Source of the DNA: Betaproteobacteria bacterium
Lineage (GTDB): Bacteria > Pseudomonadota > Gammaproteobacteria > Burkholderiales > Rhodocyclaceae
Direction of reading: 5' to 3'
Length of the DNA stretch: 64,000 bases
Assembly: GCA_016720065.1 (NCBI GenBank)
Contig: JADJXY010000002.1
Span: forward strand, 2,520,316 to 2,584,315
Shown: piece by piece, positions 1-64,000 of the stretch
Layout: the number at the start of each line of letters is the position of its first letter
Numbering within the stretch: position 1 is the stretch's first letter
Program-made: the position numbers and the translations under genes
The notes under the pieces: generated by a model
Database searches by the model: none
What the model saw: only the letters and a program-made list of their open reading frames with translations
What the model was told of the DNA's origin: nothing

Positions 1-705
1 TCCGCCGCCGCCCTCAACTGCCTGGTCGAACGCACCGTGGACGCCCGCATGGCCCGCACCAGTTGGCGCGCCACCGCCCGGGGCGAGCTTTCCGCTCTGG
101 AAACCATCACTCTGGCCACGCTCCTGGGCGCCGCCGGCCTCTGGCTCCTGCACAGCTTCATCAACGACCTCACCATGTGGCTCACCCTGGCCACCTTCCT
201 CGGTTACGCGGTCATCTACACCCTGGTCCTGAAGCCGGCTACGCCCATGAACATCGTCATCGGCGGCGCTTCCGGTGCCATGCCGCCCCTCCTGGGGTGG
301 ACGGCCATGACCGGCCAGATTTCGCCGGAACCCCTGGTGCTCTTCCTCATCATCTTCCTGTGGACGCCGCCCCACTTCTGGTCCCTGGCCTGCTACCGCC
401 GCGACGACTACGCCAAGGCCGGCCTGCCCATGCTTCCTGTCACCCACGGCGTCGAATTCACCTGCCAGCACGTCCTGCTCTATACCGTCATGCTGGCCGC
501 GGCGAGCCTCATCCCCGTCTCCCTGGGCATGAGTGGCTGGTTCTATCTGGCGGCCATCGCCCTGCTGGACGTCGGCTTCCTGGCCTACGCCATCGCCCTC
601 TGCCGGCGTTACAGCGACGAATTGGCCAAGAAGACCTTCCGCTACTCCATCCTCTACCTGACCCTGCTCTTCGCGGCCCTCTTCGCCGACCGCCTGATCG
701 CCTGA
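1..705 (+). CDS. ctaB: Protoheme IX farnesyltransferase (heme O synthase), 5'-truncated by window edge
   Basis: Translation shows UbiA-family TM helices and characteristic CyoE/CtaB motifs ([22 protein letters not shown]); the ORF runs off the 5' edge of the window; stop TGA at 703-705. Confidence 0.85.
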
Positions 706-1736
706 TGGATTTGCGCCGCCGCCTCATCCTCATCGCCGCCTGTCTGGCCTTCGCCGTCGTCGCCCTGGGCGCTTACGTGCGCCTGTCCGACGCCGGCCTC
801 GGCTGCCCCGACTGGCCCGGCTGCTACGGCCATCTGGTAGGCGTTCCCGACGAAGCCCACGAGCAGGCCGTCGCCGTCCAGGCCTTCCCCGGCAAGCCCG
901 TCGAACCCGCCAAGGCGTGGAAGGAAATGGTCCATCGCTACTTCGCCGGCACCCTGGGCCTCCTGATTCTGGGCATTTGCGCCCTCTCCTGGCGCAAGGC
1001 CGCGCGGGCGGTGCGCTCCCCGGTCCTGCCGACAGCCCTGCTGCTCATCGTGGCTTTCCAGGCCCTGCTGGGCATGTGGACGGTCACCCTGCTCCTGAAA
1101 CCGATGGTGGTCACGGCCCACCTGCTGGGGGGCATGACCACCCTCGCCCTCCTCGTCGCCCTGGCCCTCGGCGAACGGCGCCAAGCGGCGCCCCCCGTTC
1201 CCGCGGGAATCAAGCCCCTGGCGCTCCTGGCCCTCCTGGTCGTCGTCGGGCAAATCGCCCTCGGCGGCTGGGTGAGCAGCAATTACGCCGCCCTGGCCTG
1301 CCCCGATTTCCCCACCTGCCACGGCGCCTGGCTGCCGCCAGCGGATTTCGCCAACGCCTTCACCCTGCACCGGGAACTGGGGCAAACCGCGAGCGGCGCC
1401 CTGCTCTCCCTGGAGGCCTTGACCGCCATCCACTGGAGCCATCGCCTCGGCGCCCTGGCGCTGACCGTTCTGGTCGGCCTGCTGGGATTCCGGCTCGTCA
1501 GCGCCCCGGGATGGTCCGTCTGGGGCAAGGGTTTGCTCGGATTGCTGACGCTACAGCTCGGCCTGGGCATCGCCAACGTCCTGCTCTCCCTGCCCCTGCC
1601 TCTGGCCGTGGCCCACAACCTGGGGGCGGCGGCACTGCTCACGGCCACCCTGGCCCTCAATCTGCGGCTGGCCGGTGCTCATTCCCGGATGCAGGCGGCC
1701 CGTGCCGTTCCGATCACCGGATTCGCGCGCCGGTAG
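705..1736 (+). CDS. ctaA: Heme A synthase (CtaA/COX15 family)
   Basis: ATG at 705 overlaps the ctaB stop (TGATG). Polytopic membrane protein with the CPDWPGCYG motif and His-rich helices typical of heme A synthase. The longer upstream ORF extension in the track is an overlapping-frame artefact. Confidence 0.8.
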   Translation: MDLRRRLILIAACLAFAVVALGAYVRLSDAGLGCPDWPGCYGHLVGVPDEAHEQAVAVQAFPGKPVEPAKAWKEMVHRYFAGTLGLLILGICALSWRKAARAVRSPVLPTALLLIVAFQALLGMWTVTLLLKPMVVTAHLLGGMTTLALLVALALGERRQAAPPVPAGIKPLALLALLVVVGQIALGGWVSSNYAALACPDFPTCHGAWLPPADFANAFTLHRELGQTASGALLSLEALTAIHWSHRLGALALTVLVGLLGFRLVSAPGWSVWGKGLLGLLTLQLGLGIANVLLSLPLPLAVAHNLGAAALLTATLALNLRLAGAHSRMQAARAVPITGFARR

Positions 1737-1794
1737 TTGCTGCTCAACTGGTGCAAGGCCCCCTGGAGGGCAGGGCCCGGCGGCCCTGGGCCGC

Positions 1795-2343
1795 TCATCG
1801 CAGGCCCGGCCTGCGTGAGATGAGCGCGTCGAACACCTTTTCCAGCCCCGGATGAACGCCCCGCAATCCGGCCACAACCCGTTCAGCCCAATCGAAATAC
1901 GCCTGCTTGCGCTCGGCGGGCCAATCTGCGGGCGGTGAGTTCAACAGATCCCGCAGGTTGCTGATCTTGTCGGCAAGCTTGACCAGTTGCGCCGAGGGCG
2001 AGGCGGTGGCGGCGTGGACAACCTGCAACTGCTTGCGTTCGGCCTTCTGCAAGGACTTGTCGTCGGTCACTTCCAGCACGATGTCGCAGACCCGCCCGCC
2101 AAAAGCGTCGCGAAGCTCATCCGCCGTGGTTTCGGTGTCCTCGAGGGTGTCGTGGAGCAAGGCTGCGCAGAGCACATCCGGATCGGTGACGCCGCCCTCG
2201 GCGGCGAGCACGCTGGCCACGGCAATGGGGTGATTGACATAGGGTGAAGCTTCAGCGTCCTTGCGACGTTGGTTCCTGTGCCTTTCCGCCGCAAAGAGCG
2301 CCGCGCGCAATACTTTGGAAACCTCTGTGCTCATGAGTCTCAC
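1795..2343 (-). CDS. Small HD-domain (p)ppGpp hydrolase-like protein (SpoT/RelA N-terminal HD homolog, SAH/Mesh1-like)
   Basis: 182 aa with HD motif HDTLEDT and the SpoT-hydrolase-like block ...KLADKISNLRDL... Confidence 0.65.
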   Translation of the reverse strand: MRLMSTEVSKVLRAALFAAERHRNQRRKDAEASPYVNHPIAVASVLAAEGGVTDPDVLCAALLHDTLEDTETTADELRDAFGGRVCDIVLEVTDDKSLQKAERKQLQVVHAATASPSAQLVKLADKISNLRDLLNSPPADWPAERKQAYFDWAERVVAGLRGVHPGLEKVFDALISRRPGLR

Positions 2344-2440
2344 CTCCCGCAGTCATCCACAAACCTTGCCCGCCCCGCGCTACCCCCACCGCTTCCCCGG
2401 TGGCGCCACTGCGCCTGGCGTACCGAGTAGTCCGTCAGAC

Positions 2441-2580
2441 AGGTTCAGCAATGTTCGGCACGCCCCGCATCCCCGCTCGTCGCTCATCCTCGCCATAGCT
2501 TCGGCTATGGCTGCGGTTCGCTTCGCGCGATCAAGGCGCGGACGCGCGCCTCGGCATCGACGTAAACCTATCTGACTGAC
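2441..2580. repeat. REP-like dispersed hairpin repeat, copy 1
   Basis: Core ggttcag..atgttcggcacgccccgcatccccgctcg...ctcatcctcgccatagcttcggctatggctgcgg, i.e. hairpin gccatagc-ttcg-gctatggc, with tail ...gaccactagccc. Related copies at 25290-25440 and 62946-63065. Confidence 0.5.
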
Positions 2581-2582
2581 CA

Positions 2583-3929
2583 CTAGCCCGCCAGACGTTC
2601 GAGGATTTTCCCGTGGATGCCACCAAAACCGCCGTTGCTCATGACGAGAATCTGGTCACCCGAGCGGGCCTCGGCGACGATGCGCGCCACCAGGCGGTCG
2701 AGGTCGTCTTCCACCACCGCCTTGGCCCCCAGGGGGGCCAAGGCCTCGGCGGCGTCCCAGCCCAGCTTGGCGCCGTAACAGAAGACGGCGTCGGCGTCGG
2801 TCAAGCTACCGGGGAGGGCGGACTTCATCACCCCCAGCTTCATGGTGTTGGAGCGCGGTTCCAGCACGGCCAGGATGCGCGCCCGGCCCACCTTGCGGCG
2901 CAGACCGGCGACGGTTGTGGCGATGGCCGTGGGGTGGTGGGCAAAATCGTCGTAGACCGTGACGCCCCTTACTTCACCCCGGACCTCCATGCGGCGCTTG
3001 ACGTTCACAAAGCGGGAAAGCGCCTCCAATCCCTTGTCGAGGGGCACCCCCACATGGCGGGCGGCGAGCAGGGCGGCGCAGGCGTTGGCCCGGTTATGGT
3101 CGCCGGTGAGGGTCCAGGTGCTGCGCCCGATTTCGCCTTCGCCATCAGACAGGAGGAGCGCCCCGTCCGCATCATCGCCGCCGGTGCGGTAGCCCTCGGG
3201 GTCGTTGAACCACTCCACGGGGGTCCAGCAGCCCCGGGCCAGCACACGTTTCAAGCTCTCCTCGGCAGCGTTGGCGACAATCAGGCCGGAAGGCGGCAGA
3301 GTCCGCACCAGATGATGGAATTGCGTCTCTATGGCGGCGAGATCGGCGAAGATATCCGCATGATCGAACTCCAGGTTGTTCAACACCACGGTGCGCGGCC
3401 GGTAATGGATGAACTTGGAACGCTTGTCGCAGAAGGCGGTGTCGTATTCGTCGGCCTCGATGACGAAGAAGGGCGTGCCGCCCAGCCGGGCAGAGACGCC
3501 GAAGTTCATGGGCACACCGCCGATGAGGAAGCCCGGGTCCATGCCCGCGTCCTCCAGAATCCAGGCCAGCATCGAACTGGTGGTGGTCTTGCCGTGGGTA
3601 CCCCCCACCCCCAGCACCCAGCGTCCCTGCAGCACGTTTTCCGCCAGCCACTGCGGGCCGGAAACGTAGCTCAGGCCCTGGTCGAGAACGGCCTCCAAAA
3701 GCGCATTGCCGCGGGAAATGGCGTTGCCGACGACGAAGACATCCGGTTTGAGCGCCAACTGATCGACGCCGTAACCTTCGATGAGATCGACGCCCGCCCC
3801 CCGCAACTGGTCGCTCATGGGCGGATAGACGTTGGCGTCGCAGCCGGTGACGCGGTGGCCGGCAGCCCGGGCCAGTTGGGCGATGCCGCCCATGAAGGTG
3901 CCGCAGATACCGAGAATATGAATGTGCAT
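2583..3929 (-). CDS. mpl: UDP-N-acetylmuramate:L-alanyl-gamma-D-glutamyl-meso-diaminopimelate ligase (murein peptide ligase)
   Basis: MHIHILGICGTFMGG N-terminus matches Mpl, Mur ligase fold. Start chosen at MHIHIL (3929); in-frame alternatives at 3944 and 3992. Confidence 0.85.
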   Translation of the reverse strand: MHIHILGICGTFMGGIAQLARAAGHRVTGCDANVYPPMSDQLRGAGVDLIEGYGVDQLALKPDVFVVGNAISRGNALLEAVLDQGLSYVSGPQWLAENVLQGRWVLGVGGTHGKTTTSSMLAWILEDAGMDPGFLIGGVPMNFGVSARLGGTPFFVIEADEYDTAFCDKRSKFIHYRPRTVVLNNLEFDHADIFADLAAIETQFHHLVRTLPPSGLIVANAAEESLKRVLARGCWTPVEWFNDPEGYRTGGDDADGALLLSDGEGEIGRSTWTLTGDHNRANACAALLAARHVGVPLDKGLEALSRFVNVKRRMEVRGEVRGVTVYDDFAHHPTAIATTVAGLRRKVGRARILAVLEPRSNTMKLGVMKSALPGSLTDADAVFCYGAKLGWDAAEALAPLGAKAVVEDDLDRLVARIVAEARSGDQILVMSNGGFGGIHGKILERLAG

Positions 3930-3980
3930 GTCGGGAAAGGCCATTAGAATGGCCCGGATTCTACTCGACGGAGCGCATCC

Positions 3981-4580
3981 ATGCCCCGCCACGATTCACC
4001 CCGTCAGGCCTCTGGCGCCAGAGCCAGCATTGCGGCCGCGGCCGCCCGCCTCATGGCCGAAGACGGCATCACCGACTTCCACCTTGCCAAGAAGAAGGCC
4101 GCCCGGCAATTGGGGCTACCCGATAACACCGCTTTTCCCGACAACGCCGAGGTCGAGGAAGAACTCCGGGCCTACCGCAGCCTTTACCAGGACGAAGAAC
4201 ACACCGAACTGCTGCATGGCCTGCGGGAAACCGCCCTGGATCTCATGGAACTCCTGGCCGACTACCGCCCCTATCTGACCGGTTCCGTCCTCGACGGCAC
4301 CGCTGGCCCCCACTCCCGCATCGACATCCTGCTCTTCGCCGACAGCGCCAAGGAGGTGGAAATCTTCCTCCTCAACCACGGCATCGACTACGACCATGCC
4401 GAGCCCCGCAACGAGAAGGCAGAAGCCGTGCTGGTCGTGGGCACCGAGGTGGCGGATGCCAATCTGATCGTTTTCCCCCCCTCCTTCGAGCGCATGAGTT
4501 TCAAGACCCGCGACGGACGCCCCCGGCCGCGCGCCCGGGCCGACGAGCTTGCGGTCTTGCTGGGCGGTTCCGCAGCGTGA
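3981..4580 (+). CDS. Conserved hypothetical protein
   Basis: 199-aa ORF divergent from mpl, stop overlaps the next gene start (ATGA at 4577). No confident family assignment from sequence alone. Confidence 0.45.
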   Translation: MPRHDSPRQASGARASIAAAAARLMAEDGITDFHLAKKKAARQLGLPDNTAFPDNAEVEEELRAYRSLYQDEEHTELLHGLRETALDLMELLADYRPYLTGSVLDGTAGPHSRIDILLFADSAKEVEIFLLNHGIDYDHAEPRNEKAEAVLVVGTEVADANLIVFPPSFERMSFKTRDGRPRPRARADELAVLLGGSAA

Positions 4581-5110
4581 TTTCGCGGCGCGCCTTCCTC
4601 ACCCTCGGCATTCCGCTGGCCCTGGGGGGTGGTCTGGCGGGCGTTCTCGTGGCACGCCGCCGCCGGGGCCAGCCCGAGGCGAGCCCTGATGCCGCCGCCT
4701 TGTTGGCGGCCCAGACCTTTATGGATATGGAAGGCCGCCCCATCCGCATCGCCGACTGGCGGGGCCACCCGGTGCTGGTCAATTTCTGGGCCACCTGGTG
4801 CCCGCCTTGCCTGGAAGAAATCCCCGGATTCACCCGGGTGCAGGGGCGCCACCCCGAGGCGAAAATCCTGGGCATCGCCCTTGATCGTGTGGAAAACGTC
4901 CGGCAAATGGCGGGTAAATTGGCGATAAATTACCCCCTGGCCGCGGGCGGGACCGAGACCACCGCACTGCTCAAGGCCCTGGGCAATCCGGGCAAGGCCC
5001 TCCCCTTCACCGTAGCCCTCGACCCCTCCGGAAACTTGCGCAAGCGGCGCCTGGGAATCCTGAGCGAGCAGGAGGCCGAGACCTGGCTCCTGGGGCTGGC
5101 AAACCCCTGA
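4577..5110 (+). CDS. TlpA-like thiol:disulfide interchange protein (thioredoxin fold)
   Basis: Signal/TM N-terminus, WATWCPPC active-site motif, thioredoxin-like length. Confidence 0.8.
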
Positions 5111-5163
5111 GCGGCCCCGCGGCCACTGGACAAATTGCTGCGATTTGCGGCAAACTTGCTGCC

Positions 5164-5643
5164 ATGAAGAGGGAAAAAAGCGATTCCAAGAAGGCGCAGA
5201 ACAAGCGGATCCTGGTCCTCCACGGCCCGAATCTCAACCTGCTCGGCACCCGCGAACCCCAACACTACGGTGCCGCCACCCTGAGCGACATCAATCGGGC
5301 CCTGGCCCGTCGCGCCGAGTTGGCCGGGATCGATCTGGAAACCTTCCAGAGCAATCACGAGGGCGCTCTGATCGAATGCATCCACGCAGCCCGGGAGCAA
5401 GGCGTCCGGGCCATCATCATCAACCCCGCTGCCTACACCCATACCAGCGTCGCCCTGCGGGACGCCCTGGCAGCCGTGGCGATTCCCTTCGTCGAGGTGC
5501 ACCTGTCCAACGTGCACGCCCGCGAGCCGTTCCGCCACCACTCCTATTTTTCCGACCTGGCCGTGGGCGTCATCTGCGGCCTCGGCCACCAGGGCTATCT
5601 GCTCGCCCTGGAGTATCTGCTCAACACGCTCGACAGCGACTGA
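5164..5643 (+). CDS. aroQ: 3-dehydroquinate dehydratase, type II
   Basis: Characteristic [17 protein letters not shown]...SNHEG...[10 protein letters not shown] motifs. Confidence 0.9.
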
Positions 5644-5691
5644 CCGCAGGGCGGCAGTCTTGGCGTCACCATCACGCTTGAGGGGAACCCC

Positions 5692-6150
5692 ATGGATTTG
5701 CGCAAATTGAAAAAACTCATCGACCTCGTCCAGGAGTCCGGCATTTCGGAACTCGAGGTGACGGAAGGCGAAGAAAAAGTCCGCATCGCCAAGCATTACG
5801 GAGCCGCCCCCGCCCCGGTCCAGCACTACCTTCCGGCCGGCATGCCCGCCGTCGCGGGCACTCCGGCGGCCCCGTCCGGTTCGGTCGATCTGGACGATGA
5901 AGACGACCTGGAAGACGGCCATGTGGTCAAGGCGCCCATGGTGGGCACTTTCTACCGCGCCCCGTCGCCGGGGGCCGATCCCCTCGTCGAGGTGGGTCAA
6001 TCGGTGAAGCAGGGCGATACCCTGTGCATCATCGAGGCCATGAAGCTCCTCAATGAAATCGAGGCCGACGTTTCCGGCACCGTCAAAGCCATCCTGGTGG
6101 AAAACGGCCAGCCGGTCGAATTCGGCGAGCCCCTGTTCGTCATCGGCTGA
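5692..6150 (+). CDS. accB: Acetyl-CoA carboxylase biotin carboxyl carrier protein
   Basis: C-terminal biotinyl domain with [12 protein letters not shown] (biotin attachment Lys) and Pro/Ala linker; followed by accC. Confidence 0.9.
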
Positions 6151-6161
6151 CGGGCCGAGCG

Positions 6162-6290
6162 ATGTTCGAGAAGATTCTCATTGCCGACAGGGGCGACCAG
6201 CCGCCCCTCGGCGGCGTAGCGGCGAAGCCAAATCGCACCATGGCCGCAGGCCAACAGGGCGATCTCACCCCGGAGACGCTTAGTGTTTGA
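6162..6290 (+). other. Putative upstream leader ORF (42 codons) mimicking the AccC N-terminus, overlapping the accC start
   Basis: ATG at 6162 encodes MFEKILIADRGD..., 10/12 identical to Acc[13 protein letters not shown] but with different synonymous codons. Stop TGA 6288-6290 overlaps the accC GTG (6283). A 16/17-nt inverted repeat (6254-6270 vs 6311-6327) brackets GGAG and GTG. Confidence 0.3.
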
Positions 6291-7641
6291 AAAAATCCTC
6301 ATTGCCAATCGGGGCGAGATCGCCCTGCGGGTGCAGCGTGCCTGCCGCGAACTGGGTATCAAGACGGTGGTCGTGCACTCCGAGGCCGACCGGGAAGCCA
6401 AGTACGTCAAGCTGGCCGACGAGTCGGTCTGCATCGGCCCTGCCCCCTCCGCCCAGAGCTACCTGAACATTCCGGCCATCATCTCGGCCGCCGAAGTGAC
6501 CGACTCCCAGGCCATCCACCCCGGCTACGGCTTTCTTTCCGAAAACGCCGACTTCGCGGAGCGCGTGGAGTCCTCGGGCTTCGTCTTCATCGGCCCCCGG
6601 GCGGAAACCATCCGCCTCATGGGCGACAAGGTTTCCGCCAAGGACACCATGAAGGCGGCCGGCGTCCCCTGCGTCCCAGGGTCCGAGGGCGCCCTGCCGG
6701 AAGACCCCAAGGAAGTCGTCCTCATCGCCCGCGCCATTGGCTATCCGGTCATCATCAAGGCGGCCGGGGGCGGGGGCGGACGGGGCATGCGCGTGGTGCA
6801 TACCGAGGCCGCCCTGGTCAATGCGGTGCAGATGACTCGCCAGGAGGCCCAGACCGCCTTCGGCAACCCCACCGTGTACATGGAAAAGTATCTGGAGAAC
6901 CCTCGCCACGTCGAGTTCCAGGTGCTCGCGGACACCCACCGCAACGCCATTTACCTGGGCGAGCGCGATTGTTCCATGCAGCGTCGCCACCAGAAGGTGA
7001 TCGAAGAGGCGCCGGCTCCCCTCATCCCGGCCCGCCTCATCCCCCGTATCGGCGATCGCTGTGCCGACGCCTGCCGCAAGATCGGCTACCGTGGGGCCGG
7101 CACCTTCGAATTCCTCTACGAGAACGGCGAGTTCTACTTCATCGAGATGAATACCCGGGTGCAGGTGGAACATCCGGTCACCGAAGCCATCACCGGCGTC
7201 GATATCGTCCAGGAGCAGATCCGCATCGCCGCCGGCGAGAAGCTGCGCTACCGCCAGAAGGACATCAGCACCCGGGGGCACGCCATCGAATGCCGCATCA
7301 ACGCCGAAGATGCCTTCACGTTCACCCCATCTCCCGGCAAGATCACCTTCTACCACCCCCCCGGCGGCCCCGGCATCCGGGTCGATACCCACATTTACCA
7401 GGGTTACACCGTTCCGCCCCATTACGATTCCATGGTGGCCAAGGTCATCGCCTACGGCGACACCCGGGAGCAGGCCATCCGCCGCATGCGCATCGCCTTG
7501 TCGGAAATGAGCATCGAGGGCATCAAGACCAATATTCCTTTGCATCAGGAACTCATGCAGGACGCGCACTTCATCGAAGGCGGCACCAGCATCCACTATC
7601 TGGAGCAGAAGCTGGCCCAGAAGAGCGAGGTCAAGGGCTGA
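6283..7641 (+). CDS. accC: Acetyl-CoA carboxylase biotin carboxylase subunit
   Basis: 452 aa, full-length match to AccC (ATP-grasp; [21 protein letters not shown]...). GTG start, GGAG RBS 9 nt upstream. Confidence 0.9.
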
Positions 7642-7684
7642 CCGGGGTAACCCCCCTGGACAGCCCCTCTTGCGGAAGCCCCCG

Positions 7685-8575
7685 ATGCCTTGGCTGAACG
7701 TCAGTTTTGCCGCCGATGCAGCCCATGCCGAGGCGCTCTGCGACGCGCTGCTCGACCTGGGTGCCCTGTCGGCCGGAATCGAGGATGCCGACGCCGGCAC
7801 CCCCCTGGAAAAGCCCCAGTTCGGCGAGCCGGGTTCCCCCACCACCCCGCTCTGGGAGCACTCCCGCATCACGGCGCTTTTCGAGGCCGATGCCGAGGTG
7901 GGCCGACTGCTCGCCGCGGCGGCGGCGCAGGCGGGGCTGACCGATGTTCCCGTGCCGACCGTCACCGCCGTCGCCGAGCAGAACTGGGTTCAGCTCACCC
8001 AGGCCCAGTTCGAGCCCATCCGCGTTTCCGGCCGCCTGTGGATCGTGCCCTCCTGGCACGAGGCGCCCGACCCGCAGGCGATCAACCTCATCCTCGACCC
8101 GGGCATGGCCTTCGGCACCGGTTCCCACCCCACCACCCGGCTCTGTCTTGAATGGCTGGAGCGGCAGGTGAGTCCCGGCGCCTCGCTCCTCGACTACGGC
8201 TGCGGCTCCGGCATCCTGGCCATCGCTGCGGCCCGCCTGGGCGCCGCGCCCGTCGCTGGCGTCGACATCGACCCCCAGGCGGTGGAGGCCGCCCGCGCCA
8301 ACGCCCAGCGCAACGCCGTCCAGGCCCGCTTCGAGGATTCCGCCGCTCCCATCGCGGGCGAGTATGATCTCGTCGTGGCCAATATCCTCTCCAACCCCCT
8401 GCGTGTCCTGGCCCCCGCCATCTGCGCCCACGTGCGCCGCGGCGGGCACCTCGCCCTGTCCGGCATCCTGGCCGAGCAGGCGGCGGAGATCATTGCCCTC
8501 TACTCCGCCTGGATTCCCCTCGCCATCGCCGACACCCGTGAAGGCTGGGTCTGCCTCAGCGGAAGCAAGCCATGA
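7685..8575 (+). CDS. prmA: Ribosomal protein L11 methyltransferase
   Basis: MPWLNVSF N-terminus like E. coli PrmA (MPWIQL...); SAM-binding motif LDYGCGSGILAIAA; canonical position after accC. Confidence 0.85.
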   Translation: MPWLNVSFAADAAHAEALCDALLDLGALSAGIEDADAGTPLEKPQFGEPGSPTTPLWEHSRITALFEADAEVGRLLAAAAAQAGLTDVPVPTVTAVAEQNWVQLTQAQFEPIRVSGRLWIVPSWHEAPDPQAINLILDPGMAFGTGSHPTTRLCLEWLERQVSPGASLLDYGCGSGILAIAAARLGAAPVAGVDIDPQAVEAARANAQRNAVQARFEDSAAPIAGEYDLVVANILSNPLRVLAPAICAHVRRGGHLALSGILAEQAAEIIALYSAWIPLAIADTREGWVCLSGSKP

Positions 8576-8618
8576 AGCCGAGCGCCGCCCTGCGCGCAGC
8601 CCCCGTGAGGCCGCCGGC

Positions 8619-9617
8619 ATGATGCGCACCGCCTGCCCGCTGTGCAGTACGGTGTTCCGGGTCACTCCCGAGCAATTGCGCGTTCGGGCGGGCAAAGTGC
8701 GCTGCGGCCACTGCCAGGGCGTCTTCAACGCCCTCGAAAGCCTGGTCGACGCTCCGGTCGCCGAACCCGCGCCCTTCTCGGCGGAAGCAGCGGCCGCCCC
8801 GGAGACGGAATTCACGCCCGCCCCGCCGAGCGAACATTCGTTTGCGGAGCGCTCGCCGTTTCACCCCCCGGTATACGAACCTCCCCCTCCGGACGAGAAA
8901 TACCTCCCCGCCGGCAACGAACTCCCCGCGCCAGAACACGAAGCCTCCCCTGCAGGCCCTCAGCCTCCTTCCGCCGACACGGAGGTGGAGCCCCCCGCGG
9001 AGCCCCCCGCCGAAACCCCCGAGGAATCCGCCCAGGCCGCCCGCGAAGCGGGCCTCGCCGCCGCCCGGGAACTGGCCGAGACTCCAGGCTATAGCCGCTG
9101 GTCGGCTGGCGCCCTGGCCCCAGACCCCCAGGGCGGGCTGGTGTCAGCCACACCCCGGCGGCCGGTATGGCCCTTCGCCCTGGCTGCCCTCGTCCTCGCC
9201 ACGGCGCTGGCCGCCCAGATCGCCCTGCATTGGCGCACCGAAATCGCCCAGCGCTTGCCGGCCAGCCTCGCCCTCTACGACGCCGCCGATCTGCCTGTAC
9301 CGCTACCCCGGGTCGCCGACCTGGTCAGCATCGAGGCTTCCGACCTGCAGGCCGACAAGGCCAGCGGCCTGTTGATCCTGGCGGCCACCTTGCGCAATCG
9401 TGCTGCCTTTCCCCAATCCTGGCCCGCCCTCGAACTCACCCTGACCGACGCCCAGGATGCCGTCGTTGCCCGCCGCGTGCTCAACGCCGCCGACTATCTC
9501 CCGCCCCAGGCGGACCCGCTCGCCTTCGCCCCCGGTGCCGACACCGCGGTCAAGCTCTGGATCGACGCTCGCGAGGCAGGCGCTGCCGGCTACCGTCTTT
9601 ACGTTTTCTATCCCTGA
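8619..9617 (+). CDS. Zinc-ribbon (MJ0042-type) / DUF3426 family membrane-anchored protein
   Basis: N-terminal CPLCSTVF...CGHCQGVF zinc ribbon, Pro/Glu-rich linker, TM helix, C-terminal DUF3426-like domain; conserved position downstream of prmA. Confidence 0.65.
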   Translation: MMRTACPLCSTVFRVTPEQLRVRAGKVRCGHCQGVFNALESLVDAPVAEPAPFSAEAAAAPETEFTPAPPSEHSFAERSPFHPPVYEPPPPDEKYLPAGNELPAPEHEASPAGPQPPSADTEVEPPAEPPAETPEESAQAAREAGLAAARELAETPGYSRWSAGALAPDPQGGLVSATPRRPVWPFALAALVLATALAAQIALHWRTEIAQRLPASLALYDAADLPVPLPRVADLVSIEASDLQADKASGLLILAATLRNRAAFPQSWPALELTLTDAQDAVVARRVLNAADYLPPQADPLAFAPGADTAVKLWIDAREAGAAGYRLYVFYP

Positions 9618-9628
9618 CCCCCCAAACC

Positions 9629-10570
9629 ATGTCCACCCTCATCTGCGGCTCCCTCGCCTTCGACAACATCATGGTCTTTCCGGACCGTTTCAAGAACCAC
9701 ATCCTGCCGGAACAGATCCATATCCTGAACGTCGCCTTCCTGGTGCCCGAGATGCGCCGCGAATTCGGCGGCTGCGCGGGCAACATCGCCTACAACCTGC
9801 AACTCCTGGGGGGCGATCCGCTCATCATGGCCACGGTCGGCGACGACGCCACGCCGTACTTCAGCCGCCTGGACAGACTGGGGCTGTCCCGACGCATGAT
9901 CCGCCACGTTCCAGGCAGTTTCACGGCCCAGGCCTTCATCACCACCGACCTGGACGACAACCAGATCACCGCCTTCCACCCCGGCGCCATGAGTTTTTCG
10001 CACCTCAACAAGGTGAGCGCCGCCAGCGACGCCACCCTGGGCATCGTCGCCCCGGACGGCCGGGAGGGCATGCTGCAGCACGCCCGGGACTTCGCCGCGG
10101 CGGACATCCCCTTCATCTTCGATCCCGGCCAGGGCATGCCCATGTTCAGCGGCGACGAACTGCTCGATTTCATGCAGCTTGCCGACTACGCCTGCTTCAA
10201 CGACTACGAGGCCAAGCTGCTCTGCGACCGCACCGGGCGCAGCATCGAGCAACTGGCGGGGGAGGTGCGCGCCCTCATCGTCACCAAGGGCGGGGCCGGC
10301 TCCGAAATCCACGCCGACGGCCGGCGCCACGACATTCCCTGCGTCGAGGCCGAGGCCATCGTCGACCCCACCGGCTGCGGCGACGCCTACCGCGCCGGCC
10401 TGCTCTACGGTCTCGCCCAGGGCTACGACTGGCCCACCACCGGCCGCCTGGCCGCCGTCATGGGCGCCCTCAAGATCAGCCAGCGAGGTGGCCAGAACCA
10501 CGCGCCGGCCCGGGAGGAAATCGCCGAGCGCTACGCCCGGGCCTTCGGGTCGCGCCCCTGGCAGAACTGA
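9629..10570 (+). CDS. PfkB-family carbohydrate/nucleoside kinase (adenosine kinase-like)
   Basis: 313 aa with ribokinase-family motifs (GGCAGNIAYNL; DPTGCGDAYRAGL). Confidence 0.75.
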   Translation: MSTLICGSLAFDNIMVFPDRFKNHILPEQIHILNVAFLVPEMRREFGGCAGNIAYNLQLLGGDPLIMATVGDDATPYFSRLDRLGLSRRMIRHVPGSFTAQAFITTDLDDNQITAFHPGAMSFSHLNKVSAASDATLGIVAPDGREGMLQHARDFAAADIPFIFDPGQGMPMFSGDELLDFMQLADYACFNDYEAKLLCDRTGRSIEQLAGEVRALIVTKGGAGSEIHADGRRHDIPCVEAEAIVDPTGCGDAYRAGLLYGLAQGYDWPTTGRLAAVMGALKISQRGGQNHAPAREEIAERYARAFGSRPWQN

Positions 10571-10653
10571 CGCAACAGCCCCGTAACACTCCGTCCACGG
10601 CCATGTAACGGCGCTCTCCTACAGTCCTTCCCCAGACAACCAAGGGGAGTGAC

Positions 10654-11415
10654 ATGGAACAACTCGAGCAACACCTGCCCAGCCGGGCGCGCAGCGCCCG
10701 GCCCCGGCTTTCGGTGGGCCTGGCCCATGGCGAAAGCGAGATTCTCGACGCCCAGCGTTTGCGCTACCGCGTCTTCGCCGGGGAAATGGGAGCCCGCCTG
10801 ACGACGCGCACGCCGGGCGTCGATAGCGACCTGTACGATCCCTACTGCGCCCATCTCGTGGTGCGCGACGACGACAGCGGCGAGATCGTGGGCACCTACC
10901 GCATCCTGACACCGGAAAACGCCCGTCGCATCGGCTATTACTCGGAAAACGAGTTCGACCTCACCCGACTGCAACATCTGCGTCCCCGCCTGGTCGAAAT
11001 CGGCCGCTCCTGCGTTCATCCGGACTACCGGACCGGTGCGACCATCGCCCTGCTCTGGTCCGGACTCGCCCGCTTCATGACCGACAACGGCTACGACTAC
11101 CTGATGGGCTGCGCTTCCGTGAGCATGGCCGACGGCGGCCACGGCGCGGCCAGTCTGTATAATCGCCTGGAGAAGCACAGGGGGCCTGCGGAATACCGCG
11201 TCTTCCCGCGCTGTCCCTTGCCCCTGGCAGCCCTGAAGCAGGACGTGCCGACCGAGACGCCGCCCCTCATCAAGGGCTACCTGCGGGCCGGCGCCTGGAT
11301 CTGCGGCGAGCCGGCCTGGGACCCCGACTTCAACACCGCCGATCTGCCCATCCTCATGCCCATGGCCCGGGTGGAAGGTCGGTACGCCAAACACTTTATT
11401 GGACAGCAGGACTGA
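10654..11415 (+). CDS. olsB: GNAT-fold N-acyltransferase, ornithine lipid N-acyltransferase OlsB-like (hemolysin-like)
   Basis: 253 aa, OlsB/putative-hemolysin family features; followed immediately by an OlsA-like acyltransferase. Confidence 0.6.
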   Translation: MEQLEQHLPSRARSARPRLSVGLAHGESEILDAQRLRYRVFAGEMGARLTTRTPGVDSDLYDPYCAHLVVRDDDSGEIVGTYRILTPENARRIGYYSENEFDLTRLQHLRPRLVEIGRSCVHPDYRTGATIALLWSGLARFMTDNGYDYLMGCASVSMADGGHGAASLYNRLEKHRGPAEYRVFPRCPLPLAALKQDVPTETPPLIKGYLRAGAWICGEPAWDPDFNTADLPILMPMARVEGRYAKHFIGQQD

Positions 11416-11462
11416 ACGCCACTCCGCTCCTCCTACGCCACCTTCGGCTCCTGCACCTTGCC

Positions 11463-12263
11463 TTGCTCATGGCCCTGGGTATCGCCATGGTCGCCTGCGT
11501 CTATCCTCTCAGCGGCGACCGGCTGCGGCAGCGCTTGCGCCGCTGGTGGTCGCGCCGTGTCCTGGACGCCCTCGCCGTCGAAGTCGAAGCGGACCTGAGG
11601 CACGGGCGGCCGGGCAGCATGCTGGTGGCCAATCACATTTCCTGGCTGGACATCTTCGTCATCAACGCCAGCCTGCCGGCGGCCTTCGTGTCCAAGGAGG
11701 AAGTGCGCCACTGGCCGGTCGCCGGCTGGCTCGCGACCCGCAATGACACCATCTTCCTGAAGCGGGGCAGTCGCGGCCACGCCCGCCTCATCAACCAGGA
11801 AATCGCCGCGGTTCTTGCCCGGGACAAACTCGTGGCCGTCTTCCCCGAAGGCACGACCACCGACGGCACCCATCTGCTGCACTTCCACGCCGCCCTGATC
11901 CAGCCCGCCCTGGCCGCGGGCCGGCCGGTGGTGCCGACCGCCCTCTCCTACTGGGAGCCCGACGGTGAGCGCAGCCTGGCGCCGCGCTACAACGGGGACA
12001 TTTCCCTGGGCGAATGCCTGCAGAACATCCTCTCGCGCAAGCGCCTGGTGGCTCGTCTGGTGACGGCGCCGCCCCTGGGCCGGGACGGCGCCGACCGCCG
12101 CGTCGTCGCCGCGGCCGCGCGGGAGGCGATCAGCCGAGGGGCTGCGCTTCCCCCGCCGAGCACCCCACCTGGAAGACCTGCCGATCCTCCAGACGCAGCG
12201 CCGTCAGATGCCCCCCCCACAGGCAACCCGAGTCCAGCGCCAGAAGATTTGGCAAGAGCCTGA
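11463..12263 (+). CDS. olsA: Lysophospholipid/lyso-ornithine lipid O-acyltransferase (PlsC family, OlsA-like)
   Basis: HX4D acyltransferase motif (NHISWLD) and FPEGTTT motif; low-complexity Pro-rich C-terminal tail overlaps convergent apaH by 134 nt. Confidence 0.6.
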   Translation: MLMALGIAMVACVYPLSGDRLRQRLRRWWSRRVLDALAVEVEADLRHGRPGSMLVANHISWLDIFVINASLPAAFVSKEEVRHWPVAGWLATRNDTIFLKRGSRGHARLINQEIAAVLARDKLVAVFPEGTTTDGTHLLHFHAALIQPALAAGRPVVPTALSYWEPDGERSLAPRYNGDISLGECLQNILSRKRLVARLVTAPPLGRDGADRRVVAAAAREAISRGAALPPPSTPPGRPADPPDAAPSDAPPTGNPSPAPEDLARA

Positions 12264-12957
12264 GGCCCAGGGCCGACCAGTGCCCGGTGACCAGAACACT
12301 GGCGGCGCTCTGCCTTCCCGGCACCTCGAACCAGGGCAAATGACCGGGCGGCGCAGCAAGCGCCTCGCCCTTGGTATGGAATTCCATGACGCCCTCGGGG
12401 GTGCAGAAACGCAGGCGGGTCATCGCATTGACGATCACCCGCAGGCGCGCCCAGCCCGTCAGTTCATCGGACCAGGCGGCGGGCTCACTGCCCCAGAGGT
12501 TGAGGATGAAGTCGCGGTAGGAGGGCCCACGCAGAGCGGTCTCGACCTCCGCCGCAAGTTCCAATGCCCGCGCTGCGGTCCATTGCGGCAGCAAGCCGGC
12601 GTGGACGAGGCCATACTCCCCCGCGCAATGGAACAAGCGCTGGAAGCGAAGCCAGTGTAGAAGCTCGCCGCAGTCGGGGGCGTCGAGGATCTCCTGCAGG
12701 GTATCGTCCTTGCCGCGGAACTTGGCGCCCCCCTCAGCCACCATCAGCAGGTACAGATCGTGGTTGCCGAGCACCGTCACCGCCGCCTCGCCCAGGTCTC
12801 TGACGAAGCGCAGGGTCTCCAGGGACCGCGGCCCCCGATTGACCAGATCCCCCACCAGCCACAGGCGGTCGGAGGCGGGGTCGAAGGCACAAAGATCGAG
12901 CAGTCGTCGGAAGGAGTCGAAGCACCCCTGGATGTCACCGACGGCGTAGGTGGCCAT
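12130..12957 (-). CDS. apaH: Bis(5'-nucleosyl)-tetraphosphatase (symmetrical)
   Basis: 275 aa, metallophosphatase motifs (MATYAVGDIQGC, GDLVNRG, GNHD) matching ApaH. Confidence 0.85.
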   Translation of the reverse strand: MATYAVGDIQGCFDSFRRLLDLCAFDPASDRLWLVGDLVNRGPRSLETLRFVRDLGEAAVTVLGNHDLYLLMVAEGGAKFRGKDDTLQEILDAPDCGELLHWLRFQRLFHCAGEYGLVHAGLLPQWTAARALELAAEVETALRGPSYRDFILNLWGSEPAAWSDELTGWARLRVIVNAMTRLRFCTPEGVMEFHTKGEALAAPPGHLPWFEVPGRQSAASVLVTGHWSALGLRLLPNLLALDSGCLWGGHLTALRLEDRQVFQVGCSAGEAQPLG

Positions 12958-12959
12958 TA

Positions 12960-13260
12960 CTCGACGGTCACGCTCTTGGCCAGATTGCGCGGTTTGTAGC
13001 TCCGGCCGGCCGCTGCCGCGGCCTTAACCTGGCGTTGCCAGCTTAGCCTGCGCTGCAAAACGCGGATTCCCAGGGTGGTCACCGCCGTCACTCCACCGTA
13101 ACGCTCTTCGCAAGATTGCGCGGTTTGTAGCTCCGGCCGGCCGCTGCCGCGGCCTTAACCTGGCGTTGCCAGGTTAGCCTGCGCTGCAAAACGCGGATTC
13201 CCAGGGTGGTCACCACCGTCACTCCACCGTAACGCTCTTCGCAAGATTGCGCGGTTTGTC
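12960..13260. repeat. Tandem ~130-bp repeat (2 full + 1 partial unit), each unit re-encoding the last 13 codons + stop of glmS
   Basis: Units at 12960-13091, 13092-13221 and 13222-13259 (merging into glmS). Each contains rc-encoded [12 protein letters not shown]. The copy abutting the apaH ATG differs from the glmS-attached copy only at 5 synonymous positions. Spacer carries hairpins ccttaacctgg-cgttg-ccaggtta and ggccgc-tgcc-gcggcc. Confidence 0.8.
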
Positions 13261-15042
13261 CACATCCGTCCCCTTGACCAGGGCTGCGTGGTAGGAGAGC
13301 AGTTGCAGGGGGACGACGTGGAGGATGGGGGAGAGTTCGCCGTAGTGCTCGGGCAGGCGCAGGATGTGGACGCCTTCGGATTCGGGGATTTCCGAATCGG
13401 CATCGGCGAAAACGTAGAGTTCGCCGCCGCGGGCCTTCACTTCCTGCAGGTTGCTCTTGAGCTTTTCCAGCAGGGTGTCGTTGGGGGCAACGGAGATGAC
13501 CGGCATTTCCCGATCCACCAGGGCCAGGGGACCGTGCTTCAACTCACCGGCGGGGTAGGCCTCGGCGTGGATGTAGGAAATTTCCTTCAGTTTCAGCGCG
13601 CCTTCCAGAGCAATGGGGTAGTGACGGCCGCGACCGAGGAAGAGGGCGTGATGCTTGTTGGCGAACTTCTGCGCCCAGGCTTCGATTTCCGGCTCCAGTT
13701 CGAGCACCTTGTTCACCGCCACCGGCAGGTGGCGCAGGCGGTCGAGGTAGGAGGCTTCCGCTTCCGGGGTGAGGCGGCCGCGCACCTTGGCCAGCACCAG
13801 AGTCAGGAGAAAGAGGGCCGCGAGTTGCGTGGTGAAGGCCTTGGTCGAGGCGACGCCGATTTCCGGGCCGGCCCGGGTGATGAAGCGCAGGGCCGATTCG
13901 CGCACGATGGCCGATTCAGGCACGTTGCAGATGGCCAGGGTACGCAATTGCCCGAGGGACTTGGCGTGGCGCAGGGCGGCCAGCGTGTCGGCGGTTTCGC
14001 CGGATTGGGAAATGGCGACCACCAGCTGATCCGCGTCGGGCACCGAGTCGCGGTAGCGGTACTCGCTGGCGATTTCCACCGTGCAGGGCACGCCCGAGAT
14101 GGCTTCCAGCCAGTAGCGGGCGGTGAGTCCCGAGTGGTAGCTGGTGCCGCAAGCCAGGATCAGGATGGAGCGGGCGCCGGCCATCACGTCGGCCGCCTCG
14201 GCGCCGAAGATGCCCGGCTGGATGCTCTTGCTGCCGCCGACCATTTCCAGGGTGTTGGCCAGGGCGTCGGGCTGCTCGAAGATTTCCTTCTGCATGTAAT
14301 GGCGGAACTTGCCCAGTTCGACGGCGTCGGCCGAAAGCTGGGAAACCGTCACCGGCCGATCCACCGGCTGACCGCCGGCCTGGACGATGCGCACCGATTC
14401 CGGGGTCAGTTCGGCGATGTCGCCATTTTCCAGATAGACCATGTTGCGGGTGACCTGGAGCAGGGCCGAGGCGTCGGAAGCGGCGTAGTTGCCGCCCTCG
14501 CTGCGCCCGAGCAGCAGGGGAGAACCCTCCCGCGCGACGACCACCTTGCCCGGCTGACGGCGGTCGATGACGGCGATGGCGTAGGCCCCCACCAGACGGG
14601 ACGTGGCCTGCTGCACGGCCTTGAAGAGGTCCGGTTCGCGCTTCAGGGTTTCCTCGACCAGGTGGGCGATGCTCTCGGTGTCGGTGTCCGAGGTGAAGGC
14701 GTAGCCCTTGGCGGCCAGTTCCTCGCGCAGCGCTTCGTAATTCTCGATGATGCCGTTATGCACCACGGCGATGTGGCCCGAGACGTGGGGGTGGGCATTG
14801 CGTTCGCTGGGGGCGCCGTGGGTCGCCCAGCGGGTGTGGGCAATGCCGGTGGCCGAATGGGTGGCCGCCGACAGGGATTCGAGTTCCGCCACCCGGCCCA
14901 CGGATCGGATCCGGTCGATGCCGCTGGCGCCGATGACCGCCAGGCCGGCGGAATCGTAGCCCCGGTACTCGAGCTTCTTCAGGCCCTCGATGAGGACGGG
15001 AACGATATTGTTGCCGGCTGCTGCCGCGACGATGCCGCACAT
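13219..15042 (-). CDS. glmS: Glutamine--fructose-6-phosphate aminotransferase (isomerizing)
   Basis: 607 aa; N-terminal MCGIV Ntn-amidotransferase Cys1, two SIS domains, C-terminal ...[13 protein letters not shown]. Confidence 0.95.
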
Positions 15043-15051
15043 AGGGGATCC

Positions 15052-16059
15052 TTATACCTTGTAGTAATCGCGATACCAGGCGATGAAGCGCCCCACCCCT
15101 TCCTTGACCGAGGTGGCCGGCGCGAAGCCGACCCATTGGTCGAGGAGTGCCGTGTCGGCGTAGGTGGCCGGCACGTCGCCGTCCTGGAGAGGGAGAAGAT
15201 TCTTTTCGGCGGTGCGTCCCAGGGCTTCTTCGATGGCGCCGATGAAGTCCATGAGGGGCACGGGATTGTGGTTGCCGATGTTGAAAACCCGATAGGGCAC
15301 GTTGCTGGTGGCCGGGTCGGCCTCGTCGGACACGTAGGCCGGGTTGGCTTCGGCGATGCGGTCGGTCACCCGGATGACCCCTTCTACGATGTCGTCCACG
15401 TAGGTGAAGTCGCGCTGCATCTTGCCGTAGTTGAAGACATCGATGGGACGCCCTTCCAGGATGGCCTTGGTGAACAGGAAAAGCGCCATGTCGGGCCGCC
15501 CCCAGGGGCCGTAGACGGTGAAGAAGCGCAGGCCGGTGGTGGGCAGTCCGTAGAGATGGCTGTAGGTATGGGCCATCAGTTCGTTGGCCTTCTTGGTGGC
15601 GGCGTAGAGGCTGACCGGATGATCGACGCTGTCGTGCTCCGAGAAGGGCATGCGGGTGTTGCCCCCATAGACGCTGGAACTGGAGGCATAGACCAGATGC
15701 TTGACCGCGTTGTGGCGGCAGCCTTCGAGGATATTCACGAAGCCCACGATATTGCTATCCACGTAGGCGTGGGGATTCTGGAGGGAGTAGCGCACCCCGG
15801 CCTGGGCGGCGAGATGGATCACCTTGTCGAACTTTTCCTCGGCGAAGAGCTTTTCCATTCCCGGCCGATCGGCGACGTCCAGTTTCACGAAGCGGAACCC
15901 GGGCTGGCCGGTCAGGCGCTTCAGGCGGTTTTCCTTGAGGCTGACCTCGTAGTAGTCGTTGAGATTGTCGAGGCCGACCACTTCGTCGCCCCGGGCCAGC
16001 AGGCGCAGGGAGGTGGTCATGCCGATAAAGCCGGCCGCGCCGGTGACGAGGATTTTCAT
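15052..16059 (-). CDS. NAD-dependent nucleotide-sugar epimerase (UDP-glucuronate 4-epimerase-like, SDR extended family)
   Basis: GAAGFIG Rossmann motif, YxxxK catalytic dyad (YAATK), 335 aa. Confidence 0.85.
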
Positions 16060-16230
16060 GAATTGAACCTATGGGAAGGGATGCTCATTTTACCGCAGCG
16101 CAGCATTGTCCCCGCGACTGCCCCCACCCGGTAGCGGGGAGCAGGAATGGTGAGCCGAAGGGTTTCGCAGGCCGGGGACATTTATAATCTGCGCTTCGCA
16201 AGATTTTCGGACCCGCCATTTTATTCGCCG

Positions 16231-17184
16231 ATGAATATCCTGTTGGTGAAAACTTCCTCACTCGGCGACGTGATCCACAACCTGCCGGTGGTCAGCGATC
16301 TCCTGCGTCGCCTGCCGGACCCGGTGATCGACTGGTGCGTCGAAGAGAGCTTCGCCGGCATCCCGCGCCTCCATCCCGGCGTGAGACGCATCATTCCCGT
16401 GGCGGTGCGGCGCTGGCGCAAGACCCCTTTCTCCCCGGCAACGTGGCGGGAAATCCGGGCCTTCCGGGAACGCCTGCGTTCCGGTGCCTACGACGTGGTC
16501 CTCGACACCCAGGGGCTCATCAAGAGCGCCCTCATCGCGCGCCAGGCCCGCGGTCCGGTGTGCGGCTATTGCGCTGAAGCGGCCCGGGAACCCCTCGCCG
16601 CGCGGTTTTACGACGAGACCTTCGCCATCCCCAAATCCGCCCATGCCGTGGATCGCAACCGCTGGCTTGCTGCGGCGGCCTTCGATTACCCCGGCGACCT
16701 GCCCCTGGATTACGGCCTCAGACCGCCCCCCTTCGCCGCCGATTGGCTGCCCCCGGGCCCCTATGCCGTGCTCCTCACCGCCACCAGCCGCGACGACAAG
16801 CTGTGGGATGAAGCCAGTTGGAAGCTCCTCGGCCACGAACTGGCTTTCCGGGGCCTGCGGGCCGTCCTGCCGGCCGGGAACACCGTCGAACGGGAACGGG
16901 CCGCGCGGCTGGCATCGGGGATCCCCGATGCCGTGGCAGCGCCTTCCCTGGGGCTCGACGCCCTGGCCGGGCTGCTTGCCGGTGCCCGGCTGTGCGTCGG
17001 CGTGGATACGGGCCTGACCCATCTGGCGGCGGCGGTGGCCGTGCCCACCGTGGCGCTGTACACGGCCACCGCGCCGGAACTGACCGGCGTGGTCGGAACT
17101 GCCTTCTTCCGCAACCTCGGCGGCCCCCGCCTCCGGCCGACGGCCCAGACGGTGATCGACACCCTGGCACCGGTGCTGGCTTGA
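16231..17184 (+). CDS. waaC: Lipopolysaccharide heptosyltransferase I (GT9 family)
   Basis: MNILLVKTSSLGDVIHNLPVVSDL N-terminus typical of WaaC/RfaC; GT9 family; adjacent to waaA. Confidence 0.8.
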   Translation: MNILLVKTSSLGDVIHNLPVVSDLLRRLPDPVIDWCVEESFAGIPRLHPGVRRIIPVAVRRWRKTPFSPATWREIRAFRERLRSGAYDVVLDTQGLIKSALIARQARGPVCGYCAEAAREPLAARFYDETFAIPKSAHAVDRNRWLAAAAFDYPGDLPLDYGLRPPPFAADWLPPGPYAVLLTATSRDDKLWDEASWKLLGHELAFRGLRAVLPAGNTVERERAARLASGIPDAVAAPSLGLDALAGLLAGARLCVGVDTGLTHLAAAVAVPTVALYTATAPELTGVVGTAFFRNLGGPRLRPTAQTVIDTLAPVLA

Positions 17185-17319
17185 CGGCCATGGGCCGACC
17201 TCCGGCAGCGGCGCCCTCGCGATGAAGCCAATAGCGTCGGCAGCCGCCGCCCTCGCCCCCAGCCCCGTTCCCGCGACAGGGTGGCGCGCAGGGGCGGACA
17301 CAGCCGTACTGCTTCCTTG

Positions 17320-18624
17320 ATGGCACGCCTCGTCTGCCTCCTGCTCTGGCTGGCTTCGCCCCTGGTCTGGCTGAGGCTGCTGTGGCGCAGCCGGCGGCAG
17401 CCCGAGTACCGGCTTGCCGTCGGCGAGCGTTGGGGCTTCTATCCCCGCCGGGGGGAACGCCCGCTTCTCTGGGTCCACGCCGTGTCGGTGGGGGAGACCC
17501 GTGCCGCCCAGCCCCTGGTGGAGGCCCTGCTGGCCGCCCATCCGGACCACGACCTCCTTCTCACCGCCATGACCCCCACCGGACGGGCGACCGGACGTGA
17601 GTTGTTCGGCGACCGGGTGCTGCAGGCCTTTCTGCCCTACGACTATCCGGGCGCCGTGCGCCGCTTCCTGAAGCACTACTCGCCCCGACTGGGCATCCTC
17701 ATGGAAACGGAAATCTGGCCCAACCTCCTGGCCGAGGCCCACAGGCAGGGCATCCCGGTCGGCCTGGTCAATGCCCGGCTCTCCGAGCGCTCGGCAGCGG
17801 GATACCGCCGCTTCGCGCCACTGTCCAGGCCAGCCCTGGCGGCGCTGGCCGGCGTGGCCGCCCAGACGCCGGCGGACGCCAGCCGGCTGGCCGCCCTGGG
17901 TGCCCCCTCGGTCACGGTATGCGGCAATTTGAAATTCGACGTCACCCCCGACCCGCAGCGCATCGAACTGGGGCGCCAGTGGCGAGCGGCCTTCGGCCAG
18001 CGTCCCGTCTGGCTCGCCGCCAGCACCCGGGAGGGCGAAGAAGCCCTGCTCCTGCCCCTGCTGGATCGCCTGCCACCGCAGGCACTGCTCATCCTGGTGC
18101 CCCGCCATCCCCAGCGTTTCGACGAAGTCTCCCGCCTGGCGCGGGAGTTGGGTGGTGGCACCGCGCCAGGCCGGCGCAGCGCCGGCCTGCCGGGGCCGGA
18201 GACCCGCATCTGGATAGGTGATTCGATGGGCGAAATGGCCGCCTACTACGCGGCGGCGGACCTGGCCTTCGTGGGGGGCAGCCTCTTGCCCCTGGGGGGC
18301 CAGAACCTGATCGAGGCTGCCGCCTGCGGATGCCCGGTCCTCATCGGCCCCCACACCTTCAATTTCGCCCAGGCGACGGAAGACGCCATCGCTGCCGGCG
18401 CTGCCCGGCGCGTCGCCGACGGGGAAGCCCTGGTTCAGGCTGTCGCCGGCCTCCTGGCCGCGAGGGAAGCGTTGGCGGCCATGCGGGAAGCCTGCGGCCG
18501 GTTCAGCGCAAGCCACCGGGGTGCGACCGAACGCACCCTGGCGCTCATCGAACGGTGGCGGGGTCGAGGAGCGCGTTGGCCTGAGCCAGATCGTCCTCGC
18601 CCAGCGCCCCCACCGCAGCCTTGA
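17320..18624 (+). CDS. waaA: 3-deoxy-D-manno-octulosonic acid (Kdo) transferase
   Basis: GT30 family: N-terminal TM, HAVSVGE motif, C-terminal glycosyltransferase domain. In-frame alternative start at 17281. C-terminal tail overlaps convergent tolC by ~80 nt. Confidence 0.8.
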   Translation: MARLVCLLLWLASPLVWLRLLWRSRRQPEYRLAVGERWGFYPRRGERPLLWVHAVSVGETRAAQPLVEALLAAHPDHDLLLTAMTPTGRATGRELFGDRVLQAFLPYDYPGAVRRFLKHYSPRLGILMETEIWPNLLAEAHRQGIPVGLVNARLSERSAAGYRRFAPLSRPALAALAGVAAQTPADASRLAALGAPSVTVCGNLKFDVTPDPQRIELGRQWRAAFGQRPVWLAASTREGEEALLLPLLDRLPPQALLILVPRHPQRFDEVSRLARELGGGTAPGRRSAGLPGPETRIWIGDSMGEMAAYYAAADLAFVGGSLLPLGGQNLIEAAACGCPVLIGPHTFNFAQATEDAIAAGAARRVADGEALVQAVAGLLAAREALAAMREACGRFSASHRGATERTLALIERWRGRGARWPEPDRPRPAPPPQP

Positions 18625-19876
18625 GCTTCAACTGGGCCATGAGGGTGTCGAGAGCCGCCCTGGCAAAGTCGCGGCGGGTCTGATAGACCTGATTTTCGGC
18701 GTTGAGGACATCGATGTTGATGCGCACGCCAACCTCGTACCCCAGTTTGTTCGACTCCAGGGCCGACTGGGAGGAGAGCTTGGCCGCCGCCAGGGCCCGC
18801 AGTTGCGCGAGGCCATTGACCACCCCGAGGTAGTACTGTCGCGCGGCCAGAATCGAGGCCCGGCGGGCGGCTTCCAGGGCGGCCTGGGCTGCGGCCCGGT
18901 TGGCCACGGCCTCGCGATCCCGGGAAAGCACCAGGCCTCCCTGGAAGATGGGGAGGGAAAGCTGCAGGCCGATATTGCGGAAATCCGTCTCCAGGGAATT
19001 GGAGGGCACGCCGGAGGTCACCGAGTTGTTGCGCCCCGCGTTGGCCACGACGTCCAGGGTCGGGTAGTGGCCGGCCCGCTGCTTATCCACTTCCAGTGAC
19101 GCGATTTCGGCATTGGCCTGCTGAATCTGGACGGTGATGCTGCCGCTCTCCGCCGCCTCGACCCACTTGGACATTTCGGCCGGAACCGGGGGCAGGAGCT
19201 TCGCCTCGGCCTTCACCTGGGCGAGCGTCCCGGGCTCGCGGCCGATAATGGCCTGCAAGGCGCGGCGACGCACTTCGAGATCGCTCTGGGCACCGATTTC
19301 CTGGGCCACGGCCAGGTCGTAGCGCGCTTGCGCTTCGTGCGTATCGGTAATGGTCGAGGTGCCGACCTCGAAATTCTTCTTGGCGGATTCGAGCTGCTGG
19401 GCGATGGCGGTCTTGTTGGCTTCCAGGGCGCGAAGATTCTCCTCGGCATAGAGGACGTCGAAGTAGGCCTGGGCCACCCGCAGGATCAAGTCCTGACGCG
19501 CCTGCTGCAACTGGGCCTCGGCCAGGGCCGCCTGATACTTGCCCTGACCGTACTGCACCCAGTTCTGCCAGCGGAAGAGCGGCTGGCTGAGGGTGGCGGT
19601 GTAACTGTTGCTGTTGTAGCGCGGCTTGACGGTATTGCTGCCCACGCTCAGTTCATTTTCGTTCCACACCGTGGTGCCGGAGAGGGTTAGGCTGGGCAGC
19701 AAACCGGCACGCCCCTGGGCAAGCTTTTCGCGCCCGGCGTCGGCGGTGGCGCGGGCGCCGGCATAGGTGGGATCGTTATCCTGGGCCTCGCGATAGACTT
19801 GCAGGAGATCCGCCGCAAAGGCCGGACCGGCTGCCAACAGGGCGACGCAGGCCATTCGGCGCAGCAGGGTCATGGG
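18545..19876 (-). CDS. tolC: TolC-family outer membrane efflux protein
   Basis: Signal peptide MTLLRRMACVALLAAGPAFA; two-repeat OEP architecture. Upstream in-frame extension rejected. Confidence 0.8.
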   Translation of the reverse strand, partial: PMTLLRRMACVALLAAGPAFAADLLQVYREAQDNDPTYAGARATADAGREKLAQGRAGLLPSLTLSGTTVWNENELSVGSNTVKPRYNSNSYTATLSQPLFRWQNWVQYGQGKYQAALAEAQLQQARQDLILRVAQAYFDVLYAEENLRALEANKTAIAQQLESAKKNFEVGTSTITDTHEAQARYDLAVAQEIGAQSDLEVRRRALQAIIGREPGTLAQVKAEAKLLPPVPAEMSKWVEAAESGSITVQIQQANAEIASLEVDKQRAGHYPTLDVVANAGRNNSVTSGVPSNSLETDFRNIGLQLSLPIFQGGLVLSRDREAVANRAAAQAALEAARRASILAARQYYLGVVNGLAQLRALAAAKLSSQSALESNKLGYEVGVRINIDVLNAENQVYQTRRDFARAALDTLMAQLKLKAAVGALGEDDLAQANALLDPATVR

Positions 19877-19907
19877 CAGGCTTGGCAACGGACCGCGCTC
19901 CGTTTCT

Positions 19908-20231
19908 TCAGTAACGGCGCATGGCCGGGTCCACGTCCTGGGCCCAGACATCGACACCGCCCTGCAGATTGTGGACACGGCCAAAGCCGTTCTTTTCCAG
20001 ATAGAGGGCGACCTGCAGGCTGCGGCCACCATGGTGGCAAATCACCACCGTGTCCCGGCCCGGGTCGAGTTCAGCGATGCGGGCGGGAATTTCGCGCATG
20101 GGGACCAGACAGGCCCCCTCCAAGTGGCAGATTTCGTACTCCGCGGGTTCCCGCACGTCGAGCAGAAGGGGCGCCGTCCGGGAAGCGTCGGCGAGCCAGT
20201 CTGCCAGTTGGCGCGGAGTGACTTGCAGCAT
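19908..20231 (-). CDS. Rhodanese-like single-domain sulfurtransferase
   Basis: 107 aa, active-site loop CHHGGRS. Confidence 0.8.
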   Translation of the reverse strand: MLQVTPRQLADWLADASRTAPLLLDVREPAEYEICHLEGACLVPMREIPARIAELDPGRDTVVICHHGGRSLQVALYLEKNGFGRVHNLQGGVDVWAQDVDPAMRRY

Positions 20232-20881
20232 CAGAAGCTGAAGCCCGCCGGGGTAGGCGCTTGCAGGGCGGGGATGACGGTCTCGAACAGATTGACCGTG
20301 TTGTAGACGCCGCTTGCCGTACAGGTCACCAGTTGCGCCTCCATGACCGGCGCCTCGCCAACCACGGCTGCCAGCCGGCCACCAACGCGCAATTGCTTGA
20401 GCAGCGCCTCCGGCAGGGACGCAAGGGCGCCGGAAACGACGATGACGTCGTAGGGACCGCGGTGAGACCAGCCTTCGGCACCGTCCCCGGTCTCGACCGC
20501 CACGTTGGCGACGCCGGCCCGCTCCAGGTTACGGCGCGCCTGCTCGGCCAGCTCGGGAACGATTTCCACGCTCACCACATGCTCGGCGCGGGCCGCCAGC
20601 AGAGCAGCCATGTAGCCGGACCCGGTGCCGATTTCGAGCACCTTGTCGGTCTTCTTGACTCCCAGTTCCTGCAACAGCCGGGCCTCGACCTTGGGGGCCA
20701 GCATGACCTGACCGTGGCCCAGGGGAATTTCCAGGTCGGCGAAGGCCAGCGCCCGATAGGCCCCGGGAGTGAAATCCTCACGCTTGACGACGAAGAGGAG
20801 ATCGAGGACGGCCGGATCCAGGACTTCCCAGGGCCGGATTTGCTGCTCGATCATGTTGAAGCGTGCTTGTTCGATATTCAT
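20231..20881 (-). CDS. pcm: Protein-L-isoaspartate O-methyltransferase
   Basis: 216 aa, SAM-binding VLEIGTGSGY motif, full-length PCM similarity. Confidence 0.9.
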   Translation of the reverse strand: MNIEQARFNMIEQQIRPWEVLDPAVLDLLFVVKREDFTPGAYRALAFADLEIPLGHGQVMLAPKVEARLLQELGVKKTDKVLEIGTGSGYMAALLAARAEHVVSVEIVPELAEQARRNLERAGVANVAVETGDGAEGWSHRGPYDVIVVSGALASLPEALLKQLRVGGRLAAVVGEAPVMEAQLVTCTASGVYNTVNLFETVIPALQAPTPAGFSF

Positions 20882-20941
20882 GGGGCGCTCCGCAGGCTAT
20901 ATATTAGAACAACCTAATATGGCAGGGGTGACAAAGCGCGA

Positions 20942-21601
20942 TTATAACGCAGGAGCCAGCAGGCCCCCGCGCAGCAATTCCAGGTGGACGTCGAGGTAGG
21001 CCCTCGGCTCCTGGGACGCCAGGCGACAATGGGCCAGCGAGTGCCGCCAGATGACGAGCATGAGCATGGGGGCGATGACCACGTCGATGCAGGCGGGGAT
21101 GTCGAGGCGGCGGAATTCGCCGCAGGCCATCCCCCGCTCCAGGACCGCCGCGAACAGGCGGCGGCCGCGCAGGACCACGTTTTCGTAATAAAACTGGGCG
21201 ACCTCGGGAAAATTGCGCGCCTCGGCGATCATCAACTTGGGAATGCCCGAATACGGCGTCTCGCCGACCATGGCCCACCAGTTTTCGATCAGGCGGCGCA
21301 GGAGATCGCTGGAACTCCCCCTGTGCCCGGCCACCAACCCCTCGAGTTCGGCCAGCGCGGGCACCAGTCCTTCCTGGATCACGGCCTTGAACAGGGCGTC
21401 CTTGCCCTCGAAATACAGGTAGAGGGTGCCCTTGGAGACGCCGGCCCGGGCGGCGATGTCTTCGAGCCGAGTGGCGGCGTAACCCTTTTCGACGAACAAC
21501 TCCAGCGCGGCCGCGGTCAGTTCGCCGGGACGGGCTTCCTTGCGACGTTTGCGAGGGGGGGCGGAGGCGGGCATGGCAGATAATGACCGAAGGGTCATCA
21601 A
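20942..21601 (-). CDS. TetR-family transcriptional regulator
   Basis: N-terminal HTH (AAALELFVEKGYAATRLEDIAARAGVSKGTLYLYF) and C-terminal ligand-binding domain. Confidence 0.8.
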   Translation of the reverse strand: MMTLRSLSAMPASAPPRKRRKEARPGELTAAALELFVEKGYAATRLEDIAARAGVSKGTLYLYFEGKDALFKAVIQEGLVPALAELEGLVAGHRGSSSDLLRRLIENWWAMVGETPYSGIPKLMIAEARNFPEVAQFYYENVVLRGRRLFAAVLERGMACGEFRRLDIPACIDVVIAPMLMLVIWRHSLAHCRLASQEPRAYLDVHLELLRGGLLAPAL

Positions 21602-21625
21602 CCTACCATCGCCCTTCCGCGAGGG

Positions 21626-23062
21626 TCAACGGCCTTCCTTGATGAGCCGCCCCCCCAGGGGTTGCACCGGCCGTGCGTTGTGGCGGTAAAGCCGGGAAAA
21701 GATGGCCACCTGATCCTGGGACACCTGCACCGGCTGCTTGAGGACCAGCCACAGGACGCCCTCGCTGCACGGCGGCGTGGTGAGGGATCCCATGTAAGTG
21801 TAGTAATTGCGGTTTTCCGGCAGCAGGGTGTTGAGGTCGATGGACTGGGCGACGTTCACCTCCTGCTGCCGCTCCAGGGGGAGGTTGTTCCACAGGGTCT
21901 GGACGAAGGCGTTTTCGCTGCCTTTCTCCAGGAGCACCGCCACCACCGCCAGCTTGCCGTCGTCGGAGCGATGCACCAGATGGACCACCATGTCGAAGCC
22001 CCGGCCGTTGATCTTCTCTTCCGCCGGCTTGTGGAAGTGGAACTGGACCAGTTCGTAACTCTTGCCCCCGAGGCTGATGGCCCCGCCGTACTGAGCCACC
22101 TGGATGGTGTGGCCGTTGTCGATGATGCGGAAGGGCGAGGGTTTGTAATCGAACTTGATCGCCTCCAGGTCGACCCGGATGCCTTCCCGGATATCGATGG
22201 GCGACTGGCGCTGGCCGGTGGCGCAGAGCGTGTTCTTGGCATCCAGCCTGGCCCAGTTTTCCGGCCCGCCCTCACCGTCGTAGCTCCAGTGGATGTCGTG
22301 GTGCGCCGCGCCGCCATGGGCCGCCCGGGGCTCCCGCACCGCCAGCACCCTGGCCGAAGGCTGGGAGGCTGCAGCGTGCGGGGGTTGCGGCGTTGGCTTG
22401 GGAGCGGGCGCCGCATGGGCCTCGGGCTTGGGCGCCGCATGCTTTTCGGCTGACTTGGCCGCAGGCGCGGCAGCCGGTTTCGCCGCGCCCTCCTCGCTCG
22501 GCCGCAAGGTCGGCTTGGGGGGAAGGATGGACACCGGCCGGGCGGCGGGCTTCTTGGCGCTCTCGGCCGCCTCGGCCTTGGCGACTTCCTTCTTGAGCAT
22601 TTCCTCGTTGGCCTTTTTCAACTGGCCGGCAGCCTCGTTGGCCTTTTCTGCCACTTCCCGGGCGTCGGGCTTGGGAGGGCGGCACACGTCGCGCAGAACC
22701 TTGTCGTCCACCGTTCCGCTGCGCACGGGGAGTTCCGCGGCCTTCTGTTCCTCTTCCCGCACGAGCTCGGTTTCGCTTTTGCGCAGCACGCGCTTCAGGG
22801 TTGCCGCGCTGCGGGAAGCGCAATCGTAACGGGTGGTCGCTTCGATGATGCGGTAGGGATTACCCGAAACCGGATCGACGAGTTCCTTTTCGAGGACCAC
22901 GCGGCCCACGGCCGTCACCTTGCCGGCCTCGTCCCGTTTGATGGTCGTGCGGTCGATTTCGATGCGCTTGCCGGCTTCGGAAGAAATCACCTGCCAGGTC
23001 GGCGCGGCGACAAGCGCCGCCGGCAACAGCACGGCCCAGGCCAGGACGAAATGGCGGCTCAT
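21626..23062 (-). CDS. Alpha-class carbonic anhydrase fused to an N-terminal secreted domain with a Lys/Ala/Pro-rich linker
   Basis: C-terminal ~230 aa has alpha-CA hallmarks ([19 protein letters not shown], zinc ligands QFHFH and [16 protein letters not shown]). N-terminal ~110-aa domain with signal peptide, then ~130 aa low-complexity linker. Confidence 0.8.
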
Positions 23063-23203
23063 ACGATGGTCCCTCTTCGGTCTTTTTTTGTCTGCAATGG
23101 CGCTGCGATTCTACGCTCGCAGCCCCTATTTCGGCCGCTTTGGCCCAAAGCTTGAGGCTTTCCGGGCGAACCTTGCATTGCGGATCGCTTTCCAGTAACT
23201 TCG

Positions 23204-25250
<2,047 letters not shown>

Positions 25251-25289
25251 TGGTCCGCTTCGCAATTAACGAAACATGAAAGCTTGTCT

Positions 25290-25440
25290 TTGCGCTCCTG
25301 GCGTTGTTGCTCATCCTCGCGATAGCTTCGGCTATCGCTGCCGAGGTTGCCAACTGCGGCGCCTAGCCAGAAACGCAAATCCGGCGCTTTCATCGTGTTC
25401 CGCCAATTACGAAGCAGACCACTAGCCCCATCAGGCGGCA
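25290..25440. repeat. REP-like dispersed hairpin repeat, copy 2 (diverged)
   Basis: ...ttgctcatcctcgcgatagcttcggctatcgctgc... hairpin gcgatagc-ttcg-gctatcgc, and shared tail gaccactagccc as in copy 1. Confidence 0.4.
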
Positions 25441-25511
25441 ACGCAAAGGCGGCCTCCAAGGCCGCCTTTGCGTTGGGGCAACTCGCCCGGGAATCCCCCG
25501 TCCAGCCGCCG

Positions 25512-26195
25512 CTACATGCCCAGGGACTTGAGCAGGTCGTCGTTGCCGTCGTCCGGCCGGGCAGCAGCCGGGGCCGCCATTTCGCCGTTGGTCTGGGCGA
25601 AGAGCTGGTCAGGATCGAGCGCTTCGTGGGGTTCGAAATCGCCGAGCCTGATGAATTCGGTCCGCTCGACGGCCAGCTCGAGGTAGAAAATGTTGTTACT
25701 GCCGGTGAAGAAGCTGACCCGCCGCGCCTCGGGTTGATCGAGGTTGGTGTCCACGCTGAGGATCACCTGCTTGTTGAGGACCAGCATCTTCGGCTGGTTC
25801 TGGGTGATATGCGTCTGCAACTCATGCCCGACCTTGCTGGTGAAATCGCCGACGATCTGGTTCATCAGCTCGCCCATGACATTGCTCACCTCGTCCGAGG
25901 TATGGGAGGCGGCCAGTTCCTCGTTGGTCATGCCCATGTTGAGCAGGTAGCTCGAATAGAGCTCCATGGCCGCCGGCGCCGTGAAATTGATCACCACCAG
26001 GCCGGAAAAGCCGCCGTCGAAAAGCACGAAGCAGCCGATGTCCGGCTTCAGGCAGGTCTTGGTGATGCGCTGGACCATGCCGGAAAAGCGAATCTGGCTC
26101 TGGGTGGCGGTGGTGAGAACCTTGGTCACTGAATTGCACAAACTCAGCAAAAGGTCTTCGGTCCCGAATACGACGGAGTTGCCTGGTGCGCTCAT
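25512..26195 (-). CDS. CheX/CheC-like domain protein (hypothetical)
   Basis: 227 aa; E-x2-N motifs (SDEVSNVMGELMNQIVG) reminiscent of the CheC/CheX phosphatase fold; acidic C-terminal tail. Assignment tentative. Confidence 0.45.
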   Translation of the reverse strand: MSAPGNSVVFGTEDLLLSLCNSVTKVLTTATQSQIRFSGMVQRITKTCLKPDIGCFVLFDGGFSGLVVINFTAPAAMELYSSYLLNMGMTNEELAASHTSDEVSNVMGELMNQIVGDFTSKVGHELQTHITQNQPKMLVLNKQVILSVDTNLDQPEARRVSFFTGSNNIFYLELAVERTEFIRLGDFEPHEALDPDQLFAQTNGEMAAPAAARPDDGNDDLLKSLGM

Positions 26196-26638
26196 GATGG
26201 CGTGGTCTATGAAAGGGAATTGGGATGGTCGCCCGAATCATAAGCTGGAAAGGGGCGCGGCAGCGCGACGACGCCAACCGATTCACGTCTTTGCCATCAC
26301 AGGCAGGGATTGAGGCCAAATCCGATGCGGCAGGAAGCAGGTGCTGCGGCTGCCAGGGCCGGTCTTCATCGGCCGCTTTGCAGCGTGGCCTGCGAGCCGG
26401 CATCAAGCGTATCCGCTTTTACGGCCTCCTGGTGCCAGCTTCGCGCTTGATCCATCCCAGTGCAGCCCTCACCGCCTATGCCATGCAATTGACTTCACGG
26501 GGCCACGCCTTACAATCCCATAGCCACCGCTTTCCCGGCGGTCCAGTCCAACGAGGGCTATCCGCCGACATGCCCCCTCGCCTTTCTCAAGCGCTTCCGT
26601 GCCGACGTATAAGCAAGCATCGTTAAGCAACTCAAGTC

Positions 26639-27100
26639 ATGTCCACTGATGAACTGTATGCAGAACTAAAAGGCGACATCGCCGCCATTGCCAATCCGTT
26701 GTTTGACTTCTCGGAGCAATGCCTTGAAAAGCGAGGCAATTTTCTTCCGCAGGGCGCAGTGCTCGATGCAAACGGAAAAGTCGGGCTTGTTGCTGCTTCA
26801 CCCGATCCAATTGGCCGGTCAAACTCCACAGAGGTTTTGCCTCACTTGCGCGAAGGGCTTCGCGCTCAAGCGAGGGAAGAAGAGTTGGCAGCTATCGGTG
26901 TCGCCGAAAATGTCACAGTCACTCCGCAAGGTCAGCCATCCACGGAAGCAATCAAAGTACTTTTTGAGCATGAGCGGGGGCTGGTTGTAGCGCTCTACCT
27001 CCCATTCAAAAAGAAATTCCTACGCGGCTACTCATTCGGCAAAGCGTTCACCGTTGCCACTGTCGGAGAAGTCAATGCTTGGCCTGAGTCCGTTGCCTGA
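26639..27100 (+). CDS. Hypothetical protein (orphan, in low-GC islet)
   Basis: 153-aa ORF with good RBS context in a locally lower-GC segment; no recognisable family. Confidence 0.45.
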   Translation: MSTDELYAELKGDIAAIANPLFDFSEQCLEKRGNFLPQGAVLDANGKVGLVAASPDPIGRSNSTEVLPHLREGLRAQAREEELAAIGVAENVTVTPQGQPSTEAIKVLFEHERGLVVALYLPFKKKFLRGYSFGKAFTVATVGEVNAWPESVA

Positions 27101-27186
27101 CATTTCGGTCGAAGCGCAGCTTCGCTGTTGGGGCGCGGTGCCGGCGAGGCCCGCCCGTCGCCCCTCACCTTGATTCGGAGGGCGTC

Positions 27187-27516
27187 ATGAGACCGTCCTT
27201 CGTTGAAATCGGTACTGCGTTAATCCTGGGGGCATTATTACTCGTTGCACTTTGGGCGCAGAGTCTGTTTCCAGCATTTCCTCACTGGAACGCGGGTTTG
27301 TCGGCCTTCGCATTCTGCGTTTTTGCTGCCTATATGGTCTTGGTCGATGATTCACTCCGCCCAACGAAGTCAGCTGCACATCGCATGATGGTAGGCATCT
27401 TGACCGGCATCGTAATCGCCGCACTGAACCATGCACCAGGCGAAGGCTTCCTATTGGGGGCAATGGTTGGCGGCATTCTTGGTTGGCTTGGGCGCCATTG
27501 GGCACAGCATTTATGA
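27187..27516 (+). CDS. Small hypothetical membrane protein (3 predicted TM helices)
   Basis: 109 aa, hydrophobic helices, AT-richer codon usage than surroundings. Confidence 0.4.
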   Translation: MRPSFVEIGTALILGALLLVALWAQSLFPAFPHWNAGLSAFAFCVFAAYMVLVDDSLRPTKSAAHRMMVGILTGIVIAALNHAPGEGFLLGAMVGGILGWLGRHWAQHL

Positions 27517-27822
27517 GCAACCCGCTCATTCGGGTAACCAGGAGTTTCTCTCCCCCGGCCCCCACAGCACCCACCGTGGGCGTCCGCAGGGGGCGGTTCA
27601 ACGAGGCGACTCACTCGACCGCGACGTATAGCCCTGGGCCCCTCACCACAGCTTCTTGATGCTCGGCACCCCCTGGGCCAATGGCCAGTCATTGTTCAAC
27701 GCTCGCTGCATCGCTGGAGTCCGCGCAAGGCTGGGGCGCAGGAGAGGGGGATGAAACCCAAGGGCGGCGAACTCGTGAAGAGCGGGTCGGGGCTTTACCG
27801 CAAGGCTTGAGCCCCCGGAAGT

Positions 27823-28839
27823 TCAGACCAGAAACACCCGAACGCGACCTTCGGCCTCCTCAAACCCGAAGCGCGCCGGAAGGAATTTTGCGATCACCGC
27901 GCAATTGGTCCTGGAGTGGGACGAGAGGGCGGAAGTCGTGAAACTCGCCGCCCCTCCGGCCAGAGCCAGCGGCAGCAACAACTGATCCGCCAGATGTTCG
28001 CCCACGGCGGCGCCGCTTTCGCGGTAGCGCCGGGCCTCCCGGGCGGCACGGTCGGCCACCGTTTCCGCCGGTACGCCACGGGCGCCGAAGGCAGAAAAGA
28101 CCTCCGTCACCCCGGGATACTCCAGAACCAGCATCAGGACGTTACCCGGCCCCTCGCCGTGGGGCAGCACCCGGAGCTCTTCGTCGAGGGGGCCCAGCAT
28201 GCTTGCGGCCCGCTGCATCTCGCGCTTGGCCACTTCGGCGGGCACGCCCGCCACCACGCCGATGGCGCTCGTGCGCCGCAACGCCCCCCGCGCGTCCAGT
28301 CGCAGGGGCTGCCAGGCTTTCACCGGGCCAGTGCGCGCCATCAGTTCGCCGCCACCCGCCGGGTAGAAACCGTGGCGCAGCAATTCGATATCCAGGGACA
28401 CCCCCATGGTCCGCAGCAGCGGCTGCCAACTGCGGATGAGAAAGTCGGCCGGGGGAGCGGCCGGATTGTGCGTCCCGCCGCTCACCCACAGGGTGCTGGG
28501 GCCTTCGGCAAACCACAGGGCCGGTAACACCGTTTGCAGCACCAGGGTGCAACTCCCGGCTGATCCGATGGCGAAGCGATAGTCTCCTGCCCGCACAGGC
28601 CCCGGCTGGAAGCGCAGGCGCAGGGATCCCGGCGCCGCGCCGTCCACCCTGGCCCCGCACACCGCCGCCGCAGCCTGCACGGCGGTCAGGTGCTGCCGCA
28701 GGAGGCCGGACTTCCCGCGCCCGGCGCGGATGCGCTCGATGGCGAAGGGGATGCCGGTAATCATCGACAGGCTGAGGGCGGTGCGCAGAATCTGCCCCCC
28801 GCCCTCGCCCTGGGAACCATCCAGTTCGATCCAGTCCAT
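27823..28839 (-). CDS. rtcA: RNA 3'-terminal phosphate cyclase
   Basis: 338 aa; RtcA family motifs and the adenylylated His region (…HLAD…); last gene of the rtc operon. Confidence 0.9.
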   Translation of the reverse strand: MDWIELDGSQGEGGGQILRTALSLSMITGIPFAIERIRAGRGKSGLLRQHLTAVQAAAAVCGARVDGAAPGSLRLRFQPGPVRAGDYRFAIGSAGSCTLVLQTVLPALWFAEGPSTLWVSGGTHNPAAPPADFLIRSWQPLLRTMGVSLDIELLRHGFYPAGGGELMARTGPVKAWQPLRLDARGALRRTSAIGVVAGVPAEVAKREMQRAASMLGPLDEELRVLPHGEGPGNVLMLVLEYPGVTEVFSAFGARGVPAETVADRAAREARRYRESGAAVGEHLADQLLLPLALAGGAASFTTSALSSHSRTNCAVIAKFLPARFGFEEAEGRVRVFLV

Positions 28840-28860
28840 GGTGTCGTTCTCGTTCTTTTT

Positions 28861-29679
28861 TCAGGACACCGCCAGTACCGTGCGCAGCAGAAAGGCGTCG
28901 AGTTCCGTCCCATCACCTTCCGGTTTCTTGTAGTCCGCATCCACCGGCGTTCGTGCCAGTTCATTGTCGATGAAGGCGTGGATATTTGGCCAACGCGCGC
29001 TGTATTCAGCCTCAGCGACGCTCATCTTGATCGCCAAGAGCGCGTTGATCTCGTCCAGCAACGCCACATCCGTCACCAGGGCCTCGGCCAGATCGGCAAA
29101 GCGCATGGGCGGCTGGCCCAGGCCGCACTCGATCCATTTCGCCGCCAGCAAGGGGCGAAGGACGTAAAGGTATTTCTTCAAGCGCACGTTTTCGCCTTGC
29201 AGATAGCTGCGAAAATTGCGGCGGGCCATGGACAGATAGTGATGGCGCCCACGCTTCGGGGAAAACCATTGGGCCGCGAAGTCGCGAAGTCCTGAGGTCA
29301 GCTCAGGGTCTTCCCGATATATCACCGGAGAATCCAGCCACTCGAGCAACACCGGATTGGCACGGCGCAATAGGCGCAGCGCCTTGCGCAATTCCCAGCC
29401 CCCCACGTCCAGTTCATCGCTGATCGGCAATTCGATCACGTCCCGCCTCGGTTCCACCGTCAGATACCAGGGCAGTCGGTGCACATAGAGAAAACGCACG
29501 TCGTAATCGCTATCGGGTGAGGCAAAGCCCCAGCCCCGACTGCCAGATTCACAGGCGTACAGCACCACCACATGGTGCTCTGCCTCGATGTCAGCGAGGG
29601 CCTGCATGACGCGCTTGCGCACCCCGGAGTCAATGGGGTGTGCACTCAGCACCTTGTTTCTCTCGCGCGAATCACTCAT
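28861..29679 (-). CDS. Predicted nucleotidyltransferase (Pol-beta superfamily, RtcB-associated PF10127-like)
   Basis: N-terminal GS...D.D motif (ESGSRGWGFASPDSDYDVRF) of minimal nucleotidyltransferases; 272 aa; inserted between rtcB and rtcA with 3-21 nt gaps. Confidence 0.7.
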   Translation of the reverse strand: MSDSRERNKVLSAHPIDSGVRKRVMQALADIEAEHHVVVLYACESGSRGWGFASPDSDYDVRFLYVHRLPWYLTVEPRRDVIELPISDELDVGGWELRKALRLLRRANPVLLEWLDSPVIYREDPELTSGLRDFAAQWFSPKRGRHHYLSMARRNFRSYLQGENVRLKKYLYVLRPLLAAKWIECGLGQPPMRFADLAEALVTDVALLDEINALLAIKMSVAEAEYSARWPNIHAFIDNELARTPVDADYKKPEGDGTELDAFLLRTVLAVS

Positions 29680-29682
29680 CGC

Positions 29683-30957
29683 TCACCCTTTCACGCACAC
29701 CACCTGCCGCAAGGTATGCACCACCGCCACCAGCTCGCGCTGGGCGTGCATCACGGCATCGATGTCCTTGTAGGCCATGGGGATTTCGTCGATGACTTCG
29801 CTGTCCTTGCGGCATTCGACGTGGGCGGTGGCCCTGATCTGGTCGTCCACGGTGAAGCGGCGCCGGGCCTCGTTGCGGCTCATGGCACGGCCGGCGCCGT
29901 GGCTGCAGGAGCAGAACGACTCTTCGTTGCCCAGGCCGCGCACGATGTAGCTGCGGGCGCCCATGGATCCCGGGATGATGCCGAGTTCGCCTTTCCTGGC
30001 CGACACGGCCCCCTTGCGGGTGACCAGCACCTCGGCGCCGAAGTGGGTTTCGCGCTGGACGTAGTTGTGGTGGCAGTTCACCGCCTCCACGTCGGCCGTG
30101 AAGGGCTTGGCGATGATGCGGCGGGCAGCGGCGACCACATGGCCCATCATCACGTCGCGGTTGCGGCGGGCGTAATCCTGCGCCCAGCCGACGGCTTCAA
30201 CGTAATCGGCAAAGTGCTCCGATCCTTCCTCGAAGTAGGCGAGATCCTTGTCCGGCAGATTGGCGATGTGCTGGCGCATGTCGGCCTGGGCCAGTTCGAT
30301 GAACAGGCTGCCGATGGCGTTGCCCACCCCGCGGGAGCCCGAGTGCAGCATGAACCAGACCCGGTCGGCCTCGTCCAGGCAGACTTCGATGAAGTGGTTG
30401 CCGGTACCCAGGGTTCCCAGATGCTTGTGGTTATTGGTGTTCTTGAGGCGCGGGTACTTCTCGGCGATGCGCCGGAAGCCCGGCAGCAGGGCCGACCACA
30501 GGGCGTCCACGGTCTCCGGCGGGGTTTCCCAGGCGCCCTTGTCGCGGCGGCTCTGGCGCGGCGGCGTGCGTCCGTGGGGCACCGCGACCTCGATGGCCGA
30601 ACGCAGGCCGTGCAGGCTGTCCGGCAGGTCGGCGGCAGTGAGCGTGGTGCGGGCGGCCATCATGCCGCAACCGATATCGACCCCCACCGCCGCCGGGATG
30701 ATCGCCCCTTGCGTGGGAATCACGCTGCCGATGGTGGATCCCTTGCCCAGATGGACGTCCGGCATCACCGCCAGGTGACGGAAGATGAACGGCAGGCTGG
30801 CCGTGTTCATCAATTGCTTGCGTGCCTCTTCCTCCACCGGGACGCCTTCGGTCCACAGCTTGATCGGCTTGCCCCGGGGCACTTCCTGAGTCTGGTAGGT
30901 CATGGTCTTTCCTTTCTTGCCGCTGCGCCATGCCAAGCGCCGCGGCCAAATTCTCAT
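29683..30957 (-). CDS. rtcB: RNA-splicing ligase RtcB (3'-phosphate/5'-hydroxyl RNA ligase)
   Basis: 424 aa, full-length RtcB similarity including metal-binding His/Cys residues and GTP-binding/guanylylated His region. Confidence 0.95.
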   Translation of the reverse strand: MRIWPRRLAWRSGKKGKTMTYQTQEVPRGKPIKLWTEGVPVEEEARKQLMNTASLPFIFRHLAVMPDVHLGKGSTIGSVIPTQGAIIPAAVGVDIGCGMMAARTTLTAADLPDSLHGLRSAIEVAVPHGRTPPRQSRRDKGAWETPPETVDALWSALLPGFRRIAEKYPRLKNTNNHKHLGTLGTGNHFIEVCLDEADRVWFMLHSGSRGVGNAIGSLFIELAQADMRQHIANLPDKDLAYFEEGSEHFADYVEAVGWAQDYARRNRDVMMGHVVAAARRIIAKPFTADVEAVNCHHNYVQRETHFGAEVLVTRKGAVSARKGELGIIPGSMGARSYIVRGLGNEESFCSCSHGAGRAMSRNEARRRFTVDDQIRATAHVECRKDSEVIDEIPMAYKDIDAVMHAQRELVAVVHTLRQVVCVKG

Positions 30958-30964
30958 TGCATTA

Positions 30965-31387
30965 TCAGGCGCGGGCGGCCATCACGGCCAGACGCGCCTG
31001 CTTCTTCAGCAAGCCGGCCAGCGCTGCCTGCCGGGCCTGCTCCTTGCGCTGCCGCTCGCGCTGACGGCAGGCGCAGCAGCGTTTGGCGCCGGCGTACTGG
31101 GAACCGCCGGCGCATTCGTACCACCAGCGCTGGCGCTCGGCGGTCCATACGCACTGCGCCCCACAATCGCAGCAGGTGAAGGGCTGATCGAGGTAGTAGC
31201 CCCGCTCGGCAAAAGCGCTGCGGCCATAGCTGTTATTCGCCATCAGCCGGCCGTAGTCCACCGACACGGCCCTTCCCTCGGCGAACAAGGGGGGCTCGGG
31301 ATGCCGCCGATTCTCCGCCTGACGCCGCTCCCGCCGGGCCGCCTTGATCTCGGCCCGGCGCTGCTTTCCACTCCTGTAGCCTTCCAT
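30965..31387 (-). CDS. Basic Cys-rich zinc-ribbon-like protein (hypothetical), rtc-operon encoded
   Basis: 140 aa; Arg/Lys-rich N- and C-termini; Cys cluster FTCCDCGAQCVW...YECAGG...KRCCACRQ; 7 nt from rtcB and 45 nt from the slipin gene. Confidence 0.55.
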   Translation of the reverse strand: MEGYRSGKQRRAEIKAARRERRQAENRRHPEPPLFAEGRAVSVDYGRLMANNSYGRSAFAERGYYLDQPFTCCDCGAQCVWTAERQRWWYECAGGSQYAGAKRCCACRQRERQRKEQARQAALAGLLKKQARLAVMAARA

Positions 31388-31432
31388 GTTGCGTTCTCCT
31401 TTCCTGCCCCCGATCCGGAGGCCGGCCCTGCC

Positions 31433-32569
31433 TTACTTCGCCAGGGTCACCAGGCCATTGAGCACCTGGTCGAGGCCCCCGAAGACCGAGATGCGGTCGA
31501 TGCGCTCGGCCACCCGCTCCAGGGTTTCCAGTTCCTTCAAACGCAGGGCAACCGGGTTGTCTTCCATCACCTTGGCCGTATTGAGCAACGAACGGGTCGC
31601 CGCCGTTTCTTCGCGCCGACGGATCACGTTCGCTTCGGCGGCCTTGCCCGCCTGCACCACCTGGGCCAGGATGGCCTTCATCTCGCCCGGCAGCACGATG
31701 TCCTTGACCCCGACGCCGCCGATCTCCAGGCCGAAGCCCGCCAGTTTCCGGGCGACGTGGGCGCTCACCGCCTCGTCGATGAGCTGCTTGTTTTCCAGCA
31801 GTTCGTCCAGATTGCGCGTTCCCACCGCCGCCCGCAGGCCGAATTGCAACTCGCGGTAGAGGTGTTCGGCCGGCTTGGCCAGGCGGGCGAAGGCGGTGCT
31901 GACGTCCTCGAAGCGCCAGGTGGCGGCGAGGTTGAGGCGCAGCGCCACCTTGTCGCGGGTGAGGATTTCCTGGCCGCTCACTTCGAGGGACTGCCAGCGC
32001 ATATCCACCAGGTCCACCTGAAGATCACGGTTGAAGCGCCAGTAGGCGGTCACCCCCGGTGCCAGCAGAGGCTGCTGCACGCCGTCGAGCCGCAGCACGC
32101 CGACGTGGGCCGCTGGCACCTGCACGACGAGAACACCGTTCAATCCGAGCACCGGGCGGCCGCGCAGGGCGGGTTGCAAGAGGCGCTTCACCATTGCCCC
32201 CGGCAGCGCGGCGCCCGCGCCCAGATCGAGCTTTTCCAGGCGCTGCGCCACCCCGCCGCGCCAGAAGATGCGGCGGGAAGCCGGGGGCAGCATTTCGACC
32301 AGAACCTCGTTCTCGTAGCGCAGCCCGACTTCGTCCTCGCTCATCTCCATCCACAGGAAGTGGCGTTCTGCCTCGGCCGGATCGTTGCGGCGCAGGGTAT
32401 CGACCAGATCGGTATCCGGCATCGGCGTGTCGGTCTGCCACAGGGCCAGCGACAGCTCGTTGAGCAGGTCGAACCGATAGTGGCGGCCCGGATCGAGGAT
32501 GCACTCGAAGTCGCCGTTTCGCAGCAGGGCGGCCCGTTGGTTCTTCTTCACGATGAAACGCTTCAACAT
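31433..32569 (-). CDS. SPFH/band-7 (stomatin/prohibitin/flotillin-like, slipin) domain protein
   Basis: 378 aa with SPFH core (…GVKDIVLPGEMKAILAQVVQAGKAAEANVIRRREETAATRSLLNTAKVME…); GGGAG RBS. Confidence 0.8.
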   Translation of the reverse strand: MLKRFIVKKNQRAALLRNGDFECILDPGRHYRFDLLNELSLALWQTDTPMPDTDLVDTLRRNDPAEAERHFLWMEMSEDEVGLRYENEVLVEMLPPASRRIFWRGGVAQRLEKLDLGAGAALPGAMVKRLLQPALRGRPVLGLNGVLVVQVPAAHVGVLRLDGVQQPLLAPGVTAYWRFNRDLQVDLVDMRWQSLEVSGQEILTRDKVALRLNLAATWRFEDVSTAFARLAKPAEHLYRELQFGLRAAVGTRNLDELLENKQLIDEAVSAHVARKLAGFGLEIGGVGVKDIVLPGEMKAILAQVVQAGKAAEANVIRRREETAATRSLLNTAKVMEDNPVALRLKELETLERVAERIDRISVFGGLDQVLNGLVTLAK

Positions 32570-32861
32570 GTTCTGCTCCCTTCAATTGCAAATGTCTTCG
32601 TCAACAGCGACGGCTCAACTTGCCGGCTTACGCCGGTCCGGCGGGCACCGTGCCGGGCTCCGGCGGGGGAGCCCCCGGACGGGAGGACGGGGCTGGCGGC
32701 GACCCCTGGCACCGTTGCCAAGGCCGCGCGGCCACTGCCGCCCGACACCGGAGGCCCTGCCGCCGAAGCGAAGCGAAGCGCCGGGCCGAACCGGCGGCGG
32801 GTGCTTGCGCATTCCGCAGCCGGCGGGCACTGCAAAATTCACTGTCGTGAAAGACAGTTCT

Positions 32862-32938
32862 GGAGCGGGATTCGAACCCGCGACCGACCGTTTACAAGAC
32901 GGCTGCTCTACCCGATTGAGCTATCCACAGGTGGGGTT
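32862..32938 (-). tRNA. tRNA-Thr(UGU)-like element with imperfect acceptor stem (possible pseudo-tRNA or tRNA mimic)
   Basis: Minus-strand sequence has D-arm TAGCTCAATCGGGTAGAGC, anticodon stem-loop GCCGT-CTTGTAA-ACGGT (UGU) and T-arm GCGGG-TTCGAAT-CCCGC. Acceptor 3' strand TCCAGAA pairs with only 5/7 of the 5' strand, and no CCA is encoded. Confidence 0.5.
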
Positions 32939-33100
32939 CCGGGAATCGGACCCGGGCGTGCCACCAGGCACCCCGATATCGCTTTCCCGCGACGGCGGCA
33001 TACGGCGGAGCAACCGGAGGATTCCTGACTCCACCGCACCGGCGGGGATGCGATCCCCTGACCCGTCGGCCCTGCCGCAAGTCGGCGATGGCTTCCCTAA

Positions 33101-33117
33101 CGCGAAAGCCGTGCCAG
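33101..33117 (-). promoter_or_regulatory. Candidate sigma54 (-24/-12) promoter for the rtc operon
   Basis: Minus-strand cTGGCACggctttcGCg (GG-N10-GC spacing) ~150 nt divergent from the rtcR start and ~165 nt upstream of the tRNA-like element; -12 region is a weak match to TTGCA. Confidence 0.35.
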
Positions 33118-33266
33118 CCCAAGCAGGCAACCGCAACTCACTGATTTAAAGCTGTTTCGCCAATTCCACCCGGCAAGGTGGCCGAATTATGTGATTTCTC
33201 TGTATAGTCACTTATAAATTTATATACATCGCGATTCGCCGACCAGCGCAACACAGCCAAGCCTCC

Positions 33267-34883
33267 ATGAAAAAAACTGTCGTGATCGGCTTTCTCGGCA
33301 CCCAGCTCGACTACGCCGGCAAGGGCACGGCACGCTGGGACCGGTGGCGGCCCACCGTGGCCCTGTGCCAGCAGGAAAGCCTGCTCGTCCATCGCCTCGA
33401 GGTGATCCACGACCTGCGCAGCCGGAGCCTCGCCGAACGGGTGGGCAACGACATCGCCCGCATTGCGCCGGAGACCGAGTTCAAGCGGGTGGAAATGGAA
33501 CTGCGCGACCCCTGGGATTTCGAGGAGGTCTATACCGCGCTGCACGACTTCGCCCGCGGCTACGCCTTCGATCCGGAAAATGAGGAATACCTCATCCACA
33601 TCACCACCGGCACCCACGTCGCGCAGATCTGCTGGTTCCTGCTCGCCGAGGCGCATTACCTGCCGGCCCGCCTGCTCCAGACGTCGCCGCCGCGCAAAAA
33701 GGATGTCGCCGACAGCATCGGCGGATACGAGATCATCGATCTCGATCTGTCGCGCTATGACCGCATCGCCCAGCGCTTTGCCCGGGAACGCGACGACAGC
33801 GTCTCCTTCCTCAAGTCGGGGATCGCCACGCGCAATCCAGGGTTCAACCGCATGATCGAACAGATCGAGCACGTGGCCGGCCGCTCGCGCGCCCCCATGC
33901 TCCTGGTCGGCCCCACGGGGGCGGGCAAGTCCTTCCTTGCCCGGCGGGTCTTTGAACTCAAGCGCCAGCGGCAGGCATTGACGGGGCGCTTCGTCGAAGT
34001 CAATTGCGCCACCCTGCGCGGCGATTCCGCCATGTCCGCCCTGTTCGGCCACAGCAAGGGCGCCTTCACCGGCGCCCAGCAGGAGCGGCCGGGCCTGCTG
34101 CGGTCCGCCGACGGCGGCCTGCTCTTTCTCGATGAAATCGGCGAACTCGGCCTCGACGAGCAAGCCATGCTGCTCAAGGCCATCGAGGAAAAGCGCTTCT
34201 TTCCCTTCGGCAGCGACCAGGAAGCCAGCAGCGATTTCCAGTTGATCGCCGGCACCCATCGCGACCTGCGCCAGTGGGTGCGCCAGGGCAGGTTCCGCGC
34301 AGACCTCTACGCCCGCATCAACCTATGGACCTTCGACCTGCCGGGCCTCGCCGGCCGGCCCGAGGACATCGAGCCCAATCTCGACTACGAACTGGAACGC
34401 TTCGCCGCCGATCACGGCCAACGGGTGCGCTTCAACAGCGAGGCGCGGCGGCGCTACCTCGCCTTCGCCACCTCGGCCGCAGCGCGCTGGCACGGCAATT
34501 TCCGCGAACTCGGCGCCTCACTGACCCGCCTCGCCACCCTGGCCGCCGCCGGACGCATCACCGAGCCCGACGTGGCCGACGAAATCGCCCGACTCACCGC
34601 CACCTGGGCTGAGGAGCCGAGCGGCGACGCCAGCGCGGAAATCCTTGGCGCCGACGCGGAAGCCCTCGACCTCTTCGATCGCAGCCAGTTGAACACCGTG
34701 ATCGCCGTCTGCCGCGCCAGCGTCAGCCTGTCCGAGGCCGGTCGCCGCCTGTTCGCCGTCTCCCGGGCGGAAAAGAAGCAGCGCAACGATGCCGACCGCC
34801 TGCGCAAGTACCTGGCCCGCTTCGGCCTCACCTTCGACACGCTGCGCAAACCCGCCGCGAGCGCCCGGCAAGTTCCTTCATGA
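33267..34883 (+). CDS. rtcR: Sigma54-dependent transcriptional regulator RtcR (CARF domain + AAA+ sigma54-activation domain + HTH)
   Basis: 538 aa; N-terminal CARF-like domain typical of RtcR, central Walker A GPTGAGKS, GAFTGA motif (HSKGAFTGAQ), ESELFGH-like region; divergent from the rtcBA operon. Confidence 0.9.
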   Translation: MKKTVVIGFLGTQLDYAGKGTARWDRWRPTVALCQQESLLVHRLEVIHDLRSRSLAERVGNDIARIAPETEFKRVEMELRDPWDFEEVYTALHDFARGYAFDPENEEYLIHITTGTHVAQICWFLLAEAHYLPARLLQTSPPRKKDVADSIGGYEIIDLDLSRYDRIAQRFARERDDSVSFLKSGIATRNPGFNRMIEQIEHVAGRSRAPMLLVGPTGAGKSFLARRVFELKRQRQALTGRFVEVNCATLRGDSAMSALFGHSKGAFTGAQQERPGLLRSADGGLLFLDEIGELGLDEQAMLLKAIEEKRFFPFGSDQEASSDFQLIAGTHRDLRQWVRQGRFRADLYARINLWTFDLPGLAGRPEDIEPNLDYELERFAADHGQRVRFNSEARRRYLAFATSAAARWHGNFRELGASLTRLATLAAAGRITEPDVADEIARLTATWAEEPSGDASAEILGADAEALDLFDRSQLNTVIAVCRASVSLSEAGRRLFAVSRAEKKQRNDADRLRKYLARFGLTFDTLRKPAASARQVPS

Positions 34884-36832
34884 GCGGTTTCGTGGCGTTC
34901 GCCGGCGCGCCCCCTCCCGGGTATCATTTCACCCCCCTCTCGGACACCGCCATGAGAACTTCCCCCGACCTCGACTGGTACAACGCCGTCGAACATCTCT
35001 GCCACGCTTCTGCCGGCCACCTCCTGGCCGGCATCGCGTTTCCCGAATTCCGCAACCGGGTGGAACTGCTGGTGGGGCCGCTCTTCGACCAGCTTCCCCT
35101 GGGACAGGCGGCCCGCGTGCCGGAAATCATTCGCGCCCTCGCCACCCAGGCGGCCCTGGAAATCTGGAACGCCACGCCGATTCCGGCCAATCGCTTCCGC
35201 CCGCTGAAAATCGCCAAGCCGGAGCGCAACGCGCCCTGCCCCTGCGCCTCCGGCCGCAAGTACAAGCAGTGCTGCGGTGCTGTCCCGCCCCCGAGCCTGG
35301 GCATCCGGGAGGAAACGATGCTCGCCCAGGTCATCGCGCACTGGCCGAGAAAGCGGCTGGGCGAACTGCCCCTGGCGGAGCTTCATCCCGAAAGCCTCGC
35401 CCTGGTCGCGCTGGACTGGCAGGAAGAGGGCAGCGACATGGACGCCATCGCGCTGCTGGAAGCCCTCTTCACCCATCTGCCCAAACTCGACGGCCGCGCA
35501 GAACACGCGGCGGACGTTCTCCTCGACCTCTACGGGGACGGCAGCAAATCGCGCAAGAAGCTGGCCTTTCTCGAACAACTCAAGGCGGCTCCCGACAAGA
35601 CCCTGCGCTCGACCGCCTGGCAGCGCCAGGCCACGCTGGCCTGCGACCGCGGCGAGGTGACCGCCGCCTGGGCAGCCTTTGGCGAAGCCCAGCGCCTGAC
35701 CCCCAACGCCCCTGCCCTCTCGCACCTCGAAGTGCTGCTCCTGCTCAGCGAGGGTCGGCGCACCGAGGCCAGGGCCCGGGCCGATTTCTGGTGCGCCCGC
35801 CTGGCCCGCGACGGCAAGTTCGACCACAGCAGCCTTATCGACACCCTGCGCGACATGGTCTCCGACGACGACGAAGCCCGCCTGCGCAACCTCGCCCTCA
35901 TGGACGATCCCCTGGGCGACGTAGCCGACATTTCCGGCGACTGGACGGCCCCCGCCTGCCATTACACCCTGGCCGGGGGCGCGGTCCTGCAGGCCAAGGC
36001 TCCCCTGGCCCGCGTCGAGAAGGCCTGGGACGAAGCCTTCGACCCCCATGACCCGGAGTCTGACGGCTGGATCGATCTGCTGGAAGACGAGCCTCTCGCT
36101 GCCCAATCCTTCCTGGTCTTGCGCGATCTGGTCGAGTGGGCGCTGGACATCCCGACCATGCCCCCGGGAGGCAATATTGTCCTGGCGTGGAAACTGCTCG
36201 AGCGGGCCGAGGCGCTTCGCCGCACGGTCCTCGCCCGCCTCAAGGCCGAAGACCGCGAACTTCCCTGGGGCCACCTCGAAAACCGCCCCCTGCTCACCCT
36301 GGCCGCCATTCGGGTCACGGAATTTGCCAACCGCAATCCGGAGGAGACCCTGGAACTCCTGCGCTGGTCGGTCCTCGTCGCCAACCCCAACGACAACACG
36401 GGACTGCGCGAAATCCTGATTCACCGCCTGGCCGCCGAGGGTCACGGTGGTGAAGCCGTGGCGATCGCCGAACGCTATCCGCATGACCTGGCCTTCGTCG
36501 ATTATGGGCGTGTCCTTGCCTACCACGCCGCCGGGCGTCTGGACGAAGCCGCCGTAGCCCTCTCCCAGGCCATCACGCGCTGGCCCAAGGTGTGGCAGAC
36601 CCTCAATGCCGCCAGACCGCGCAAGCCCAAGCTCGAATTCATGGGATTTTGCTCCGGCGGCGACGACGAAGCCTGGATTTACCGCGAGGAGCGCCTGGAG
36701 CAGTGGCGCCAGAGCGGCGCCCTGCGCTGGGCCGTCGGGCTGAAGGTCGCCCAGCCCCCCGCCCGGCAGTCGTCCCGCAGGAAGCGCGTTGCCGTCCCCA
36801 CGCAGGCGGAACTTCCCGGACTGGACGACTGA
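34880..36832 (+). CDS. SEC-C metal-binding motif protein (hypothetical), translationally coupled to rtcR
   Basis: 650 aa; SEC-C/YecA-type zinc motif NAPCPCASGRKYKQCCG; start ATG overlaps the rtcR stop (ATGA at 34880-34883). Confidence 0.6.
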   Translation: MSGFVAFAGAPPPGYHFTPLSDTAMRTSPDLDWYNAVEHLCHASAGHLLAGIAFPEFRNRVELLVGPLFDQLPLGQAARVPEIIRALATQAALEIWNATPIPANRFRPLKIAKPERNAPCPCASGRKYKQCCGAVPPPSLGIREETMLAQVIAHWPRKRLGELPLAELHPESLALVALDWQEEGSDMDAIALLEALFTHLPKLDGRAEHAADVLLDLYGDGSKSRKKLAFLEQLKAAPDKTLRSTAWQRQATLACDRGEVTAAWAAFGEAQRLTPNAPALSHLEVLLLLSEGRRTEARARADFWCARLARDGKFDHSSLIDTLRDMVSDDDEARLRNLALMDDPLGDVADISGDWTAPACHYTLAGGAVLQAKAPLARVEKAWDEAFDPHDPESDGWIDLLEDEPLAAQSFLVLRDLVEWALDIPTMPPGGNIVLAWKLLERAEALRRTVLARLKAEDRELPWGHLENRPLLTLAAIRVTEFANRNPEETLELLRWSVLVANPNDNTGLREILIHRLAAEGHGGEAVAIAERYPHDLAFVDYGRVLAYHAAGRLDEAAVALSQAITRWPKVWQTLNAARPRKPKLEFMGFCSGGDDEAWIYREERLEQWRQSGALRWAVGLKVAQPPARQSSRRKRVAVPTQAELPGLDD

Positions 36833-36921
36833 GCGCCGGTGAAAATTCCCTTCGACGGGACGCAGGTGGGGCATGTCGAAGGAAGCGCGGATGTTCAGCG
36901 GTCCTCTACTCGGCTGCCAGG

Positions 36922-37059
36922 ACTACGGCCGCGACGGCAACGGCTCCGGCCAGGGGCGCGGGGTATGGACCACGAGCAGAATCTCGACCTCCTCGCCGCG
37001 CTGCCGGTAAGCAATGATGGAGCGGAAACGTACGCTGACCAGTTCGCGGGTTCCCGGCA
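36922..37059 (-). pseudogene. Remnant of a RelE/ParE-family toxin gene (C-terminal 45 codons only)
   Basis: Minus-strand frame encodes ...GTRELVSVRFRSIIAYRQRGEEVEILLVVHTPRPWP..*, resembling RelE/ParE C-termini (Y-R...EVEILRV.H); no start codon or antitoxin partner. Confidence 0.3.
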
Positions 37060-37144
37060 ATCACCCCAGGCGAGCACGCTGCAATCCCCTTGGCAAGGGC
37101 AACTCGTTCAATTGATATGACCGGCAGCGGAAGTTACGCTTCTT

Positions 37145-38449
37145 TCAACCGCCCCCCAGCCGCCGCACCGCCAGCCCCTGGCGTCCAAAATGCTCGATCA
37201 ACTCCTCCTGGTGGGTGGCATCGCGGGTTTCCATCTGCAGGATGATCTCGGTCATGCCGACGGGAACATGCAATTCCCCCCTTCGGTGCTCGACGTGGCG
37301 AACGTTCATGCCGTGCTCGGCCACCAGCCCGAGGATGCCGGCCAGGCGGCCCGGGGTGTCGGGGACGCGCACGGCGATGCTCAACAACCGGCCGCTGCTG
37401 GCCAGACCATAGTCGATGCTGCGGCCGATGAGGGTCATGTCGGCGTTGCCGCCGCTGATCACCACCACGGTCGGGCGGTCGGCGGCCAGGGGCACCAGGC
37501 CGCGCATGAGGGCGGCGAGGCCGACGGCGCCGGCCCCTTCGCCCAGGGTGCGGGTGCGCTCCAGGAGTCGCACCATGGCTTCGGCGATGGCCTCGTCGTC
37601 CACGGTGACGATGGCGTCCACGTGCCTGGCGATGACCTGGCGGGTGAGCCGGCCCGGCAGCTTGACGCGGATGCCGTCGGCGATGGTGTGGGCGTCGGCC
37701 GGCACCGGGTCGATGCCGCCATCGGCCAGGAAGTGCCGCCAGGGGGCGACGGCGTCGGTCTGGACCCCCACCAGGCGGACGTCCGGCCGTTGCAGCTTGA
37801 CCGCCAGGGCGATGCCGGCCAGCAGCCCGCCCCCGCCCAGGGGGACGACGATCTGGGCCGTCTCCGGCAGGGCTTCGAGGATTTCCAGGCCGACACTCGC
37901 CTGACCGGCGATGATTTCCCAGTCGTCGTAGGCGTGGATGAGGCTGGCGCCGCTCTGGGCGGCAATGGCCTCGGCGACCCGCCGCGCCTCTTCCAGATTG
38001 CTCCCCTCCAGTACGACCTTCGCCCCCAGGCTGCGACAGGCCTCGATCTTGGTCAGGGGCGCGTCGAGCGGCATGACGACGGTAGCCGCCAGCCCCGCCT
38101 CCCGGGCGGCCCGCGCCACACCCTGGGCATGGTTCCCGGCAGAAGCCGCCACCACGCCGCTGCCGCCCTCGCCCCGCCCCAACAGGCAGGCGATCTTGTG
38201 AGCAGCGCCGCGCAGCTTGAAGGACCCGGTACGCTGGAGGTTTTCCAGCTTGAGGTGGATGGGGGCGCCAAATTCCCGCGCCAGCGGTTCGTTGCCCCAC
38301 AGGGGCGTGGTCAGCACGGTCCCGGAGATCGACTGGCGGGCTGCGCGGAGCGCAGGCAGGTCGGGCAATGCGGCAAGAGCAGGCATGGTCACTTCCGGCA
38401 CGAGGACGTGCAGCAAGCGTAAATCCTTTGCCGCCGCAGATAAAGGCAT
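37145..38449 (-). CDS. Threonine ammonia-lyase (threonine dehydratase), PLP-dependent with C-terminal ACT-like domain
   Basis: PLP-lysine motif (GSFKLRGA), TTPLW, Gly-rich loop (GGGGLLAGIA), C-terminal regulatory domain. Start ambiguous (38449 or 38386); longer upstream extension rejected. Confidence 0.8.
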   Translation of the reverse strand: MPLSAAAKDLRLLHVLVPEVTMPALAALPDLPALRAARQSISGTVLTTPLWGNEPLAREFGAPIHLKLENLQRTGSFKLRGAAHKIACLLGRGEGGSGVVAASAGNHAQGVARAAREAGLAATVVMPLDAPLTKIEACRSLGAKVVLEGSNLEEARRVAEAIAAQSGASLIHAYDDWEIIAGQASVGLEILEALPETAQIVVPLGGGGLLAGIALAVKLQRPDVRLVGVQTDAVAPWRHFLADGGIDPVPADAHTIADGIRVKLPGRLTRQVIARHVDAIVTVDDEAIAEAMVRLLERTRTLGEGAGAVGLAALMRGLVPLAADRPTVVVISGGNADMTLIGRSIDYGLASSGRLLSIAVRVPDTPGRLAGILGLVAEHGMNVRHVEHRRGELHVPVGMTEIILQMETRDATHQEELIEHFGRQGLAVRRLGGG

Positions 38450-38732
38450 GGCGGATCGTCGACAATGGCGCTTTTCTCCTGCAGGCCACCCCATGGATTG
38501 CCGCCCCGGCTGCGCAGCCTGCTGCATTGCCCCCTCCATCAGCTCCCTGCACAAGCCGGCGGGAGACCCCTGCCCACATCTCGACGCGGCCTTGCGCTGC
38601 GGACTCTTCGGCCGGCCGGAACGCCCGGCCTGCTGCTCCGGGCTGCAGCCCTCGCCCGAAATGTGCGGCACGTCCCGGGAATACGCCCTCGGCTGGCTGC
38701 AGGCGCTGGAGACGGCAACGCATCCGGGATAG
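38448..38732 (+). CDS. YkgJ-family CxxCxxCC zinc/iron-chelating domain protein (UPF0153-like)
   Basis: Small ORF with CRPGCAACCIAPS motif; upstream part of the long ORF frame is likely non-coding. Start uncertain (38448 or 38496). Confidence 0.45.
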   Translation: MADRRQWRFSPAGHPMDCRPGCAACCIAPSISSLHKPAGDPCPHLDAALRCGLFGRPERPACCSGLQPSPEMCGTSREYALGWLQALETATHPG

Positions 38733-38759
38733 AATGCCGCCTCCCCGAACGGAGCCCCC

Positions 38760-39584
38760 ATGGATCCCCTGCTGCTGCTCAAGGCCCTCATTCTCGGCAT
38801 CGTCGAGGGGCTGACCGAATTCCTCCCGGTGTCGTCCACCGGCCATCTGATCATCGTGGGCAGCCTGCTGGGATACACGGACGAGCAGAGCAAGGTATTC
38901 AAGATCGTCGTTCAGCTCGGCGCCATCCTCGCAGTCTGCTGGGACTTCCGCGAGCGCATCGGCAAGGCCCTGGGCGGCCTGGGGTCCGACCCGGTCCAGC
39001 AACGTTTTGCCGGCCTGCTGGTCGTCGGCTTCCTGCCGGCGGCAGTGCTGGGACTTCTGTTTCACAGTGCCATCAAGACGCATCTGTTCAATCCCTTGAC
39101 GGTGGCAGCGGCCCTGATCTGCGGCGGCTTCCTGATCCTGTTCATCGAACGCAAGGCCTATCACCCCCGGGTCACCAGCGTCGAAGACATGACGTGGCAA
39201 GACGCCCTCAAGGTCGGCTTCGCCCAGGCCGCGGCCATGTTCCCCGGCGTTTCCCGCTCGGGGGCGACCATCATGGGCGGCCTGATTTTCGGACTGTCGC
39301 GCAAGACGGCTACCGAGTTTTCCTTCTTCCTGGCCATCCCGACCATGTTCGCGGCGACCACCTACGACGTCTACAAGAACTGGCAACTGCTGCGCCTGGC
39401 CGACCTGCCGGTCTTCGCCGTCGGCTTCGTCGCCTCCTTCGTCGCCGCCATGCTGACGGTCAAGGCCCTGCTGCGTTATGTCTCGCATCACGATTTCACC
39501 GTCTTCGCCTGGTACCGCATCGCCTTCGGCCTCCTCGTACTGGCCACCTGGCAGTTGGGCTGGGTCGAGTGGGCCGCCCGTTGA
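38760..39584 (+). CDS. uppP: Undecaprenyl-diphosphate phosphatase
   Basis: 274 aa, 8-TM BacA/UppP family with conserved [13 protein letters not shown] and [10 protein letters not shown] motifs. Confidence 0.9.
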
Positions 39585-39731
39585 GCGGCGGACGACGCTG
39601 TCGGAGAATTTGACACGGCGTCCTGGAGGGCAAGCCTGGCCCGGGCGGGAAGATACTCAAAATCAGTAACCTGTGGCACATGGCATGAATATGGCTAGGC
39701 ATTCCGCACCGCAATGCCAACCGGAGATCTC

Positions 39732-40304
39732 ATGAAAAATACGCTGCGCCTCGCTCTCGCCACCGCCGGATTTGTCTGCACCCTGTCCGCCCAGGCCGCT
39801 CCCCAGTTTTTCAATGGCCACTATTACGATTACATCAACAACACCAGCGGCGGCTTCACGCAGGACGAAGCCCTGGCCGACGCGGCGGGCCGCAGCCACC
39901 TCGGCATGACCGGTTATGTCGCGACGGTGACCTCCCTGGCCGAGCAGAATTTCATTTTCAGTTCCGTGAGCAACCTCACCGCCTGGCTGGGCGGCAACGA
40001 CCGCGGCACCGAGGGCAGCTTCACCTGGGTCAATGGCCCCGAATCTGGCAGCGCCTTCGGCTTCACCTTCTGGTCGGGGGGCGAACCGAACGATTGCTGC
40101 AGCGGCGAAGACGACGTGGTCATCAACTGGGGGGGCGACGGCAGTTGGAACGACATCGGTCTGCCCTCCTTCCCTGATTACCGCGTGGGCTACATCATCG
40201 AATACAGCGGCACCCCTGTGAGCGTCCCGGAGCCGGGCGCCCTGGCTCTGGCCGGAATCGCCCTGGCCGGCCTTGGGAGCATGCGCCGCCGCCAGAAGCC
40301 CTGA
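39732..40304 (+). CDS. Secreted C-type lectin-like domain protein with PEP-CTERM sorting signal
   Basis: Signal peptide; lectin-like core (WLGGND...EG.F.W..G..........FW..GEPND); C-terminal VPEPGALALAGIALAGLGSMRRRQKP = PEP motif + TM + basic tail. Confidence 0.7.
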   Translation: MKNTLRLALATAGFVCTLSAQAAPQFFNGHYYDYINNTSGGFTQDEALADAAGRSHLGMTGYVATVTSLAEQNFIFSSVSNLTAWLGGNDRGTEGSFTWVNGPESGSAFGFTFWSGGEPNDCCSGEDDVVINWGGDGSWNDIGLPSFPDYRVGYIIEYSGTPVSVPEPGALALAGIALAGLGSMRRRQKP

Positions 40305-40312
40305 CCGGCACC

Positions 40313-40939
40313 TTGCCTGAAACGACAGTCCCGCTCCGGCGGGATTGTTTTTTGCGGCCTCCGGCGGTGATCCTCTACCTGCACGGCTTCTGCTCCTCCC
40401 CCGACTCCTGGAAGGCCCGCCTTTTGGCCCAGGCCTTTGCCGAGCGGGGTCTGGGCAATGATTTTCTCTGCCCGGCGCTCTCGCCCCTGCCTGCGGAGGC
40501 CATGGCCCTTGCGGAGTCTCTTCTCCGCACGGCCCCTCGCCCCGTGACCCTGGTGGGGAGTTCCCTGGGCGGACACTACGCCACCTGGCTGGCCGAAAAG
40601 CACGATCTGCGCGCAGTGCTCATCAACCCCGCCGTGGTCAGCCGCCTCGACCCCGCCCGCTTTCTGGGCGAGCACGCCAATTTCCACAGCGGCGAGCGCT
40701 TCAGCTTCACCGTGGCGCACGCCGCCCAACTGGCCGCCCAGTGCGTGGAGCATCCCGACCCTCGCCGTTACCTCCTGCTGGTCGAAACCGGCGACGAAGT
40801 TCTCGATTATCGGCAGGCGACGGAGCACTACGCCGGCTGCCACCAGATCGTCCTCCCCGGGGGCGATCACAGCTTCACGCAATTTCCCGGATTCATCACG
40901 CAAATCCTTGAGTTCGCTGGAGTTCGTGCCGGGATATAA
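40313..40939 (+). CDS. YqiA-like alpha/beta hydrolase esterase (UPF0227)
   Basis: LYLHGFCSSP...GSSLGGHYA nucleophile elbow; ~200 aa. Confidence 0.6.
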   Translation: MPETTVPLRRDCFLRPPAVILYLHGFCSSPDSWKARLLAQAFAERGLGNDFLCPALSPLPAEAMALAESLLRTAPRPVTLVGSSLGGHYATWLAEKHDLRAVLINPAVVSRLDPARFLGEHANFHSGERFSFTVAHAAQLAAQCVEHPDPRRYLLLVETGDEVLDYRQATEHYAGCHQIVLPGGDHSFTQFPGFITQILEFAGVRAGI

Positions 40940-40946
40940 TCCCGCG

Positions 40947-42848
40947 ATGCACGTATTGTTCGAAGACGAAGGAAGCTTCAAGACCGGCACCCTCCTGGCC
41001 GACAACGACACGTCGTTGCAGGTCGAGATGGCGTCGGGGAAGCGCAGCAAGATCAAGGCGGCGGCGGTGCTGCTGCGGTTCGACAAGCCCGGGGCGAGCG
41101 CGCTCCTCGAGCAGGCGGAACCGCTTGCCGCCGCAATGGAACCCGAATTCCTCTGGGAGTGCGTCAATGACGGCGAGTTTTCGTTTGTGGATTTTGCCCG
41201 CGACTACTACGGCCACGACCCTGCGCCGGTCGAAGCGTCGGCGGTGCTGCTTGCCCTCCAGGCAGCGCCCATCTACTTCCATCGCAAAGGCAAGGGCCGT
41301 TTCCGCAAGGCTCCTCCCGACATTCTCGCGGCTGCTCTGGCCGGTCTTGAAAAAAAGCGTCAGCAAGCGCTCACCATCGAGGGCTGGATCGGGGAACTGA
41401 AGGCCTTCCGCCTGCCGCCGGAAATAGGCGCCTTGAGCGACGCCCTGCTCTACGCCCCCGACCGCAACAAGCCGGAAACCAAGGCCTTCGAAGCCGCCTG
41501 CGCCGACACCGGCCTTTCCGCCGCCCAACTGCTGTTCAAGTGCGGCGCCATTTCCTCGGCCTACCACCTGCACTACAGGCGATTCCTGCACGAGCAGTTT
41601 CCCAGGGGAACCGGCTTCCCCGCCCTGGAAGCCCCTGCCGCCCCCGACGACCTGCCCCGGGCCGACGTACGCGCCTTTTCCATCGACGACGCCGAGACCA
41701 CCGAGATCGACGATGCCCTGTCGGTGACCCGGCTGCCCGGCATCGGCACCCGCATCGGCATCCACATCGCCGCCCCCGGCCTGGCCATAGCACACGGCTC
41801 CCCCCTGGACGGCGTGGCGCGGGCGCGCCTGTCCACCGTCTACATGCCCGGCAACAAGATCACCATGCTGCCCGACGCCGTGGTGCAGAACTACACCCTG
41901 GCCGGCGGCTGCGACTGCCCGGCGGTCTCGCTCTATCTGACGGTGAGCGAGTCCCTCGAAATCCTCAGCCACGAATCGCGCCTGGAGCGGGTGCCCATCG
42001 CCGCCAACCTGCGCCACCATGAAGTCGAACCCTGGTTCAACGCCGAGACCGTCGGCGGCCCCCTGCCCGACCAGCCCTTCAAGGACGAACTGCTGCACCT
42101 CTGGCACTTCGCCAACGCCTGCGAAGGCCGCCGCGGCAAGCCCTCGGCCACCCAGGGCATCAACGATTACAACTTCGCCATCCAGGGCGACCTGGGCAAC
42201 CCCGACGCCTGCACCGTCGACATCAGCGAAAGGAAGCGCGGCAGTCCCCTGGATAAATTGGTGGCGGAGCTGATGATCGTCGCCAATGCCACCTGGGGTG
42301 GCCTGCTGGCAGAAAAGAACATCGCCTGCCTGTACCGCGCCCAGACTCAGGGCAAGGTGCGCATGACCACTTCGCCGTTGCCCCACGAGGGCCTGGGCGT
42401 GCCGCAATACGCCTGGATGACCTCGCCGCTCCGCCGCTACTGCGACCTGGTCAATCAGTGGCAACTCATCGCCTGCCTCAAGGGGGAGACGCCGGCCTTT
42501 GCCCAGAAGTCCGCCGAACTCTTCGCCGCCCTGCGCGACTTCGAACTCACCTACGCTGCCTACGCCGAGTTCCAGCGCCTGATGGAGCGCTACTGGTGCC
42601 TGCGCTGGCTGCAGCAGCGCGCAGTCACGACCCTGGTCGCCACGGTGCGCCGCGAACAACTGGTCAAGCTCGACCACCTGCCGCTGCTGTTGCGGGTCGC
42701 CTCGCTGCCCGCCGATCTCCTTCCCGGACAGCAGGTTCTCCTGGCCATCGACACCCTGGACCTGCTGGGGCCAGAGCTCACTTGCCGCTTCGTCGAAATC
42801 CTGGCCGCCCGCAACGCCGCGGAAGCGGAGGAGGACGAGGAGCAATGA
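40947..42848 (+). CDS. RNB-domain exoribonuclease (RNase II/R family)
   Basis: RNB catalytic motifs (IDDAETTEIDDALS...), ~630 aa. The 13-codon upstream in-frame extension of the track ORF was rejected. Confidence 0.8.
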   Translation: MHVLFEDEGSFKTGTLLADNDTSLQVEMASGKRSKIKAAAVLLRFDKPGASALLEQAEPLAAAMEPEFLWECVNDGEFSFVDFARDYYGHDPAPVEASAVLLALQAAPIYFHRKGKGRFRKAPPDILAAALAGLEKKRQQALTIEGWIGELKAFRLPPEIGALSDALLYAPDRNKPETKAFEAACADTGLSAAQLLFKCGAISSAYHLHYRRFLHEQFPRGTGFPALEAPAAPDDLPRADVRAFSIDDAETTEIDDALSVTRLPGIGTRIGIHIAAPGLAIAHGSPLDGVARARLSTVYMPGNKITMLPDAVVQNYTLAGGCDCPAVSLYLTVSESLEILSHESRLERVPIAANLRHHEVEPWFNAETVGGPLPDQPFKDELLHLWHFANACEGRRGKPSATQGINDYNFAIQGDLGNPDACTVDISERKRGSPLDKLVAELMIVANATWGGLLAEKNIACLYRAQTQGKVRMTTSPLPHEGLGVPQYAWMTSPLRRYCDLVNQWQLIACLKGETPAFAQKSAELFAALRDFELTYAAYAEFQRLMERYWCLRWLQQRAVTTLVATVRREQLVKLDHLPLLLRVASLPADLLPGQQVLLAIDTLDLLGPELTCRFVEILAARNAAEAEEDEEQ

Positions 42849-43723
42849 GCGCCCTTCTGATCGCCTCGCCACCGCCCGCGGAGTCGCGGCGTCTGGCCCT
42901 GGCGATCGGGATTTCCCTGGCGCTGCACGCCGCGCTGCTCGCCTTGCACTTCCAGTTTCCCGAAGCCTCTCGCGCCGTGCGCGAGAAGGCCCTGGACATC
43001 ATCCTGGTCAATGCCAAGTCCGCTACCAAGCCCAAGGATCCCCAGGCCCTGGCTCAGAGCAATCTGGACGGCGGGGGCAACACCGACGAAAACCGCCGCG
43101 CCAAGACTCCCCTGCCGCCGACCCGGCAGCAGACCGCCGGCAGCGACGTGGAGCAGATGCAGCGCCGGGTGCAGGAACTGGAGGCGCGTCAGCAGCAACT
43201 GTTGAGCGAGGCCCGCACCCTGAGGAGCGCCACGGTGACGCCCCCCGGCGAGGAGCGCAACACGGCCCCCAACGCCACCGGCCTCGACCTGGTCGAAGCC
43301 GCCCGGGCCATGGCCCGCCTGGAAGGCGAAATCAGCAAGTCGGTGGACGAATACAGCAAGCGGCCCCGGCGGCGCTTCATCGGCGCCCGGGCCGAGGAAT
43401 ACCGTTTTGCCCAGTACATCGAGGATTGGCGCCAGAAGGTCGAGCGGGTCGGCACCCTCAACTACCCGGATGCAGCCCGCGGCAAACTCTACGGCTCCCT
43501 GGTCATGACGGTCTCTATCCTGGCCGACGGCAGCGTCGCACACATCGACATCAGCCGATCCTCCGGCCACAAGGTTCTCGATGACGCCGCACGGCGCATC
43601 GTCCAGATGGCCTCCCCCTACGCCGCCTTCCCGCCGGAAATCCGCCGCGATACCGACATCCTGGATGTGACGCGCATCTGGTACTTCACTCAGGGAGACA
43701 GCCTGGAGTCCAAGGCACGATGA
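42845..43723 (+). CDS. TonB-family C-terminal domain protein (energy transducer TonB-like)
   Basis: N-terminal TM anchor, Pro/Gln-rich spacer, C-terminal TonB-like domain (…YPDAARGKLYGSLVMTVSILADGSVAHIDISRSSGHKVLDDAARRIV…); start overlaps the RNB gene stop (ATGA). Confidence 0.6.
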   Translation: MSALLIASPPPAESRRLALAIGISLALHAALLALHFQFPEASRAVREKALDIILVNAKSATKPKDPQALAQSNLDGGGNTDENRRAKTPLPPTRQQTAGSDVEQMQRRVQELEARQQQLLSEARTLRSATVTPPGEERNTAPNATGLDLVEAARAMARLEGEISKSVDEYSKRPRRRFIGARAEEYRFAQYIEDWRQKVERVGTLNYPDAARGKLYGSLVMTVSILADGSVAHIDISRSSGHKVLDDAARRIVQMASPYAAFPPEIRRDTDILDVTRIWYFTQGDSLESKAR

Positions 43724-43746
43724 CCGACCGTTACGCCGTTTTTGGC

Positions 43747-43979
<233 letters not shown>

Positions 43980-44006
<27 letters not shown>

Positions 44007-44804
44007 AATCCCATCGGCCACTCCAAGTCGCCGGCCATCCACGCGGCTTTCGCCGCGCAGACGCACCAAGCCATCCGCTACGAGGCCATTCTTGCCCCCC
44101 TGGACGGCTTTGCCCGTGCCGTGGGCGAATTTGCGGCCACCGGCGGCCGCGGGGCCAATGTCACGGTGCCTTTCAAGGAGGAGGCGCACCGCCTTGCCAC
44201 CCGCCTTTCGCCCCGTGCCGTCCGGGCGGGGGCGGTCAATACGTTGAGCTTCGACGCCGAAGGCATCGCCGGGGACAACACCGACGGGGCCGGTCTGGTG
44301 GCCGACCTGCAGGGCAACCTGGGCTTTGCCCTGGCCGGCCGCCGCGTGCTCCTCCTGGGGGCGGGGGGCGCCGCCCGGGGCGTGGCCGGCCCCCTTCTCG
44401 ACGCGGGCGTCGCGCAACTCTTCATCGCCAATCGCAACCCCGTCCGGGCCCATGAACTGGCGCGGCTCTTCTCCCCCCACGGCGAGGTTTCCGGCCACGG
44501 GCTGGGCGAAATCCGGGGCAGTTTCGACCTGGTCATCAACGCCACGGCGGCGAGCCTGGCCGGAGAATCCCTCGCCCTTCCCCCCGGCAGCTATGCCCCC
44601 GGCGCCCTGGCCTACGACATGATGTACGGCCGCGACGAGACGCCCTTCCTCCTTGCCGCCCGCGCCCTGGGCGCCGCCCGGGGGGCCGACGGCCTGGGCA
44701 TGCTGGTCGAACAGGCGGCGGAGGCCTTCCTGCACTGGCGGGGCCTGCGTCCCGACACGGCTCCGGTCCTGGCCGACCTGCGCGCCCGGCTCGCCGCTGC
44801 ATGA
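43980..44804 (+). CDS. aroE: Shikimate dehydrogenase
   Basis: MTDRYAVFGNPIGHSKSP N-terminus, NTD motif, Rossmann GAGGAARG. Confidence 0.9.
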
Positions 44805-45496
44805 GGCGCCTGGGCCATGGGCTCAAGCTCGGCGTCCTGGGTGTCCTGGGCGTCGTCCTGATCTATCAGCTCTGGCTCCTGGGCTGGGTGCTCTTCTGGA
44901 GCCAGTTCAACCCGGGCAGCACGCGATTCATGGAAATCCGGCTGGCCGAACTGGGCCAGAAGCGCCCGGAAGCCCAGTTGCAGAAGGCCTGGGTGCCCTA
45001 CGAGCGCATTTCGCCCCATCTCAAACGGGCCATCATCGCGGCCGAGGACGCCAAGTTCGTCGATCACGAAGGCTTCGACTGGGAAGGCATCCAGAAGGCC
45101 CTGGAGAAGAACCAGAAAAGGGGCCGTATCGTCGCCGGCGGATCGACCATCACCCAACAACTGGCCAAGAACCTCTTCCTCTCCCCGCAGAAGTCCATGC
45201 TGCGCAAGGCCGAGGAAGCCGTGGTGACGCTGATGATCGAATCCTGCTGGAGCAAGCGGCGCATTTTCGAGGTGTACCTCAACGTCATCGAGTGGGGGAA
45301 CGGCGTTTTCGGCGCCGAGGCCGCCGCCCGCCACTATTTCGGCATTCCCGCCGCCCAGCTTGCGCCGGAACAGGCAGCGCGGCTGGCCGGCATGGTCCCC
45401 AACCCCCGCTTCTACGACCACAACCGCAATGCGCCCGGTCTCGGGCGCAAGGCAGCCATCATCCTGGCTCGCATGCCGGCCGCCGAATTGCCCTGA
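44801..45496 (+). CDS. mtgA: Monofunctional biosynthetic peptidoglycan transglycosylase
   Basis: GT51 motifs (EDAKFVDHEGFDWEGI; GGSTITQQLAKN); ATGA overlap with aroE stop. Confidence 0.9.
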   Translation: MRRLGHGLKLGVLGVLGVVLIYQLWLLGWVLFWSQFNPGSTRFMEIRLAELGQKRPEAQLQKAWVPYERISPHLKRAIIAAEDAKFVDHEGFDWEGIQKALEKNQKRGRIVAGGSTITQQLAKNLFLSPQKSMLRKAEEAVVTLMIESCWSKRRIFEVYLNVIEWGNGVFGAEAAARHYFGIPAAQLAPEQAARLAGMVPNPRFYDHNRNAPGLGRKAAIILARMPAAELP

Positions 45497-45557
45497 GCAT
45501 CGGCCCGGACGCCCCTGCGCCGGTGCTAGAATTCCGGCTCCCCAGCGGCGGCGCGCC

Positions 45558-47000
45558 ATGAGCGAAGACTCCCCCCTCACCGATACCGAAGACCTGCAGG
45601 AGCGCCTCGCCGAGGTGCAGTCCCTGCTTGCCCGGCACAAGCTGGTGGAGGATCTGGTGCATCGCCAGGAAATGCCCCAGCACGACCTGGTCGAAGGGCT
45701 GGTGCACCGCCAGAATCTGGTCGAACTGCAGAAGAAGCTGGAGCCCATGCATCCGGCCGACGTGGCCTACGTCCTGGAGGCCCTGCCGCCGGACGAGCGC
45801 CTCATCGCCTGGGATCTGGTCAAGGTCGAGCGGGAAGGGGAAATCCTGCTGGAAGTCTCGGACGCGGTCCGGGAAAGCCTCATCGACTCGATGGAGCGCA
45901 CCGAACTGGTGGCTGCCGCCGAGACCCTGGACACCGATGAACTGGCCGACCTGGCCCCTGACCTGCCCCAGGAAGTCATCGCCGACGTTTTCAAGTCCCT
46001 CTCGGTGGAGGAAAGGGAGCAACTGCGCTCGGCCATGTCCTACCCCGACGATTCGGTCGGCGCCATCATGGACTTCGACATGGTCACGGTGCGCGAGGAC
46101 GTGACCCTGGAAGTGGTCCTGCGCTACCTGCGCCTGTTCGACGAATTGCCCGACCACACCGACCAGCTTTTCGTGGTGGACCGGGAAGATCAGCTCAAGG
46201 GCGTGCTGCCCCTCAACATCCTGCTGGTCAATGACCCGGAGACCGAGGTCGGCACCCTGATGCAGACCGACTTCATCGAACTGGAACCCGACGATTTCGC
46301 CGAAGAAGCAGCCAAGGCCTTCGAACGCTACGATCTGGTCTCGGCACCCGTCGTCGATCCGGAAAGCAAGCTGGTCGGCCGGGTGACCGTCAATACCGTG
46401 GTGGATGTGATCCGCGAAGAGGCCGAAAGCGAACAACTGGCCCAGGCCGGCCTGAAGGAAGAGGAAGACATCTTCGCCTCGGTGTGGGATTCGGTGAAGA
46501 ACCGCTGGTCCTGGCTGGCCATCAACCTGGTCACCGCCTTCGTCGCCTCCCGCGTCATCGGCGCTTTCGAAGGCTCCATCGAAAAACTGGTGGCCCTGGC
46601 CGCCCTCATGCCCATCGTCGCCGGCATCGGCGGCAATTCGGGCAACCAGACCATCACCATGATCGTGCGCGCCATCGCCATGGGCCAGGTGCAGCCCGAC
46701 GCCGCCCGGCGACTGCTGCGCAAGGAACTGGGCGTCGCCCTCATCAACGGCCTGATCTGGGGCGGCCTTCTGGGCATCGCCGCCTGGTGGCTCTACGGCA
46801 GCTTGAAACTTGGCCTGGTCATGACCGCCGCCATGACCCTCAATCTCCTGCTCGCCGCCAGCGCCGGCGTCGGCATTCCCCTCCTGCGCCAACGCCTGGG
46901 CGCCGACCCGGCCGTGGGCGGCTCGGTCATGATCACCGCCCTCACCGACTCCGGCGGCTTCTTCATTTTCCTGGGGCTGGCGACACTCTTCCTAATGTGA
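45558..47000 (+). CDS. mgtE: Magnesium transporter MgtE
   Basis: N-domain, tandem CBS domains and C-terminal 5-TM MgtE domain (GIGGNSGNQ). Upstream in-frame extension rejected. Confidence 0.9.
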
Positions 47001-47330
47001 GGCGGGGGTCACCCATTTGAGCCCGACGATGCCGGCCACGATGAGGCCGATGCACACCAGCCGGGCCACTTCCCGGGATTCGCCGAACAGGGCCATGCCC
47101 AACAGGGCCGTGCCCACAGCGCCGATGCCGGTCCATACGGCGTAGGCGGTGCCCAGGGGCAGCACCTTCAAGGACCAGCCCAGCAGCACGACGCTGGCCA
47201 CCATGGCGGCCAGGGTGGCCACGCTGGGGCCGAGGCGGCTGAACCCCTCGCTGTATTTCAGGCCCACCGCCCAGCCGACTTCGCAAAGGCCGGCCAGGAA
47301 CAGAACGGCCCAGGCGGTGCCGCTGCTCAC
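46992..47330 (-). CDS. sugE: Small multidrug resistance family protein SugE (guanidinium/QAC exporter)
   Basis: ~112 aa, 4 TM, conserved Glu ([16 protein letters not shown]...) aligning to E. coli SugE; GTG start overlapping the hemL stop (GTGA). Confidence 0.8.
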
Positions 47331-48610
47331 TTGAAGGTGGCGAACCAGGCCTCCGCCGCCGCCACGGTGCCGGCAATGTCGGCGTCGCTGTGGGCCGCGG
47401 AGACGAAGCCCGCCTCGAAGGCCGAGGGGGCGAAGTAGTGCCCGGCGTCCAGCATGGCGTGGAAGAAGCGGTTGAAGGCTTCCTTGTCGCAAGCCAGCAC
47501 GGCATCGTAGGTGGCCGGGCAGGCTTCGGCGAAGTAGAGCCCGAACATGCCGCCGACGTTCTGGGCGGCGAAGGCGACGCCGTGCTTCCTGGCGGCTGCG
47601 ACCAGACCGTCGCACAGGGCCTTGGTCCTGGCGGTGAGGGCCTCGTAGAAGCCCGGCGCCTGGACCAGTTTGAGTGTGGCGAGGCCGGCGGCCACCGCCA
47701 CCGGATTGCCGGAAAGCGTACCCGCCTGATACACCGGCCCCAGGGGGGCGATCTTTTCCATGATCTCCCGCTTGCCGCCGAAGGCCCCCACCGGCATGCC
47801 GCCGCCGATGACCTTGCCGAAGGTGGACAGGTCCGGCGTGATGCCAAAGTGGCCCTGGGCGCTCTTCAGGCCGACGCGGAAACCGGTCATCACCTCGTCG
47901 AAGATGAGCACGGCGCCGTGTTGGGCGGTCAGCTCACGCATGGCCCTGAGGAATTCCGGCGCCGGGGCGATGAGGTTCATGTTGCCCACCACCGGCTCGA
48001 CGATCACCGCCGCGATGCGCGTGCCGTGGCCGGCGAAGGCGTCGGCCAGTTGCTGCGGGTCGTTGTACGCCAGCACCATCGTGTGCTGGGCGAGGTCGGC
48101 GGGGACGCCGCCGGAAGACGGGTTGCCGAAGGTGAGCGCCCCCGAGCCGGCCTTCACCAGAAGGCTGTCGGAATGGCCGTGGTAGCAGCCCTCGAACTTG
48201 ATGAGCAGGTCGCGGCCGGTGTAGCCCCGGGCCAGGCGGATGGCGCTCATGGTGGCCTCGGTGCCGGAGGAGACCAGGCGCACCATGTCCATGGACGGCA
48301 CCAGCGCGCAGAGCAGGTCGGCCATCTCCACCTCACGCTCGGTGGGGGCGCCGAAGGACAGGCCGTCGGCGGCCGCCTCGGTCACCGCCCGCAACACCTC
48401 CGGGTGGCCGTGGCCGAGGATCATGGGCCCCCAGGAGCCCACGTAGTCGGTGTACCACTTGCCGTCGGCGTCCTGCACCCGCGGCCCCTGGGCCTTCTGG
48501 AAGAAGCAGGGGGTGCCCCCCACCGAGCGGAAGGCGCGCACCGGCGAATTGACGCCGCCGGGGATGTGGCGCTGGGCGCGTTCAAAGAGTTGCTGGTTGC
48601 GGGAGCTCAT
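47327..48610 (-). CDS. hemL: Glutamate-1-semialdehyde 2,1-aminomutase
   Basis: [28 protein letters not shown]-terminus and PLP-lysine region typical of HemL; long upstream extension rejected. Confidence 0.95.
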
Positions 48611-49418
48611 GGGCGGTTTCCTCGAACAGGTGTTGATAGGCGGCTGCCCGGGCAGCAATGTCCTGGGCGGCGAAAAGATCGGTGATGACGGCCAGCAGGT
48701 CGGCGCCGGCGGCGATGACGGCCGGGGCGTTGTCCAGGGTGATGCCGCCGATGGCACAGGCGGGCGTCCCCAGTTCCTGCCGGGCGCGGGTGAAAAGTTC
48801 CAGGGGGGCAGCCTCCGCGGCGGGTTTGGTCGACGAGGGAAAGACGGCGCCGAAGGCGACGTAGTCGGCCCCCCGGGCCCGGGCTGCCAGCGCGAGGTCG
48901 TAGCGCCCATGGCAGGTGACGCCGACGATGGCGGTGGAACCCAGGCGACGGCGGGCGAAGGCGGCGTCGCCGTCCCCCTGGCCCAGATGGACGCCCGCCG
49001 CGCCCACGGCTGCGGCGAGTTCGAGGTCGTCATTGACGATCAGGGCGGCGCCGTACGCGCGGCACAGGGAAAGAAGCGCCTCGGCCCGCCGCCGGCGCTC
49101 CGGCGGCGCAGACCGCTTGTCGCGGTACTGCAGCCAGCGACAGCCCCCCAGGAGCGCCGCTTCCACTGCGACGAAAAGGCTCCCGGCGTCGGCCGACTCC
49201 GGCGTGATGGCGTAGAGGCCGCGCAGGGGAAGGACACGGCTCCCCGGCAACGGTGACGAGGCGCTCACTGGACGCCCCTCCTGTCCCTGCGGGACATCCT
49301 CCCCGAGGGAGGGTGCGCACGCCCTTCGGGCGGCCGAGCAGGCGCGCTGCGGACCGCCCTCCTGCCCCTGCCGGACATCCTCCCCGAGGGAGGGTGCGCG
49401 CACGCGCTCATGGCGCAT
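48582..49418 (-). CDS. thiE: Thiamine-phosphate synthase
   Basis: C-terminal ~215 aa matches ThiE ([10 protein letters not shown]...; [17 protein letters not shown]). N-terminal ~60 codons encoded by a tandem-repeat region; true start may be GTG near 49268. Confidence 0.7.
49283..49404. repeat. Tandem direct repeat (~40-bp unit x2) at the thiD-thiE junction
   Basis: ctg(c/g)ggacatcctccccgagggagggtgcgc(g)cacgc occurs at 49283-49322 and 49363-49404, giving a duplicated peptide segment ([13 protein letters not shown]) if translated. Confidence 0.7.
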
Positions 49419-50241
49419 CGGCCTCGGTGGCGGACGATCCGTCGTCCCGGGCCCAGAACAGGCGGTCCGGGACGAACTGGCCCATCCCCGGCCGGAAGGC
49501 GTTGGCCAATGTGCGCCAGGTGTAGTCCTGGGCGTCGCGCACGGCGTCCTCCAGGCTGGCACCTGAGGCGATGCAGGCGGCGATGGCCGAGGCCAGGGTG
49601 CACCCCGAACCGTGGTAGCTGCCCGGCAGGCGCTCCCAGACGTCGCGCCGCAGCAAACCGCCCTCGCCGTAGAGGCGATTGACGACCTGCAGGGTGTTTT
49701 CGTGCGTTCCGGTAATCAGCACATGCTGGGCGCCGTAGGCGATGAGGCGGCGTGCACATTCCGCGGCGTCGGGTTCGCTTTCATCGTCCCCCTCCGCCAG
49801 GCGGCGGGCTTCGGGCGCGTTGGGCGTCAGCAGCGTGGTCTGGGGCAGCAGCAGTTCCCGCAGCGCGGCGATCATGTCCTCCCCGGCCAGTTCGTCACCC
49901 CGCCCCGAAGCCAGCACGGGATCGAAAATCAGGGGCACATCCGGGTAATCGGAGACGATCTCGGCCACCGCCACCACGTTGGCCAGACTGCCCAGGACAC
50001 CGATCTTGAAAGCGGCCACCGGGACATCCTCCAGCACGCGGCGCGCCTGCCGCTCCAGAATGTCGGCATCGACGGGATGGACGCTCTCGACCCCGGCGGT
50101 GTCCTGCACCGTGACGGCCGTCACGGCGGTGAGGGGGTGGCAGCCAAGACTGGCCAGGGTCAGGATGTCGGCCTGCAAGCCGGCGCCGGAGCTGGGATCG
50201 CTGGCGGCGAAAACGAGAACGAGGGGAGGCGTGGGATTCAT
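49408..50241 (-). CDS. thiD: Hydroxymethylpyrimidine/phosphomethylpyrimidine kinase
   Basis: 277 aa; ribokinase-fold ThiD motifs ([19 protein letters not shown]; [12 protein letters not shown]). Confidence 0.85.
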
Positions 50242-50327
50242 TGCATTCGCCCGCTGGGCGTGCTGCCGGCGTGGTGCTTCCGACGCCGATTATTTAAGAT
50301 TGTGCCGATTTTAGCCGAAAACCCGGG

Positions 50328-50516
50328 GTGACCATGACCATCGACAGCGAACTCAAGACCTGGATGTGCCTGACCTGCGGCTTCGTCTACGACGAGGCGG
50401 CAGGAATGCCCCAGGAAGGCATTCCCCCCGGAACCCGCTGGGACGACATCCCCATGAACTGGGTGTGCCCGGAGTGCGGCGCACGGAAGAGCGATTTCGA
50501 GATGGTCGCCTTGTAG
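50328..50516 (+). CDS. Rubredoxin
   Basis: 62 aa with two CxxCG knuckles ([10 protein letters not shown]...[10 protein letters not shown]). Confidence 0.9.
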
Positions 50517-50580
50517 CTTGCCACCGACTTGGATAGTATGACGGCACGAAAAAGAGGGCGGACGCCCACAGGGGACAAAC

Positions 50581-50976
50581 TTGGCTGACGCGGTCAATCT
50601 GCGCGGCGTAAAGGTAATGGTGATTGACGACAGCAACACCATTCGCCGCAGCGCCGAAATCTTTCTGGTGCAGGCCGGCTGCCAGGTGGTGCTGGCAGAG
50701 GACGGGTTCGACGCCCTGGCCAAGATCGCCGACCACCAACCCAATGTCATTTTCTGCGACATCATGATGCCCCGTCTGGACGGCTACCAGACCTGCGCCC
50801 TCATCAAGAAGAACGCCCGCTTCAAAGCCACCCCGGTCATCATGTTGTCGTCCAAGGACGGCCTTTTCGACCGCGCCCGGGGCCGCATGGTCGGGTCGGA
50901 CCAGTACCTCACCAAGCCCTTCACCAAGGACAGCCTGTTGCAGACCGTCGCCGGATTCGCGACGGCGGCAGGCTGA
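50581..50976 (+). CDS. pilG: Twitching-motility response regulator PilG (CheY-like)
   Basis: Near-identical core to P. aeruginosa PilG (KVMVIDDS.TIRR.AE...DGFDALAKIAD..PN.IF.DIMMPRLDGYQTCALIK.N..FK.TPVIMLSSKDGLFD...GR.VGSDQYLTKPF). Confidence 0.85.
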   Translation: MADAVNLRGVKVMVIDDSNTIRRSAEIFLVQAGCQVVLAEDGFDALAKIADHQPNVIFCDIMMPRLDGYQTCALIKKNARFKATPVIMLSSKDGLFDRARGRMVGSDQYLTKPFTKDSLLQTVAGFATAAG

Positions 50977-51005
50977 GAACCATTCAGCAACTCACGGAGC
51001 ACAGC

Positions 51006-51371
51006 ATGCCGGTCAAGCGAATTCTGGTGGTCGACGACTCGCCCACGGAACGATTCTTCATCGTCGATCTTCTGACCAAGAACGGCTACCAGGTCAGCAT
51101 TGCCGAAAATGGCGAGGAAGGGATCGCCAAGGCCAAGGCGGAAAAACCCGACCTCATCCTCATGGACGTGGTCATGCCGGGCCTCAACGGCTACCAGGCC
51201 ACCCGCACCCTCACCCGCGACGACGAGACCAAGGGCATCCCCGTCATCGTCTGCACCACCAAGGGACAGGAGACCGACAAGATCTGGGGTCTGCGCCAGG
51301 GTGCCCTGGATTATCTGGTCAAGCCCCTCAACGCCGACGAACTGCTGAAGAAGATCGCGGCCCTGCCCTGA
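51006..51371 (+). CDS. pilH: Twitching-motility response regulator PilH (CheY-like)
   Basis: 121-aa receiver domain (ILVVDDSPTER...DLILMDVVMPGLNGYQATR) directly after pilG. Confidence 0.85.
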   Translation: MPVKRILVVDDSPTERFFIVDLLTKNGYQVSIAENGEEGIAKAKAEKPDLILMDVVMPGLNGYQATRTLTRDDETKGIPVIVCTTKGQETDKIWGLRQGALDYLVKPLNADELLKKIAALP

Positions 51372-51502
51372 GGGGCTTGAAGGAGACCCCCCCGAGTCAT
51401 GAGCATTGCAGTCATTCCCGCCCTCTCTCCCCCGACCCCTCACCCGCGCTGCGGGCGAGGAGGGGCCGATTCCGGCGCCGTGCGTCTGACCTGCTGATAT
51501 CC

Positions 51503-52015
51503 ATGGCCCGTAAAACCAGCCTTCGGGAATTTCAGGAGTACCTGGCCGGGCGCCTGACCAGCGCCGCCAAGGGCAAGGGTGGGGCGTCGCTGCTCGGGAT
51601 TCGGGCCGGTGCCGAGGACTGGCTGCTCGACCTCGCCGACTCCGGCGAGGTCGTCCAGATGCCGAAGCTCACCCCGGTCCCGCTCACCTGCCGCTCCTTC
51701 GCCGGACTAGCCAATATCCGGGGCAGTCTCTATTCGGTGACGGATTTTTCCCTGTTCCGCGGCGGCGATCCCACACCGCAGAATGCCAACAGCCGACTGG
51801 TCCTGGTCGGCGTCAAGCACGGCTCCAACGCGGCGATTCTGGTCGGGCGCATGCTGGGCCTCAAGAATTTGGACGATTTCACGCCCGCCGAGGCGGAGCC
51901 TGGAGCGCCCTCCTGGGCGGCCCAGCGCTTCCATGACGGCAACGGCAAGCTCTGGCGCAAGCTCTCCGTCCGCGACCTGCTGGGCGACGAGAATTTCATG
52001 AACGTAGGCGTCTGA
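51503..52015 (+). CDS. pilI: CheW-like coupling protein PilI
   Basis: CheW-domain protein between pilH and pilJ. Start at ATG 51503; upstream in-frame extension rejected. Confidence 0.8.
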
Positions 52016-52049
52016 GTACACACACCAAGCGTTACAGCGGAGGAAGACG

Positions 52050-54218
52050 ATGGCTTTCAGCTTCAAATTGCCGACCCTGGGCCGGGGCAACACCAACCCC
52101 CCTACCGAGCAGATGACCGTCTCGGAGGTGATGGGCGCCGGTGCAGGCCGCCGTGGCGCAGCCAGGGGGATTCCCCTGCCCGGCTTCCTCGCCGACAGAC
52201 CGGTGGCCCAGCAGATCAAGATACTCGGCGGCGTCTTCGTCGCCACGCTGCTGGCCATCATCGTTCTGGTTCTTCTGGACAACAACCGCGCGGCCAACGG
52301 CACAGCCTACGTGACCGCCGCCGGCGAAATGCGCATGCTGTCCCAGCGGCTGGCCAAGGCCTCGTCCCTGGCCCTGCAGGGCAACCCCGCGGCCTTTGCC
52401 CAGTTGAAGGACTCCAAGGACACTTTCGCCACCCTGCTGGATCGCCTGAGCAACGGGGGCACCATCGGCGAAACCAGCGTTCCGGCGTCGCCGGGTTCCG
52501 TCCAGACCGAAATCCAGGCCCTGGCAGCCCTTTGGGGCGAGACCGAGAAAAACGCCACCGCGGTGATCGCCCAGGAAAAGAACCTGATCAATCTGGGCAA
52601 GGACGTGGCGACCATCGACGCCAAGAATCCGCAACTGCTGGACATTTCCGAACAGGTCGCCGCCCTCAAGCTGCAGAACGCCACGGGCGCCCGGGAAATC
52701 GCCGCGGCGAACCAGCTCGTGATGCTCACGCAACGCATCGCCAAGAACGCCTCCGCCATGTTGGTGGGCGACGTGATCAACCCGGAAGTGGCCTTCCTTC
52801 TCGGCAAGGACACCAACGCCTTCCGCGACCTGCTGGCCGGGCTCCAGAAGGGCAGCGAGTCCCTGCGCCTTTCCGCGGCCAACGACGCCGACACCAAGGA
52901 AAAGCTTGCCGCCCTGGAAGCCGCCTTCAAGGATTACCAGGGTGCGGTCGGCAACATCCTGGGCAATATGCAGCCCCTGGTCCTCTCCAAGCAGGCCGGC
53001 TCGCGCATCTTCCGCGAGAGCGACGACCTCCTCAAGGCGACCGACGCCCTGGCCGAGGGCTATCAGCGCGACCTGTCGTCCCGTGGGATGTACCTTTCCT
53101 TCCTCGTCGTCCTTGTGGTGCTCGCCCTGGCCAGCCTTTATTTCCTCGCCCGGGCCTACCTCGCCGATACCGAGCACCGGGCCGACCAAGCCGAGCGCCA
53201 GCGTCAGTCGTCGGAACAGATGAACCACGACAACCAGGAAGCCATCCTGCGCCTCATGAACGAACTGGGCGACCTGGCGGACGGCGACCTCACCGTCACC
53301 GCCACCGTGAGCGAGAACATCACCGGCGCCATCGCCGACTCGATCAACTACACCATCGAGGAACTGCGCGTCCTGGTCGGCCGGATCAACGACGCCGCCA
53401 CCCGGGTGACGGCCGCCACCGAAATCGCCCGCCGCACCTCGAACGAACTGCTCTCCGCCGCCGAACAGCAATCCAAGGAAATTCAGGAAGCCGGCGACTC
53501 GGCGCTGTCCATGGCGCGCTCCATGAACGAAGTGTCCGGCAACGCCGGGCAGTCGGCCCAGGTGGCCCGGCAATCGCTCTCCGCTGCGGAAAAGGGTGCC
53601 GTTGCCGTGCAGGACTCCATCAAGGGCATGAACGAAATCCGCGAGCAAATCCAGGAAACCTCGAAGCGCATCAAGCGCCTGGGTGAATCGTCGCAGGAGA
53701 TCGGTGAAATCGTGGAACTGATTTCCGACATTACCGAACAGACCAACGTGCTGGCCTTGAACGCCGCCATCCAGGCCGCCTCCGCCGGTGAGGCGGGACG
53801 GGGCTTCACGGTGGTGGCTGAAGAAGTGCAGCGCCTGGCCGAACGCTCGGCCGAGGCGACGAAGCAGATCGCAGCCATCGTCAAGACCATTCAGACCGAC
53901 ACCCAGGACGCCGTTTCCGCCATGGAGCAATCGACCCAGGGCGTGGTCGAAGGAGCCAAACTTTCCGACGCTGCCGGTCAGGCCCTGGCGGAAATTGGCG
54001 AGGTTTCGCGCAACCTTGCCGGCCTGATCGAAAGCATTTCGTCCTCGACCCAACAACAGGCCGATTCCGCCACCAGCGTTGCACGCCGCATGCAGGACAT
54101 CCTGCGCGTCACCGAGCAGACCACCGCCGGTACGCAGAAAACCGCCGAAGCGGTAGACGAACTCACCAGCCTGGCCCACGAACTCAAGGGCTCCGTCGCC
54201 GGCTTCAAGGTGGACTGA
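52050..54218 (+). CDS. pilJ: Methyl-accepting chemotaxis protein PilJ
   Basis: 722 aa; N-terminal TM + PilJ-type periplasmic domain + second TM, HAMP, MCP signalling domain (…[34 protein letters not shown]…). Confidence 0.85.
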
Positions 54219-54236
54219 ACCGGGATCTGAACCCCT

Positions 54237-57200
54237 ATGAACGCTGCCACAGAATTCGACCTGGGCCCCCTGACCTGGGTCAAGGGCGAAATCGATCTCG
54301 CCCTCGAGCGGGCCGACGAAGCGCTGCGCCAGTACGGCAGCACTGGCGACGGAACCCAGTTGAAATATTGCCGCACCCATGTACACCAGGTGCATGGCGC
54401 GCTGGCCATCGTCGGGCTGGACGGAGTCACCCAGGTCACTGAATCCCTGGAGGGCCTGCTTCAGGGCATCGAGGAAGGCAGCCTCACCCCGTCGGCCGAA
54501 CGCACCGCCGCCGTCTCCGCAGCCACCACGGCCCTGCGGCAATACCTGGACGATCTCCTGGCCGGGGAACCGAATCAACCCCTGCGTCTGCTCCCGGTCT
54601 ACCGCAAGTTGGCCGAGGCCCGCGGACAAGCCGCGGCCCGGGCCACGGACCTCTTCCATCCCGACCTGTCGGCCCGGCCCCCCAAGCGTGCCGCCGGCGC
54701 CAAGCTGACCCCGGAAGAACTCACCAAGCTGATCAGATCCGAGCGCACCCGTTTCCAAAAGGGCCTGCTCACCTGGCTGCGCAACCCGGCCGCCGCGGCC
54801 TCCGGTCTCGAGCAGATGCGCCAGGCCCTCAACACCATCGAAGCGACCCAGGAGACACCGGCCCATCGTGCCTTCTGGTGGGTATCGGTGGCCTTCCTCG
54901 AAGCCCTGGCCGACGGTGCTGTCGCCTCCGAAATGGAGGCCCGCCAGCTCTGCGGCCGCATCGACCTCCAGATCCGTCGTCTCCTCGAAGGCTCGCGCAA
55001 TGTCGCCGAACGCCTCATGCGCGACGCCCTCTATTACGTCGCCAAGGCCCCTGCGGAGAACGGCGACGTCGCCCGCGCCGTGCGTTCCGGCTTTGGCCTG
55101 GACAGCCTCGTGCCCGCGGCAGAGATGTCCTCGGCCGCCGCGCCCCAGGAAGCCCATTTGCGCAAGCTGCGGGAATCCATCATCGCCGCCGAAGAAGCCT
55201 GGAACAAATTCTGCGCCGGCAGCGCGGGAATGCTGGCTCCCTTCGCCGAATCCTCGCGCCAGGCAGCGACCCTCACGGCAGAAGTCGGCCACACCGATTT
55301 GAAGCGCCTCGGCCAAGGGCTCGCCGCCATCGCCAACTGGCTGGCGGAAGACCCCAAGCGCCATGGCGAAGGCGTTGCCATGGAGGTGGCGACCGCCATC
55401 CTGCTGTTGCAGAACGCCCAGGAAAACTTCCGCCGCCTGGGAACCGATTTCGCCCAGCAGGTCGACCTCATGGTCGCCCGGCTCCACGCCTGCATCGCCG
55501 GCCGCCCGGCCGATACGGACGAAGCGATTCCGCTCCTCGACGAAATGACTCGCCGGGCCCAGGAAAAACTCCTGATCGCCCAGGTCGCCCGGGAAATCCA
55601 GAGCAATCTGGCCCAGATCGAACAGGCCCTGGACACCTTCTTCCGCGCCCCCGACAGCGGCGCCGGTCTTGCCGCCCTGGACAACCCCCTGAACCAGGTT
55701 TATGGCGCCCTGACCATCCTGGGCCACGACGGCGCGCTGGAGACACTCTCCCGCTGCCGTGCCCAGATCGAGCACTTCGCGGCCCCCGACTACCAGGCCA
55801 ATCAGTCCGATTTCGAGGCGGTGGCCGAAGAACTCTCGATGCTGGGTTTCTTCATCGATTCCCTGCAACACGGAGCGGCCGATTACGGACAGTTCATCCG
55901 CAAATTGCTGGGCGAATCCGCGGCGGCCCAGGAAGAGTCCGAAAGCGCAGCGGACGACGACACGGCCCCGGCCCCCTCGGTCGAGCAACAACTGGAACAG
56001 CAGCGCAAGGATGCCCAGGCGCTCATGGTGGCCCTGCGCGACGCCCCCGCCGACGCCCAGTTGCGGGACGAACTCAAGCAGAACCTGCAAGCCATCCAGA
56101 AGGATGCCGACCTGGTGGCGGATCACCAGTTGGGCGAAACCGCCAAGGCGGCCCTCTCGGCTCTGGAAACCGGCACCTTCGACCCGGTCGCCACCAATTT
56201 GCGCCCCACGGCGGCCGAAGCGCCCGCCCCGTCGGCCGAAACACTCCAGCTCGCCCAGTCCAGCCACGAGGAAATCGACGCCGAACTCCTGGACATCTTC
56301 CTCGAAGAAGCCAAGGAGGTGCTGCTCACCATGGCAGGGCAGTACGAGGCCCTGGAGTCCAACCCCCACGATGGCGAAGCTCTGACCACCCTGCGCCGCT
56401 CTTCCCACACCCTCAAAGGCAGTGGCCGCATGGTGGGTTTGAAGGATCTGGGCGAAGCCGCCTGGGCCATCGAGCAGACACTCAATCTCTGGTTGCGTCA
56501 GGAACTGCCGGTCACGCCGGACCTCCTCAGCCTGTTGCAGCAGAGTTGCGAAGTCTTCGGCGCCTGGGTGGGCCACCTGGAAAATCCCTCCGTCCCGGCC
56601 CCCGACCCGCGCGCCATGGTCGCCCTTGCCGAGCGCCTGCGGGACTCCGGCGACACGGCGGCGGCCCCGACACCCTCGCCTTCGCCTGCGAGCGCCCAGG
56701 TCATCCAGCTTCCCACCGCCAGCGCCCCCATTCCGGCACCGTCCGAGATCGTCGACATCCCGGACATCGAACCCCTTGAGCCCATCGAGGCCAATTTCAA
56801 CGACATCGTCCCCGAACTGGGCACGGCCTCGAATCTGGCCATGGAATTCTCCCTGGACGCCGTGGACACCGCAGCCGTTGAAGGCAGCGACGCCTACGAC
56901 CCGGCGGCGACCCAGGTCAATCCGAACCTCCCTCCGAGCCCGGCCGCCTCAGTGCCCGGTTTCGAAGACCTGGGCGCCTTCGTGGGGGCCGACACCCTGG
57001 TCTCCCCCTTCTTCGCCCGGGAGCACGAGGAATTCGCCCCTCCGCCGGAGGAGCCCTTGGTCGCGCCGCAGCCCGCCCTGCCCCTCGCACCGGAGCCCCC
57101 CCCGGCCCGGCAGGAGGCCCCTCCTGAACCGGAGCCGCCGCCCCGCGCCGAGGCGCCCGCGCCTGCCCCCTCCTTTGAGGATATGGGGAGCTTCGTTGGT

Positions 57201-60200
57201 GCCGAAACCCTGGTCGCACCTTTCTTTGGCCGCGAGAGCGAAGAATTCGCGCCTCCGCCCGAAACGCCGATCTTTGCGCCCCCGCCCTTCGCAGCGCCCA
57301 GCGAAGGCCCCGCTGCGCCCGCCGAGGCCCCGGTGCTCGCCACTCCCGACGCGCGTCCGGAGCCTCCCGCCCCGGCGCCGACGCCTCCTGCTGATCCCTT
57401 CGACGACCTGGGCGCCTTCGTCGGTGCCGACACCCAGGTTGCCCCCTTCTTCGCCGCCGAGTCCCCAGAGGAGGTGCGCCCCGGGGCGCACATCTTTCCC
57501 GATACTCTCGAGACCGCTGAAGAAGACACCGGACTGACGGCCACCCTGGTCGAGCCGGTCATGGCCGACCAGGACGAAGCGCCCCCGACAGGCGAACCCG
57601 AAGCCGGCCGGCTGCCCGACACCGTCGTCGAGCCGGCCGCCTTCGGCCTCGGCCACGCGGAGGTGGAAGTTGCCTTCGCAGCCGAGCCCGAGATCCCGCC
57701 GGCGGCCTGCGCAACTGCCTCTTCCGGGGGTCCCTTCGACGCCGAAAGCACCTGGTTCGCCTCCCCCCCCGGGGATGAAGTGGCCCCGGCAGCAGAAGCC
57801 GAGGGAGGCCACCTGGCCGAAACCGTCGTCGATCCCGGGGCCTTTTCCTTCGACGAGTCGAGTTTCGCGGTTTCCTTCGAACCCGAGCCGGCCCCCGAAC
57901 CCGAGCCGCCCCCCGAGCCCGTCCCAGCCCTCTCCGCCGCAGCACCAGCGGAGCCCGAACCGCTGACCGTCTGCCCATCACCGGCGGGCGACGATGCCCC
58001 GCCGGCCCCGGAGGCCGCACCGGAAGCCCCGCCCCCCACCCTGTTCGATATTTTCCGGGAGGAAGCCCGGGGGCATCTCGACACCCTGCACGCCAGCCTC
58101 GCGGATTTGGCTGCCCATCCCTCTGCCCCGACCACCTTCGAGATGACCCGGGCCGCCCACACCTTGGGCGGCATTGCCGCCACGGTCGGCCTGCATCCCA
58201 TCCACCATCTGGCCGTCGCCCTGGAGCATGCCCTCCTGCGGCGCGACACCAGCGCCCGCCCCGACAGCATCGCGGGCCTGGAGACCGTGCGGCAGGCGAT
58301 CCTGGGCCTGGAGGACATGTTTGGCACCCTGGGCGACGAGCGGGGTCCCGCGCCGCTGCCCACCGTCGTTCAGGCCCTGGACGAGATATTCCCGCCCCCT
58401 GGACCCGCGCCCGAGCCTCCTGCCGCCGAGGAAGCCGCCGAGCCTCTGGCCGAAATCCCGCCCGAGGCTGTCGCTTTGCCGAGCGAGTCCGTCGAGGAAG
58501 CCGCAGCTCCGGCGCCGGAGCTGGAAATGCCCCGGCTCAAGGACGAACTCGACGACCAGTTGCTGCCCATCTTCCTCGAGGAAGCCCAGGAACTGGTGCG
58601 CGGCTTCAATGAGCAGATCGCCGCCTGGCGTGGCCAGCCGGGAGACGGCGCGGCGCCGCGGGCGCTGGCCCGCCATCTCCATACCTTCAAGGGCAGCGCC
58701 CGCATGGCCGGCGCCATGAACCTGGGCGAACTGACCCACCGCCTGGAGACCCGGGTGGAGGAAATCCTGCGGGGTGGAAGCGGCAGTCCGGCCCAGATCG
58801 ATGAAGTCGAAGGCGGTTGCGACACCCTGGTTCTCTTCCTCGACCGTCTCCAGGGCGGGGAACTGCCCGTGCTCTTCCCGGAGGCGGCGCCGGTGGCTGC
58901 GGTGGAGCAGGCCGCTCCCGCCGCCCCGGCCGCAGAAGTTGCTCAAAGAGTCGCGGCGACGACCGTGGCGGTCAAGGACGCTCCCCATCCCGAGGGAGAG
59001 CACGAGGCCGCCGACCGGCGTGCCACCCTGCGGGTCCGGGCCGAGCTGGTGGACCGGCTGGTTAACGAAGCCGGCGAACTGTCCATCGCCCGGGCGCGCA
59101 TCGAAGGCGAAATGCGCGGCCTCAAGTCCTCGCTCCTGGACCTGACCGAAAACGTCATTCGTTTGCGGCGGCAGTTGCGCGACATCGAGATCCAGGCGGA
59201 AACGCAAATCCAGGCCCGGGTTGCCCAGGCCCACGACGGCCAGGCCGAATTCGACCCCCTGGAACTCGACCGCTTCACCCGCTTCCAGGAACTCACCCGC
59301 TTCATGGCCGAATCGGTCAATGACGTGGCGACGGTGCAGCAGAACCTGCTCAAGAACCTGGACGACGCCAACGCCGCCCTGCTCGCCCAGGCCCGCCTCA
59401 ACCGGGGCCTGCAACAGGAACTGATGGGCGTGCGCATGCTGCCCTTCGCCAGCCAGGCGGAGCGGCTCTACCGCATCGTGCGACAGACCTCCAAGGAACT
59501 CGGCAAGAGGGCCAACCTGGACATCCGGGGCGGTCAGGTGGAAATCGACCGCTCCGTCCTGGACAAGATGCTCGCTCCCCTGGAGCACATGCTGCGCAAC
59601 GCGGTCACCCACGGCATCGAGACCCGTGCCGAACGCAGCGACCAGGGCAAGGGGGACATCGGCGAAATCACCCTGGCGCTGCGCCAGGAAGGCAACGAAA
59701 TCATCATCGCCATGAGCGACGACGGCCGTGGCCTGGACGCCGGGCGTATCCGTGCCAAGGCGGAATCCCTGGGTTTCCTGACCCCGGGAGAGGAGGCCGA
59801 CGACGCCCGCGTGTTCGACTTCATCTTCCAGCCCGGTTTCTCCACCGCCGGCGAGGTGACCCAGATCGCCGGCCGCGGGGTCGGCATGGACGTGGTCAAG
59901 ACCGAAGTCGCCAGCCTGGGCGGCCGCATCGAAATTGCCACGACACCGGGCCAGGGGACGACCTTCCGTCTCTACCTGCCCCTCACCCTGGCGGTAACTC
60001 AGACCCTGCTGGTACGCACAGGCAGCAGCCTCTACGCCGTGCCCTCGACCATGATCGAGCAGGTTCTGGAAATGAAGGAAAAGGATCTGGCCGCCCTGCG
60101 CGACAAGGGTGAGGCCGAGTGGCATGGCAACCGCTACCCCTTCCATTTCCTGCCCCATCTGCTGGGCGAATCCGGCGCCCTGCCGGAAAGCCATCGCCGC

Positions 60201-60833
60201 TACTGGGTCATCCTGACCCGCTCCGGCGCCCAGCGTGCCGCCGTACAGGTGGACGAGTTGAAGGGCAACCAGGAAGTCGTGGTCAAGCACATCGGCGCCC
60301 AACTCGCCCGGGTGGTCGGCATCGACGGGGCCACGGTGTTGGGTGACGGTCAGGTGGTGCTCATTCTCAATCCGGTAGCCCTGGCCAACCGCGCCCTGAG
60401 TCTCAGCCTCCCGGCAGGAACCCCGGTCTCCGCAGCCCCCGTCGCCGCGGCACCGACCACCCTGCCTACCGTGCTGGTAGTCGACGATTCCCTCACCGTG
60501 CGCAAGATCACCGGCCGCCTGCTGGCCCGCGAGGGCTATCAGGTGGTCACCGCCAAGGATGGCGTCGATGCCCTTGAGCAACTGCAGGAGATCGTGCCGG
60601 ACGTGATCCTGTCAGATATCGAAATGCCCCGCATGGATGGCTTCGAACTGGTGCGCAACATTCGCGCCGACGCCCAGTGGAAGACGGTGCCCATCATCAT
60701 GATCACCTCCCGCACGGCAGACAAACACCGCAACTACGCCCAGGAGATTGGCGCTGACCACTACCTGGGCAAGCCCTACGACGAAGAGGAACTGCTCGGC
60801 CTCATCGCCCGCTACACCCGCGCCCCGCGCTGA
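54237..60833 (+). CDS. chpA: Hybrid CheA-like histidine kinase ChpA (multiple Hpt domains, HATPase, CheW-like domain, C-terminal receiver)
   Basis: 2198 aa; several Hpt motifs (HTLKGSGRMVG, HTLGGIAATVG, HTFKGSARMAG), CheA kinase core, C-terminal CheY-like domain (VLVVDDSLTVRK...DIEMPRMDG); large Pro/Ala/Glu-rich repetitive middle region. Confidence 0.85.
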   Translation: MNAATEFDLGPLTWVKGEIDLALERADEALRQYGSTGDGTQLKYCRTHVHQVHGALAIVGLDGVTQVTESLEGLLQGIEEGSLTPSAERTAAVSAATTALRQYLDDLLAGEPNQPLRLLPVYRKLAEARGQAAARATDLFHPDLSARPPKRAAGAKLTPEELTKLIRSERTRFQKGLLTWLRNPAAAASGLEQMRQALNTIEATQETPAHRAFWWVSVAFLEALADGAVASEMEARQLCGRIDLQIRRLLEGSRNVAERLMRDALYYVAKAPAENGDVARAVRSGFGLDSLVPAAEMSSAAAPQEAHLRKLRESIIAAEEAWNKFCAGSAGMLAPFAESSRQAATLTAEVGHTDLKRLGQGLAAIANWLAEDPKRHGEGVAMEVATAILLLQNAQENFRRLGTDFAQQVDLMVARLHACIAGRPADTDEAIPLLDEMTRRAQEKLLIAQVAREIQSNLAQIEQALDTFFRAPDSGAGLAALDNPLNQVYGALTILGHDGALETLSRCRAQIEHFAAPDYQANQSDFEAVAEELSMLGFFIDSLQHGAADYGQFIRKLLGESAAAQEESESAADDDTAPAPSVEQQLEQQRKDAQALMVALRDAPADAQLRDELKQNLQAIQKDADLVADHQLGETAKAALSALETGTFDPVATNLRPTAAEAPAPSAETLQLAQSSHEEIDAELLDIFLEEAKEVLLTMAGQYEALESNPHDGEALTTLRRSSHTLKGSGRMVGLKDLGEAAWAIEQTLNLWLRQELPVTPDLLSLLQQSCEVFGAWVGHLENPSVPAPDPRAMVALAERLRDSGDTAAAPTPSPSPASAQVIQLPTASAPIPAPSEIVDIPDIEPLEPIEANFNDIVPELGTASNLAMEFSLDAVDTAAVEGSDAYDPAATQVNPNLPPSPAASVPGFEDLGAFVGADTLVSPFFAREHEEFAPPPEEPLVAPQPALPLAPEPPPARQEAPPEPEPPPRAEAPAPAPSFEDMGSFVGAETLVAPFFGRESEEFAPPPETPIFAPPPFAAPSEGPAAPAEAPVLATPDARPEPPAPAPTPPADPFDDLGAFVGADTQVAPFFAAESPEEVRPGAHIFPDTLETAEEDTGLTATLVEPVMADQDEAPPTGEPEAGRLPDTVVEPAAFGLGHAEVEVAFAAEPEIPPAACATASSGGPFDAESTWFASPPGDEVAPAAEAEGGHLAETVVDPGAFSFDESSFAVSFEPEPAPEPEPPPEPVPALSAAAPAEPEPLTVCPSPAGDDAPPAPEAAPEAPPPTLFDIFREEARGHLDTLHASLADLAAHPSAPTTFEMTRAAHTLGGIAATVGLHPIHHLAVALEHALLRRDTSARPDSIAGLETVRQAILGLEDMFGTLGDERGPAPLPTVVQALDEIFPPPGPAPEPPAAEEAAEPLAEIPPEAVALPSESVEEAAAPAPELEMPRLKDELDDQLLPIFLEEAQELVRGFNEQIAAWRGQPGDGAAPRALARHLHTFKGSARMAGAMNLGELTHRLETRVEEILRGGSGSPAQIDEVEGGCDTLVLFLDRLQGGELPVLFPEAAPVAAVEQAAPAAPAAEVAQRVAATTVAVKDAPHPEGEHEAADRRATLRVRAELVDRLVNEAGELSIARARIEGEMRGLKSSLLDLTENVIRLRRQLRDIEIQAETQIQARVAQAHDGQAEFDPLELDRFTRFQELTRFMAESVNDVATVQQNLLKNLDDANAALLAQARLNRGLQQELMGVRMLPFASQAERLYRIVRQTSKELGKRANLDIRGGQVEIDRSVLDKMLAPLEHMLRNAVTHGIETRAERSDQGKGDIGEITLALRQEGNEIIIAMSDDGRGLDAGRIRAKAESLGFLTPGEEADDARVFDFIFQPGFSTAGEVTQIAGRGVGMDVVKTEVASLGGRIEIATTPGQGTTFRLYLPLTLAVTQTLLVRTGSSLYAVPSTMIEQVLEMKEKDLAALRDKGEAEWHGNRYPFHFLPHLLGESGALPESHRRYWVILTRSGAQRAAVQVDELKGNQEVVVKHIGAQLARVVGIDGATVLGDGQVVLILNPVALANRALSLSLPAGTPVSAAPVAAAPTTLPTVLVVDDSLTVRKITGRLLAREGYQVVTAKDGVDALEQLQEIVPDVILSDIEMPRMDGFELVRNIRADAQWKTVPIIMITSRTADKHRNYAQEIGADHYLGKPYDEEELLGLIARYTRAPR

Positions 60834-60844
60834 TTCTCAGGCGT

Positions 60845-62260
60845 TCAGACGCCCTGGTAGCGGGCCAGGGTGCGCAGGCGGGCAGCCGCGTGGTCCACCA
60901 GGGGGAGCGGGTAATCCCGCCCGATGGTCACCCCGGCGGCTGCCTGCTCCGCAGGCGACATGCGCCAAGGCGCGTGCAGATGGCGCAGGGGCACCCGCTC
61001 TAGTTCCGGCACGTAACGGCGGATGAAACGTCCCTCGGGGTCGAAGCGCTGCGACTGGGTCACCGGATTGAAGATGCGGAACCAGGGCTGCGCGTCGCAG
61101 CCCGTGGACGCCGCCCACTGCCAGCCGCCGTTGTTGGCGGCCAGATCGAAGTCGTTCAGGCTGGCGGCGAAGTGCGCCTCACCCAGGCGCCAGTCGAGTC
61201 CCAGGGTCTTGCATAGAAAGGAAGCCGTCACCATGCGCAGGCGGTTGTGCTGGTAGCCGCTGCGAGCCAACTGCCGCATGCCGGCGTCCACCAGGGGGTA
61301 GCCGGTGCGACCCGCCTTCCACGCCTCGAACCCCTGCGGCCAGTCGTCCCAGACCAGACGGTCGAATTCGGGCCGGAAGGCGCCACGCGCGGCGTGGGGA
61401 AAATGGTCGAGGATCATGAAGAAGAAATCCCGCCAGGCCAGTTCCCGCAGCCAGGTTTCCGCCCCCCCGCCGCCCGCGCCGAGGGCAGCGGTGGCCACCT
61501 CGCGTAGCGAGAGCGTGCCAAAGCGCAGATGGACCGACAGATAGGAGACTCCCTTTACGGCGGGAAAGTCCCGCGCCTCGGCGTAGCGCGCCAGGCGCGG
61601 ACGAAAGTCCTCCCAGGCCGCCCGGGCGCCGGACATGCCGCAACGGATGCCCAGGGCCGCCAGATCGGTGGTCACGAATCCGAGTTCGGCCAGCCCGGGG
61701 ATTCCTGCTGCCGCGGCGCTCCTCACCAGCCTGGGCTCGCCCCCGCAGAGTGCAAGGCCTTCTTGGGCCAGGCGTGCCCGCCAGACCCGTCCGTAGGGCG
61801 TGAAGACCGTGTAGGGCCGCCCGGCCTGGCTGAGAATCTCGTCGCCGTCGAAGAGCACCTGATCCTTGAAGTCGCGGAAGGCGATGCCGGAGCGGCACAA
61901 CTCCGCTGCCACCGCAGCATCGCGAGCCTTGGCCGCGGGCTCGTAGTCCCGGTTGGCGAACACGGCCGCCACACCCAGTTCCCGCGCCAGAAGGGGAATT
62001 TCCTCCTGCGCCCGCCCCTGGCGCACGATGAGGCCACCGCCCCGAGCGCGCAACGCGGCATCGAGTTCCACCAGGGAGTCGCGCAGGTAATGCACGCGCC
62101 GGTCGGTGCGTGAAGGCAGGGCATCGAGGATGTCCCGGTCGAACACGAAGGCGCAATGAACCTGCCCGGCCCCGGTCGCGGCCGCCAGGGCTGCGTGGTC
62201 GTAGTCGCGCAGGTCACGGCGGAACCAGACCAGAACCGATGTCAAAGTCTCAGGCTTCAC
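60845..62260 (-). CDS. phrB: Deoxyribodipyrimidine photolyase (FAD-dependent)
   Basis: 471 aa; N-terminal photolyase alpha/beta domain ([17 protein letters not shown]) and C-terminal FAD-binding domain (…[23 protein letters not shown]…WQWAAS…). Confidence 0.85.
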
Positions 62261-62371
62261 CGCCCGCCCCTCTCGCCACCCCGCAGCTCAAGTCCGCCAA
62301 AGCCTCCCTGGAACCAGCATTTCGCCATGATCTCGTGCCCGAATGAACAATCCCGGATTAGAATTCCCGCC

Positions 62372-62932
62372 ATGGATAGCGTCAATCTGACCGACAATTT
62401 CCTCATCGCCATGCCGGCGATGGAGGATCGCTACTTTGCCCACAGCCTCGTTTATATCTGCGAGCACAACGCCAACGGCGCCCTGGGCATTATCGTCAAT
62501 CGGCCCATCGACATGACCCTGGCCGGGCTGTTCGAGAAAATCGACCTTCCCTTCGGGCCGGACGACCTGGGGGACTCACCGGTGTACTTCGGCGGGCCGG
62601 TCCAGCTCGACCGCGGCTTCGTCCTGCACCGGCCCCTGGGGAGTTGGCAATCGACCCTGGCCGTCAATGAGGAAGTAGGGCTCACCAGTTCCCGTGACAT
62701 CCTGGCCCATGTGGGCAACGCCGGTCAGCCGCGGGAAATCATCGTCACCCTGGGCTACGCCGGTTGGGGCGCCGGCCAGCTTGAGGACGAACTGGCCAAG
62801 AACGCCTGGCTGACGGTAGCCGCCCGTTCATCCATTCTTTTCGACCTGCCCCCCGAGGAACGCCTGCCGGCGGCCATGCAGAACCTGGGCGTCAGCTTCT
62901 CGCAGCTTTCCGACGTCGCGGGTCACGCCTAG
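62372..62932 (+). CDS. yqgE: YqgE/AlgH family protein (UPF0301)
   Basis: [45 protein letters not shown]... is the canonical YqgE N-terminus; upstream extension rejected. Confidence 0.85.
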
Positions 62933-62945
62933 CTGTGAGTCAGAT

Positions 62946-63065
62946 GGGTTCAGTTATGTTTGGCAAGCCCCGCATCCCCGCTCGCTTTGTCGCTCACCCT
63001 CGCCATGGTTTCGGCTATGGCTGCGGTGCGCGTCTGGCCAGGCGAGCGCATCCCCCGCTTCCCTA
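62946..63065. repeat. REP-like dispersed hairpin repeat, copy 3
   Basis: gggttcagttatgtttggcaagccccgcatccccgctcgc...ctcgccatggtttcggctatggctgcggtgcgc; same core and hairpin as copy 1 (2441-2580). Confidence 0.5.
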
Positions 63066-63530
63066 TTGTTCCGCAAGCTGCGGTGCAGGCGGCTAGTGCC
63101 CACCGTGCTGGCTTTCGATTTTGGGGAGAAGCGCATCGGCGTCGCGGTGGGGGAGACTCTCCTGGCCCAGGCCCATCCCCTTACCGTGATCGCGACGGGC
63201 GACCGGGAGCGGCGCTGGCAGGCCATTGCAGCCCTGGTGGCCGAGTGGCAGCCCGTCCGTCTGGTGGTCGGCCTGCCCACTCACGTCGACGGCACGGCCC
63301 ACGCCATGACCGAGAGGTGCCGCCGCTTTGGCGACAGCCTGCGCCGACGCCATGCCCTGCCGGTGGATTTCGCCGACGAGCGCCTGTCTTCTTTGGACGC
63401 GCAATCGCGCCTGCGGGAGACGGGACGCAACGCCCGGTCCGCCAAGGGCGTGCTCGACGCCGTCGCCGCCCAATTGATTCTGCAAACCTGGTTCGAGTGC
63501 CACGCCAATGATCTCTCTTCCCCTGCCTGA
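63066..63530 (+). CDS. ruvX: Putative pre-16S rRNA nuclease / Holliday-junction resolvase-like YqgF (RuvX)
   Basis: VLAFDFGEKRIGVAVG motif and RNase H-like fold; annotated ATG 63066 lies inside the REP-like repeat, so the true start may be GTG ~63097. Confidence 0.8.
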   Translation: MFRKLRCRRLVPTVLAFDFGEKRIGVAVGETLLAQAHPLTVIATGDRERRWQAIAALVAEWQPVRLVVGLPTHVDGTAHAMTERCRRFGDSLRRRHALPVDFADERLSSLDAQSRLRETGRNARSAKGVLDAVAAQLILQTWFECHANDLSSPA

Positions 63531-64000
63531 CGCCGAGGCCCAATGCCGCCTCCTGGCCGAGGCCCTGCGCCCGCGCCTGGCCTGCAATCCCGCCCTGGTG
63601 GGCATCCACAGTGGCGGCGCCTGGATCGCCGAGAGGCTGCGGGAAATCCTGGGCATCGGCGAGGGCATCGGCCTCATCGACGTCTCTTTCTACCGCGACG
63701 ATTTTGCCGCCAAGGGGCTCCATCCGCAGGTGCGTCCGACGGACATCCCCTTCGACGTTGAGAATCGCCACCTCATCCTGGTGGACGACGTGCTCTACAC
63801 CGGCCGCACCACCCGGGCCGCCCTCAACGAGTTGTTCGACTACGGCCGCCCGGCCTCGGTGGAACTCGCCGTCCTGGCCGACCGGGGCGAGCGGGAACTG
63901 CCCATCGCCCCCACCTACTGCCCCTGGACCCTCAGCCTGGCCGCCGGAGAAAGCCTCACCCTGGCCCAGGACGATACCGGCCGCCTCTTCTGGAGGCTGG
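63509..64000 (+). CDS. pyrR: Bifunctional pyrimidine operon regulator/uracil phosphoribosyltransferase PyrR, 3'-truncated by window edge
   Basis: MISLPLPDAEAQCR...; PRTase motif LILVDDVLYTGRTTRAAL; overlaps the ruvX end by 22 nt; runs off the window. Confidence 0.85.

Follow-up and report, generated by a model that had tools for sequence, protein, structure and literature searches.

The accB-accC locus

The window, that is, the whole 64-kb stretch of DNA that was analysed, carries accB and accC on the same strand (Table 1). These genes provide the first committed step of fatty-acid synthesis, and the balance between AccB and AccC is physiologically important. On the source contig accB is also matched by Pfam Biotin_lipoyl. 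No promoter-like or terminator-like site was found between accB and accC, and this was counted as support for their co-transcription. The accB stop codon occupies 6148-6150, and 11 nt after accB an ATG opens an upstream open reading frame (uORF) whose first 12 residues match those of AccC at 10 positions. Its TGA lies 5 nt past the accC GTG, and the uORF and accC overlap by 8 nt. An earlier note on this DNA had described a 42-codon uORF copying the AccC N-terminus, a description that is borne out, whereas the TGA does not overlap the GTG as had been stated but falls in accC codons 2-3.

At the DNA level, a direct repeat (6163-6196 and 6284-6317) is 79% identical at an offset of 121 nt, and the two complete 35-nt copies differ at 7 positions. 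A protein search with the uORF returned eight proteins of 42 aa, listed as 'hypothetical protein' or unnamed; the uORF is thus annotated in only 8 entries among 5.8 billion protein clusters.

Table 1. Features of the accB-accC junction in the window
Feature	Position	Strand	Basis or remark
accB (biotin carboxyl carrier protein)	5692..6150	+	ORF list; NCBIfam TIGR00531 BCCP
Putative relay uORF, 42 codons, ATG 6162	6162..6290	+	TGA 6288-6290 within accC codons 2-3
u-copy (upstream copy of accC nt 1-35)	6162..6196	+	direct repeat; occupies the accC start site of module-free relatives
P1, hairpin GCCGCC-cctc-GGCGGC	6200..6215	+	alignment columns 54-59/64-69
P2, small hairpin GGC-gaa-GCC	6221..6229	+	alignment columns 75-77/81-83; flanks GCAGCG and CAAATCGC invariant
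P3, hairpin UGGCC-gca-GGCCA	6241..6253	+	alignment columns 94-99/106-111
P4, 5' arm, antisense to accC nt 28-45	6255..6272	+	inverted repeat 17/18; in MFE and centroid folds
Shine-Dalgarno GGAG of accC	6272..6275	+	sequence; partly within the P4 base
accC (biotin carboxylase), GTG start	6283..7641	+	ORF list; NCBIfam accC, 757 bits
Downstream copy of the duplicated 35 nt (first bases of accC)	6283-6317	+
P4, 3' arm	6310..6327	+	inside accC codons 10-15

Inverted repeat and predicted folding

Downstream of the u-copy, three hairpins (P1-P3) are followed by an inverted repeat (P4), complementary at 17 of 18 positions, that encloses the Shine-Dalgarno and GTG of accC. The inverted repeat had been noticed earlier and is real, but its 5' arm begins at 6255 rather than 6254 and its arms are 18 nt long rather than 17. 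Similarly, the GTG and the rest of the Shine-Dalgarno do lie in the loop, as had been proposed for the whole GGAG, whereas its first G (6272) is the last base of the 5' arm. Folding of 6240-6335, a check that the earlier note had suggested, gave -46 kcal/mol, whereas dinucleotide shuffles averaged -31.4 (z = -4.2), and the longer segment 6140-6340 gave z = -3.5. A search of 5600-6700 against Rfam 15 with E up to 10 yielded only chance, sub-threshold matches to miRNA hairpins, the best of them reaching 25 bits (E = 0.038) where the gathering score is 59. Full-text literature searches on accC and accB leaders, uORFs, RNA motifs, palindromic elements and coupling turned up no description of the module.

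Ancestral start and origin of the module

In the closest relatives without the module (L003-L007), accC begins 5-10 nt after accB, which identifies the uORF ATG as the ancestral accC start. The uORF region is therefore not extra intergenic sequence, as had been assumed, but part of a module inside accC. About 121 nt are inserted after accC codon 12. The original start and the first 11-12 codons are kept upstream, where they now open the 42-codon uORF, and the insert supplies P1-P3, the 18-nt arm antisense to accC codons 10-15 and a new Shine-Dalgarno. It also supplies a second copy of the start and first 12 codons, so that accC is intact. The origin of the module is an insertion or duplication. 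A recombination scar, which the earlier note had offered as an alternative, is rejected in the sense of a one-off event, since the same build is found in more than 70 contigs. A simple tandem duplication of accC was also rejected: by eye, the spacer has no clear similarity to accC nt 36-121 or their reverse complement beyond the 18-nt arm.

Distribution and conserved build

A metagenome family was collected with a DNA pattern covering the spacer only, which imposes part of the apparent invariance of the module. All 69 matching loci show the build described above in a biotin carboxylase gene; in three, that gene is urea carboxylase. The architecture recurs in more than 70 independent contigs from many studies and also in isolate genomes, and the carriers belong to Rhodocyclales, Gallionellaceae-like groups and some Burkholderiales, including wastewater and iron-cycling bacteria. 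Ideonella sp. BN130291 and a Methyloversatilis strain are examples of carriers in culture. Among species-representative genomes, the module was found, besides the window's contig, in four (L010, L042, L063 and, in decayed form, L002) and in a fifth, diverged carrier (L067). The comparison with related genomes that had been called for thus shows the uORF and inverted repeat recurring both in relatives and in the 69 metagenome loci, and the module is widespread but undescribed in Betaproteobacteria.

The dimensions of the unit are strongly conserved. Among 53 distinct aligned units, 48 are 121 nt long (42 codons) and four are 124 nt (43 codons), while one (L144) has a 3-nt in-frame deletion. The uORF stop falls inside codons 2-4 of the real gene in 52/53; it is TGA in 50, TAA in one and located 3 nt further downstream in two; where accC lacks TTTGA, a TAA 3 nt later serves as the stop. 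The downstream start codon is kept in every unit (53/53), with a Shine-Dalgarno-like motif at most 19 nt ahead of it in 52. Arrays of two units in tandem exist and chain such uORFs. In L002, the copied peptide and P1-P3 are lost, and a 29-codon uORF with the same start and the same TGA is kept together with the arm. In the urea carboxylase hosts the module sits at the same codon as in accC, with no accB upstream and no coupled upstream gene within 75 nt.

Covariation and selection

Across the family alignment, 97.2% of cells in the four helices are paired and 15 pairs carry compensatory changes, counts that are drawn from related sequences and not from independent events. None of 500 shuffles reached the observed helix score, slid controls pair at 31-46%, and RNAalifold recovers P1-P4. 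The ratio of G·U to A·C in the helices is 76:15, an excess that points to sense-strand RNA. One pair of P1 switches from U-A (26) to C-G (24), and in P2 G-C becomes A-U in three sequences. P3, which in most relatives has 6 bp and GNRA-type loops, shows compensatory changes in all 6 pairs. P4 is paired in 96% of cells with compensatory changes in 7/16 pairs, and its arm covaries with synonymous sites of accC (7 pairs with double changes). Template switching between inverted repeats is a further process that could add to the complementarity of arm and target.

The copied 11 codons of the uORF show 191 synonymous and 25 non-synonymous differences across the family. The use of different synonymous codons, from which the earlier note had argued against a trivial duplication, therefore holds for the family as a whole. 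Entropy by codon position is coding-like in uORF codons 2-11 (0.29/0.08/1.19) and not in codons 12-40 (0.71/0.48/0.60). Judged from these substitution patterns, the copied codons evolve like protein and the spacer like structured RNA. A functional micropeptide encoded by a small gene is not supported, as coding-type substitutions are confined to codons 2-11 and do not extend along the whole ORF. Long unpaired stretches (GACCAGC, GCAGCG and CAAATCGC) are invariant, and every member has GAC CAG after the Gly-11 codon (GGY).

Proposed relay mechanism

The architecture suggests that the uORF probably acts as a relay, opening the hairpin that sequesters the accC ribosome-binding site and handing ribosomes on to accC, which would thereby depend on uORF translation. 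In untranslated mRNA, the arm would pair with accC codons 10-15 to form P4, and because this helix encloses the Shine-Dalgarno and start, free ribosomes would be expected to initiate poorly. Ribosomes finishing accB would initiate on the uORF, at the coupled site from which accC itself ancestrally started. Translating P1-P3 and then the arm, they would melt P4 before terminating at the TGA, 5 nt beyond the accC start. The same ribosome could then re-initiate at the exposed start, or a new ribosome could bind. In this way accC translation would stay tied to upstream translation despite the insert, and P1-P3, with the invariant unpaired bases, may have a tuning or regulatory part in the relay. 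Both RNA unfolding and re-initiation coupling are established mechanisms (PMC12548453).

A coupling-type architecture is what the conservation supports: uORF length and frame are conserved, the stop is held in codons 2-4 and the hairpin arms covary. The pattern of loss in L002 was treated as a natural experiment that favours the relay. The earlier note had spoken of translational coupling or attenuation; its first half stands, in that an architecture of the coupling kind is conserved and selected, while nothing shows attenuation by a signal. Control specific to the AccB:AccC ratio, which it had also suggested, does not hold, because the module is also found in urea carboxylase genes without accB upstream.

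The relay model does not account for the near-invariance of P1-P3 and about 20 unpaired bases, and it leaves the amino-acid-level conservation of the first 11 uORF codons unexplained. Two further observations were counted against it, namely the urea carboxylase hosts without a coupled upstream gene and the lack of a clear Shine-Dalgarno for the uORF itself in the window.

Alternative explanations

It is rather unlikely that the module is instead a selfish or neutral insertion, i.e. a small palindromic mobile element or direct-inverted-direct duplication in accC that is of no regulatory value for the host. On this reading, the relay uORF, the Shine-Dalgarno and the hairpin would be mere requirements for tolerance in an essential, coupled gene. 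The patchy distribution would fit, as about 5 of 80 species-level relatives carry the module and it is absent from L003-L007 despite 87-91% AccC identity. So would the tandem two-unit arrays and the presence of the module at the equivalent codon of urea carboxylase, a paralog whose spacers are 13-15% diverged from those hosted by accC while the host genes differ by about 50%; spacer distance and host-gene distance are weakly correlated (Mantel r = 0.27). The layout of copy, core, antisense arm and copy is also that of the glmS, aroE and accB elements described below. A mobile element is harder to reconcile with one copy per locus and with all 69 pattern matches lying within biotin carboxylase genes. 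Neither nhmmer with a spacer profile nor a pattern search allowing 3 mismatches found a further copy in the 64-kb window, so the module is no dispersed repeat there. Compared by blastn with 72,556 plasmids, the region matched in its coding parts only, without any parent IS or plasmid relative, and to our knowledge a 33-35-nt duplication fits no target-site duplication of the common bacterial IS or MITE families. Moreover, compensatory evolution that still continues, together with the G·U bias towards the sense strand, shows ongoing RNA selection beyond the moment of insertion. The two readings are partly compatible, with a mobile origin and a relay function that was retained.

A signal-responsive attenuator or riboregulator is improbable. 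Here P1-P3 and their linkers would bind a metabolite or protein, such as a signal related to biotin carboxylase, or the uORF ribosome would pause, and the arm would switch partner between an upstream pairing (the u-copy end or AAATCGC) and accC, whose translation would be regulated in this way. These upstream partners do pair in 88-92% of cells (u-copy end 92%, AAATCGC 88%), but the alternative helices show little covariation, 17/53 are unpaired at two positions, and the arm follows the downstream rather than the upstream copy. The long invariant unpaired stretches and the GNRA-type loops are features that a regulator could have, although the search pattern imposes part of the invariance and Rfam offers no match. 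That two different biotin-dependent carboxylases carry the module would fit a shared signal; in L002, however, P1-P3 are lost and the relay is still there. The uORF shows no conserved stall motif, Pro-Pro occurring only where the P1 pair is C-G.

Recoding is very improbable and was rejected. In this case a ribosome starting at the upstream ATG would bypass 121 nt, or RNA processing would remove them, and the u-copy would be the real AccC N-terminus. This would explain the protein-like conservation of the u-copy, which is constrained at the amino-acid level and has a codon-position entropy like that of accC, but recombination with alleles that lack the module could produce the same constraint. 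The putative take-off and landing sequences match (CGC GGY GA), with a hairpin beginning 5 nt after the take-off codon, yet the Gly-11 codon is identical between the copies in only 30/53 units and no stop codon follows the putative take-off site, where all members have GAC CAG. The conserved downstream start and Shine-Dalgarno would be needless for bypass, and the conserved uORF stop and frame would be unexplained. The longest bypass known to us is the 50-nt gap of T4 gene 60, and 121 nt is far longer.

An assembly duplication or meaningless private scar, for which one may cite the metagenome-assembled source genome with its suspicious poly-G run of about 110 nt (roughly 43825-43935), has practically no probability left: the 35-nt copies differ at 7 positions, an identical AccC with mostly the same neighbouring proteins occurs on 6 public contigs (the uORF region was read on L001 only, which is identical to the window), and conservation of the build across the family, in contigs from many studies and in isolates, refutes it.

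Other gene-end duplications

Similar arrangements occur elsewhere in the window. Two units of 131 nt follow glmS. Each forms an ORF of 44 codons whose start overlaps the stop before it (GTGA) and whose final part repeats the GlmS C-terminus with silent-site differences; the last stop overlaps the apaH start (TAATG). An exact 27-nt copy of the aroE start lies at its ATGA overlap with the gene upstream. In Gallionellaceae, among them the isolate Ferrigenium sp. UT4, a duplicated accB 3' end is flanked by a related core. Blastn of the glmS units against the plasmid collection matched coding parts only and gave no parent element. The accB-3'/glmS core and the accC spacer core are weakly similar (nhmmer E about 1); the architecture is shared and homology is not demonstrable. 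It is conceivable, and is put forward only tentatively, that the accC leader belongs to an unrecognised and perhaps mobile class of small palindromic modules at junctions of coupled genes, each with a gene-end duplication of 27-48 nt, an arm antisense to the duplicated end and a relay ORF that would carry ribosomes over the insert. The antisense arms might serve as guides for target choice.

Significance

A conserved leader supported by covariation would give this step of fatty-acid synthesis a new post-transcriptional element. The locus is also a concrete case of an essential, translationally coupled gene that carries an insert inside its coding region, and the module is a natural counterpart of the synthetic 'bicistronic design'. 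It poses a puzzle of selection: current coupling models do not explain why the leader peptide stays identical to the N-terminus of the protein that follows. For annotation, the uORF is nearly always missed and the duplicated start can mislead start-codon calls. Should the glmS, aroE and accB modules be the same phenomenon, they would form a new class of genome-shaping elements.

Comparison with known systems

Rickettsia RPE, REP/BIME and Correia elements are palindromic insertion elements in or next to genes, and IS1634-type elements produce long direct repeats. Such elements resemble the accC module as small structured inserts tolerated inside or at the end of coding regions, with inverted repeats, tandem copies and a paralogous target. 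Unlike them, the accC module is single-copy per genome region and tied to one codon of biotin carboxylases, and it has a 33-35 nt duplication from the exact start codon and no identified transposase relative. The many dispersed copies expected of a MITE or IS-derived element are not seen (one copy in the window and all 69 matches in biotin carboxylase genes), and the arm makes up an inverted repeat with the end of the duplicated target. Integrative elements with att sites in tRNAs or gene ends leave the end of the target gene duplicated and restored. As in the accC module, the target end is duplicated, the gene is intact and the copies differ at silent sites, but the accC insert is only about 86 nt long and lacks an integrase. 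Lineages share its length and structure, a conservation that no deletion remnant would show.

The bypass of T4 gene 60 and the mitochondrial 'byp' elements are alike in having a non-coding insert in a coding region, matching flanking codons and a hairpin at the 5' junction; unlike them, accC has its own start after the insert, and the features that define bypass are absent. Leader-peptide translational attenuation is known from ermC and cat, where, as here, a short leader ORF precedes a hairpin that holds the ribosome-binding site, and other pairings can form. Unlike these, the accC module has no evident stall signal or inducer, and its alternative helices show almost no covariation. The overlap of the leader stop with the main ORF favours constitutive coupling over stall-dependent switching.

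The closest natural parallels in layout are MS2 coat-lysis, f1 genes VII-IX and E. coli rpmI-rplT, in which the upstream ORF traverses one strand of a hairpin sequestering the ribosome-binding site (PMC12548453). In these systems, too, the upstream ORF ends a few nucleotides from the downstream start, so that downstream translation depends on upstream translation, a dependence that is presumed for accC. Their upstream ORF is a gene, whereas that of the accC module is a dedicated 42-codon relay made from duplicated first codons and a structured insert, and the module, unlike them, recurs at one exact codon of a protein family.

The synthetic bicistronic design (BCD) expression cassettes reportedly devised by Mutalik et al. 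in 2013 provide an engineered parallel. In BCD, as in the accC module, a short leader cistron holds a second Shine-Dalgarno and ends overlapping the gene start, and the helicase activity of the ribosome removes structure. Unlike BCD, the accC module is natural and conserved, and it keeps a strong covarying hairpin together with extra hairpins inside the leader cistron.

Organization of the accB-accC junction

In the gene order aroQ-accB-accC-prmA of the window, accB and accC are separated by a 132-nt gap containing an ATG at 6162. The earlier note had described here a 42-codon upstream reading frame (uORF) that mimics the AccC N-terminus, and the ORF list contains it; its stop, which had been placed over the accC GTG, falls instead in accC codons 2-3. 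The sequence 6163-6196 is repeated at 6284-6317 with 79% identity and an offset of 121 nt. The proposed inverted repeat is real, 6255-6272 being complementary to 6310-6327 at 17 of 18 positions, with the 5' arm one base higher than first reported. The predicted fold of 6240-6335 (-46 kcal/mol, z = -4.2 against dinucleotide shuffles) is dominated by this hairpin, and the fold of 6140-6340 has z = -3.5. No promoter-like or terminator-like site was found between accB and accC. Contig JAGOAP010000004.1 of GCA_017983825.1 matches the window, and six public contigs are recorded as encoding an identical AccC.

Coordinates of the accC module and of similar duplications (window positions unless a locus is named)
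Feature	Location	Strand	Remarks
accB	5692-6150		ORF call and profile match
uORF	ATG 6162 to TGA 6288-6290		42 codons
accC	6283-7641		GTG start
apaH	12130-12957		adjoins glmS units
glmS units	12957-13222	minus	two tandem 131-nt units, 94% identical, after glmS
glmS	13219-15042	minus	
aroE start and its upstream copy	43720-44006		exact 27-nt copy, 260 nt upstream
aroE insert core	43733-43803	minus	
poly-G run	~43825-43935		about 110 G, unbroken
aroE	43980-44804		
GC-rich repeat	49259-49399		60 nt, two copies 87% identical, 81 nt apart
accB 3'-end duplication	L030 2250-2440		Ferrigenium sp. UT4
accB 3'-end duplication	L122, L125, L127, L134, L145		upstream of accC uORF

Among 80 species-representative genomes encoding close AccC relatives, the nearest ones without the segment (L003-L007, AccC identity 87-91%) have 5-10 nt between the accB stop and the accC start. 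In the window, 11 nt separate the accB stop from the uORF ATG. Because this spacing resembles that of accC in L003-L007, we infer that the uORF start is the ancestral accC start, a reading from position that every carrier fits. About 121 nt would then have been inserted within accC, after codon 12. With the insert, accC gains a new Shine-Dalgarno (GGAG, 6272-6275) and start codon, and its first 12 codons are present twice.

Distribution and possible mobility of the module

The unit also precedes accC in a Rhodocyclales MAG (L042), in a Methyloversatilis MAG (L063) and, as two tandem 121-nt units, in a Rhodocyclaceae MAG (L010), while the closest relative (L002, AccC identity 92%) carries a decayed form. 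A diverged member was detected in the isolate Ideonella sp. BN130291 (L067) with an nhmmer spacer profile. Scanning a metagenome collection with the spacer-only pattern GACCAGCYGCCNNNNGGCRGCGNAGCGRCG gave 69 loci, each a biotin carboxylase gene with the copy-spacer-copy arrangement; conservation of the uORF and inverted repeat in related genomes was a check that the earlier note had proposed. By AccC similarity, the genera nearest to the carriers include Ferrigenium (Gallionellaceae), Thauera and Methyloversatilis. In three loci (L101, L109, L111) the host is urea carboxylase (TIGR02712, 1955 bits), at the same codon, and the gene upstream encodes a urea-amidolyase-associated protein, not AccB. 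Both copies bear the paralog's own N-terminal sequence MF[DNK]KVLIANRG, and the duplicated codons thus derive from the host gene.

Close relatives carry the module only patchily, and it can occur in tandem. The urea carboxylase-hosted spacer is only 13-15% diverged from accC-hosted spacers, with host genes about 50% different, and spacer and host divergence are weakly correlated (Mantel r = 0.27). Together these signs of movement or turnover argue that the module has passed from one paralog to another at least once and is often lost; a clean excision would result from recombination of the direct repeats that flank it. A classical transposable element is argued against by the single insertion site, the lack of further copies in the 64-kb window, a 33-35-nt duplication that begins exactly at the start codon, and the failure to find a parent element in the plasmid collection. 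A dispersed MITE was rejected, the window holding one copy and every pattern locus lying in a biotin carboxylase gene.

Conservation of frame and RNA structure

An alignment of 53 distinct units was prepared. Unit length is 121 nt in 48 and 124 nt in four, where an extra codon keeps the frame; one further row (L144) has a 3-nt in-frame deletion. The upstream start is ATG in all 53 units; the real gene begins with ATG in 50 of them and with GTG in 3, and all but one of the 53 have a Shine-Dalgarno-like motif ahead of this start. The uORF stop occupies one shared position (TGA in 50, TAA in 1), and in two loci with accC beginning ATGTTCGGTAAG a TAA 3 nt further downstream ends the uORF.

RNAalifold predicted four helices, the small spacer hairpins P1, P2 and P3, which have invariant linkers, and a long-range P4 between the arm and accC nt 28-45. 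In this structure 97.2% of cells are paired and 15 of 31 pairs show compensatory changes (154 doubly changed cells), counts that come from related, non-independent sequences collected with a pattern that fixed part of P1 and P2 and left P3, P4 and the Y/R pair of P1 free to vary. The covariation score was 0.301 versus 0.157 for shuffles, none of 500 reaching 0.301, and slid controls paired at just 31-46%. Changes in P4 follow synonymous codons of accC (GGC/GGT with G/A, ATC/ATA with G/U), and GCC-CTG/GCG-TTG in accC is matched by its pairing partners. Wobble pairs that only the sense-strand RNA could form (G·U, 76) exceed the corresponding antisense pairs (A·C, 15). These data show that structure and frame are under selection, the evidence for a selected structure being strong.

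One locus, L112 (594-780), has lost 1 nt from the upstream copy, which joins the uORF to accC in one frame and predicts an AccC with 40 additional N-terminal residues; the change could be a true variant or an error of metagenome sequencing.

Two kinds of constraint in the uORF

Entropy at codon positions 1/2/3 was 0.29/0.08/1.19 in uORF codons 2-11 and 0.15/0.04/1.07 in accC codons 2-15, variation in both being almost confined to third positions. Codons 12-40 of the uORF (0.71/0.48/0.60) have no such periodicity. Within a genome, codon differences between the copies were synonymous in 191 cases and non-synonymous in 25, against about 21:69 expected from random single-base changes, and in some pairs 8 of 10 codons differ with no change of amino acid. 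Hence the peptide copied from the N-terminus, or the codons for it, is kept, and the remaining uORF evolves as structured RNA. This conserved mimic is a surprising feature of the module. It may reflect a role for the nascent peptide or early-elongation constraints, or possibly repeated replacement through recombination with module-free accC alleles. Decayed upstream copies in L088, L089, L142 and L002 indicate that the constraint is weaker than on accC.

Similar duplications at other gene ends

Scanning the window for nearby direct repeats revealed two further gene-end duplications, at glmS and aroE. Each glmS unit is a 44-codon ORF that begins on the preceding stop (GTGA) and finishes by repeating the GlmS C-terminus. 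Five codons, with synonymous changes only, distinguish the final repeat from the end of glmS itself, and the stop of this repeat and the apaH start overlap as TAATG. From their layout, these units appear to share the relay-ORF architecture of the accC leader, at the 3' end. The copied aroE start ATGACCGACCGTTACGCCGTTTTTGGC lies at an ATGA overlap with the preceding ORF, and the glmS units and the insert core are homologous (nhmmer E = 5e-12), with GTTTYGG.GCAGGCTAAC, a hairpin, GTTAAG and then a GC-rich block in common. The poly-G run within this insert most likely arose during assembly or sequencing (poly-G from two-colour chemistry), and the true sequence there is uncertain.

In Gallionellaceae-like metagenome loci, and in the isolate Ferrigenium sp. 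UT4, a duplicated accB 3' end is followed by this core as well. Here the final ~48 nt, stop included, recur beyond a structured spacer of ~100 nt, either once or as two units in tandem, giving a 46-47-codon ORF that closes with the AccB C-terminus ...NGQAVEFGQPLFVIG*, and the copies differ synonymously. In the glmS, aroE and accB inserts, an arm near one end is antisense to the beginning of the duplicated segment, and the accC module is their mirror image in architecture; its spacer has no detectable homology to their core (E about 1). On this basis one can tentatively propose a class of insertion modules that lie where coupled genes meet and form relays there; such a class would be surprising. 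The GC-rich repeat, in a short inter-ORF gap, has the look of a common extragenic repeat with no link to the modules.

Proposed relay mechanism and comparison with known systems

Coupling through RNA unfolding and through re-initiation are both established mechanisms (PMC12548453), and the module's anatomy fits either or both. The Shine-Dalgarno and the accC start are enclosed by P4, whose 5' strand falls within uORF codons 32-37, so that a ribosome translating the uORF would have to melt P4. That ribosome would halt 5 nt beyond the accC start, beside a Shine-Dalgarno. As the uORF begins at the former accC start, coupling to accB would have passed to it. In L002 the copied peptide and P1-P3 are gone, and what remains is the arm together with an ORF of 29 codons running from the usual start to the usual TGA, a decay pattern that supports the relay reading; two-unit arrays form unbroken chains of relay ORFs. 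Judged from sequence, accC translation probably depends on the uORF.

A switch-type attenuator, in which the arm alternates between upstream and accC pairing, ranks below a plain relay: the arm can pair upstream too, but those helices are almost without covariation and the arm tracks the downstream copy. Tests for the defining features of translational bypass, and for those of a micropeptide gene across the whole uORF length, were negative.

Unrelated accB-accC spacers of 84-195 nt were seen in L020, L023, L024, L034, L035, L040, L058 and L065. These Burkholderiales-type spacers hold an ATG-initiated ORF ending at the same TGA within accC ATGTTTGA, and TTTGA at accC codons 2-3 looked commoner with long spacers among the 80 relatives. 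A relay uORF before accC may be more general than the module, or this may be chance.

The module had no match in Rfam 15 and no description in the literature searched, and public protein sets contain just eight 42-aa ORFs for the uORF, unnamed or called 'hypothetical protein'. The element itself is apparently undescribed, and its working principle is known: coupling via a hairpin at the ribosome-binding site, as in MS2, f1 and rpmI-rplT, which is also the principle of synthetic bicistronic design.

Follow-up and report, generated by a model that had tools for sequence, protein, structure and literature searches.

Tandem gene-end repeats between glmS and apaH carry a structured module that recurs at other gene ends in Betaproteobacteria

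In the 64,000-nt stretch of betaproteobacterial DNA analysed here (the window), glmS and apaH lie on the minus strand on either side of a repeat array (Table 1). TRF returned a single array at 12959–13259 with a period of 131, 2.3 copies, 95% matches and 0 indels, and together with the exact coordinates this confirmed that the tandem gene-end repeats described at the glmS-apaH junction by a sequence-only reading of this DNA are real; the coordinates of that reading were 2–3 nt off and its "13 residues" are 12 residues plus a stop, while the rest of its description was correct. The 131-bp unit consists of a 39-nt gene end followed by a 92-nt spacer. Two such units lie 3' of glmS, and a third copy of the gene end closes the array, its TAA overlapping the apaH ATG as TAATG. 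This distal copy, A', encodes the same 12 residues and stop as A1, the copy contiguous with glmS, through five synonymous codon changes plus a TGA-to-TAA change. The two spacers, B1 and B2, differ at 2 of 92 positions, and one of these differences disrupts a pair of hairpin 1. When the whole window was searched for the 90-nt spacer, it was found at these two places only, against a chance expectation of 0 matches.

Table 1. Features of the glmS-apaH junction and of the second family locus in the window
Feature	Position	Strand	Evidence or remark
glmS (glutamine--fructose-6-phosphate transaminase), 607 aa	13219-15042	-	ORF listing; NCBIfam TIGR01135, 826 bits, full length
Gene-end copy A1, last 12 codons + TGA of glmS, contiguous with glmS	13219-13257	-	
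Spacer B1, unit 1, 92 nt	13127-13218	-	Covariance model R1 match 13111-13198, 88.3 bits, E 2e-24
B1: filler v, 23 nt	13196-13218	-	
B1: P1 left arm CGCGTTTTGCAGC	13183-13195	-	
B1: junction GCAGGC	13177-13182	-	
B1: hairpin 1	13156-13176	-	
B1: single A	13155	-	
B1: hairpin 2	13139-13154	-	
B1: GGCCGGA	13132-13138	-	
B1: GCTAC	13127-13131	-	
Gene-end copy A2, identical to A1	13088-13126	-	
Spacer B2, unit 2	12996-13087	-	R1 match 12980-13067, 79.8 bits; fold -38.8 kcal/mol
Distal gene-end copy A'	12957-12995	-	
apaH (symmetrical bis(5'-nucleosyl)-tetraphosphatase), 275 aa	12130-12957	-	NCBIfam NF001204, 355 bits
Relay ORF 1, 44 codons	13088-13222	-	GTG overlaps glmS TGA (GTGA); reads v + module; ends at A2 stop
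Relay ORF 2, 44 codons	12957-13091	-	GTG overlaps A2 stop; ends at TAA overlapping apaH ATG
Second family locus, generic type	43726-43806	-	R1 49.3 bits, E ~2e-12
Vestigial aroE start copy ATGACCGACCGTTACGCCGTTTTTGGC	43720-43746	+	Overlaps tonB-like stop (ATGA)

The three-copy layout, with the identical two inter-unit differences, is also present in two independent metagenome-assembled genomes from NCBI (GCA_017983825.1 and GCA_020051655.1), and partial versions of the array occur in contigs from ENA, JGI and Logan. These independent assemblies, with their consistent unit-specific SNPs, rule out an assembly artefact. Copy number and unit composition of the array vary between assemblies: one JGI contig (L013) has one unit, and the first unit of another contig (L014) is a hybrid of the window's two units. 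Relative to the window, L013 shows a 16-fold jump in SNP density precisely at the boundary of the last unit; L013 may be a chimeric metagenome contig, and this jump was kept out of the evidence.

The minimum free energy fold of a single B1 unit is a three-way junction (-42.9 kcal/mol, z -3.1). Both hairpins that the sequence-only reading had pointed out are present and are conserved through compensatory changes, which a consensus fold from three species shows in each of them. In an alignment of 39 sequences, 91% of the cells pair, compared with 74.5% in shuffles and 24–42% in slid controls, and 18 of the 29 pairs show double changes. On the glmS-sense strand, the ~69-nt module comprises an outer helix (P1), the junction GCAGGC, hairpin 1 (TAAC...GTTA) and hairpin 2 (GGCC...GGCC). 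The left arm of P1 belongs to the element, and its pairing partner is the beginning of the gene-end copy that follows; in unit 1, the right arm is composed of the GCTAC that ends B1 and the first 8 nt of A2 (AAACCGCG). A constant 10 nt separates hairpin 2 from the unit boundary. Without exception, this boundary lies at G^A(A/C)AA and coincides with a C·A mismatch that is conserved in P1; the site of the glmS cassette is G^ACAA, at codons 595/596. The metagenome search pattern fixed 23 nucleotides, at which invariance reflects ascertainment and is not evidence. Wobble pairs number 32 G·U versus 24 A·C overall, with the special mismatch excluded, and 6 versus 0 in the core helices, counts that weakly favor assignment of the structure to the sense strand. 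Rfam returned no match at E ≤ 1 over positions 12000–14000, and ARAGORN gave no tRNA or tmRNA. The spacers had also been proposed to act as a terminator stack; no terminator-like site was found, and a U-tract is absent after the stem.

Comparison with relatives separates the native from the foreign gene ends. In Dechloromonas and Azonexus relatives, the two genes meet in a TAATG or TGATG, with the glmS stop overlapping or directly adjoining the apaH start (L015, L026, L028, L033, L034 and L039). The distal copy A' overlaps apaH alike and is nearer to these relatives than the proximal copy. It is the resident, ancestral glmS end, which bears out the earlier suggestion that it was once the functional glmS terminus. 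A1, which differs from A' only synonymously and is further from the relatives' glmS ends, would then be the functional, cassette-borne end of glmS. Over ten loci, the proximal and distal glmS copies show 42 synonymous and 4 non-synonymous codon differences. At the L024 locus, whose four nearest relatives (90–93% nucleotide identity) are without the insert, private differences rise from ~2–3 per 100 nt upstream to 8 within nucleotides 14–38 of the proximal copy, and the distal copy ends in the TAG stop common to the relatives. This pattern indicates that exactly one unit was imported into L024, with a foreign proximal and a native distal gene end. As a general idea, integration or recombination at the glmS 3' end was rightly anticipated. 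The insert is patchy, being present at 2 of 80 apaH loci of related species. In-situ target-site duplication was rejected as the source of the copies in the window and L024, since the proximal copy is foreign. The filler opens with a TGATG stop/start overlap at L024, L135, L036, L096 and L107, and the L024 filler resembles the apaH start. The TGATG is a vestige of the apaH start, and from these features one long duplication probably happened once, at the birth of the glmS subfamily. The right-hand junction nucleotide is not constant, and at L135 and L036 the imported tract seems to extend through the distal copy, which fits homologous recombination equally well as a site-specific event.

The module belongs to a family represented by 72 modules on 66 metagenome contigs. 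The second family locus in the window lies between a tonB-like gene and aroE, antisense to both, and the same insertion is present in other assemblies (L163); the vestigial aroE start at this locus is identical to the real one at 43980–44006. The order of foreign proximal gene end, structured module and native gene end is found at other genes too, and glmS-like architecture occurs at yggX (L160), accB-accC (L150), rplQ (L144) and ftsW-murG (L145, L143, L151 and L156), while 99-nt inserts lie in frame within an RND gene and murF. Relay mini-ORFs with the tails of FtsW, CcmE, AccB, MraY and YggX form 663 clusters, and these peptide tails indicate that ccmE and mraY are likely family sites as well. 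Modules are co-oriented with the upstream gene at ~19 loci versus 4, the upstream gene ending 18–70 nt before the module. Within one genome, modules at separate loci have different hairpin sequences, so that nothing points to recent transposition inside a genome; the module lineages look locus-specific. A common polarity of the arrays, with the newest unit proximal and the older ones decayed, holds for L150, L144 and the window but fails for L151 and L145, and was rejected. No account of such elements turned up in the literature, whether we searched with sequence strings, with peptide motifs or for concepts; the family is widespread in Betaproteobacteria at the ends of tightly packed essential genes and apparently undescribed.

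Each unit also contains a reading frame that links one stop to the next (relay ORFs, Table 1). Relay ORF 1 has no NCBIfam match, and mini-ORFs homologous to it fall into 29 glmS-type protein clusters. A start at -1 with an open frame up to the next stop is found at 9 of the 10 glmS-type loci, and unit lengths of 131, 128, 116, 143, 146 and 149 nt as well as the 266-nt two-unit span are all 2 mod 3; in the exception, L110 (138 nt), the stop/start overlap is absent. Judging from the reading frames only, the relay ORFs could preserve translational coupling.

We consider it likely that the 131-bp unit is a small non-autonomous "gene-end cassette" that bears a spare glmS end, a ~23-nt filler and the ~69-nt three-way-junction module. 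The cassette would enter at G^ACAA in glmS and displace the resident end A', which would still overlap the apaH start. Entry would proceed by a single recombination within the first ≤14 nt of the repeated block, the P1 arm, probably with a folded strand, or a circle of one or several units, as the substrate and an enzyme encoded elsewhere. The second unit would derive from unequal crossing-over or from a second insertion. Each unit keeps a start on the preceding stop ([A/G]TGA) and a stop-free frame of 43–44 codons to the next stop, and the insertion would be tolerated because of these two features: ribosomes leaving glmS could be passed on via the two mini-ORFs to apaH, whereby both genes would stay intact and coupled. 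In the sequence available, we found no recombinase, transposase, reverse transcriptase or HUH gene associated with the elements; within 4 kb of the modules, the neighbours that recur are housekeeping genes only, and none is a mobility gene. Among possible carriers, two patterns gave 0 matches in IMG/VR, and PLSDB plasmids gave 0 matches.

The alternative that survives best, although we regard it as unlikely, is a vertically inherited host RNA functioning in the 3'-UTR as an mRNA 3'-end stabiliser or as a processing or protein-binding site; the gene-end duplicates would then arise by slippage around the stable hairpin, and the horizontal spread would be ordinary allelic recombination. The compensatory evolution of the helices agrees with this explanation, as do the strong co-orientation with an upstream gene that ends shortly before the module, the occurrence of G·U but never A·C when the core helices are read on the sense strand, the locus-specific lineages and the lack of an associated mobility gene. 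However, it does not account for the patchy distribution among close relatives, for the foreign proximal gene end of L024, which is exactly one unit long, or for a unit boundary fixed at a conserved mismatch. In addition, antisense and intragenic insertions occur, no Rfam family matches, and the distal copies retain coding capacity in many species, whereas old vertical duplicates should have decayed.

We find it improbable that the array is the scar of a larger integrase-encoding island, similar to a CIME, that inserted into the glmS 3' end with a replacement end and then lost its interior. When an integrase inserts DNA into the 3' end of a gene, direct repeats of the gene end whose proximal copy is foreign are the classical signature, but the unit of 131 nt (128–138) recurs at 10 or more loci and across 29 protein clusters and is conserved with covariation, which a random deletion remnant would not be; moreover, in none of the 66 contigs do the repeats enclose a large element, the neighbourhood yielded no integrase, and the module is present at many other genes. 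Even less probable, in our view, is an origin without any separate element, the glmS 3' end having simply been duplicated in tandem or exchanged between alleles by unequal crossing-over. The near identity of the two units, the varying copy number between assemblies and the hybrid unit all speak for such exchange, and unequal crossing-over between alleles, which the sequence-only reading had offered, probably did produce two units from one; as the origin of the array it fails, since the first A-B-A' state cannot arise in this way and since the spacer family at unrelated genes, the foreign proximal end and the covariation would be left unexplained. A Tn7-like (TnsD/attTn7) footprint or an assembly artefact hardly deserves credence even though glmS 3' ends are classical attTn7 sites and repeats are prone to mis-assembly, because the junction lies within the glmS coding sequence, the 5-bp duplication, Tn7 ends and tns genes are absent (ORFs scanned), and the structure occurs in several independent assemblies with consistent unit-specific SNPs.

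Going beyond the gene-end cassette itself, we only tentatively entertain a new class of mobile element, miniature, site-specific and equipped with a guide, whose integrated form would be the units seen here. Such an element would be a single-stranded circle of unit or multimeric length, closed via P1 and made of DNA or of RNA that is copied back to DNA. Its left arm would serve as the guide, base-paired to a target G^AAAA close to where a conserved gene ends. The conserved C·A mismatch, which lies 10 nt away from hairpin 2, would be the site of strand cleavage and joining by a trans-acting enzyme of the HUH or tyrosine type or by the RNA itself. The spare gene end and the relay ORF would allow it to survive in essential overlapping operons.

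If the gene-end cassette is real, elements of ~100 nt in Betaproteobacteria can enter the most constrained places of a genome, the overlapping junctions of essential genes (glmS-apaH, ftsW-murG, mraY, accB-accC and ccmE-ccmF), and their entry is managed by a replacement gene end and a mini-ORF that passes ribosomes to the next gene. This would explain hundreds of unannotated "hypothetical proteins" of 36–88 aa in public databases, would account for assembly breaks at these gene junctions, and would offer a specific example, open to testing, of an insertion that leaves translational coupling intact. A boundary that is always placed on the conserved mismatch, within a helix containing the target, points to recombination or cleavage chemistry undescribed for elements so small. 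The extra glmS ends would also constitute additional attTn7-like sequences, which is relevant to Tn7-based genome engineering in these wastewater organisms.

Among known systems, Tn7 at attTn7 inserts ~23–25 bp past the glmS stop, with a 5-bp target duplication, TGT...ACA ends, repeated TnsB sites and the genes tnsABCD. The conserved glmS 3' end is what the two cases have in common, whereas position, duplication, ends and gene content are different. The involvement of TnsD and attTn7 suggested by the sequence-only reading is therefore not supported: the junction lies between glmS codons 595 and 596 (GAC^AAA) and not ~23 bp past the stop, the duplicated block is at least 39 nt long, the spacer has no Tn7 ends, the structured module sits at many non-glmS genes, and the 28 window ORFs scanned include no transposase, Tns or integrase. 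We also rejected a Tn7-like mini-element bounded by inverted termini of 14 nt and duplicating 5 bp (CCGCG), as the CCGCG belongs to the inverted repeat of P1, and L024 and L036 lack the pattern.

By-eye comparison with consensus features led us to discard integron attC sites, XerCD dif sites, hammerheads, the TR/VR repeats of DGRs and group I P1 helices (U·G at the boundary, antisense strand), each of which failed in architecture or sequence. The repeats of a DGR would differ only at adenines of the template and have an RT nearby, whereas the gene-end copies here differ at third codon positions by changes such as T>G, G>C and G>A, and no RT was present among the ORFs scanned. Like attC, the module is a structure-defined, covarying hairpin resembling a recombination site, forms arrays of short units and has a conserved unpaired base near the boundary. 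Unlike attC, it has no RYYYAAC...GTTRRRY cores, shows the opposite stem-end polarity (P1 is GTTTCGGC...GCCAAAAC, its left side carrying GTT and its right side AAC), is branched where attC forms one bulged hairpin, and does not lie in integron platforms. Rickettsia palindromic elements share with some members the in-frame position inside genes whose ORF stays open (RND, murF), but the hosts here are Betaproteobacteria and most members lie at gene ends with gene-end copies and relay ORFs; by-eye comparison recognised no sequence relationship.

REP/BIME/REPIN sequences and MITEs are likewise small, structured, non-autonomous and GC-rich, occur in several copies per genome mostly just 3' of genes, and are sometimes nested, one subfamily here being inside an IS5-like MITE. 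RAYT-associated REPs are 20–40-nt imperfect palindromes headed by GTAG/CGTC, whereas generic members here lack this head, reading ...TTTTGGCTCCGG on the complementary strand, and have two unlike hairpins instead of a simple palindrome; GTAG is found only in the glmS subfamily. As in MITEs, the P1 arms are inverted repeats, but there is no fixed short duplication of 2–10 bp: the flanking duplications measure 24–64+ nt, terminate at ORF boundaries and in many cases are foreign, as are the repeats of L024.

Integrative elements that insert at gene 3' ends with a replacement end, and CIMEs, which derive from them and lack the integrase, share three features with the cassettes: gene-end direct repeats flank the insert, an element-borne copy with silent-site differences from the resident copy completes the gene, and units accrete in tandem at the regenerated site. 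At glmS, yggX, accB and ftsW, the gene is restored by the element's copy and direct repeats flank the insert. No parent element encoding an integrase was found in the 66 contigs, IMG/VR or PLSDB. The unit here measures 78–150 nt and not kilobases, and has no integrase; what is conserved in it is a three-way junction with covarying pairs, the target being part of the outer helix, and its boundary lies on a conserved C·A mismatch.

The three copies of the glmS 3' end between glmS and apaH, each followed by a spacer in the two repeat units, fall in a single tandem array (TRF; 12959-13259, period 131, 2.3 copies, 95% matches), as the sequence-only reading had described them. The distal copy A' leaves the peptide of the gene-completing copy A1 unchanged, and its five synonymous changes agree with that reading as well; its stop is TAA instead of TGA. 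Because the identical three-copy layout with its unit-specific differences recurs in two independent NCBI metagenome-assembled genomes (MAGs), is matched in part by ENA, JGI and Logan contigs, and varies in unit count among JGI contigs (one has a single unit, another a hybrid first unit), the feature is real and not an assembly artefact, and its copy number is polymorphic. The spacer in this form has no further site elsewhere in the window, where a more distant family member was found upstream of aroE (see table). Upstream of the last unit boundary, contig L013 has 11 SNPs against the window (12797-12984 region) in 6.6 kb; from the distal copy on it has 8 in 300 bp, so that either recombination had its breakpoint at this boundary or the metagenome contig is chimeric. 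At its other end, apaH overlaps an OlsA-like acyltransferase ORF (11463-12263, +) convergently by ~134 nt (12130-12263), an overlap also present in the gene call of assembly L002.

Features of the glmS-apaH array and of the related insertion upstream of aroE
Feature	Position	Strand	Remarks
glmS	13219-15042	-	TIGR01135, 826 bits
A1, last 12 glmS codons and stop, 39 nt	13219-13257	-	
B1, spacer, 92 nt	13127-13218	-	
A2, gene-end copy	13088-13126	-	identical to A1
B2, spacer	12996-13087	-	2 differences from B1
A', distal gene-end copy	12957-12995	-	TAA overlaps apaH ATG
apaH	12130-12957	-	NF001204, 355 bits
Third member, antisense between tonB-like gene and aroE	43726-43806	-	covariance model R1, 49 bits
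aroE-start direct repeats, 27 nt	43720-43746 and 43980-44006		

The proximal gene ends are foreign. Among 80 species-level relatives retrieved through ApaH (Dechloromonas, Azonexus and other Rhodocyclaceae), the closest clade has glmS directly upstream of apaH; the glmS stop overlaps the apaH start (TAATG or TGATG) in six species, while in others 0-6 nt separate the genes or there is a conserved ~32-57-nt spacer. Since this overlap is the arrangement of A', A' sits in its native context. A' differs from the glmS end of D. hortensis at 4 positions and the proximal copy at at least 9, which upholds the earlier suggestion that the distal copy was once the functional glmS terminus. Only 2 of the 80 related apaH loci contain the insert. 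Across ten glmS-type loci (the window and L013 not being independent), the proximal and distal ends differ by 42 synonymous and 4 non-synonymous codons, and three of the latter are K>T in the first codon, always in the untranslated copy. Since a neutral copy made in place would gain mostly non-synonymous changes, both copies evolved as working glmS ends that were later brought together.

A single unit was imported in the Azonexus MAG L024, whose four nearest relatives (90-93% nucleotide identity) are without the insert. Its private differences rise from ~2-3 per 100 nt over the 900 nt upstream to 8 between nt 14 and 38 of the proximal copy, and its distal copy has the TAG stop and CCA codon common to its relatives; the import therefore comprised exactly one unit, with both junctions at most 14 nt from the unit boundary. 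The filler following the proximal stop starts with TGATGGCTGAGTAC, close to TGATGGCTACCTAC at the glmS/apaH overlap of another assembly (L039) and a mismatch to L024's own glmS-apaH arrangement. Because the filler resembles an overlap that is absent in L024, the cassette was born in a genome with overlapping glmS and apaH and then moved.

The folded module within the spacer is conserved. In L024 and a second Azonexus MAG, L036, the same glmS codon is the site of a homologous insertion of 131 bp, in which the first ~25 nt after the stop are unrelated, the remainder is conserved and both hairpins show compensatory changes. Searching metagenomes with a degenerate pattern of 23 nt yielded 72 modules on 66 contigs, and an alignment of 39 sequences (A3) supports a three-way junction. 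The outer helix P1 has a locus-specific outer part and an inner part that is TTTCGGC/GCCAAAA in the generic and TTGCAGC/GCTACAA in the glmS type; there follow the junction GCAGGC, hairpin 1 (TAAC...GTTA) with a single A after it, and hairpin 2 (GGCC...GGCC), from which exactly 10 nt lead to the unit boundary. Of the cells, 91% were paired, compared with 74.5% in column shuffles (the observed value was reached in 0 of 500) and 24-42% in slid registers; 18 of the 29 pairs changed on both sides. Nucleotides that the search pattern had fixed count for nothing in this respect, the covariation being located in unconstrained stem positions. A single unit alone folds to the three-way junction (-42.9 kcal/mol, z -3.1), and neither Rfam nor ARAGORN gave a match for the module. 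At one P1 position, 36 of the 39 sequences have a C·A mismatch.

The covariance model R1 matched both glmS units and the third member, next to which the start of aroE is duplicated: a vestigial copy keeps the native ATGA overlap with the stop of the tonB-like gene, and the other copy heads the real aroE. Other assemblies have the same insertion. A run of 110 G upstream of aroE (43825-43934), missing at the same locus in other assemblies (L163, L162, L165), probably arose artefactually at a break, in sequencing or in assembly; at the corresponding TA, L161 (GCA_016713705.1) has an IS630-family (DDE_3) element just upstream of aroE (405-1439), so the site may be a hotspot for insertions or may vary among strains in a way that broke the assembly.

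Arrays occur at other genes as well. A yggX end is followed by a module, an identical copy, a second module and a diverged native end before the native terminator (L160); an accB end (ENGQPVEYGEPLFIIG) by a module, a diverged copy, a decayed module and accC (L150), a layout shared by an rplQ end (L144); and ftsW ends by one or more modules and then the native ftsW end, which overlaps the ATG of murG (L145, L143, L151, L156). In-frame 99-nt insertions lie in an RND transporter gene and near the end of murF (L099, oriented 1219-1468; L102; L151, 2743-2832), with three tandem units inside the transporter gene of L099; these ORFs remain open, and each unit would add 33 aa. At every one of these loci the duplicated block starts directly after module position 75. 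The site is G^AAAA or G^ACAA, as a rule in codons GAA AAY or GAC AAR, and the fixed boundary falls exactly on the C·A mismatch, inside the helix containing the target sequence. Two multi-copy subfamilies from one metagenome pair differ, one being a ~140-bp REP-like unit and the other a ~230-bp MITE with an embedded module. Many copies of the latter were seen (L095, L103, L112, L116, L120 and ~20 more in Ga0308417/Ga0308420), with 17-bp terminal inverted repeats (GGAAACGCTGAAGAAAT), IS5-like CTAR flanks and an 'empty' stem, GTTTCGGC-GAA-GCCAAAAC, adjoining the full module.

The units also keep a reading frame. Nine of ten glmS-type loci have, at -1, a start codon that overlaps the preceding stop (ATGA or GTGA) and opens a relay ORF of 43-44 codons through filler and module to the stop of the next copy, the last one in the window ending on the TAA that overlaps the apaH ATG. 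Only L110 (138 nt) departs from this: its TAG stop is not overlapped by a start, and its next gene is 142 nt off. The glmS unit lengths (131 or 128) and the ftsW-murG stop-to-stop distances (116, 143, 146 and 149; two-unit span 266) are all 2 mod 3, the value that a relay needs. A relay-peptide profile (E<=1) found 663 protein clusters of 36-88 aa, every one 'hypothetical' and free of Pfam domains, with tails that are the ends of FtsW, CcmE, AccB, MraY, YggX and others and with named hosts including Novimethylophilus, Ca. Desulfobacillus, Rhodocyclaceae and Thiobacillaceae; a glmS-type profile found 29, a second module variant among them. Judged from frames and lengths, relay ORFs may preserve translational coupling. 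Protein cluster P0133 (6 member sequences) contains a relay ORF near-identical to window unit 2 but decayed in its tail (KPRNPAKGVFVA), so in some related strains a gene-end copy is degenerating.

The main rival explanation is a host-useful 3'-UTR RNA under mostly vertical inheritance. It would account for the covariation and for the orientation bias, since the module is co-oriented with an upstream gene ending 18-70 nt before it at ~19 independent loci and otherwise placed at ~4, but the patchy distribution, the foreign unit and the intact distal copies do not fit it. Under the main reading, of a mobile cassette, entry was probably one Campbell-type recombination in the P1 arm of the repeated block, by which the gene took up a unit in circular or multimeric form; re-insertion or unequal crossing-over would then have made two units of one. 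Right junctions past the unit boundary, as in L135 and L036, show that at least part of the spread involves homologous recombination. In L135 (JRYJ01002468.1) the second glmS-end copy equals the first and is followed by GTGGAGTGACG joined to GTGGAGTAATGG, with the last codons partly repeated once more ahead of the apaH ATG, a junction unlike those of other loci. No recurrent mobility gene was found near modules, none among the 28 window ORFs scanned, and no carriers in IMG/VR or PLSDB. The window also encodes an RNA-repair operon (27823-34883; rtcA for RNA 3'-phosphate cyclase, RlaP nucleotidyltransferase and RtcB ligase, with a divergent sigma-54 activator RtcR), and an RNA ligase is intriguing beside the earlier proposal of a unit-length or multimeric circle as the mobile form, although any link would be speculative.

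We found no published description of the cassette family, which is absence of evidence only given incomplete literature coverage, and a MITE review mentions nothing similar; that the family represents a new mobilisation mechanism seems unlikely. Membership tests rejected Tn7, and with it the attTn7 origin raised earlier, as well as attC, DGR and any Rfam family. We rate the cassette as allied to small non-autonomous structured repeats and gene-end-restoring integrative elements. It looks similar to REP sequences and MITEs, but has neither the head motif nor the short target duplication that define them; some module-family members behave like Rickettsia palindromic elements; and, as with integrative elements, the interrupted gene is restored, although by a cassette of only ~100 nt.

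Follow-up and report, generated by a model that had tools for sequence, protein, structure and literature searches.

A Band-7/b7a-tRNA type RtcB RNA-repair operon preceded by a large structured RNA with tRNA-like modules

Do the genes that lie opposite rtcR in the genome of this member of the Rhodocyclaceae make up a single RNA-repair system and, if so, of which kind? We considered this question for a locus situated in a window of 64,000 nt (the whole stretch of DNA that was analysed). The ORF coordinates and gene order given in a preliminary description of the locus agreed exactly with ours. In the direction of transcription, the minus strand carries a tRNA-like element, and then genes for a soluble SPFH/Band-7 ('slipin') protein (31433–32569, 378 aa; PF01145, 96 bits), a basic Cys-rich treble-clef zinc-finger protein (30965–31387, 140 aa with 8 Cys and pI 10; PF13451 zf_Tbcl, 34 bits versus a cutoff of 24), the 3′-phosphate/5′-OH RNA ligase RtcB (29683–30957, 424 aa; PF01139, 430 bits, full length), the RNA-ligase-associated Pol-beta nucleotidyltransferase RlaP (28861–29679, 272 aa; PF10127, 314 bits, full length) and, as the last gene, the RNA 3′-terminal phosphate cyclase RtcA (27823–28839, 338 aa; PF01137, 256 bits; NF003246, 446 bits versus a cutoff of 352), all identified by profile searches; both halves of the rtcBA pair are present in the operon. 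The divergent gene on the plus strand, rtcR (33267–34883, 538 aa), codes for a sigma-54 activator with a CARF-like N-terminal domain (PF06956, 287 bits), an AAA+ sigma-54 interaction domain (PF00158, 167 bits) and a C-terminal HTH; the RNA_repair_RtcR model NF038308 matched its residues 1–527 with 839 bits (cutoff 650).

The intergenic gaps within the operon are 45, 7, 3 and 21 nt. No sigma-70 promoter or intrinsic terminator was seen inside it above the chance level (4 terminator-like sites observed, 7.3 expected). Upstream of the operon we found a sigma-54 promoter, TGGCACGGCTTTCGCG, with −24 GG and −12 GC elements (33101–33116, minus strand); the same motif, TGGCAC-N5-TCGC, occupies a fixed position in all 63 rtcR/Band-7 intergenic regions compared, and is absent at loci with no rtcR. 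Induction of the operon by RNA damage is predicted to depend on RtcR and RpoN. Between the promoter and rtcR, columns of the close-relative alignment are conserved in an AT-rich block (33186–33232, containing TTTATAAnTnACTATA; no strand assigned), a candidate for an RtcR upstream activating site, an IHF site or the rtcR promoter.

Homology to related loci has exact limits, rtcA on one side and rtcR on the other; the locus is a self-contained 7-kb cassette (window positions 27823–34883). We also saw that the sequences flanking the cassette vary among genomes, which gives it a mobile look.

The neighbourhood comparison bore out the idea that the additional genes form a conserved unit with rtcR and rtcB. 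The Band-7/b7a-tRNA architecture was present in at least 58 other genomes, with a divergent rtcR at 58 of 70 related loci. RtcB was encoded at 60 of 65 related loci, RtcA at 36, RlaP at 32 and the zinc-finger protein at 23; all four genes occurred together at 11 of the 65. Judging from this distribution, the zinc-finger gene is an optional part of the module.

An SPFH gene accompanied by RtcB, a tRNA-like RNA next to Band-7, and RlaP: this arrangement was described in silico by Burroughs and Aravind in 2016, as Band-7 with a 'b7a-tRNA' and RlaP adjoining RtcB (cited in 10.1101/312249). Therein, as cited, Band-7 adjoins RtcB, the tRNA-like gene stands just upstream of Band-7, and RlaP (PF10127), RtcA and the treble-clef zinc finger (PF13451) are among the components; in gene content as cited, the window locus does not differ and is a member of this class. 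We characterized it as a full-size RtcR/sigma-54-controlled Band-7/b7a-tRNA RtcB RNA-repair operon. The view that the locus is a previously undescribed elaboration of rtcBA has therefore to be given up, as the arrangement was already known from that work (10.1101/312249, as far as its account goes) and from the P. aeruginosa genes PA4581–PA4585. The P. aeruginosa locus, with the same gene order and orientation, consists of PA4581 (rtcR), PA4581.1 ('tRNA-Arg4'), PA4582 (PaFlo8), PA4583 (rtcB), PA4584 (RlaP) and PA4585 (rtcA). The Band-7 protein of the window shares 63–66% identity with those encoded at P. paraeruginosa and other Pseudomonas loci, and the sigma-54 promoter and the leader RNA described below have homologous counterparts there; the zinc-finger gene, by contrast, is missing from those Pseudomonas loci that we inspected, P. 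paraeruginosa L047 among them. The tRNA-like RNA of P. aeruginosa was detected by qRT-PCR and its gene, as in the window, has no CCA (PMC13637947).

What our analysis adds to the arrangement as cited concerns the RNA. The citing source mentions only a tRNA-like RNA (10.1101/312249), and Wang et al. (2018) described the b7a-tRNA as not yet validated. In the window, the tRNA-like element forms part of a covarying RNA of ∼480 nt, together with another tRNA-like module and two domains that flank them. The leader (531 nt) is conserved from Rhodocyclaceae through Pseudomonas and Burkholderia, and this multi-domain structured RNA takes up the initial ∼480 nt of the transcript as predicted: in 5′ to 3′ order, a 5′ domain, a truncated tRNA-like module, a full cloverleaf, a small hairpin and a helix of 200 nt. 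Overall, ∼92% of alignment cells were paired, with compensatory changes in 79 of 106 pairs. None of the Rfam families covers this RNA. As a large conserved structured RNA with two tRNA-like modules, it goes beyond the descriptions that we found in the literature, to the extent that these sources could be consulted, and we found no experimental study of it.

The 5′ domain (32987–33080, minus strand; helices 1–4) comprises a closing helix, a GGGG/CCCC hairpin and an 18-bp hairpin (helix 4), the latter being 93.3% paired with 12 of its 18 pairs showing compensatory changes. For the whole 5′ half of the leader (69 pairs, 46 of them compensatory) pairing reached 91.9%, in comparison with 38–48% when the partners were slid; none of 500 shuffles reached the observed level. 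The 3′ domain (32622–32824, minus strand), defined by the minimum free energy (MFE) fold and covariation, is a single GC-rich helix, long (∼200 nt) and irregular, whose tip varies. The structured spacer of about 290 nt noted earlier is real: its 287 nt, folded alone, form one long hairpin (MFE −140.8 kcal/mol, z = −4.69), and the fold is backed by covariation in 62 genomes, where 37 pairs were 92.8% paired (30–44% with slid partners), 33 of them compensatory, and again 0 of 500 shuffles attained the observed values. Directly 3′ of the cloverleaf stands a small conserved hairpin, CUGUC-N6-GACAG (32842–32857, minus strand; helices 12–13), whose stem covaries as UGUCC/GGACA, UGCCC/GGGCA and AGCC/GGCU across relatives.

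The cloverleaf itself (module 2, b7a-tRNA type; 32857–32930, minus strand) was recognized as tRNA-Thr(UGU)-like by the Rfam tRNA model (57.7 bits) and by ARAGORN. The element named in the preliminary description is thus real and conserved, while its position, given as 32862–32938, was off by 5–8 nt. It lies 287 nt upstream of Band-7; in related loci homologous elements are found 230–360 nt upstream. The D and T arms are near-invariant in the family and the elbow is canonical (D-loop GG in UAGCUCAAUCGGGUAGAGC; T-loop UUCGAAU in GCGGGUUCGAAUCCCGC). Only four acceptor pairs, short of seven, are conserved family-wide, with 1–72 (C/A) and 3–70 (G/G) mismatched in the window, and no CCA is present on the 3′ side, which reads UCCAGAAC and continues into the small hairpin. 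The window copy has a UGU 'anticodon' in a canonical 7-nt loop, CUUGUAA, with U33 and A37. Across the family the anticodon arm is hypervariable: 26 of 59 copies have 7-nt loops, with at least nine different triplets, and most of the remaining arms are closed by a UUCG, GAAA or GCAA tetraloop or by another loop of 5–6 nt; orthologous 'anticodons' read CAU, AAU, GAU, AAC, GUU or ACG, or are replaced by tetraloops. A functional tRNA-Thr(UGU) was ruled out, as far as sequence can tell, given the mismatched acceptor, the missing CCA and the shifting anticodon, in spite of the canonical elbow.

Module 1 (32933–32974, minus strand) is truncated; it gave sub-threshold Rfam alignments of mascRNA-like and YrlA-like type. 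It retains an acceptor-like stem, a short D-like stem and a T arm (helices 5–7; the T arm is 96.9% paired, with covariation), and the anticodon arm is missing. Its Pseudomonas counterpart is a full second cloverleaf, ARAGORN reporting two tandem elements; many other Pseudomonas species have two complete cloverleaves in tandem, whereas in the window only module 2 is complete.

With which gene does the leader travel? In 79 of 83 sequences, among them loci with neither rtcR nor the sigma-54 promoter, its 5′ half immediately precedes Band-7. Near-full-length leader RNA was found in one copy per locus, the window included, directly upstream of Band-7; the remaining matches to the 5′ half were partial. 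Going by these sequence matches, the leader RNA tracks the Band-7 gene, not rtcR. It was not detected beside the Band-7 + RlaP pairs of E. coli (∼30% of E. coli genomes have such an RNA-free pair, away from rtcR/rtcBA) and of one viral contig; therefore, the protein can exist without the RNA.

The Band-7 protein consists of a beta-rich N-terminal region (residues 1 to ∼185) confined to its subfamily (370 representatives), an SPFH domain and a long C-terminal helix (residues 295–357 in the AF2 model). The model has a pLDDT of 81.8 (92.3 for the N-terminal region alone), and Foldseek matched it to stomatin, HflK/C and prohibitin with E-values from 1e-14 to 1e-10; stomatin structures in the PDB matched residues 187–365. 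The protein had been taken for a membrane scaffold, but we found no transmembrane or hydrophobic segment that could serve as an anchor: the maximal Kyte–Doolittle mean over 19 residues is only 1.65, at residues 140–158, a stretch that the model folds into beta strands at pLDDT > 85. Nor did any profile match reveal an NfeD gene next to Band-7, which is flanked by the leader RNA and the zinc-finger gene. The succession of an SPFH domain and a long helix is shared with the cages of membrane-bound stomatin, HflK/C and prohibitin, and suggests that the Band-7 protein probably forms rings or cages.

On balance, and with moderate confidence, we are inclined to read the whole as a Band-7/b7a-tRNA RtcB operon whose leader RNA is a partner of the SPFH protein, with the tRNA elbow serving as a handle; the resemblance of the protein to cage-forming families counted in favour of this reading. 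RtcR is activated by damaged tRNAs (PMC7790460). Upon induction, the leader RNA would be freed, or would persist, as the RNA partner of the soluble SPFH protein, with the basic zinc-finger protein as a possible further binding partner; the leader could thereby act as the scaffold of a ribonucleoprotein. The invariant elbow would gather either repair enzymes that recognize tRNA or the damaged tRNAs themselves, the part that Y RNA has been proposed to play alongside Ro60 in rsr-yrlBA-rtcBA operons. Enzymes of the RlaP family add 1–2 NMP to an RNA 3′-OH (PMC12776372); in relatives, RlaP adds one or two nucleotides at trimmed 3′ ends, and RtcB joins ends made by RtcA to 5′-OH ends.

Given the position of the leader at the 5′ end of the transcript, conservation and covariation are equally compatible with a purely cis-regulatory role. 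The leader would then be an element of the operon mRNA with no separate life as a partner of Band-7, either a sensor (of a tRNA-binding protein, of uncharged or damaged tRNA, or of RtcB) or a signal for RNase P/E processing or stability. It does fill the entire 5′ UTR from the conserved sigma-54 promoter to the Band-7 start codon, with no terminator between it and the coding genes, and tRNA-like elements within mRNAs are known processing signals. We still regard this explanation as rather unlikely. Direct reading of the sequence places a Shine–Dalgarno-like GAAGGGAG (32576–32583, minus strand) before the Band-7 ATG and outside the structured RNA; together with the start codon it lies ∼40 nt beyond the last helix, unsequestered, and mutually exclusive alternative pairings were not evident in the leader. 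The 5′ half has, moreover, been kept with Band-7 where rtcR and the sigma-54 promoter are lost and the upstream region is different. A stable species is also suggested by the amount of the tRNA-like RNA in P. aeruginosa, ∼50% of that of canonical tRNAs (PMC13637947). On the other side, this RNA did not increase there upon induction of Rtc proteins, a poor fit to simple co-transcription from the RtcR promoter and a point against the partner reading (PMC13637947).

Could the tRNA-like module rather be bait for anticodon nucleases and ribotoxins, its cleavage sparing real tRNAs or releasing cyclic-phosphate fragments as a feedback signal to the CARF domain of RtcR? The canonical anticodon loop of the window copy would suit such a decoy, tRNA fragments do trigger the RtcR response (PMC7790460), and a decoy role has been suggested in the literature for YrlA. 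The preliminary description spoke of a tRNA mimic; that such a mimic acts as an anticodon decoy now appears improbable, since conservation fails in the anticodon arm and nowhere else in the module; tetraloops and 5–6-nt loops, as in most of the copies lacking a 7-nt loop, are unable to mimic an anticodon, and for a decoy the conserved elbow and flanking domains would be superfluous. We give hardly any credence to the module being an ordinary or decaying tRNA-Thr gene, or the scar of a tRNA-derived integration, within unconstrained intergenic DNA. The score against the tRNA model, the labelling of such copies as tRNA genes in genome annotations (e.g. PA4581.1 as tRNA-Arg4) and the mobile look of the cassette would be in line with it; against it stand the defects of the acceptor stem, an 'anticodon' that switches even among close relatives, the unchanging placement and strand of the element downstream of the sigma-54 promoter across >60 genomes, and flanking sequence that covaries as RNA.

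The reading of the leader as partner of a scaffold protein has a parallel in the Salmonella rsr-yrlBA-rtcBA operon (Ro60 and Y RNAs), which is likewise under RtcR/sigma-54 control, has a non-coding RNA with a tRNA-like domain encoded in the operon ahead of rtcBA, and pairs that RNA with a non-enzymatic ring or scaffold protein, a pairing that we infer for the window locus. The analogy drawn earlier to an rsr-Y RNA-rtcBA arrangement devoid of Ro60 is apt: all five operon ORFs were assigned to other families and no Ro60/TROVE was among them, the soluble SPFH protein standing in its place. The window RNA is several times larger than Salmonella Y RNA, and the YrlA model RF02553 aligned to it only in the T-arm/D-arm stretch with 21.9 bits, versus a gathering score of 69. 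E. coli K-12 has the divergent CARF-bearing rtcR, the sigma-54 promoter, RtcB and RtcA in common with the window, but neither the Band-7, zinc-finger and RlaP genes nor the tRNA-like leader. An SPFH-type shell with a small RNA also recalls the eukaryotic vault (MVP shoulder domain, vault RNA and the TROVE protein TEP1).

On its other side, rtcR is followed by an ORF of 650 codons for a SEC-C-motif protein, which had been counted as a member of the system, coupled to rtcR by an ATGA start/stop overlap. The in-frame ATG does literally overlap the rtcR stop codon. Yet the true start is probably Met25 (position 34952), leaving a gap of 68 nt after rtcR, because the identical annotated protein has 626 aa and homologues cover only residues ∼25–650. 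That this SEC-C/TPR protein is a translationally coupled accessory of the RNA-damage response is very unlikely. The adjacency to rtcR recurs in a single near relative (89% identical, 76-nt gap), and a weak Tcf25/Rqc1-like Pfam match turned up in one distant homologue; but annotated homologues begin at the position of Met25, which gives gaps of 68–76 nt and no overlap, tblastn placed the gene at 0 of 80 Band-7/rtcR loci, and the stretch homologous to relatives does not extend past rtcR into the SEC-C gene. By these comparisons the protein is an unrelated neighbour outside the RNA-repair system. Its homologues in Dechloromonas, Azonexus and another genome are situated elsewhere, away from rtcR, beside restriction-modification, Wadjet or HEPN-MNT islands (in Dechloromonas and Azonexus, restriction-modification and Wadjet islands).

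Rather than a new kind of system, the locus is a genuine RNA-repair operon, with all its parts, of a class that is already known though unexplored by experiment. All ORFs named in the preliminary description were found where it had placed them, and their identities were unambiguous in profile searches. Transcribed from the minus strand are genes for an SPFH/Band-7 protein (31433-32569; PF01145, 96 bits), a basic Cys-rich protein of 140 aa (30965-31387; a PF13451 treble-clef zinc finger with eight Cys and pI 10), RtcB (29683-30957; PF01139, 430 bits), the Pol-beta nucleotidyltransferase RlaP (28861-29679; PF10127 full-length, 314 bits) and RtcA (27823-28839; PF01137, and NF003246 with 446 bits at a cutoff of 352); RtcR is encoded on the plus strand (33267-34883; NF038308, 839 bits at a cutoff of 650). 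The closest proteins, 100% identical, are those of an Azonexus sp. metagenome-assembled genome. The intergenic gaps, claimed to be 3-45 nt, measured 45, 7, 3 and 21 nt; a consensus scan of the operon detected no sigma-70 promoter or intrinsic terminator above chance, in agreement with the proposed single transcript.

For comparison we used 80 loci anchored on the Band-7 protein, from among the matches listed (at least 600 stretches); they span Rhodocyclaceae, Gallionellaceae, Thiobacillus, Burkholderia, Ralstonia, Pseudomonas and others. The sequence TGGCACGGCTTTCGCG at 33116-33101 (minus strand) fits the sigma-54 -24/-12 consensus, and we saw the motif at a constant distance from rtcR in all 63 rtcR/Band-7 intergenic regions. 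A divergent rtcR was present in 58 of the 70 loci with sufficient flank and RtcB in 60 of 65; the neighbourhood of the extra genes is thus conserved with rtcR and rtcB, as had been supposed. RtcA was found in 36/65 loci, RlaP in 32/65 and the zinc-finger gene in 23/65; RtcB and these three occur together in 11 of the 65, and the window thus has the ‘full’ version. Homology to close relatives at the DNA level runs from the end of rtcA to the end of rtcR and no further, indicating that this 7-kb block behaves as a cassette in differing genomic contexts. An AT-rich block conserved between rtcR and the sigma-54 promoter (33186-33232, TTTATAAnTnACTATA...ATC) might serve as rtcR promoter, bind IHF or be the upstream activating site for RtcR. 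Phage origin of the locus was rejected: there was no match to INPHARED phages and the RNA motif was unmatched in IMG/VR, where a single contig (L087) has Band-7 and RlaP only.

The preliminary description had seen here an elaboration not yet described. This view had to be given up, as the class is that of Burroughs and Aravind 2016, so far as their study is summarised in Wang et al. (bioRxiv 10.1101/312249), and includes PA4581-PA4585; the name RlaP was coined in the 2016 study. RlaP extends RNA 3′ ends by one or two nucleotides; in P. aeruginosa and P. fluorescens its gene lies between rtcB and rtcA (PMC12776372). PA4582/PaFlo8 is an SPFH protein within the rtc locus (PMC13086221; PMC8619066); between rtcR and PA4582 there is an odd ‘tRNA-Arg4’, PA4581.1, lacking CCA and having G20, which qRT-PCR detected at about half the canonical tRNA level, unchanged upon Rtc protein induction (PMC13637947, 2026). 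According to Hughes et al. 2020 (PMC7790460), tRNA fragments ending in a cyclic phosphate activate RtcR; this sensing step and the chemistries of RtcA, RtcB and RlaP are taken from the literature on homologues. In the account of the bioRxiv preprint (10.1101/312249), the tRNA-like RNA was without experimental validation as of 2018, and in later literature we found only that the P. aeruginosa copy had been detected by qRT-PCR. What is added here, with the overlap with Burroughs and Aravind 2016 judged from the citing paper, is a large covarying tRNA-like leader RNA, absent from Rfam.

The structure of this whole leader is the part reaching past the preliminary description. Between the sigma-54 promoter and the start codon of Band-7 lie 531 nt, whose conservation extends from Rhodocyclaceae as far as Pseudomonas and Burkholderia. 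They were analyzed by L-INS-i alignment, RNAalifold and manual pair counting; folding was segment-wise, as RNAalifold on the whole leader mis-folded the tRNA region. On the minus strand we distinguish a 5′ domain (33080-32987), a truncated tRNA-like module (32974-32933) that consists of an acceptor, a short D-like stem and a T arm and whose counterpart in many Pseudomonas species is a complete second cloverleaf, the main cloverleaf (32930-32857), a small hairpin (32857-32842) and, as 3′ domain, an irregular 200-nt helix (32824-32622); none of these includes the ribosome-binding site. In the 5′ half (45 sequences, 69 pairs), 91.9% of cells were paired, versus 38-48% with partners slid, and 46 of the 69 pairs had a compensatory change; in the 3′ domain (62 sequences, 37 pairs), 92.8% were paired versus 30-44%, with compensatory change in 33/37 pairs. 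For either part, 0 of 500 shuffles reached the observed value. The consensus hairpin is also what the 3′ domain of the window forms when folded on its own (-140.8 kcal/mol, z = -4.69); this and the covariation bear out the GC-rich structured spacer noticed before. A small spacer ORF (32563-32835, 90 aa) was discarded given non-triplet indels, a variable centre and the strong RNA covariation. Rfam 15, applied to the leaders of the window and of Pseudomonas, Burkholderia, Ralstonia, Accumulibacter and Roseateles loci, returned the tRNA model only; membership in YrlA, mascRNA or tmRNA was rejected, the matches seen at a permissive threshold being sub-threshold and reflecting common T/D arms.

When searched with a sequence profile built from the 5′ half, each locus gave a single near-full-length copy, always immediately upstream of the Band-7 gene; other matches were partial. 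The same position is kept in Roseateles-type loci that have neither rtcR nor the sigma-54 promoter and in which the 3′ helix is replaced; thus, the RNA tracks the Band-7 gene, not RtcR. These rtcR-less loci (Roseateles/Pelomonas/Burkholderiales stretches L043, L053, L056, L058, L067, L070, L071, L077 and L079, about 5600-7750) adjoin the 3′ side of ordinary tRNA gene arrays of up to nine genes (Arg, Ala, Glu, Trp, Pro, Asp, His, Leu and Gln in L070) and share another conserved upstream motif, ..GCCTCAGCTGAGGCG..ACGAATCTGCCGAGGA.

Both ARAGORN and Rfam called a tRNA-Thr(UGU)-like element at 32857-32930 (minus strand, 57.7 bits); the element reported earlier does exist, but its ends had been misplaced by 5-8 nt. 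Judged by its sequence, it cannot function as a tRNA: in the window, mismatches occur at acceptor pairs 1-72 and 3-70, only four acceptor pairs are conserved in the family (UGGA/UCCA or UCGA/UCGA), CCA is missing, a conserved covarying hairpin follows directly at the 3′ side and the anticodon arm varies freely. Loops of 7 nt, with at least nine different triplets, occur in 26 of 59 copies; most of the others have UUCG, GAAA or GCAA tetraloops or other short loops of 5-6 nt. The D and T arms are near-invariant across the family. A terminator after the element was rejected, as the U-rich tail of the window is not kept in relatives and was unflagged in the terminator scan. In many Rhodocyclaceae the first module ends with N-CCA right before the first base of the second (..CAUCCCA-CCA-CUGGAUAG in the relative L001; ..ACCCCA-CC-UGUGGAUAG in the window, 32930-32939), which may be fortuitous or mark a 3′ end related to processing. 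Annotation as ordinary tRNA genes (‘tRNA-Arg4’ in PAO1, tRNA-Thr here) can mislead analyses of tRNA repertoire and codon usage.

Stomatin structures match residues 187-365 of the Band-7 protein. In its AlphaFold model (pLDDT 81.8), a beta-rich N-terminal region is followed by an SPFH domain and then a long helix (295-357); the best Foldseek matches are to stomatin, HflK/C, prohibitin and erlin cages. No hydrophobic segment was seen in the protein (Kyte-Doolittle maximum 1.65, within a beta strand) and no NfeD gene beside it; the proposed ‘membrane scaffold’ is therefore unsupported, and a soluble oligomer is more likely.

We favour, by a small margin, a reading in which the leader would be the RNA partner of a soluble SPFH oligomer, its invariant tRNA elbow and flanking helices offering a platform for the repair enzymes or their tRNA substrates, in analogy with Ro60/Y RNA. 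In comparison with Ro60/Y RNA operons, the present class has an SPFH protein and a tRNA-like RNA in the place of Ro60 and Y RNA. More tentatively, the initial ∼480 nt of the transcript under RtcR/sigma-54 control might be a discrete multi-domain non-coding RNA, with the 5′ domain, two tandem tRNA-like modules, hairpin and 200-nt helix making it more than a ‘b7a-tRNA’; with a cage- or ring-forming soluble SPFH protein, and the zinc-finger protein where present, it might form a Ro/Y-RNA-like or vault-like RNP presenting damaged tRNAs to RtcB, RlaP and RtcA. That a leader situated directly upstream of Band-7 acts purely in cis is the main rival, which we find rather unlikely. The tRNA-like element might also be a decoy; an anticodon-nuclease decoy is at odds with an anticodon arm that is free to vary and in many copies capped by tetraloops or other short loops, and we regard a decoy as improbable. 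The free anticodon arm together with the near-invariant D and T arms argues for recognition via the tRNA elbow. The acceptor mismatches, the missing CCA, the changing anticodon and the covarying flanks make a decaying tRNA gene hardly credible. How non-enzymatic RNPs (Ro60/Y RNA, vault) contribute to RNA quality control and repair has been asked for a long time, and this operon class bears on it; a large, strongly covarying multi-domain RNA with invariant elbow and dispensable anticodon suggests concrete constructs and predictions on scaffold RNPs aiding tRNA repair. The operon class or its leader RNA is present in tractable pathogens: P. aeruginosa (PA4581-PA4585), Burkholderia (the RNA including that of B. 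cenocepacia) and Ralstonia.

A Band-7 + RlaP (slipin + nucleotidyltransferase) pair was also observed between yjbD and lysC in 1625 of 5426 complete E. coli genomes (∼30%; e.g. L088, CP061233.1 611814-613738), with RtcB not adjacent; in the 530-nt gap upstream of it neither ARAGORN nor Rfam found a tRNA-like RNA. The IMG/VR contig carries the pair as in E. coli.

Beside rtcR, a SEC-C protein had been described as coupled to it. The first ATG of the 650-codon ORF does overlap the rtcR stop, but the partnership did not stand. The annotated identical protein has 626 aa, homologues are 615-631 aa long and the aligned span is limited to residues ∼25-650; these lengths point to Met25 (34952), 68 nt past rtcR, as the likely start. 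A SEC-C homologue was present in 0 of the 80 Band-7-anchored loci; Dechloromonas denitrificans, an Azonexus lineage and a third genome have one without nearby rtcR, in neighbourhoods that include restriction-modification, Wadjet or HEPN-MNT genes. Adjacency to rtcR recurs only in a near relative (89% identical, gap 76 nt), and the cassette homology ends at rtcR. With no start/stop overlap from Met25 either, it is very improbable that the protein belongs to the RNA-repair system; we conclude that SEC-C is a resident gene beside which the cassette landed. The SEC-C/TPR gene (34952-36832, plus strand; homologue loci L081, L083-L085) is conserved and in relatives borders variable defence islands: type I restriction-modification with AAA/DUF4276, Wadjet JetB/MksE with HEPN-MNT, and type III restriction-modification. 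In the window, it may be this SEC-C-bordered hotspot in which the rtc cassette sits. In Dechloromonas, parC follows the SEC-C gene on the plus strand; one distant SEC-C homologue has a weak Tcf25/Rqc1 Pfam match.

Elsewhere in the window, a TPP riboswitch (RF00059, 64.7 bits; 23205-23294, plus strand) lies directly upstream of thiC (23295-25250, plus strand; PF01964, 614 bits), an ordinary arrangement. The four ORFs of 133-261 aa between thiC and rtcA (25347-26132, 26225-26626 and 26639-27100 on the plus strand, 27185-27601 on the minus strand) had no Pfam match and none is common to the rtc flanks of relatives. The longest ORF in 37134-39491 (785 aa, minus strand, GTG start), also with no Pfam match, overlaps plus-strand ORFs of 410 and 382 aa. 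Further on, a small C-type-lectin-like protein with a PEP-CTERM sorting signal (39714-40304, plus strand) is followed by a UPF0227 alpha/beta hydrolase (40313-40939, plus strand).

Follow-up and report, generated by a model that had tools for sequence, protein, structure and literature searches.

A probable non-decoding tRNA mimic directly upstream of the SPFH/Band-7 gene of an RtcB repair operon

Described tRNA-like RNAs of RNA repair loci

A class of tRNA-like RNAs called b7a-tRNA was reportedly predicted by Burroughs and Aravind in NAR in 2016. The name stands for band 7-associated tRNA-like RNA, and a paper that cites the prediction describes the class as being without experimental validation and as proposed to be functionally redundant with YrlA (10.1101/312249). 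In Pseudomonas aeruginosa PAO1 the position between rtcR (PA4581) and the Band-7 gene PA4582 is occupied by PA4581.1, which is annotated as tRNA-Arg4, has no CCA and atypical identity positions, and is detected by qRT-PCR at a level that stays unchanged on induction of the Rtc proteins (PMC13637947). YrlA (RF02553; PMC4201824) is encoded in RtcR-controlled rtcBA loci. It is non-decoding, partners with a ring or cage-forming protein and is circularly permuted, the position of its anticodon stem extending into the Ro60-binding helix.

The element and its operon

The locus described here lies in the window, by which we mean the whole 64-kb stretch of DNA analysed, and has the gene order Band_7(SPFH)–TBCL–RtcB–RlaP–RtcA, divergent from rtcR. 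The operon runs on the minus strand and comprises the genes for the SPFH/Band_7 protein ("slipin"; 31433..32569, 378 aa; Pfam PF01145, E=2.8e-27), which is the first gene after the RNA, for a treble-clef zinc-finger protein (zf_Tbcl; 30965..31387; PF13451, E=2.7e-8), the RNA ligase RtcB (29683..30957; PF01139, E=1.2e-128), the nucleotidyltransferase RlaP (28861..29679; PF10127, E=1.1e-93; for its biochemistry see PMC12776372) and the RNA 3'-phosphate cyclase RtcA (27823..28839; PF01137 and PF05189). RtcR, a CARF-containing AAA+ activator with a sigma54-interaction domain, is encoded on the plus strand (33267..34883; PF06956, E=5.1e-86; PF00158, E=3.2e-49). The Band_7 protein is 100% identical to an Azonexus sp. 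MAG protein, has full-length homologues, and finds its nearest solved structures among stomatins. RtcB is present in 74/80 related loci and zf_Tbcl in 31/80; an rsr/TROVE (Ro60) domain is absent from all ten ORFs scanned with Pfam. A putative sigma54-type promoter, TGGCACGGCTTTCGC (TGGCAC-N5-TCGC), is read at 33102..33116 on the minus strand, with the -24 GG at 33115-33114 and the -12 GC at 33103-33102. A sigma54 motif with at most 1 mismatch recurs 100-260 nt upstream of the element in 66/75 sequences; RtcR and the motif are missing from Roseateles-type loci and from most metagenome matches.

ARAGORN finds a single tRNA in the window, a tRNA-Thr(tgt) at 32857-32930 on the minus strand, and the same span matches Rfam RF00005 with 57.7 bits (gathering score 29, E=7.7e-10). 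This element, hereafter module 2, reads as a cloverleaf with the D arm UAGCUCAAUCGGGUAGAGC, the anticodon arm GCCGU-CUUGUAA-ACGGU, the variable loop CGGUC, the T arm GCGGG-UUCGAAU-CCCGC and the acceptor CUGUGGA/UCCAGAA, in which 5/7 pairs form and C1·A72 and G3·G70 are mismatched; 1:72 and 3:70 are exactly the two non-standard pairs flagged by Rfam. The hallmarks U33, A37, U8, A14, the D-loop GG and the T-loop UUCGAAU are all there. The effective acceptor stem is 4 bp long (UGGA 32927-32924 with UCCA 32864-32861), and CCA is not encoded, the 3' end being followed by C-UGUC. A preliminary description had claimed the near-perfect cloverleaf, the 5/7 acceptor pairs with these two mismatches and the missing CCA, and direct reading, ARAGORN and Rfam bear it out in every arm. 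Its range of 32862-32938 designates the right element but is shifted by about 5-8 nt relative to the tool call, including 8 nt of the upstream module and omitting the final 5 nt of module 2. It also placed the element rightly upstream of the slipin gene, whose start codon (32569) lies 288 nt downstream, and rightly downstream of the sigma54 promoter, though not immediately so: about 172 nt of conserved structured RNA lie between promoter and module 2.

By its adjacency to a same-strand Band-7/SPFH gene in an RtcB locus, by its resemblance to an authentic tRNA in both tool calls, and by its homology to the elements that occupy this place in other Band-7 loci, with which it has the near-invariant signature UGGA-UAGCUCA...GGUAGAGC...GCGGGUUCGAnUCCCGC-UCCA in common, module 2 resembles b7a-tRNA. 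That the element might be a dedicated tRNA mimic, comparable to the tRNA-like modules known from Y RNAs, had been proposed from the DNA alone; this idea is supported by the comparative data and matches the published b7a-tRNA prediction, and we are highly confident that the element is a b7a-type non-decoding tRNA mimic. The accessible b7a-tRNA literature, in which the class is known via a citing paper, is silent on a 4-bp acceptor stem and a hypervariable or tetraloop "anticodon", and likewise on a CCA-tailed upstream module and on 5' and 3' leader domains. PA4581.1 has the same place in its locus as the window element, and the Pseudomonas loci in our genome set have an orthologue; however, its "anticodon" is of the ACG type as against UGU in the window, and module 1, the tRNA-like module upstream of module 2, is a full cloverleaf in most Pseudomonas loci but a mini form in the window. 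The unchanged level of PA4581.1 under Rtc induction fits poorly with simple co-induction, although for a tRNA-like RNA qRT-PCR is a weak assay.

The likeness to YrlA extends to the arms themselves: the window has almost the same D arm (YrlA: UAGCUCA..GGUAGAGC) and T arm (YrlA: GCGGG-UUCGA..-CCCGC). The modules of the window are, however, an ordinary non-permuted cloverleaf and a mini-tRNA. Membership of the YrlA family, for which a Y RNA covariance search (RF02553) had been proposed as a check, was rejected: an Rfam scan of 32500-33300 gave a sub-threshold 21.9 bits against a gathering score of 69. This partial match runs from the T arm of module 1 into the D arm of module 2, with an "acceptor hairpin" flagged as mostly unpaired; an acceptor in YrlA order is not supported, and each module's own acceptor stem covaries. 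The same scan, run by E-value, also returned noise matches to mascRNA, tmRNA and plastid UTR families.

Conservation of the element and of its leader RNA

An orthologue of module 2 is found at the same position in 75/77 usable related genome loci, namely, where there is enough DNA, 230-400 nt upstream of Band_7 and on the same strand; the remaining 2/77 have variant forms of the element. In a reverse test, metagenomes were scanned for the RNA signature independently of the genome loci. This yielded 113 b7a-type matches, and Band_7 lies downstream in 84 of the 86 that have at least 700 nt of downstream DNA. The distance from element to Band_7 start is 200-690 nt, and the element is always upstream and on the same strand. 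Seven metagenome matches have a fully paired acceptor stem, all of them (7/7) without a detectable Band_7 gene, and the four with enough downstream DNA are ordinary tRNAs. Viral contigs scanned with the strict module-2 signature for phage carriage gave no match.

Pair statistics over the family separate what is fixed in module 2 from what varies. The D stem is 100% invariant, the T stem 100% paired, the anticodon stem 100% paired with compensatory change at 5/5 pairs, and the acceptor pairs 4-7:66-69 are 100% paired, with a compensatory change (G-C to C-G) at 5:68. The outer acceptor positions pair at about chance level (1:72 in 12%, 2:71 in 33% and 3:70 in 48%), and all three pairs occur together in 0/86 Band_7-linked metagenome members. 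As only pairs 4-7 are kept across the family, the acceptor "defect" is a family trait and not decay, and positions 1-3 are unpaired because they are part of the 3' tail of module 1, which often ends in N-CCA. A 7-nt anticodon-like loop is present in 33/75 sequences of the genome set, with 14 different triplets; in the other 42/75 a longer stem is capped by a tetraloop (GNRA or cUUCGg) or by another short loop. Per site, the ten closest relatives diverge by 0.39 in the triplet, against 0.04 in the anticodon stem and 0.02 in the T stem, and the D stem shows no divergence (0). Variation is free at the tRNA identity positions, that is, the anticodon, pairs 1:72 to 3:70 and N73, and the comparison indicates strong purifying selection on the D arm, the T arm and the inner acceptor. 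The 7-nt loops retain the frame C32-U33...R37-A38; this conserved frame hints at an interaction specific to an anticodon loop, for which a pure scaffold model has no need.

Module 1 (32929..32974, minus strand) consists of the acceptor GGGGU/ACCCC, a D-like hairpin GCC-UGGU-GGC and the T arm CCGGG-UCCGAUU-CCCGG, and has no anticodon arm. On its 3' side the discriminator A32932 is followed by CCU, and by CCA in many relatives: N-CCA follows module 1 in 26/75 genome loci and stands at the junction of modules 1 and 2 in at least 42/86 metagenome loci. RNAalifold on 38 sequences predicts a 7-bp acceptor and a 5-bp T stem, 10/12 pairs being compensatory, and a module-1 T loop is found within 70 nt upstream in 102/105 metagenome matches. 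With its acceptor, T arm and reduced D element, the missing anticodon arm, and the N-CCA end in many relatives, module 1 resembles the tRNA-like domain of tmRNA and the mini tRNA-like RNAs of the mascRNA type, but it has neither a conserved G3·U70 nor an mRNA-like part. Its Rfam scores are far below threshold for both (tmRNA 7.9 against 47, mascRNA, a weak match, 18.6 against 42.5), as is the partial YrlA match.

In the RtcR-linked clade both modules lie inside a leader of about 490 nt (about 0.5 kb) which, as judged by the RNAalifold predictions, covaries. Its 5' domain (32976..33090, minus strand) is predicted to be a three-way-junction RNA with near-invariant junction strands (GGCCsACGrG, GCyGGUGC and GyAUGCCGCC) and covarying hairpins; 18 of its 25 pairs are compensatory among 48 sequences, including G-C to A-U switches within the conserved junction. 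Directly 3' of module 2 follows the hairpin CUGUC-UUUCAC-GACAG (32842..32857, minus strand), the stem of which covaries between loci (UGUCC/GACAG, UGCCC/GGCAG, UGGCC/GCCAA, CCAGCC/GCUGG). It has no U-tract and is therefore not an intrinsic terminator, and a search for a terminator-like site between module 2 and Band_7 found none. The 3' domain (32621..32833, minus strand) is predicted to form a GCAA-capped hairpin and then a long closed rod. It begins with the near-invariant GCAGUrCCCGCCGG (32833-32820), a motif kept in Rhodocyclales, Pseudomonas and Burkholderia, and ends with ...CCGGACCGGCG-UAA-GCCGGCA some 50 nt before the start codon; among 26 sequences 27 of its 41 pairs are compensatory, long-range helices included. 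From promoter to ATG the column identity averages 82% among Rhodocyclaceae. The sequence motifs of the 5' and 3' domains were detected in only about 13-16 of about 105 metagenome matches. Rfam scans at gathering thresholds of the window and ten related loci returned only tRNA, plus a distant TPP riboswitch, and no Rfam family matched the 5' domain.

Two further candidates in this region were discarded. An ORF of 90 aa in the 3' domain (32563-32835, minus strand) has no Pfam match and was treated as non-coding because indels in close relatives break the reading frame. When the anticodon-like loop was compared by eye with the leader and the ribosome-binding site (RBS), a possible 6/7 pairing was seen near the RBS of the window, which we take to be due to chance because the closest relative with the same loop has none.

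Possible roles of the element

Why should an RNA with so complete a set of tRNA features not simply be a tRNA? The preliminary description had left room both for a real but unusual tRNA-Thr(UGU) and for a decayed tRNA. For the former speak a score of 57.7 bits, which falls within the canonical range of a related locus (48.7-64.5 bits), the full set of hallmarks named above, and the annotation of the PAO1 orthologue as a tRNA. However, orthologues with near-identical bodies have CAU, AAG, AAU, GAU or tetraloops on the same stem, and the outer acceptor is unpaired throughout the family, pairs 1:72 and 3:70 being mismatched in the window as well. The threonyl-tRNA synthetase of E. coli requires G1-C72 and C2-G71 for identity, and module 2, with C1·A72 and U2-A71, does not match these acceptor pairs. 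Moreover, positions 1-2 are shared with the CCA tail of module 1, the 3' side leads straight into the conserved hairpin with no encoded CCA, and the element forms part of an mRNA leader that follows a stress-induced sigma54 promoter. That it is used in translation is hardly credible on this evidence. We give just as little credence to a decaying tRNA pseudogene or a mobile-element attachment-site remnant. The two acceptor mismatches and the missing CCA would fit such an origin, but across the orders sampled there is no variation in the D stem and full pairing in the T stem, every pair of the anticodon stem shows compensatory change, as does 5:68, strong purifying selection acts on the D and T arms and the inner acceptor, and the position is kept in 75/77 genomes and in the Band_7-linked metagenome matches; decay is thus already contradicted by the conservation data. 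In the course of the other analyses, neither an integrase nor a direct repeat came to notice beside the element.

Two other explanations accept a conserved function and place it elsewhere. The modules and the 5' and 3' domains may act only in cis on the operon mRNA, be it as processing signals for RNase P, Z or E that set the 5' end and stability of the mRNA, or as an autoregulatory platform for operon proteins that tunes translation of Band_7 and RtcB. A cis-only role is conceivable because in every case the RNA precedes Band_7 in the same orientation, 200-690 nt before its start, with no terminator-like site in between; the covarying 3' domain, which ends about 50 nt short of the start codon, and the 82% mean column identity between promoter and ATG in Rhodocyclaceae agree with it. 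We nevertheless consider it rather unlikely, as the Shine-Dalgarno sequence falls within an A-rich segment that is unstructured and not part of any predicted helix, the tandem tRNA-like pair and not the seldom-found motifs of the 5' and 3' domains forms the universal core in metagenomes, and the related YrlA works in trans. A cis function is compatible with a tRNA mimic acting in repair, the two being mutually non-exclusive. It is also conceivable, if improbable in our view, that the anticodon-like loop is a target of anticodon nucleases (toxins, colicins or phage-triggered ACNases) or a decoy that soaks up the nuclease. In the sentinel version of this proposal, cleavage would produce halves with a 2',3'-cyclic phosphate or a nicked RNA that act on the CARF domain of RtcR and amplify induction. 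It draws on the activation of RtcR by tRNA halves or nicked tRNAs with a cyclic phosphate end (PMC7790460; see also PMC10159003) and on the proposal of the YrlA authors that the tRNA-like domain is a competitive inhibitor (PMC7790460), and the fast evolution of the triplet within a kept loop frame fits arms-race diversification. Yet 42/75 sequences of the genome set are without the 7-nt loop, and their tetraloops or other short loops are no possible mimics of an anticodon loop; Roseateles-type loci and most metagenome matches have neither RtcR nor the sigma54 motif; and YrlA of Salmonella was not cleaved by the RecA-dependent nuclease (PMC7790460). Moreover, since the RNA lies behind the RtcR-dependent promoter, it could amplify an ongoing induction but not start one.

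We believe that the element is, in all probability, a non-decoding tRNA-shaped RNA that is encoded directly upstream of the gene for a cytoplasmic SPFH/Band-7 protein in an RtcB repair operon; its likeliest role would be to serve the SPFH/RtcB repair proteins. The leader RNA would be transcribed from the RtcR/sigma54 promoter along with Band_7–TBCL–RtcB–RlaP–RtcA and would hold, in its about 490 nt, two tandem tRNA-like modules, of which the element is the second. It would carry no amino acid to the ribosome; instead, proteins that recognise the shape of a tRNA would be offered its tRNA-like body, candidate binders being RtcB, RtcA and RlaP and/or the SPFH scaffold and the TBCL zinc finger. 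That the RNA thereby serves the repair system as a cofactor or scaffold, in the manner of YrlA with Ro60, is suggested by its context and has in our estimate an even chance at best. More tentatively, what is annotated as a tRNA may be no more than the easiest part to recognise in a larger RNA of its own. The universal core of that RNA may be two tandem tRNA mimics, a mini-tRNA with a 7-bp acceptor and often N-CCA placed one nt from a cloverleaf with a 4-bp acceptor, which in the RtcR-linked proteobacterial clade are set in a four-domain RNA of about 490 nt. An RNP for RNA repair built on an SPFH cage could have this RNA as its subunit, and the hypervariable loop may confer specificity or serve as bait, following the local anticodon nucleases.

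If this is true, the SPFH-cage RNP would correspond in bacteria to Ro/Y-RNA or vault/vault-RNA particles. Elements of this kind reach the scores of real tRNAs and are for this reason entered as tRNA genes in annotations: the window element would be called tRNA-Thr, as the P. aeruginosa orthologue is called tRNA-Arg4, and such misannotation makes tRNA counts too high and leads studies of codon usage or of tRNA-linked regulation astray. The invariant elbow formed by the D and T arms, the 4-bp acceptor, the variable or tetraloop anticodon arm, the CCA-tailed mini-tRNA and the leader domains lend themselves to testable constructs, for which Pseudomonas and Burkholderia are tractable hosts, and these could tell whether tRNA mimics work in bacterial RNA repair as cofactors, as decoys or as sensors.

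The tRNA-like element and the rtc operon

The single tRNA-like gene reported by ARAGORN in the 64-kb window is a tRNA-Thr(tgt) at 32857-32930 (-), here called module 2, which scores 57.7 bits (E=7.7e-10) against the Rfam tRNA model (gathering score 29). All arms listed for this tRNA-Thr(UGU)-like element in the preliminary description, whose coordinates were off by 5-8 nt, can be read from the minus strand, namely the D arm UAGCUCAAUCGGGUAGAGC, the anticodon arm GCCGU-CUUGUAA-ACGGU, the T arm GCGGG-UUCGAAU-CCCGC and the acceptor CUGUGGA/UCCAGAA; a CCA end is not encoded. The acceptor mismatches C1·A72 and G3·G70 are upheld by the covariance model, in which the non-standard pairs are 1:72 and 3:70.

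Pfam places genes for a Band_7/SPFH protein (31433-32569), a treble-clef zinc finger protein (TBCL, 30965-31387), RtcB (29683-30957), RlaP (28861-29679) and RtcA (27823-28839) on the same strand, and that for RtcR (33267-34883, +) divergent from the operon. At the protein level, Band_7 shares 100% identity with a protein of an Azonexus sp. MAG. A sigma54-type motif TGGCACGGCTTTCGC is read at 33116-33102 (-), and module 2 does not follow it immediately, as first described, but after ~172 nt of RNA. Between module 2 and Band_7 no intrinsic-terminator-like site was found, so that the leader RNA and the operon genes appear to form one transcription unit. 3' of rtcR, two long ORFs overlap on opposite strands, one of 650 amino acids with a SEC-C motif (34880-36832, +) and one of 806 amino acids without a Pfam match (34454-36874, -); either may be the coding one. 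Unrelated to the rtc locus, the window also contains a TPP riboswitch aptamer (RF00059; 23205-23294, +; 64.7 bits, gathering score 54.3).

Genomic linkage and conservation of module 2

Starting from the protein, 80 loci were taken from an alignment of Band_7 homologues, one genome per species, including Rhodocyclaceae, Accumulibacter, Gallionellaceae, Thiobacillus, Pseudomonas, Burkholderia, Ralstonia and Roseateles. RtcB is encoded at 74 of the 80, RtcR at 64, RtcA at 41, RlaP at 36 and TBCL at 31. Upstream DNA is long enough for comparison at 77 loci, and at 75 of them ARAGORN and a motif scan reveal a homologous tRNA-like element on the Band_7 strand, ending ~230-400 nt before the Band_7 start codon; a sigma54 motif is located 100-260 nt 5' of it in 66 of these 75 sequences. 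The remaining two loci hold variant forms. In Paraburkholderia (L076) the D stem of the element upstream of Band_7 is altered; in Parachitinimonas (L074), at whose locus no RtcB was detected, the element is reduced to a T arm and some of the body.

Starting from the RNA, the strict signature UGGA-UAGCUCA…UAGAGC…GGUUCGAnUCCCGC-UCCA gave at least 120 matches in metagenome contigs. Among the matches listed, outer pairing is incomplete in 113, and a Band_7 homologue follows on the same strand in 84 of the 86 of these whose contigs continue for 700 nt or more 3' of the match. In 7 of the matches listed, the three outer acceptor pairs are all formed; Band_7 was not detectable at any of these 7, and those four whose downstream DNA suffices are ordinary tRNAs (e.g. 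GGCUGGA…UCCAGCC-A-CCA). The association of RNA and Band_7 thus holds both ways, and by this comparison the short acceptor stem cleanly divides the class from true tRNAs with the same arms.

In alignment A3, which comprises the 33 members with a 7-nt anticodon loop, the D stem is invariant and the T stem, the anticodon stem and acceptor pairs 4-7:66-69 are paired in 100%, with compensatory changes at 5 of 5 anticodon stem pairs and G5-C68 to C5-G68 switches in the acceptor. The outer acceptor pairs form in 48% (3:70), 33% (2:71) and 12% (1:72) of members, about as expected of random bases. The two mismatches in the window are therefore typical of the family and, as judged from this alignment, a family trait and no lesion. 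The 7-nt loop itself occurs in only 33 of the 75 sequences, with 14 different triplets; the other 42 have longer stems closed by GNRA (GAAA, GCAA, GCGA), cUUCGg or other short loops. The ten closest relatives diverge by 0.39 per site in the triplet and by 0.47 at N73, as against 0.04 in the anticodon stem and 0.02 in the T stem, and not at all (0) in the D stem. On these figures constraint is weakest at the positions that define tRNA identity and strongest in the tRNA body.

Module 1 and the flanking leader domains

Abutting module 2 upstream is a smaller tRNA-like module (module 1, 32929-32974, -), initially indicated by weak mascRNA and partial YrlA matches in Rfam. It has a 7-bp-type acceptor (GGGGU/ACCCC), a small D-like hairpin (GCC-UGGU-GGC) and a T arm (CCGGG-UCCGAUU-CCCGG) but no anticodon arm. 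From 38 sequences, RNAalifold predicts an acceptor of 7 bp and a T stem of 5 bp; 10 of these 12 pairs show compensatory changes. In most Pseudomonas loci module 1 is a full cloverleaf, and ARAGORN consequently reports two abutting "tRNAs" there. The 3' acceptor strand of module 1 is followed by a discriminator and CCA in 26 of 75 genome sequences, and among the metagenome matches listed at least 42 of 86 have N-CCA at the module junction. The final C and A of this CCA are "positions 1 and 2" of module 2, whose positions 1-3 are unpaired because they are shared with the module 1 tail; in the window this tail is A-CCU, giving the module 2 5' strand CUG-UGGA. Since 102 of 105 metagenome matches among those listed have a module 1 T loop at most 70 nt 5' of module 2, the universal unit is, as far as sequence comparison can tell, two tandem tRNA mimics followed by Band_7. 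One Pseudomonas MAG (L064, ~2225-2297) has a single hybrid module that joins the module 1 5' acceptor strand to the module 2 body, the pattern expected of a deletion between tandem tRNA-like repeats.

The whole promoter-to-ATG stretch of ~530 nt has a mean column identity of 82% among Rhodocyclaceae. Its 5' domain (~33090-32976, -) combines nearly invariant junction strands with covarying hairpins (25 pairs, 18 with compensatory change; RNAalifold, 48 sequences). Module 2 is followed by a hairpin with a covarying stem (32857-32842, -) and by a 3' domain (32833-32621, -), in which the near-invariant GCAGUrCCCGCCGG (32833-32820) precedes a closed fold whose 41 predicted pairs include 27 compensatory ones. 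None of these three elements matches an Rfam family. Near-invariant strands of the two flanking domains also include GCyGGUGC and GyAUGCCGCC. Sequence motifs chosen to recognize these domains occur at the RtcR-linked genome-set loci; among the matches listed, only ~13-16 of ~105 metagenome members have them. Elsewhere, the flanking domains may have diverged past the search patterns. The 5' motif also occurs in the majority of Roseateles-type loci, where RtcR is missing. Such Roseateles/Burkholderiales-type loci (L070, L043, L053, L056, L067, L071, L079) lack the sigma54 motif too, and in the majority canonical tRNA genes precede the tRNA-like pair and Band_7 by 0.8-2 kb on the same strand, with an array of nine in L070 (3713-4886). 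They may represent tRNA supply-and-repair islands.

Known relatives and proposed role

In some bacteria RtcB is encoded beside a Band-7 protein (Wang et al., bioRxiv 10.1101/312249). The relevant passage of that preprint credits Burroughs & Aravind 2016 with the prediction of a band 7-associated tRNA-like RNA, and describes it as strongly resembling real tRNA, possibly redundant with YrlA and without experimental validation. The element thus belongs to a class already predicted. The class signature of a 4-bp acceptor stem, the variants with tetraloops, the upstream module with its CCA tail and the large covarying leader may extend current knowledge. The orthologue of module 2 in P. aeruginosa is "tRNA-Arg4" (PA4581.1), which lies between rtcR and PA4582, lacks CCA, has an atypical D loop and was detected by qRT-PCR (2026 paper, PMC13637947). 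Moreover, the invariant D and T arms of the Y RNA YrlA (PMC4201824; Rfam consensus) have essentially the same sequences as those of module 2.

Taken together, the comparative evidence establishes module 2, at the level of sequence, as a conserved, structured, non-decoding tRNA-shaped RNA tied to the SPFH gene and RtcB. The preliminary description was right to favor a dedicated tRNA mimic, given the conserved body, the free identity positions and this linkage; its alternatives, a genuine tRNA-Thr and a decayed tRNA or pseudogene, are contradicted by the conservation pattern.

But what would such an RNA do? It could serve as bait or decoy for anticodon nucleases, which would account for a hypervariable triplet inside a preserved loop frame but is inapplicable both to the tetraloop and other short-loop members, that is to the 42 of 75 genome-set sequences without a 7-nt loop, and to the loci without RtcR. 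Possibly it acts in cis as a processing or regulatory leader. Both roles are compatible with the model that we consider most economical, in which the RNA would be a cofactor or scaffold, by analogy with YrlA and Ro60. The selected feature is probably the tRNA body and elbow, so that the partners are likely proteins that recognize tRNA shape; in the operon these would be RtcB, RtcA and RlaP, which extends damaged RNA 3' ends by one or two nucleotides (PMC12776372), and/or the SPFH and TBCL proteins.
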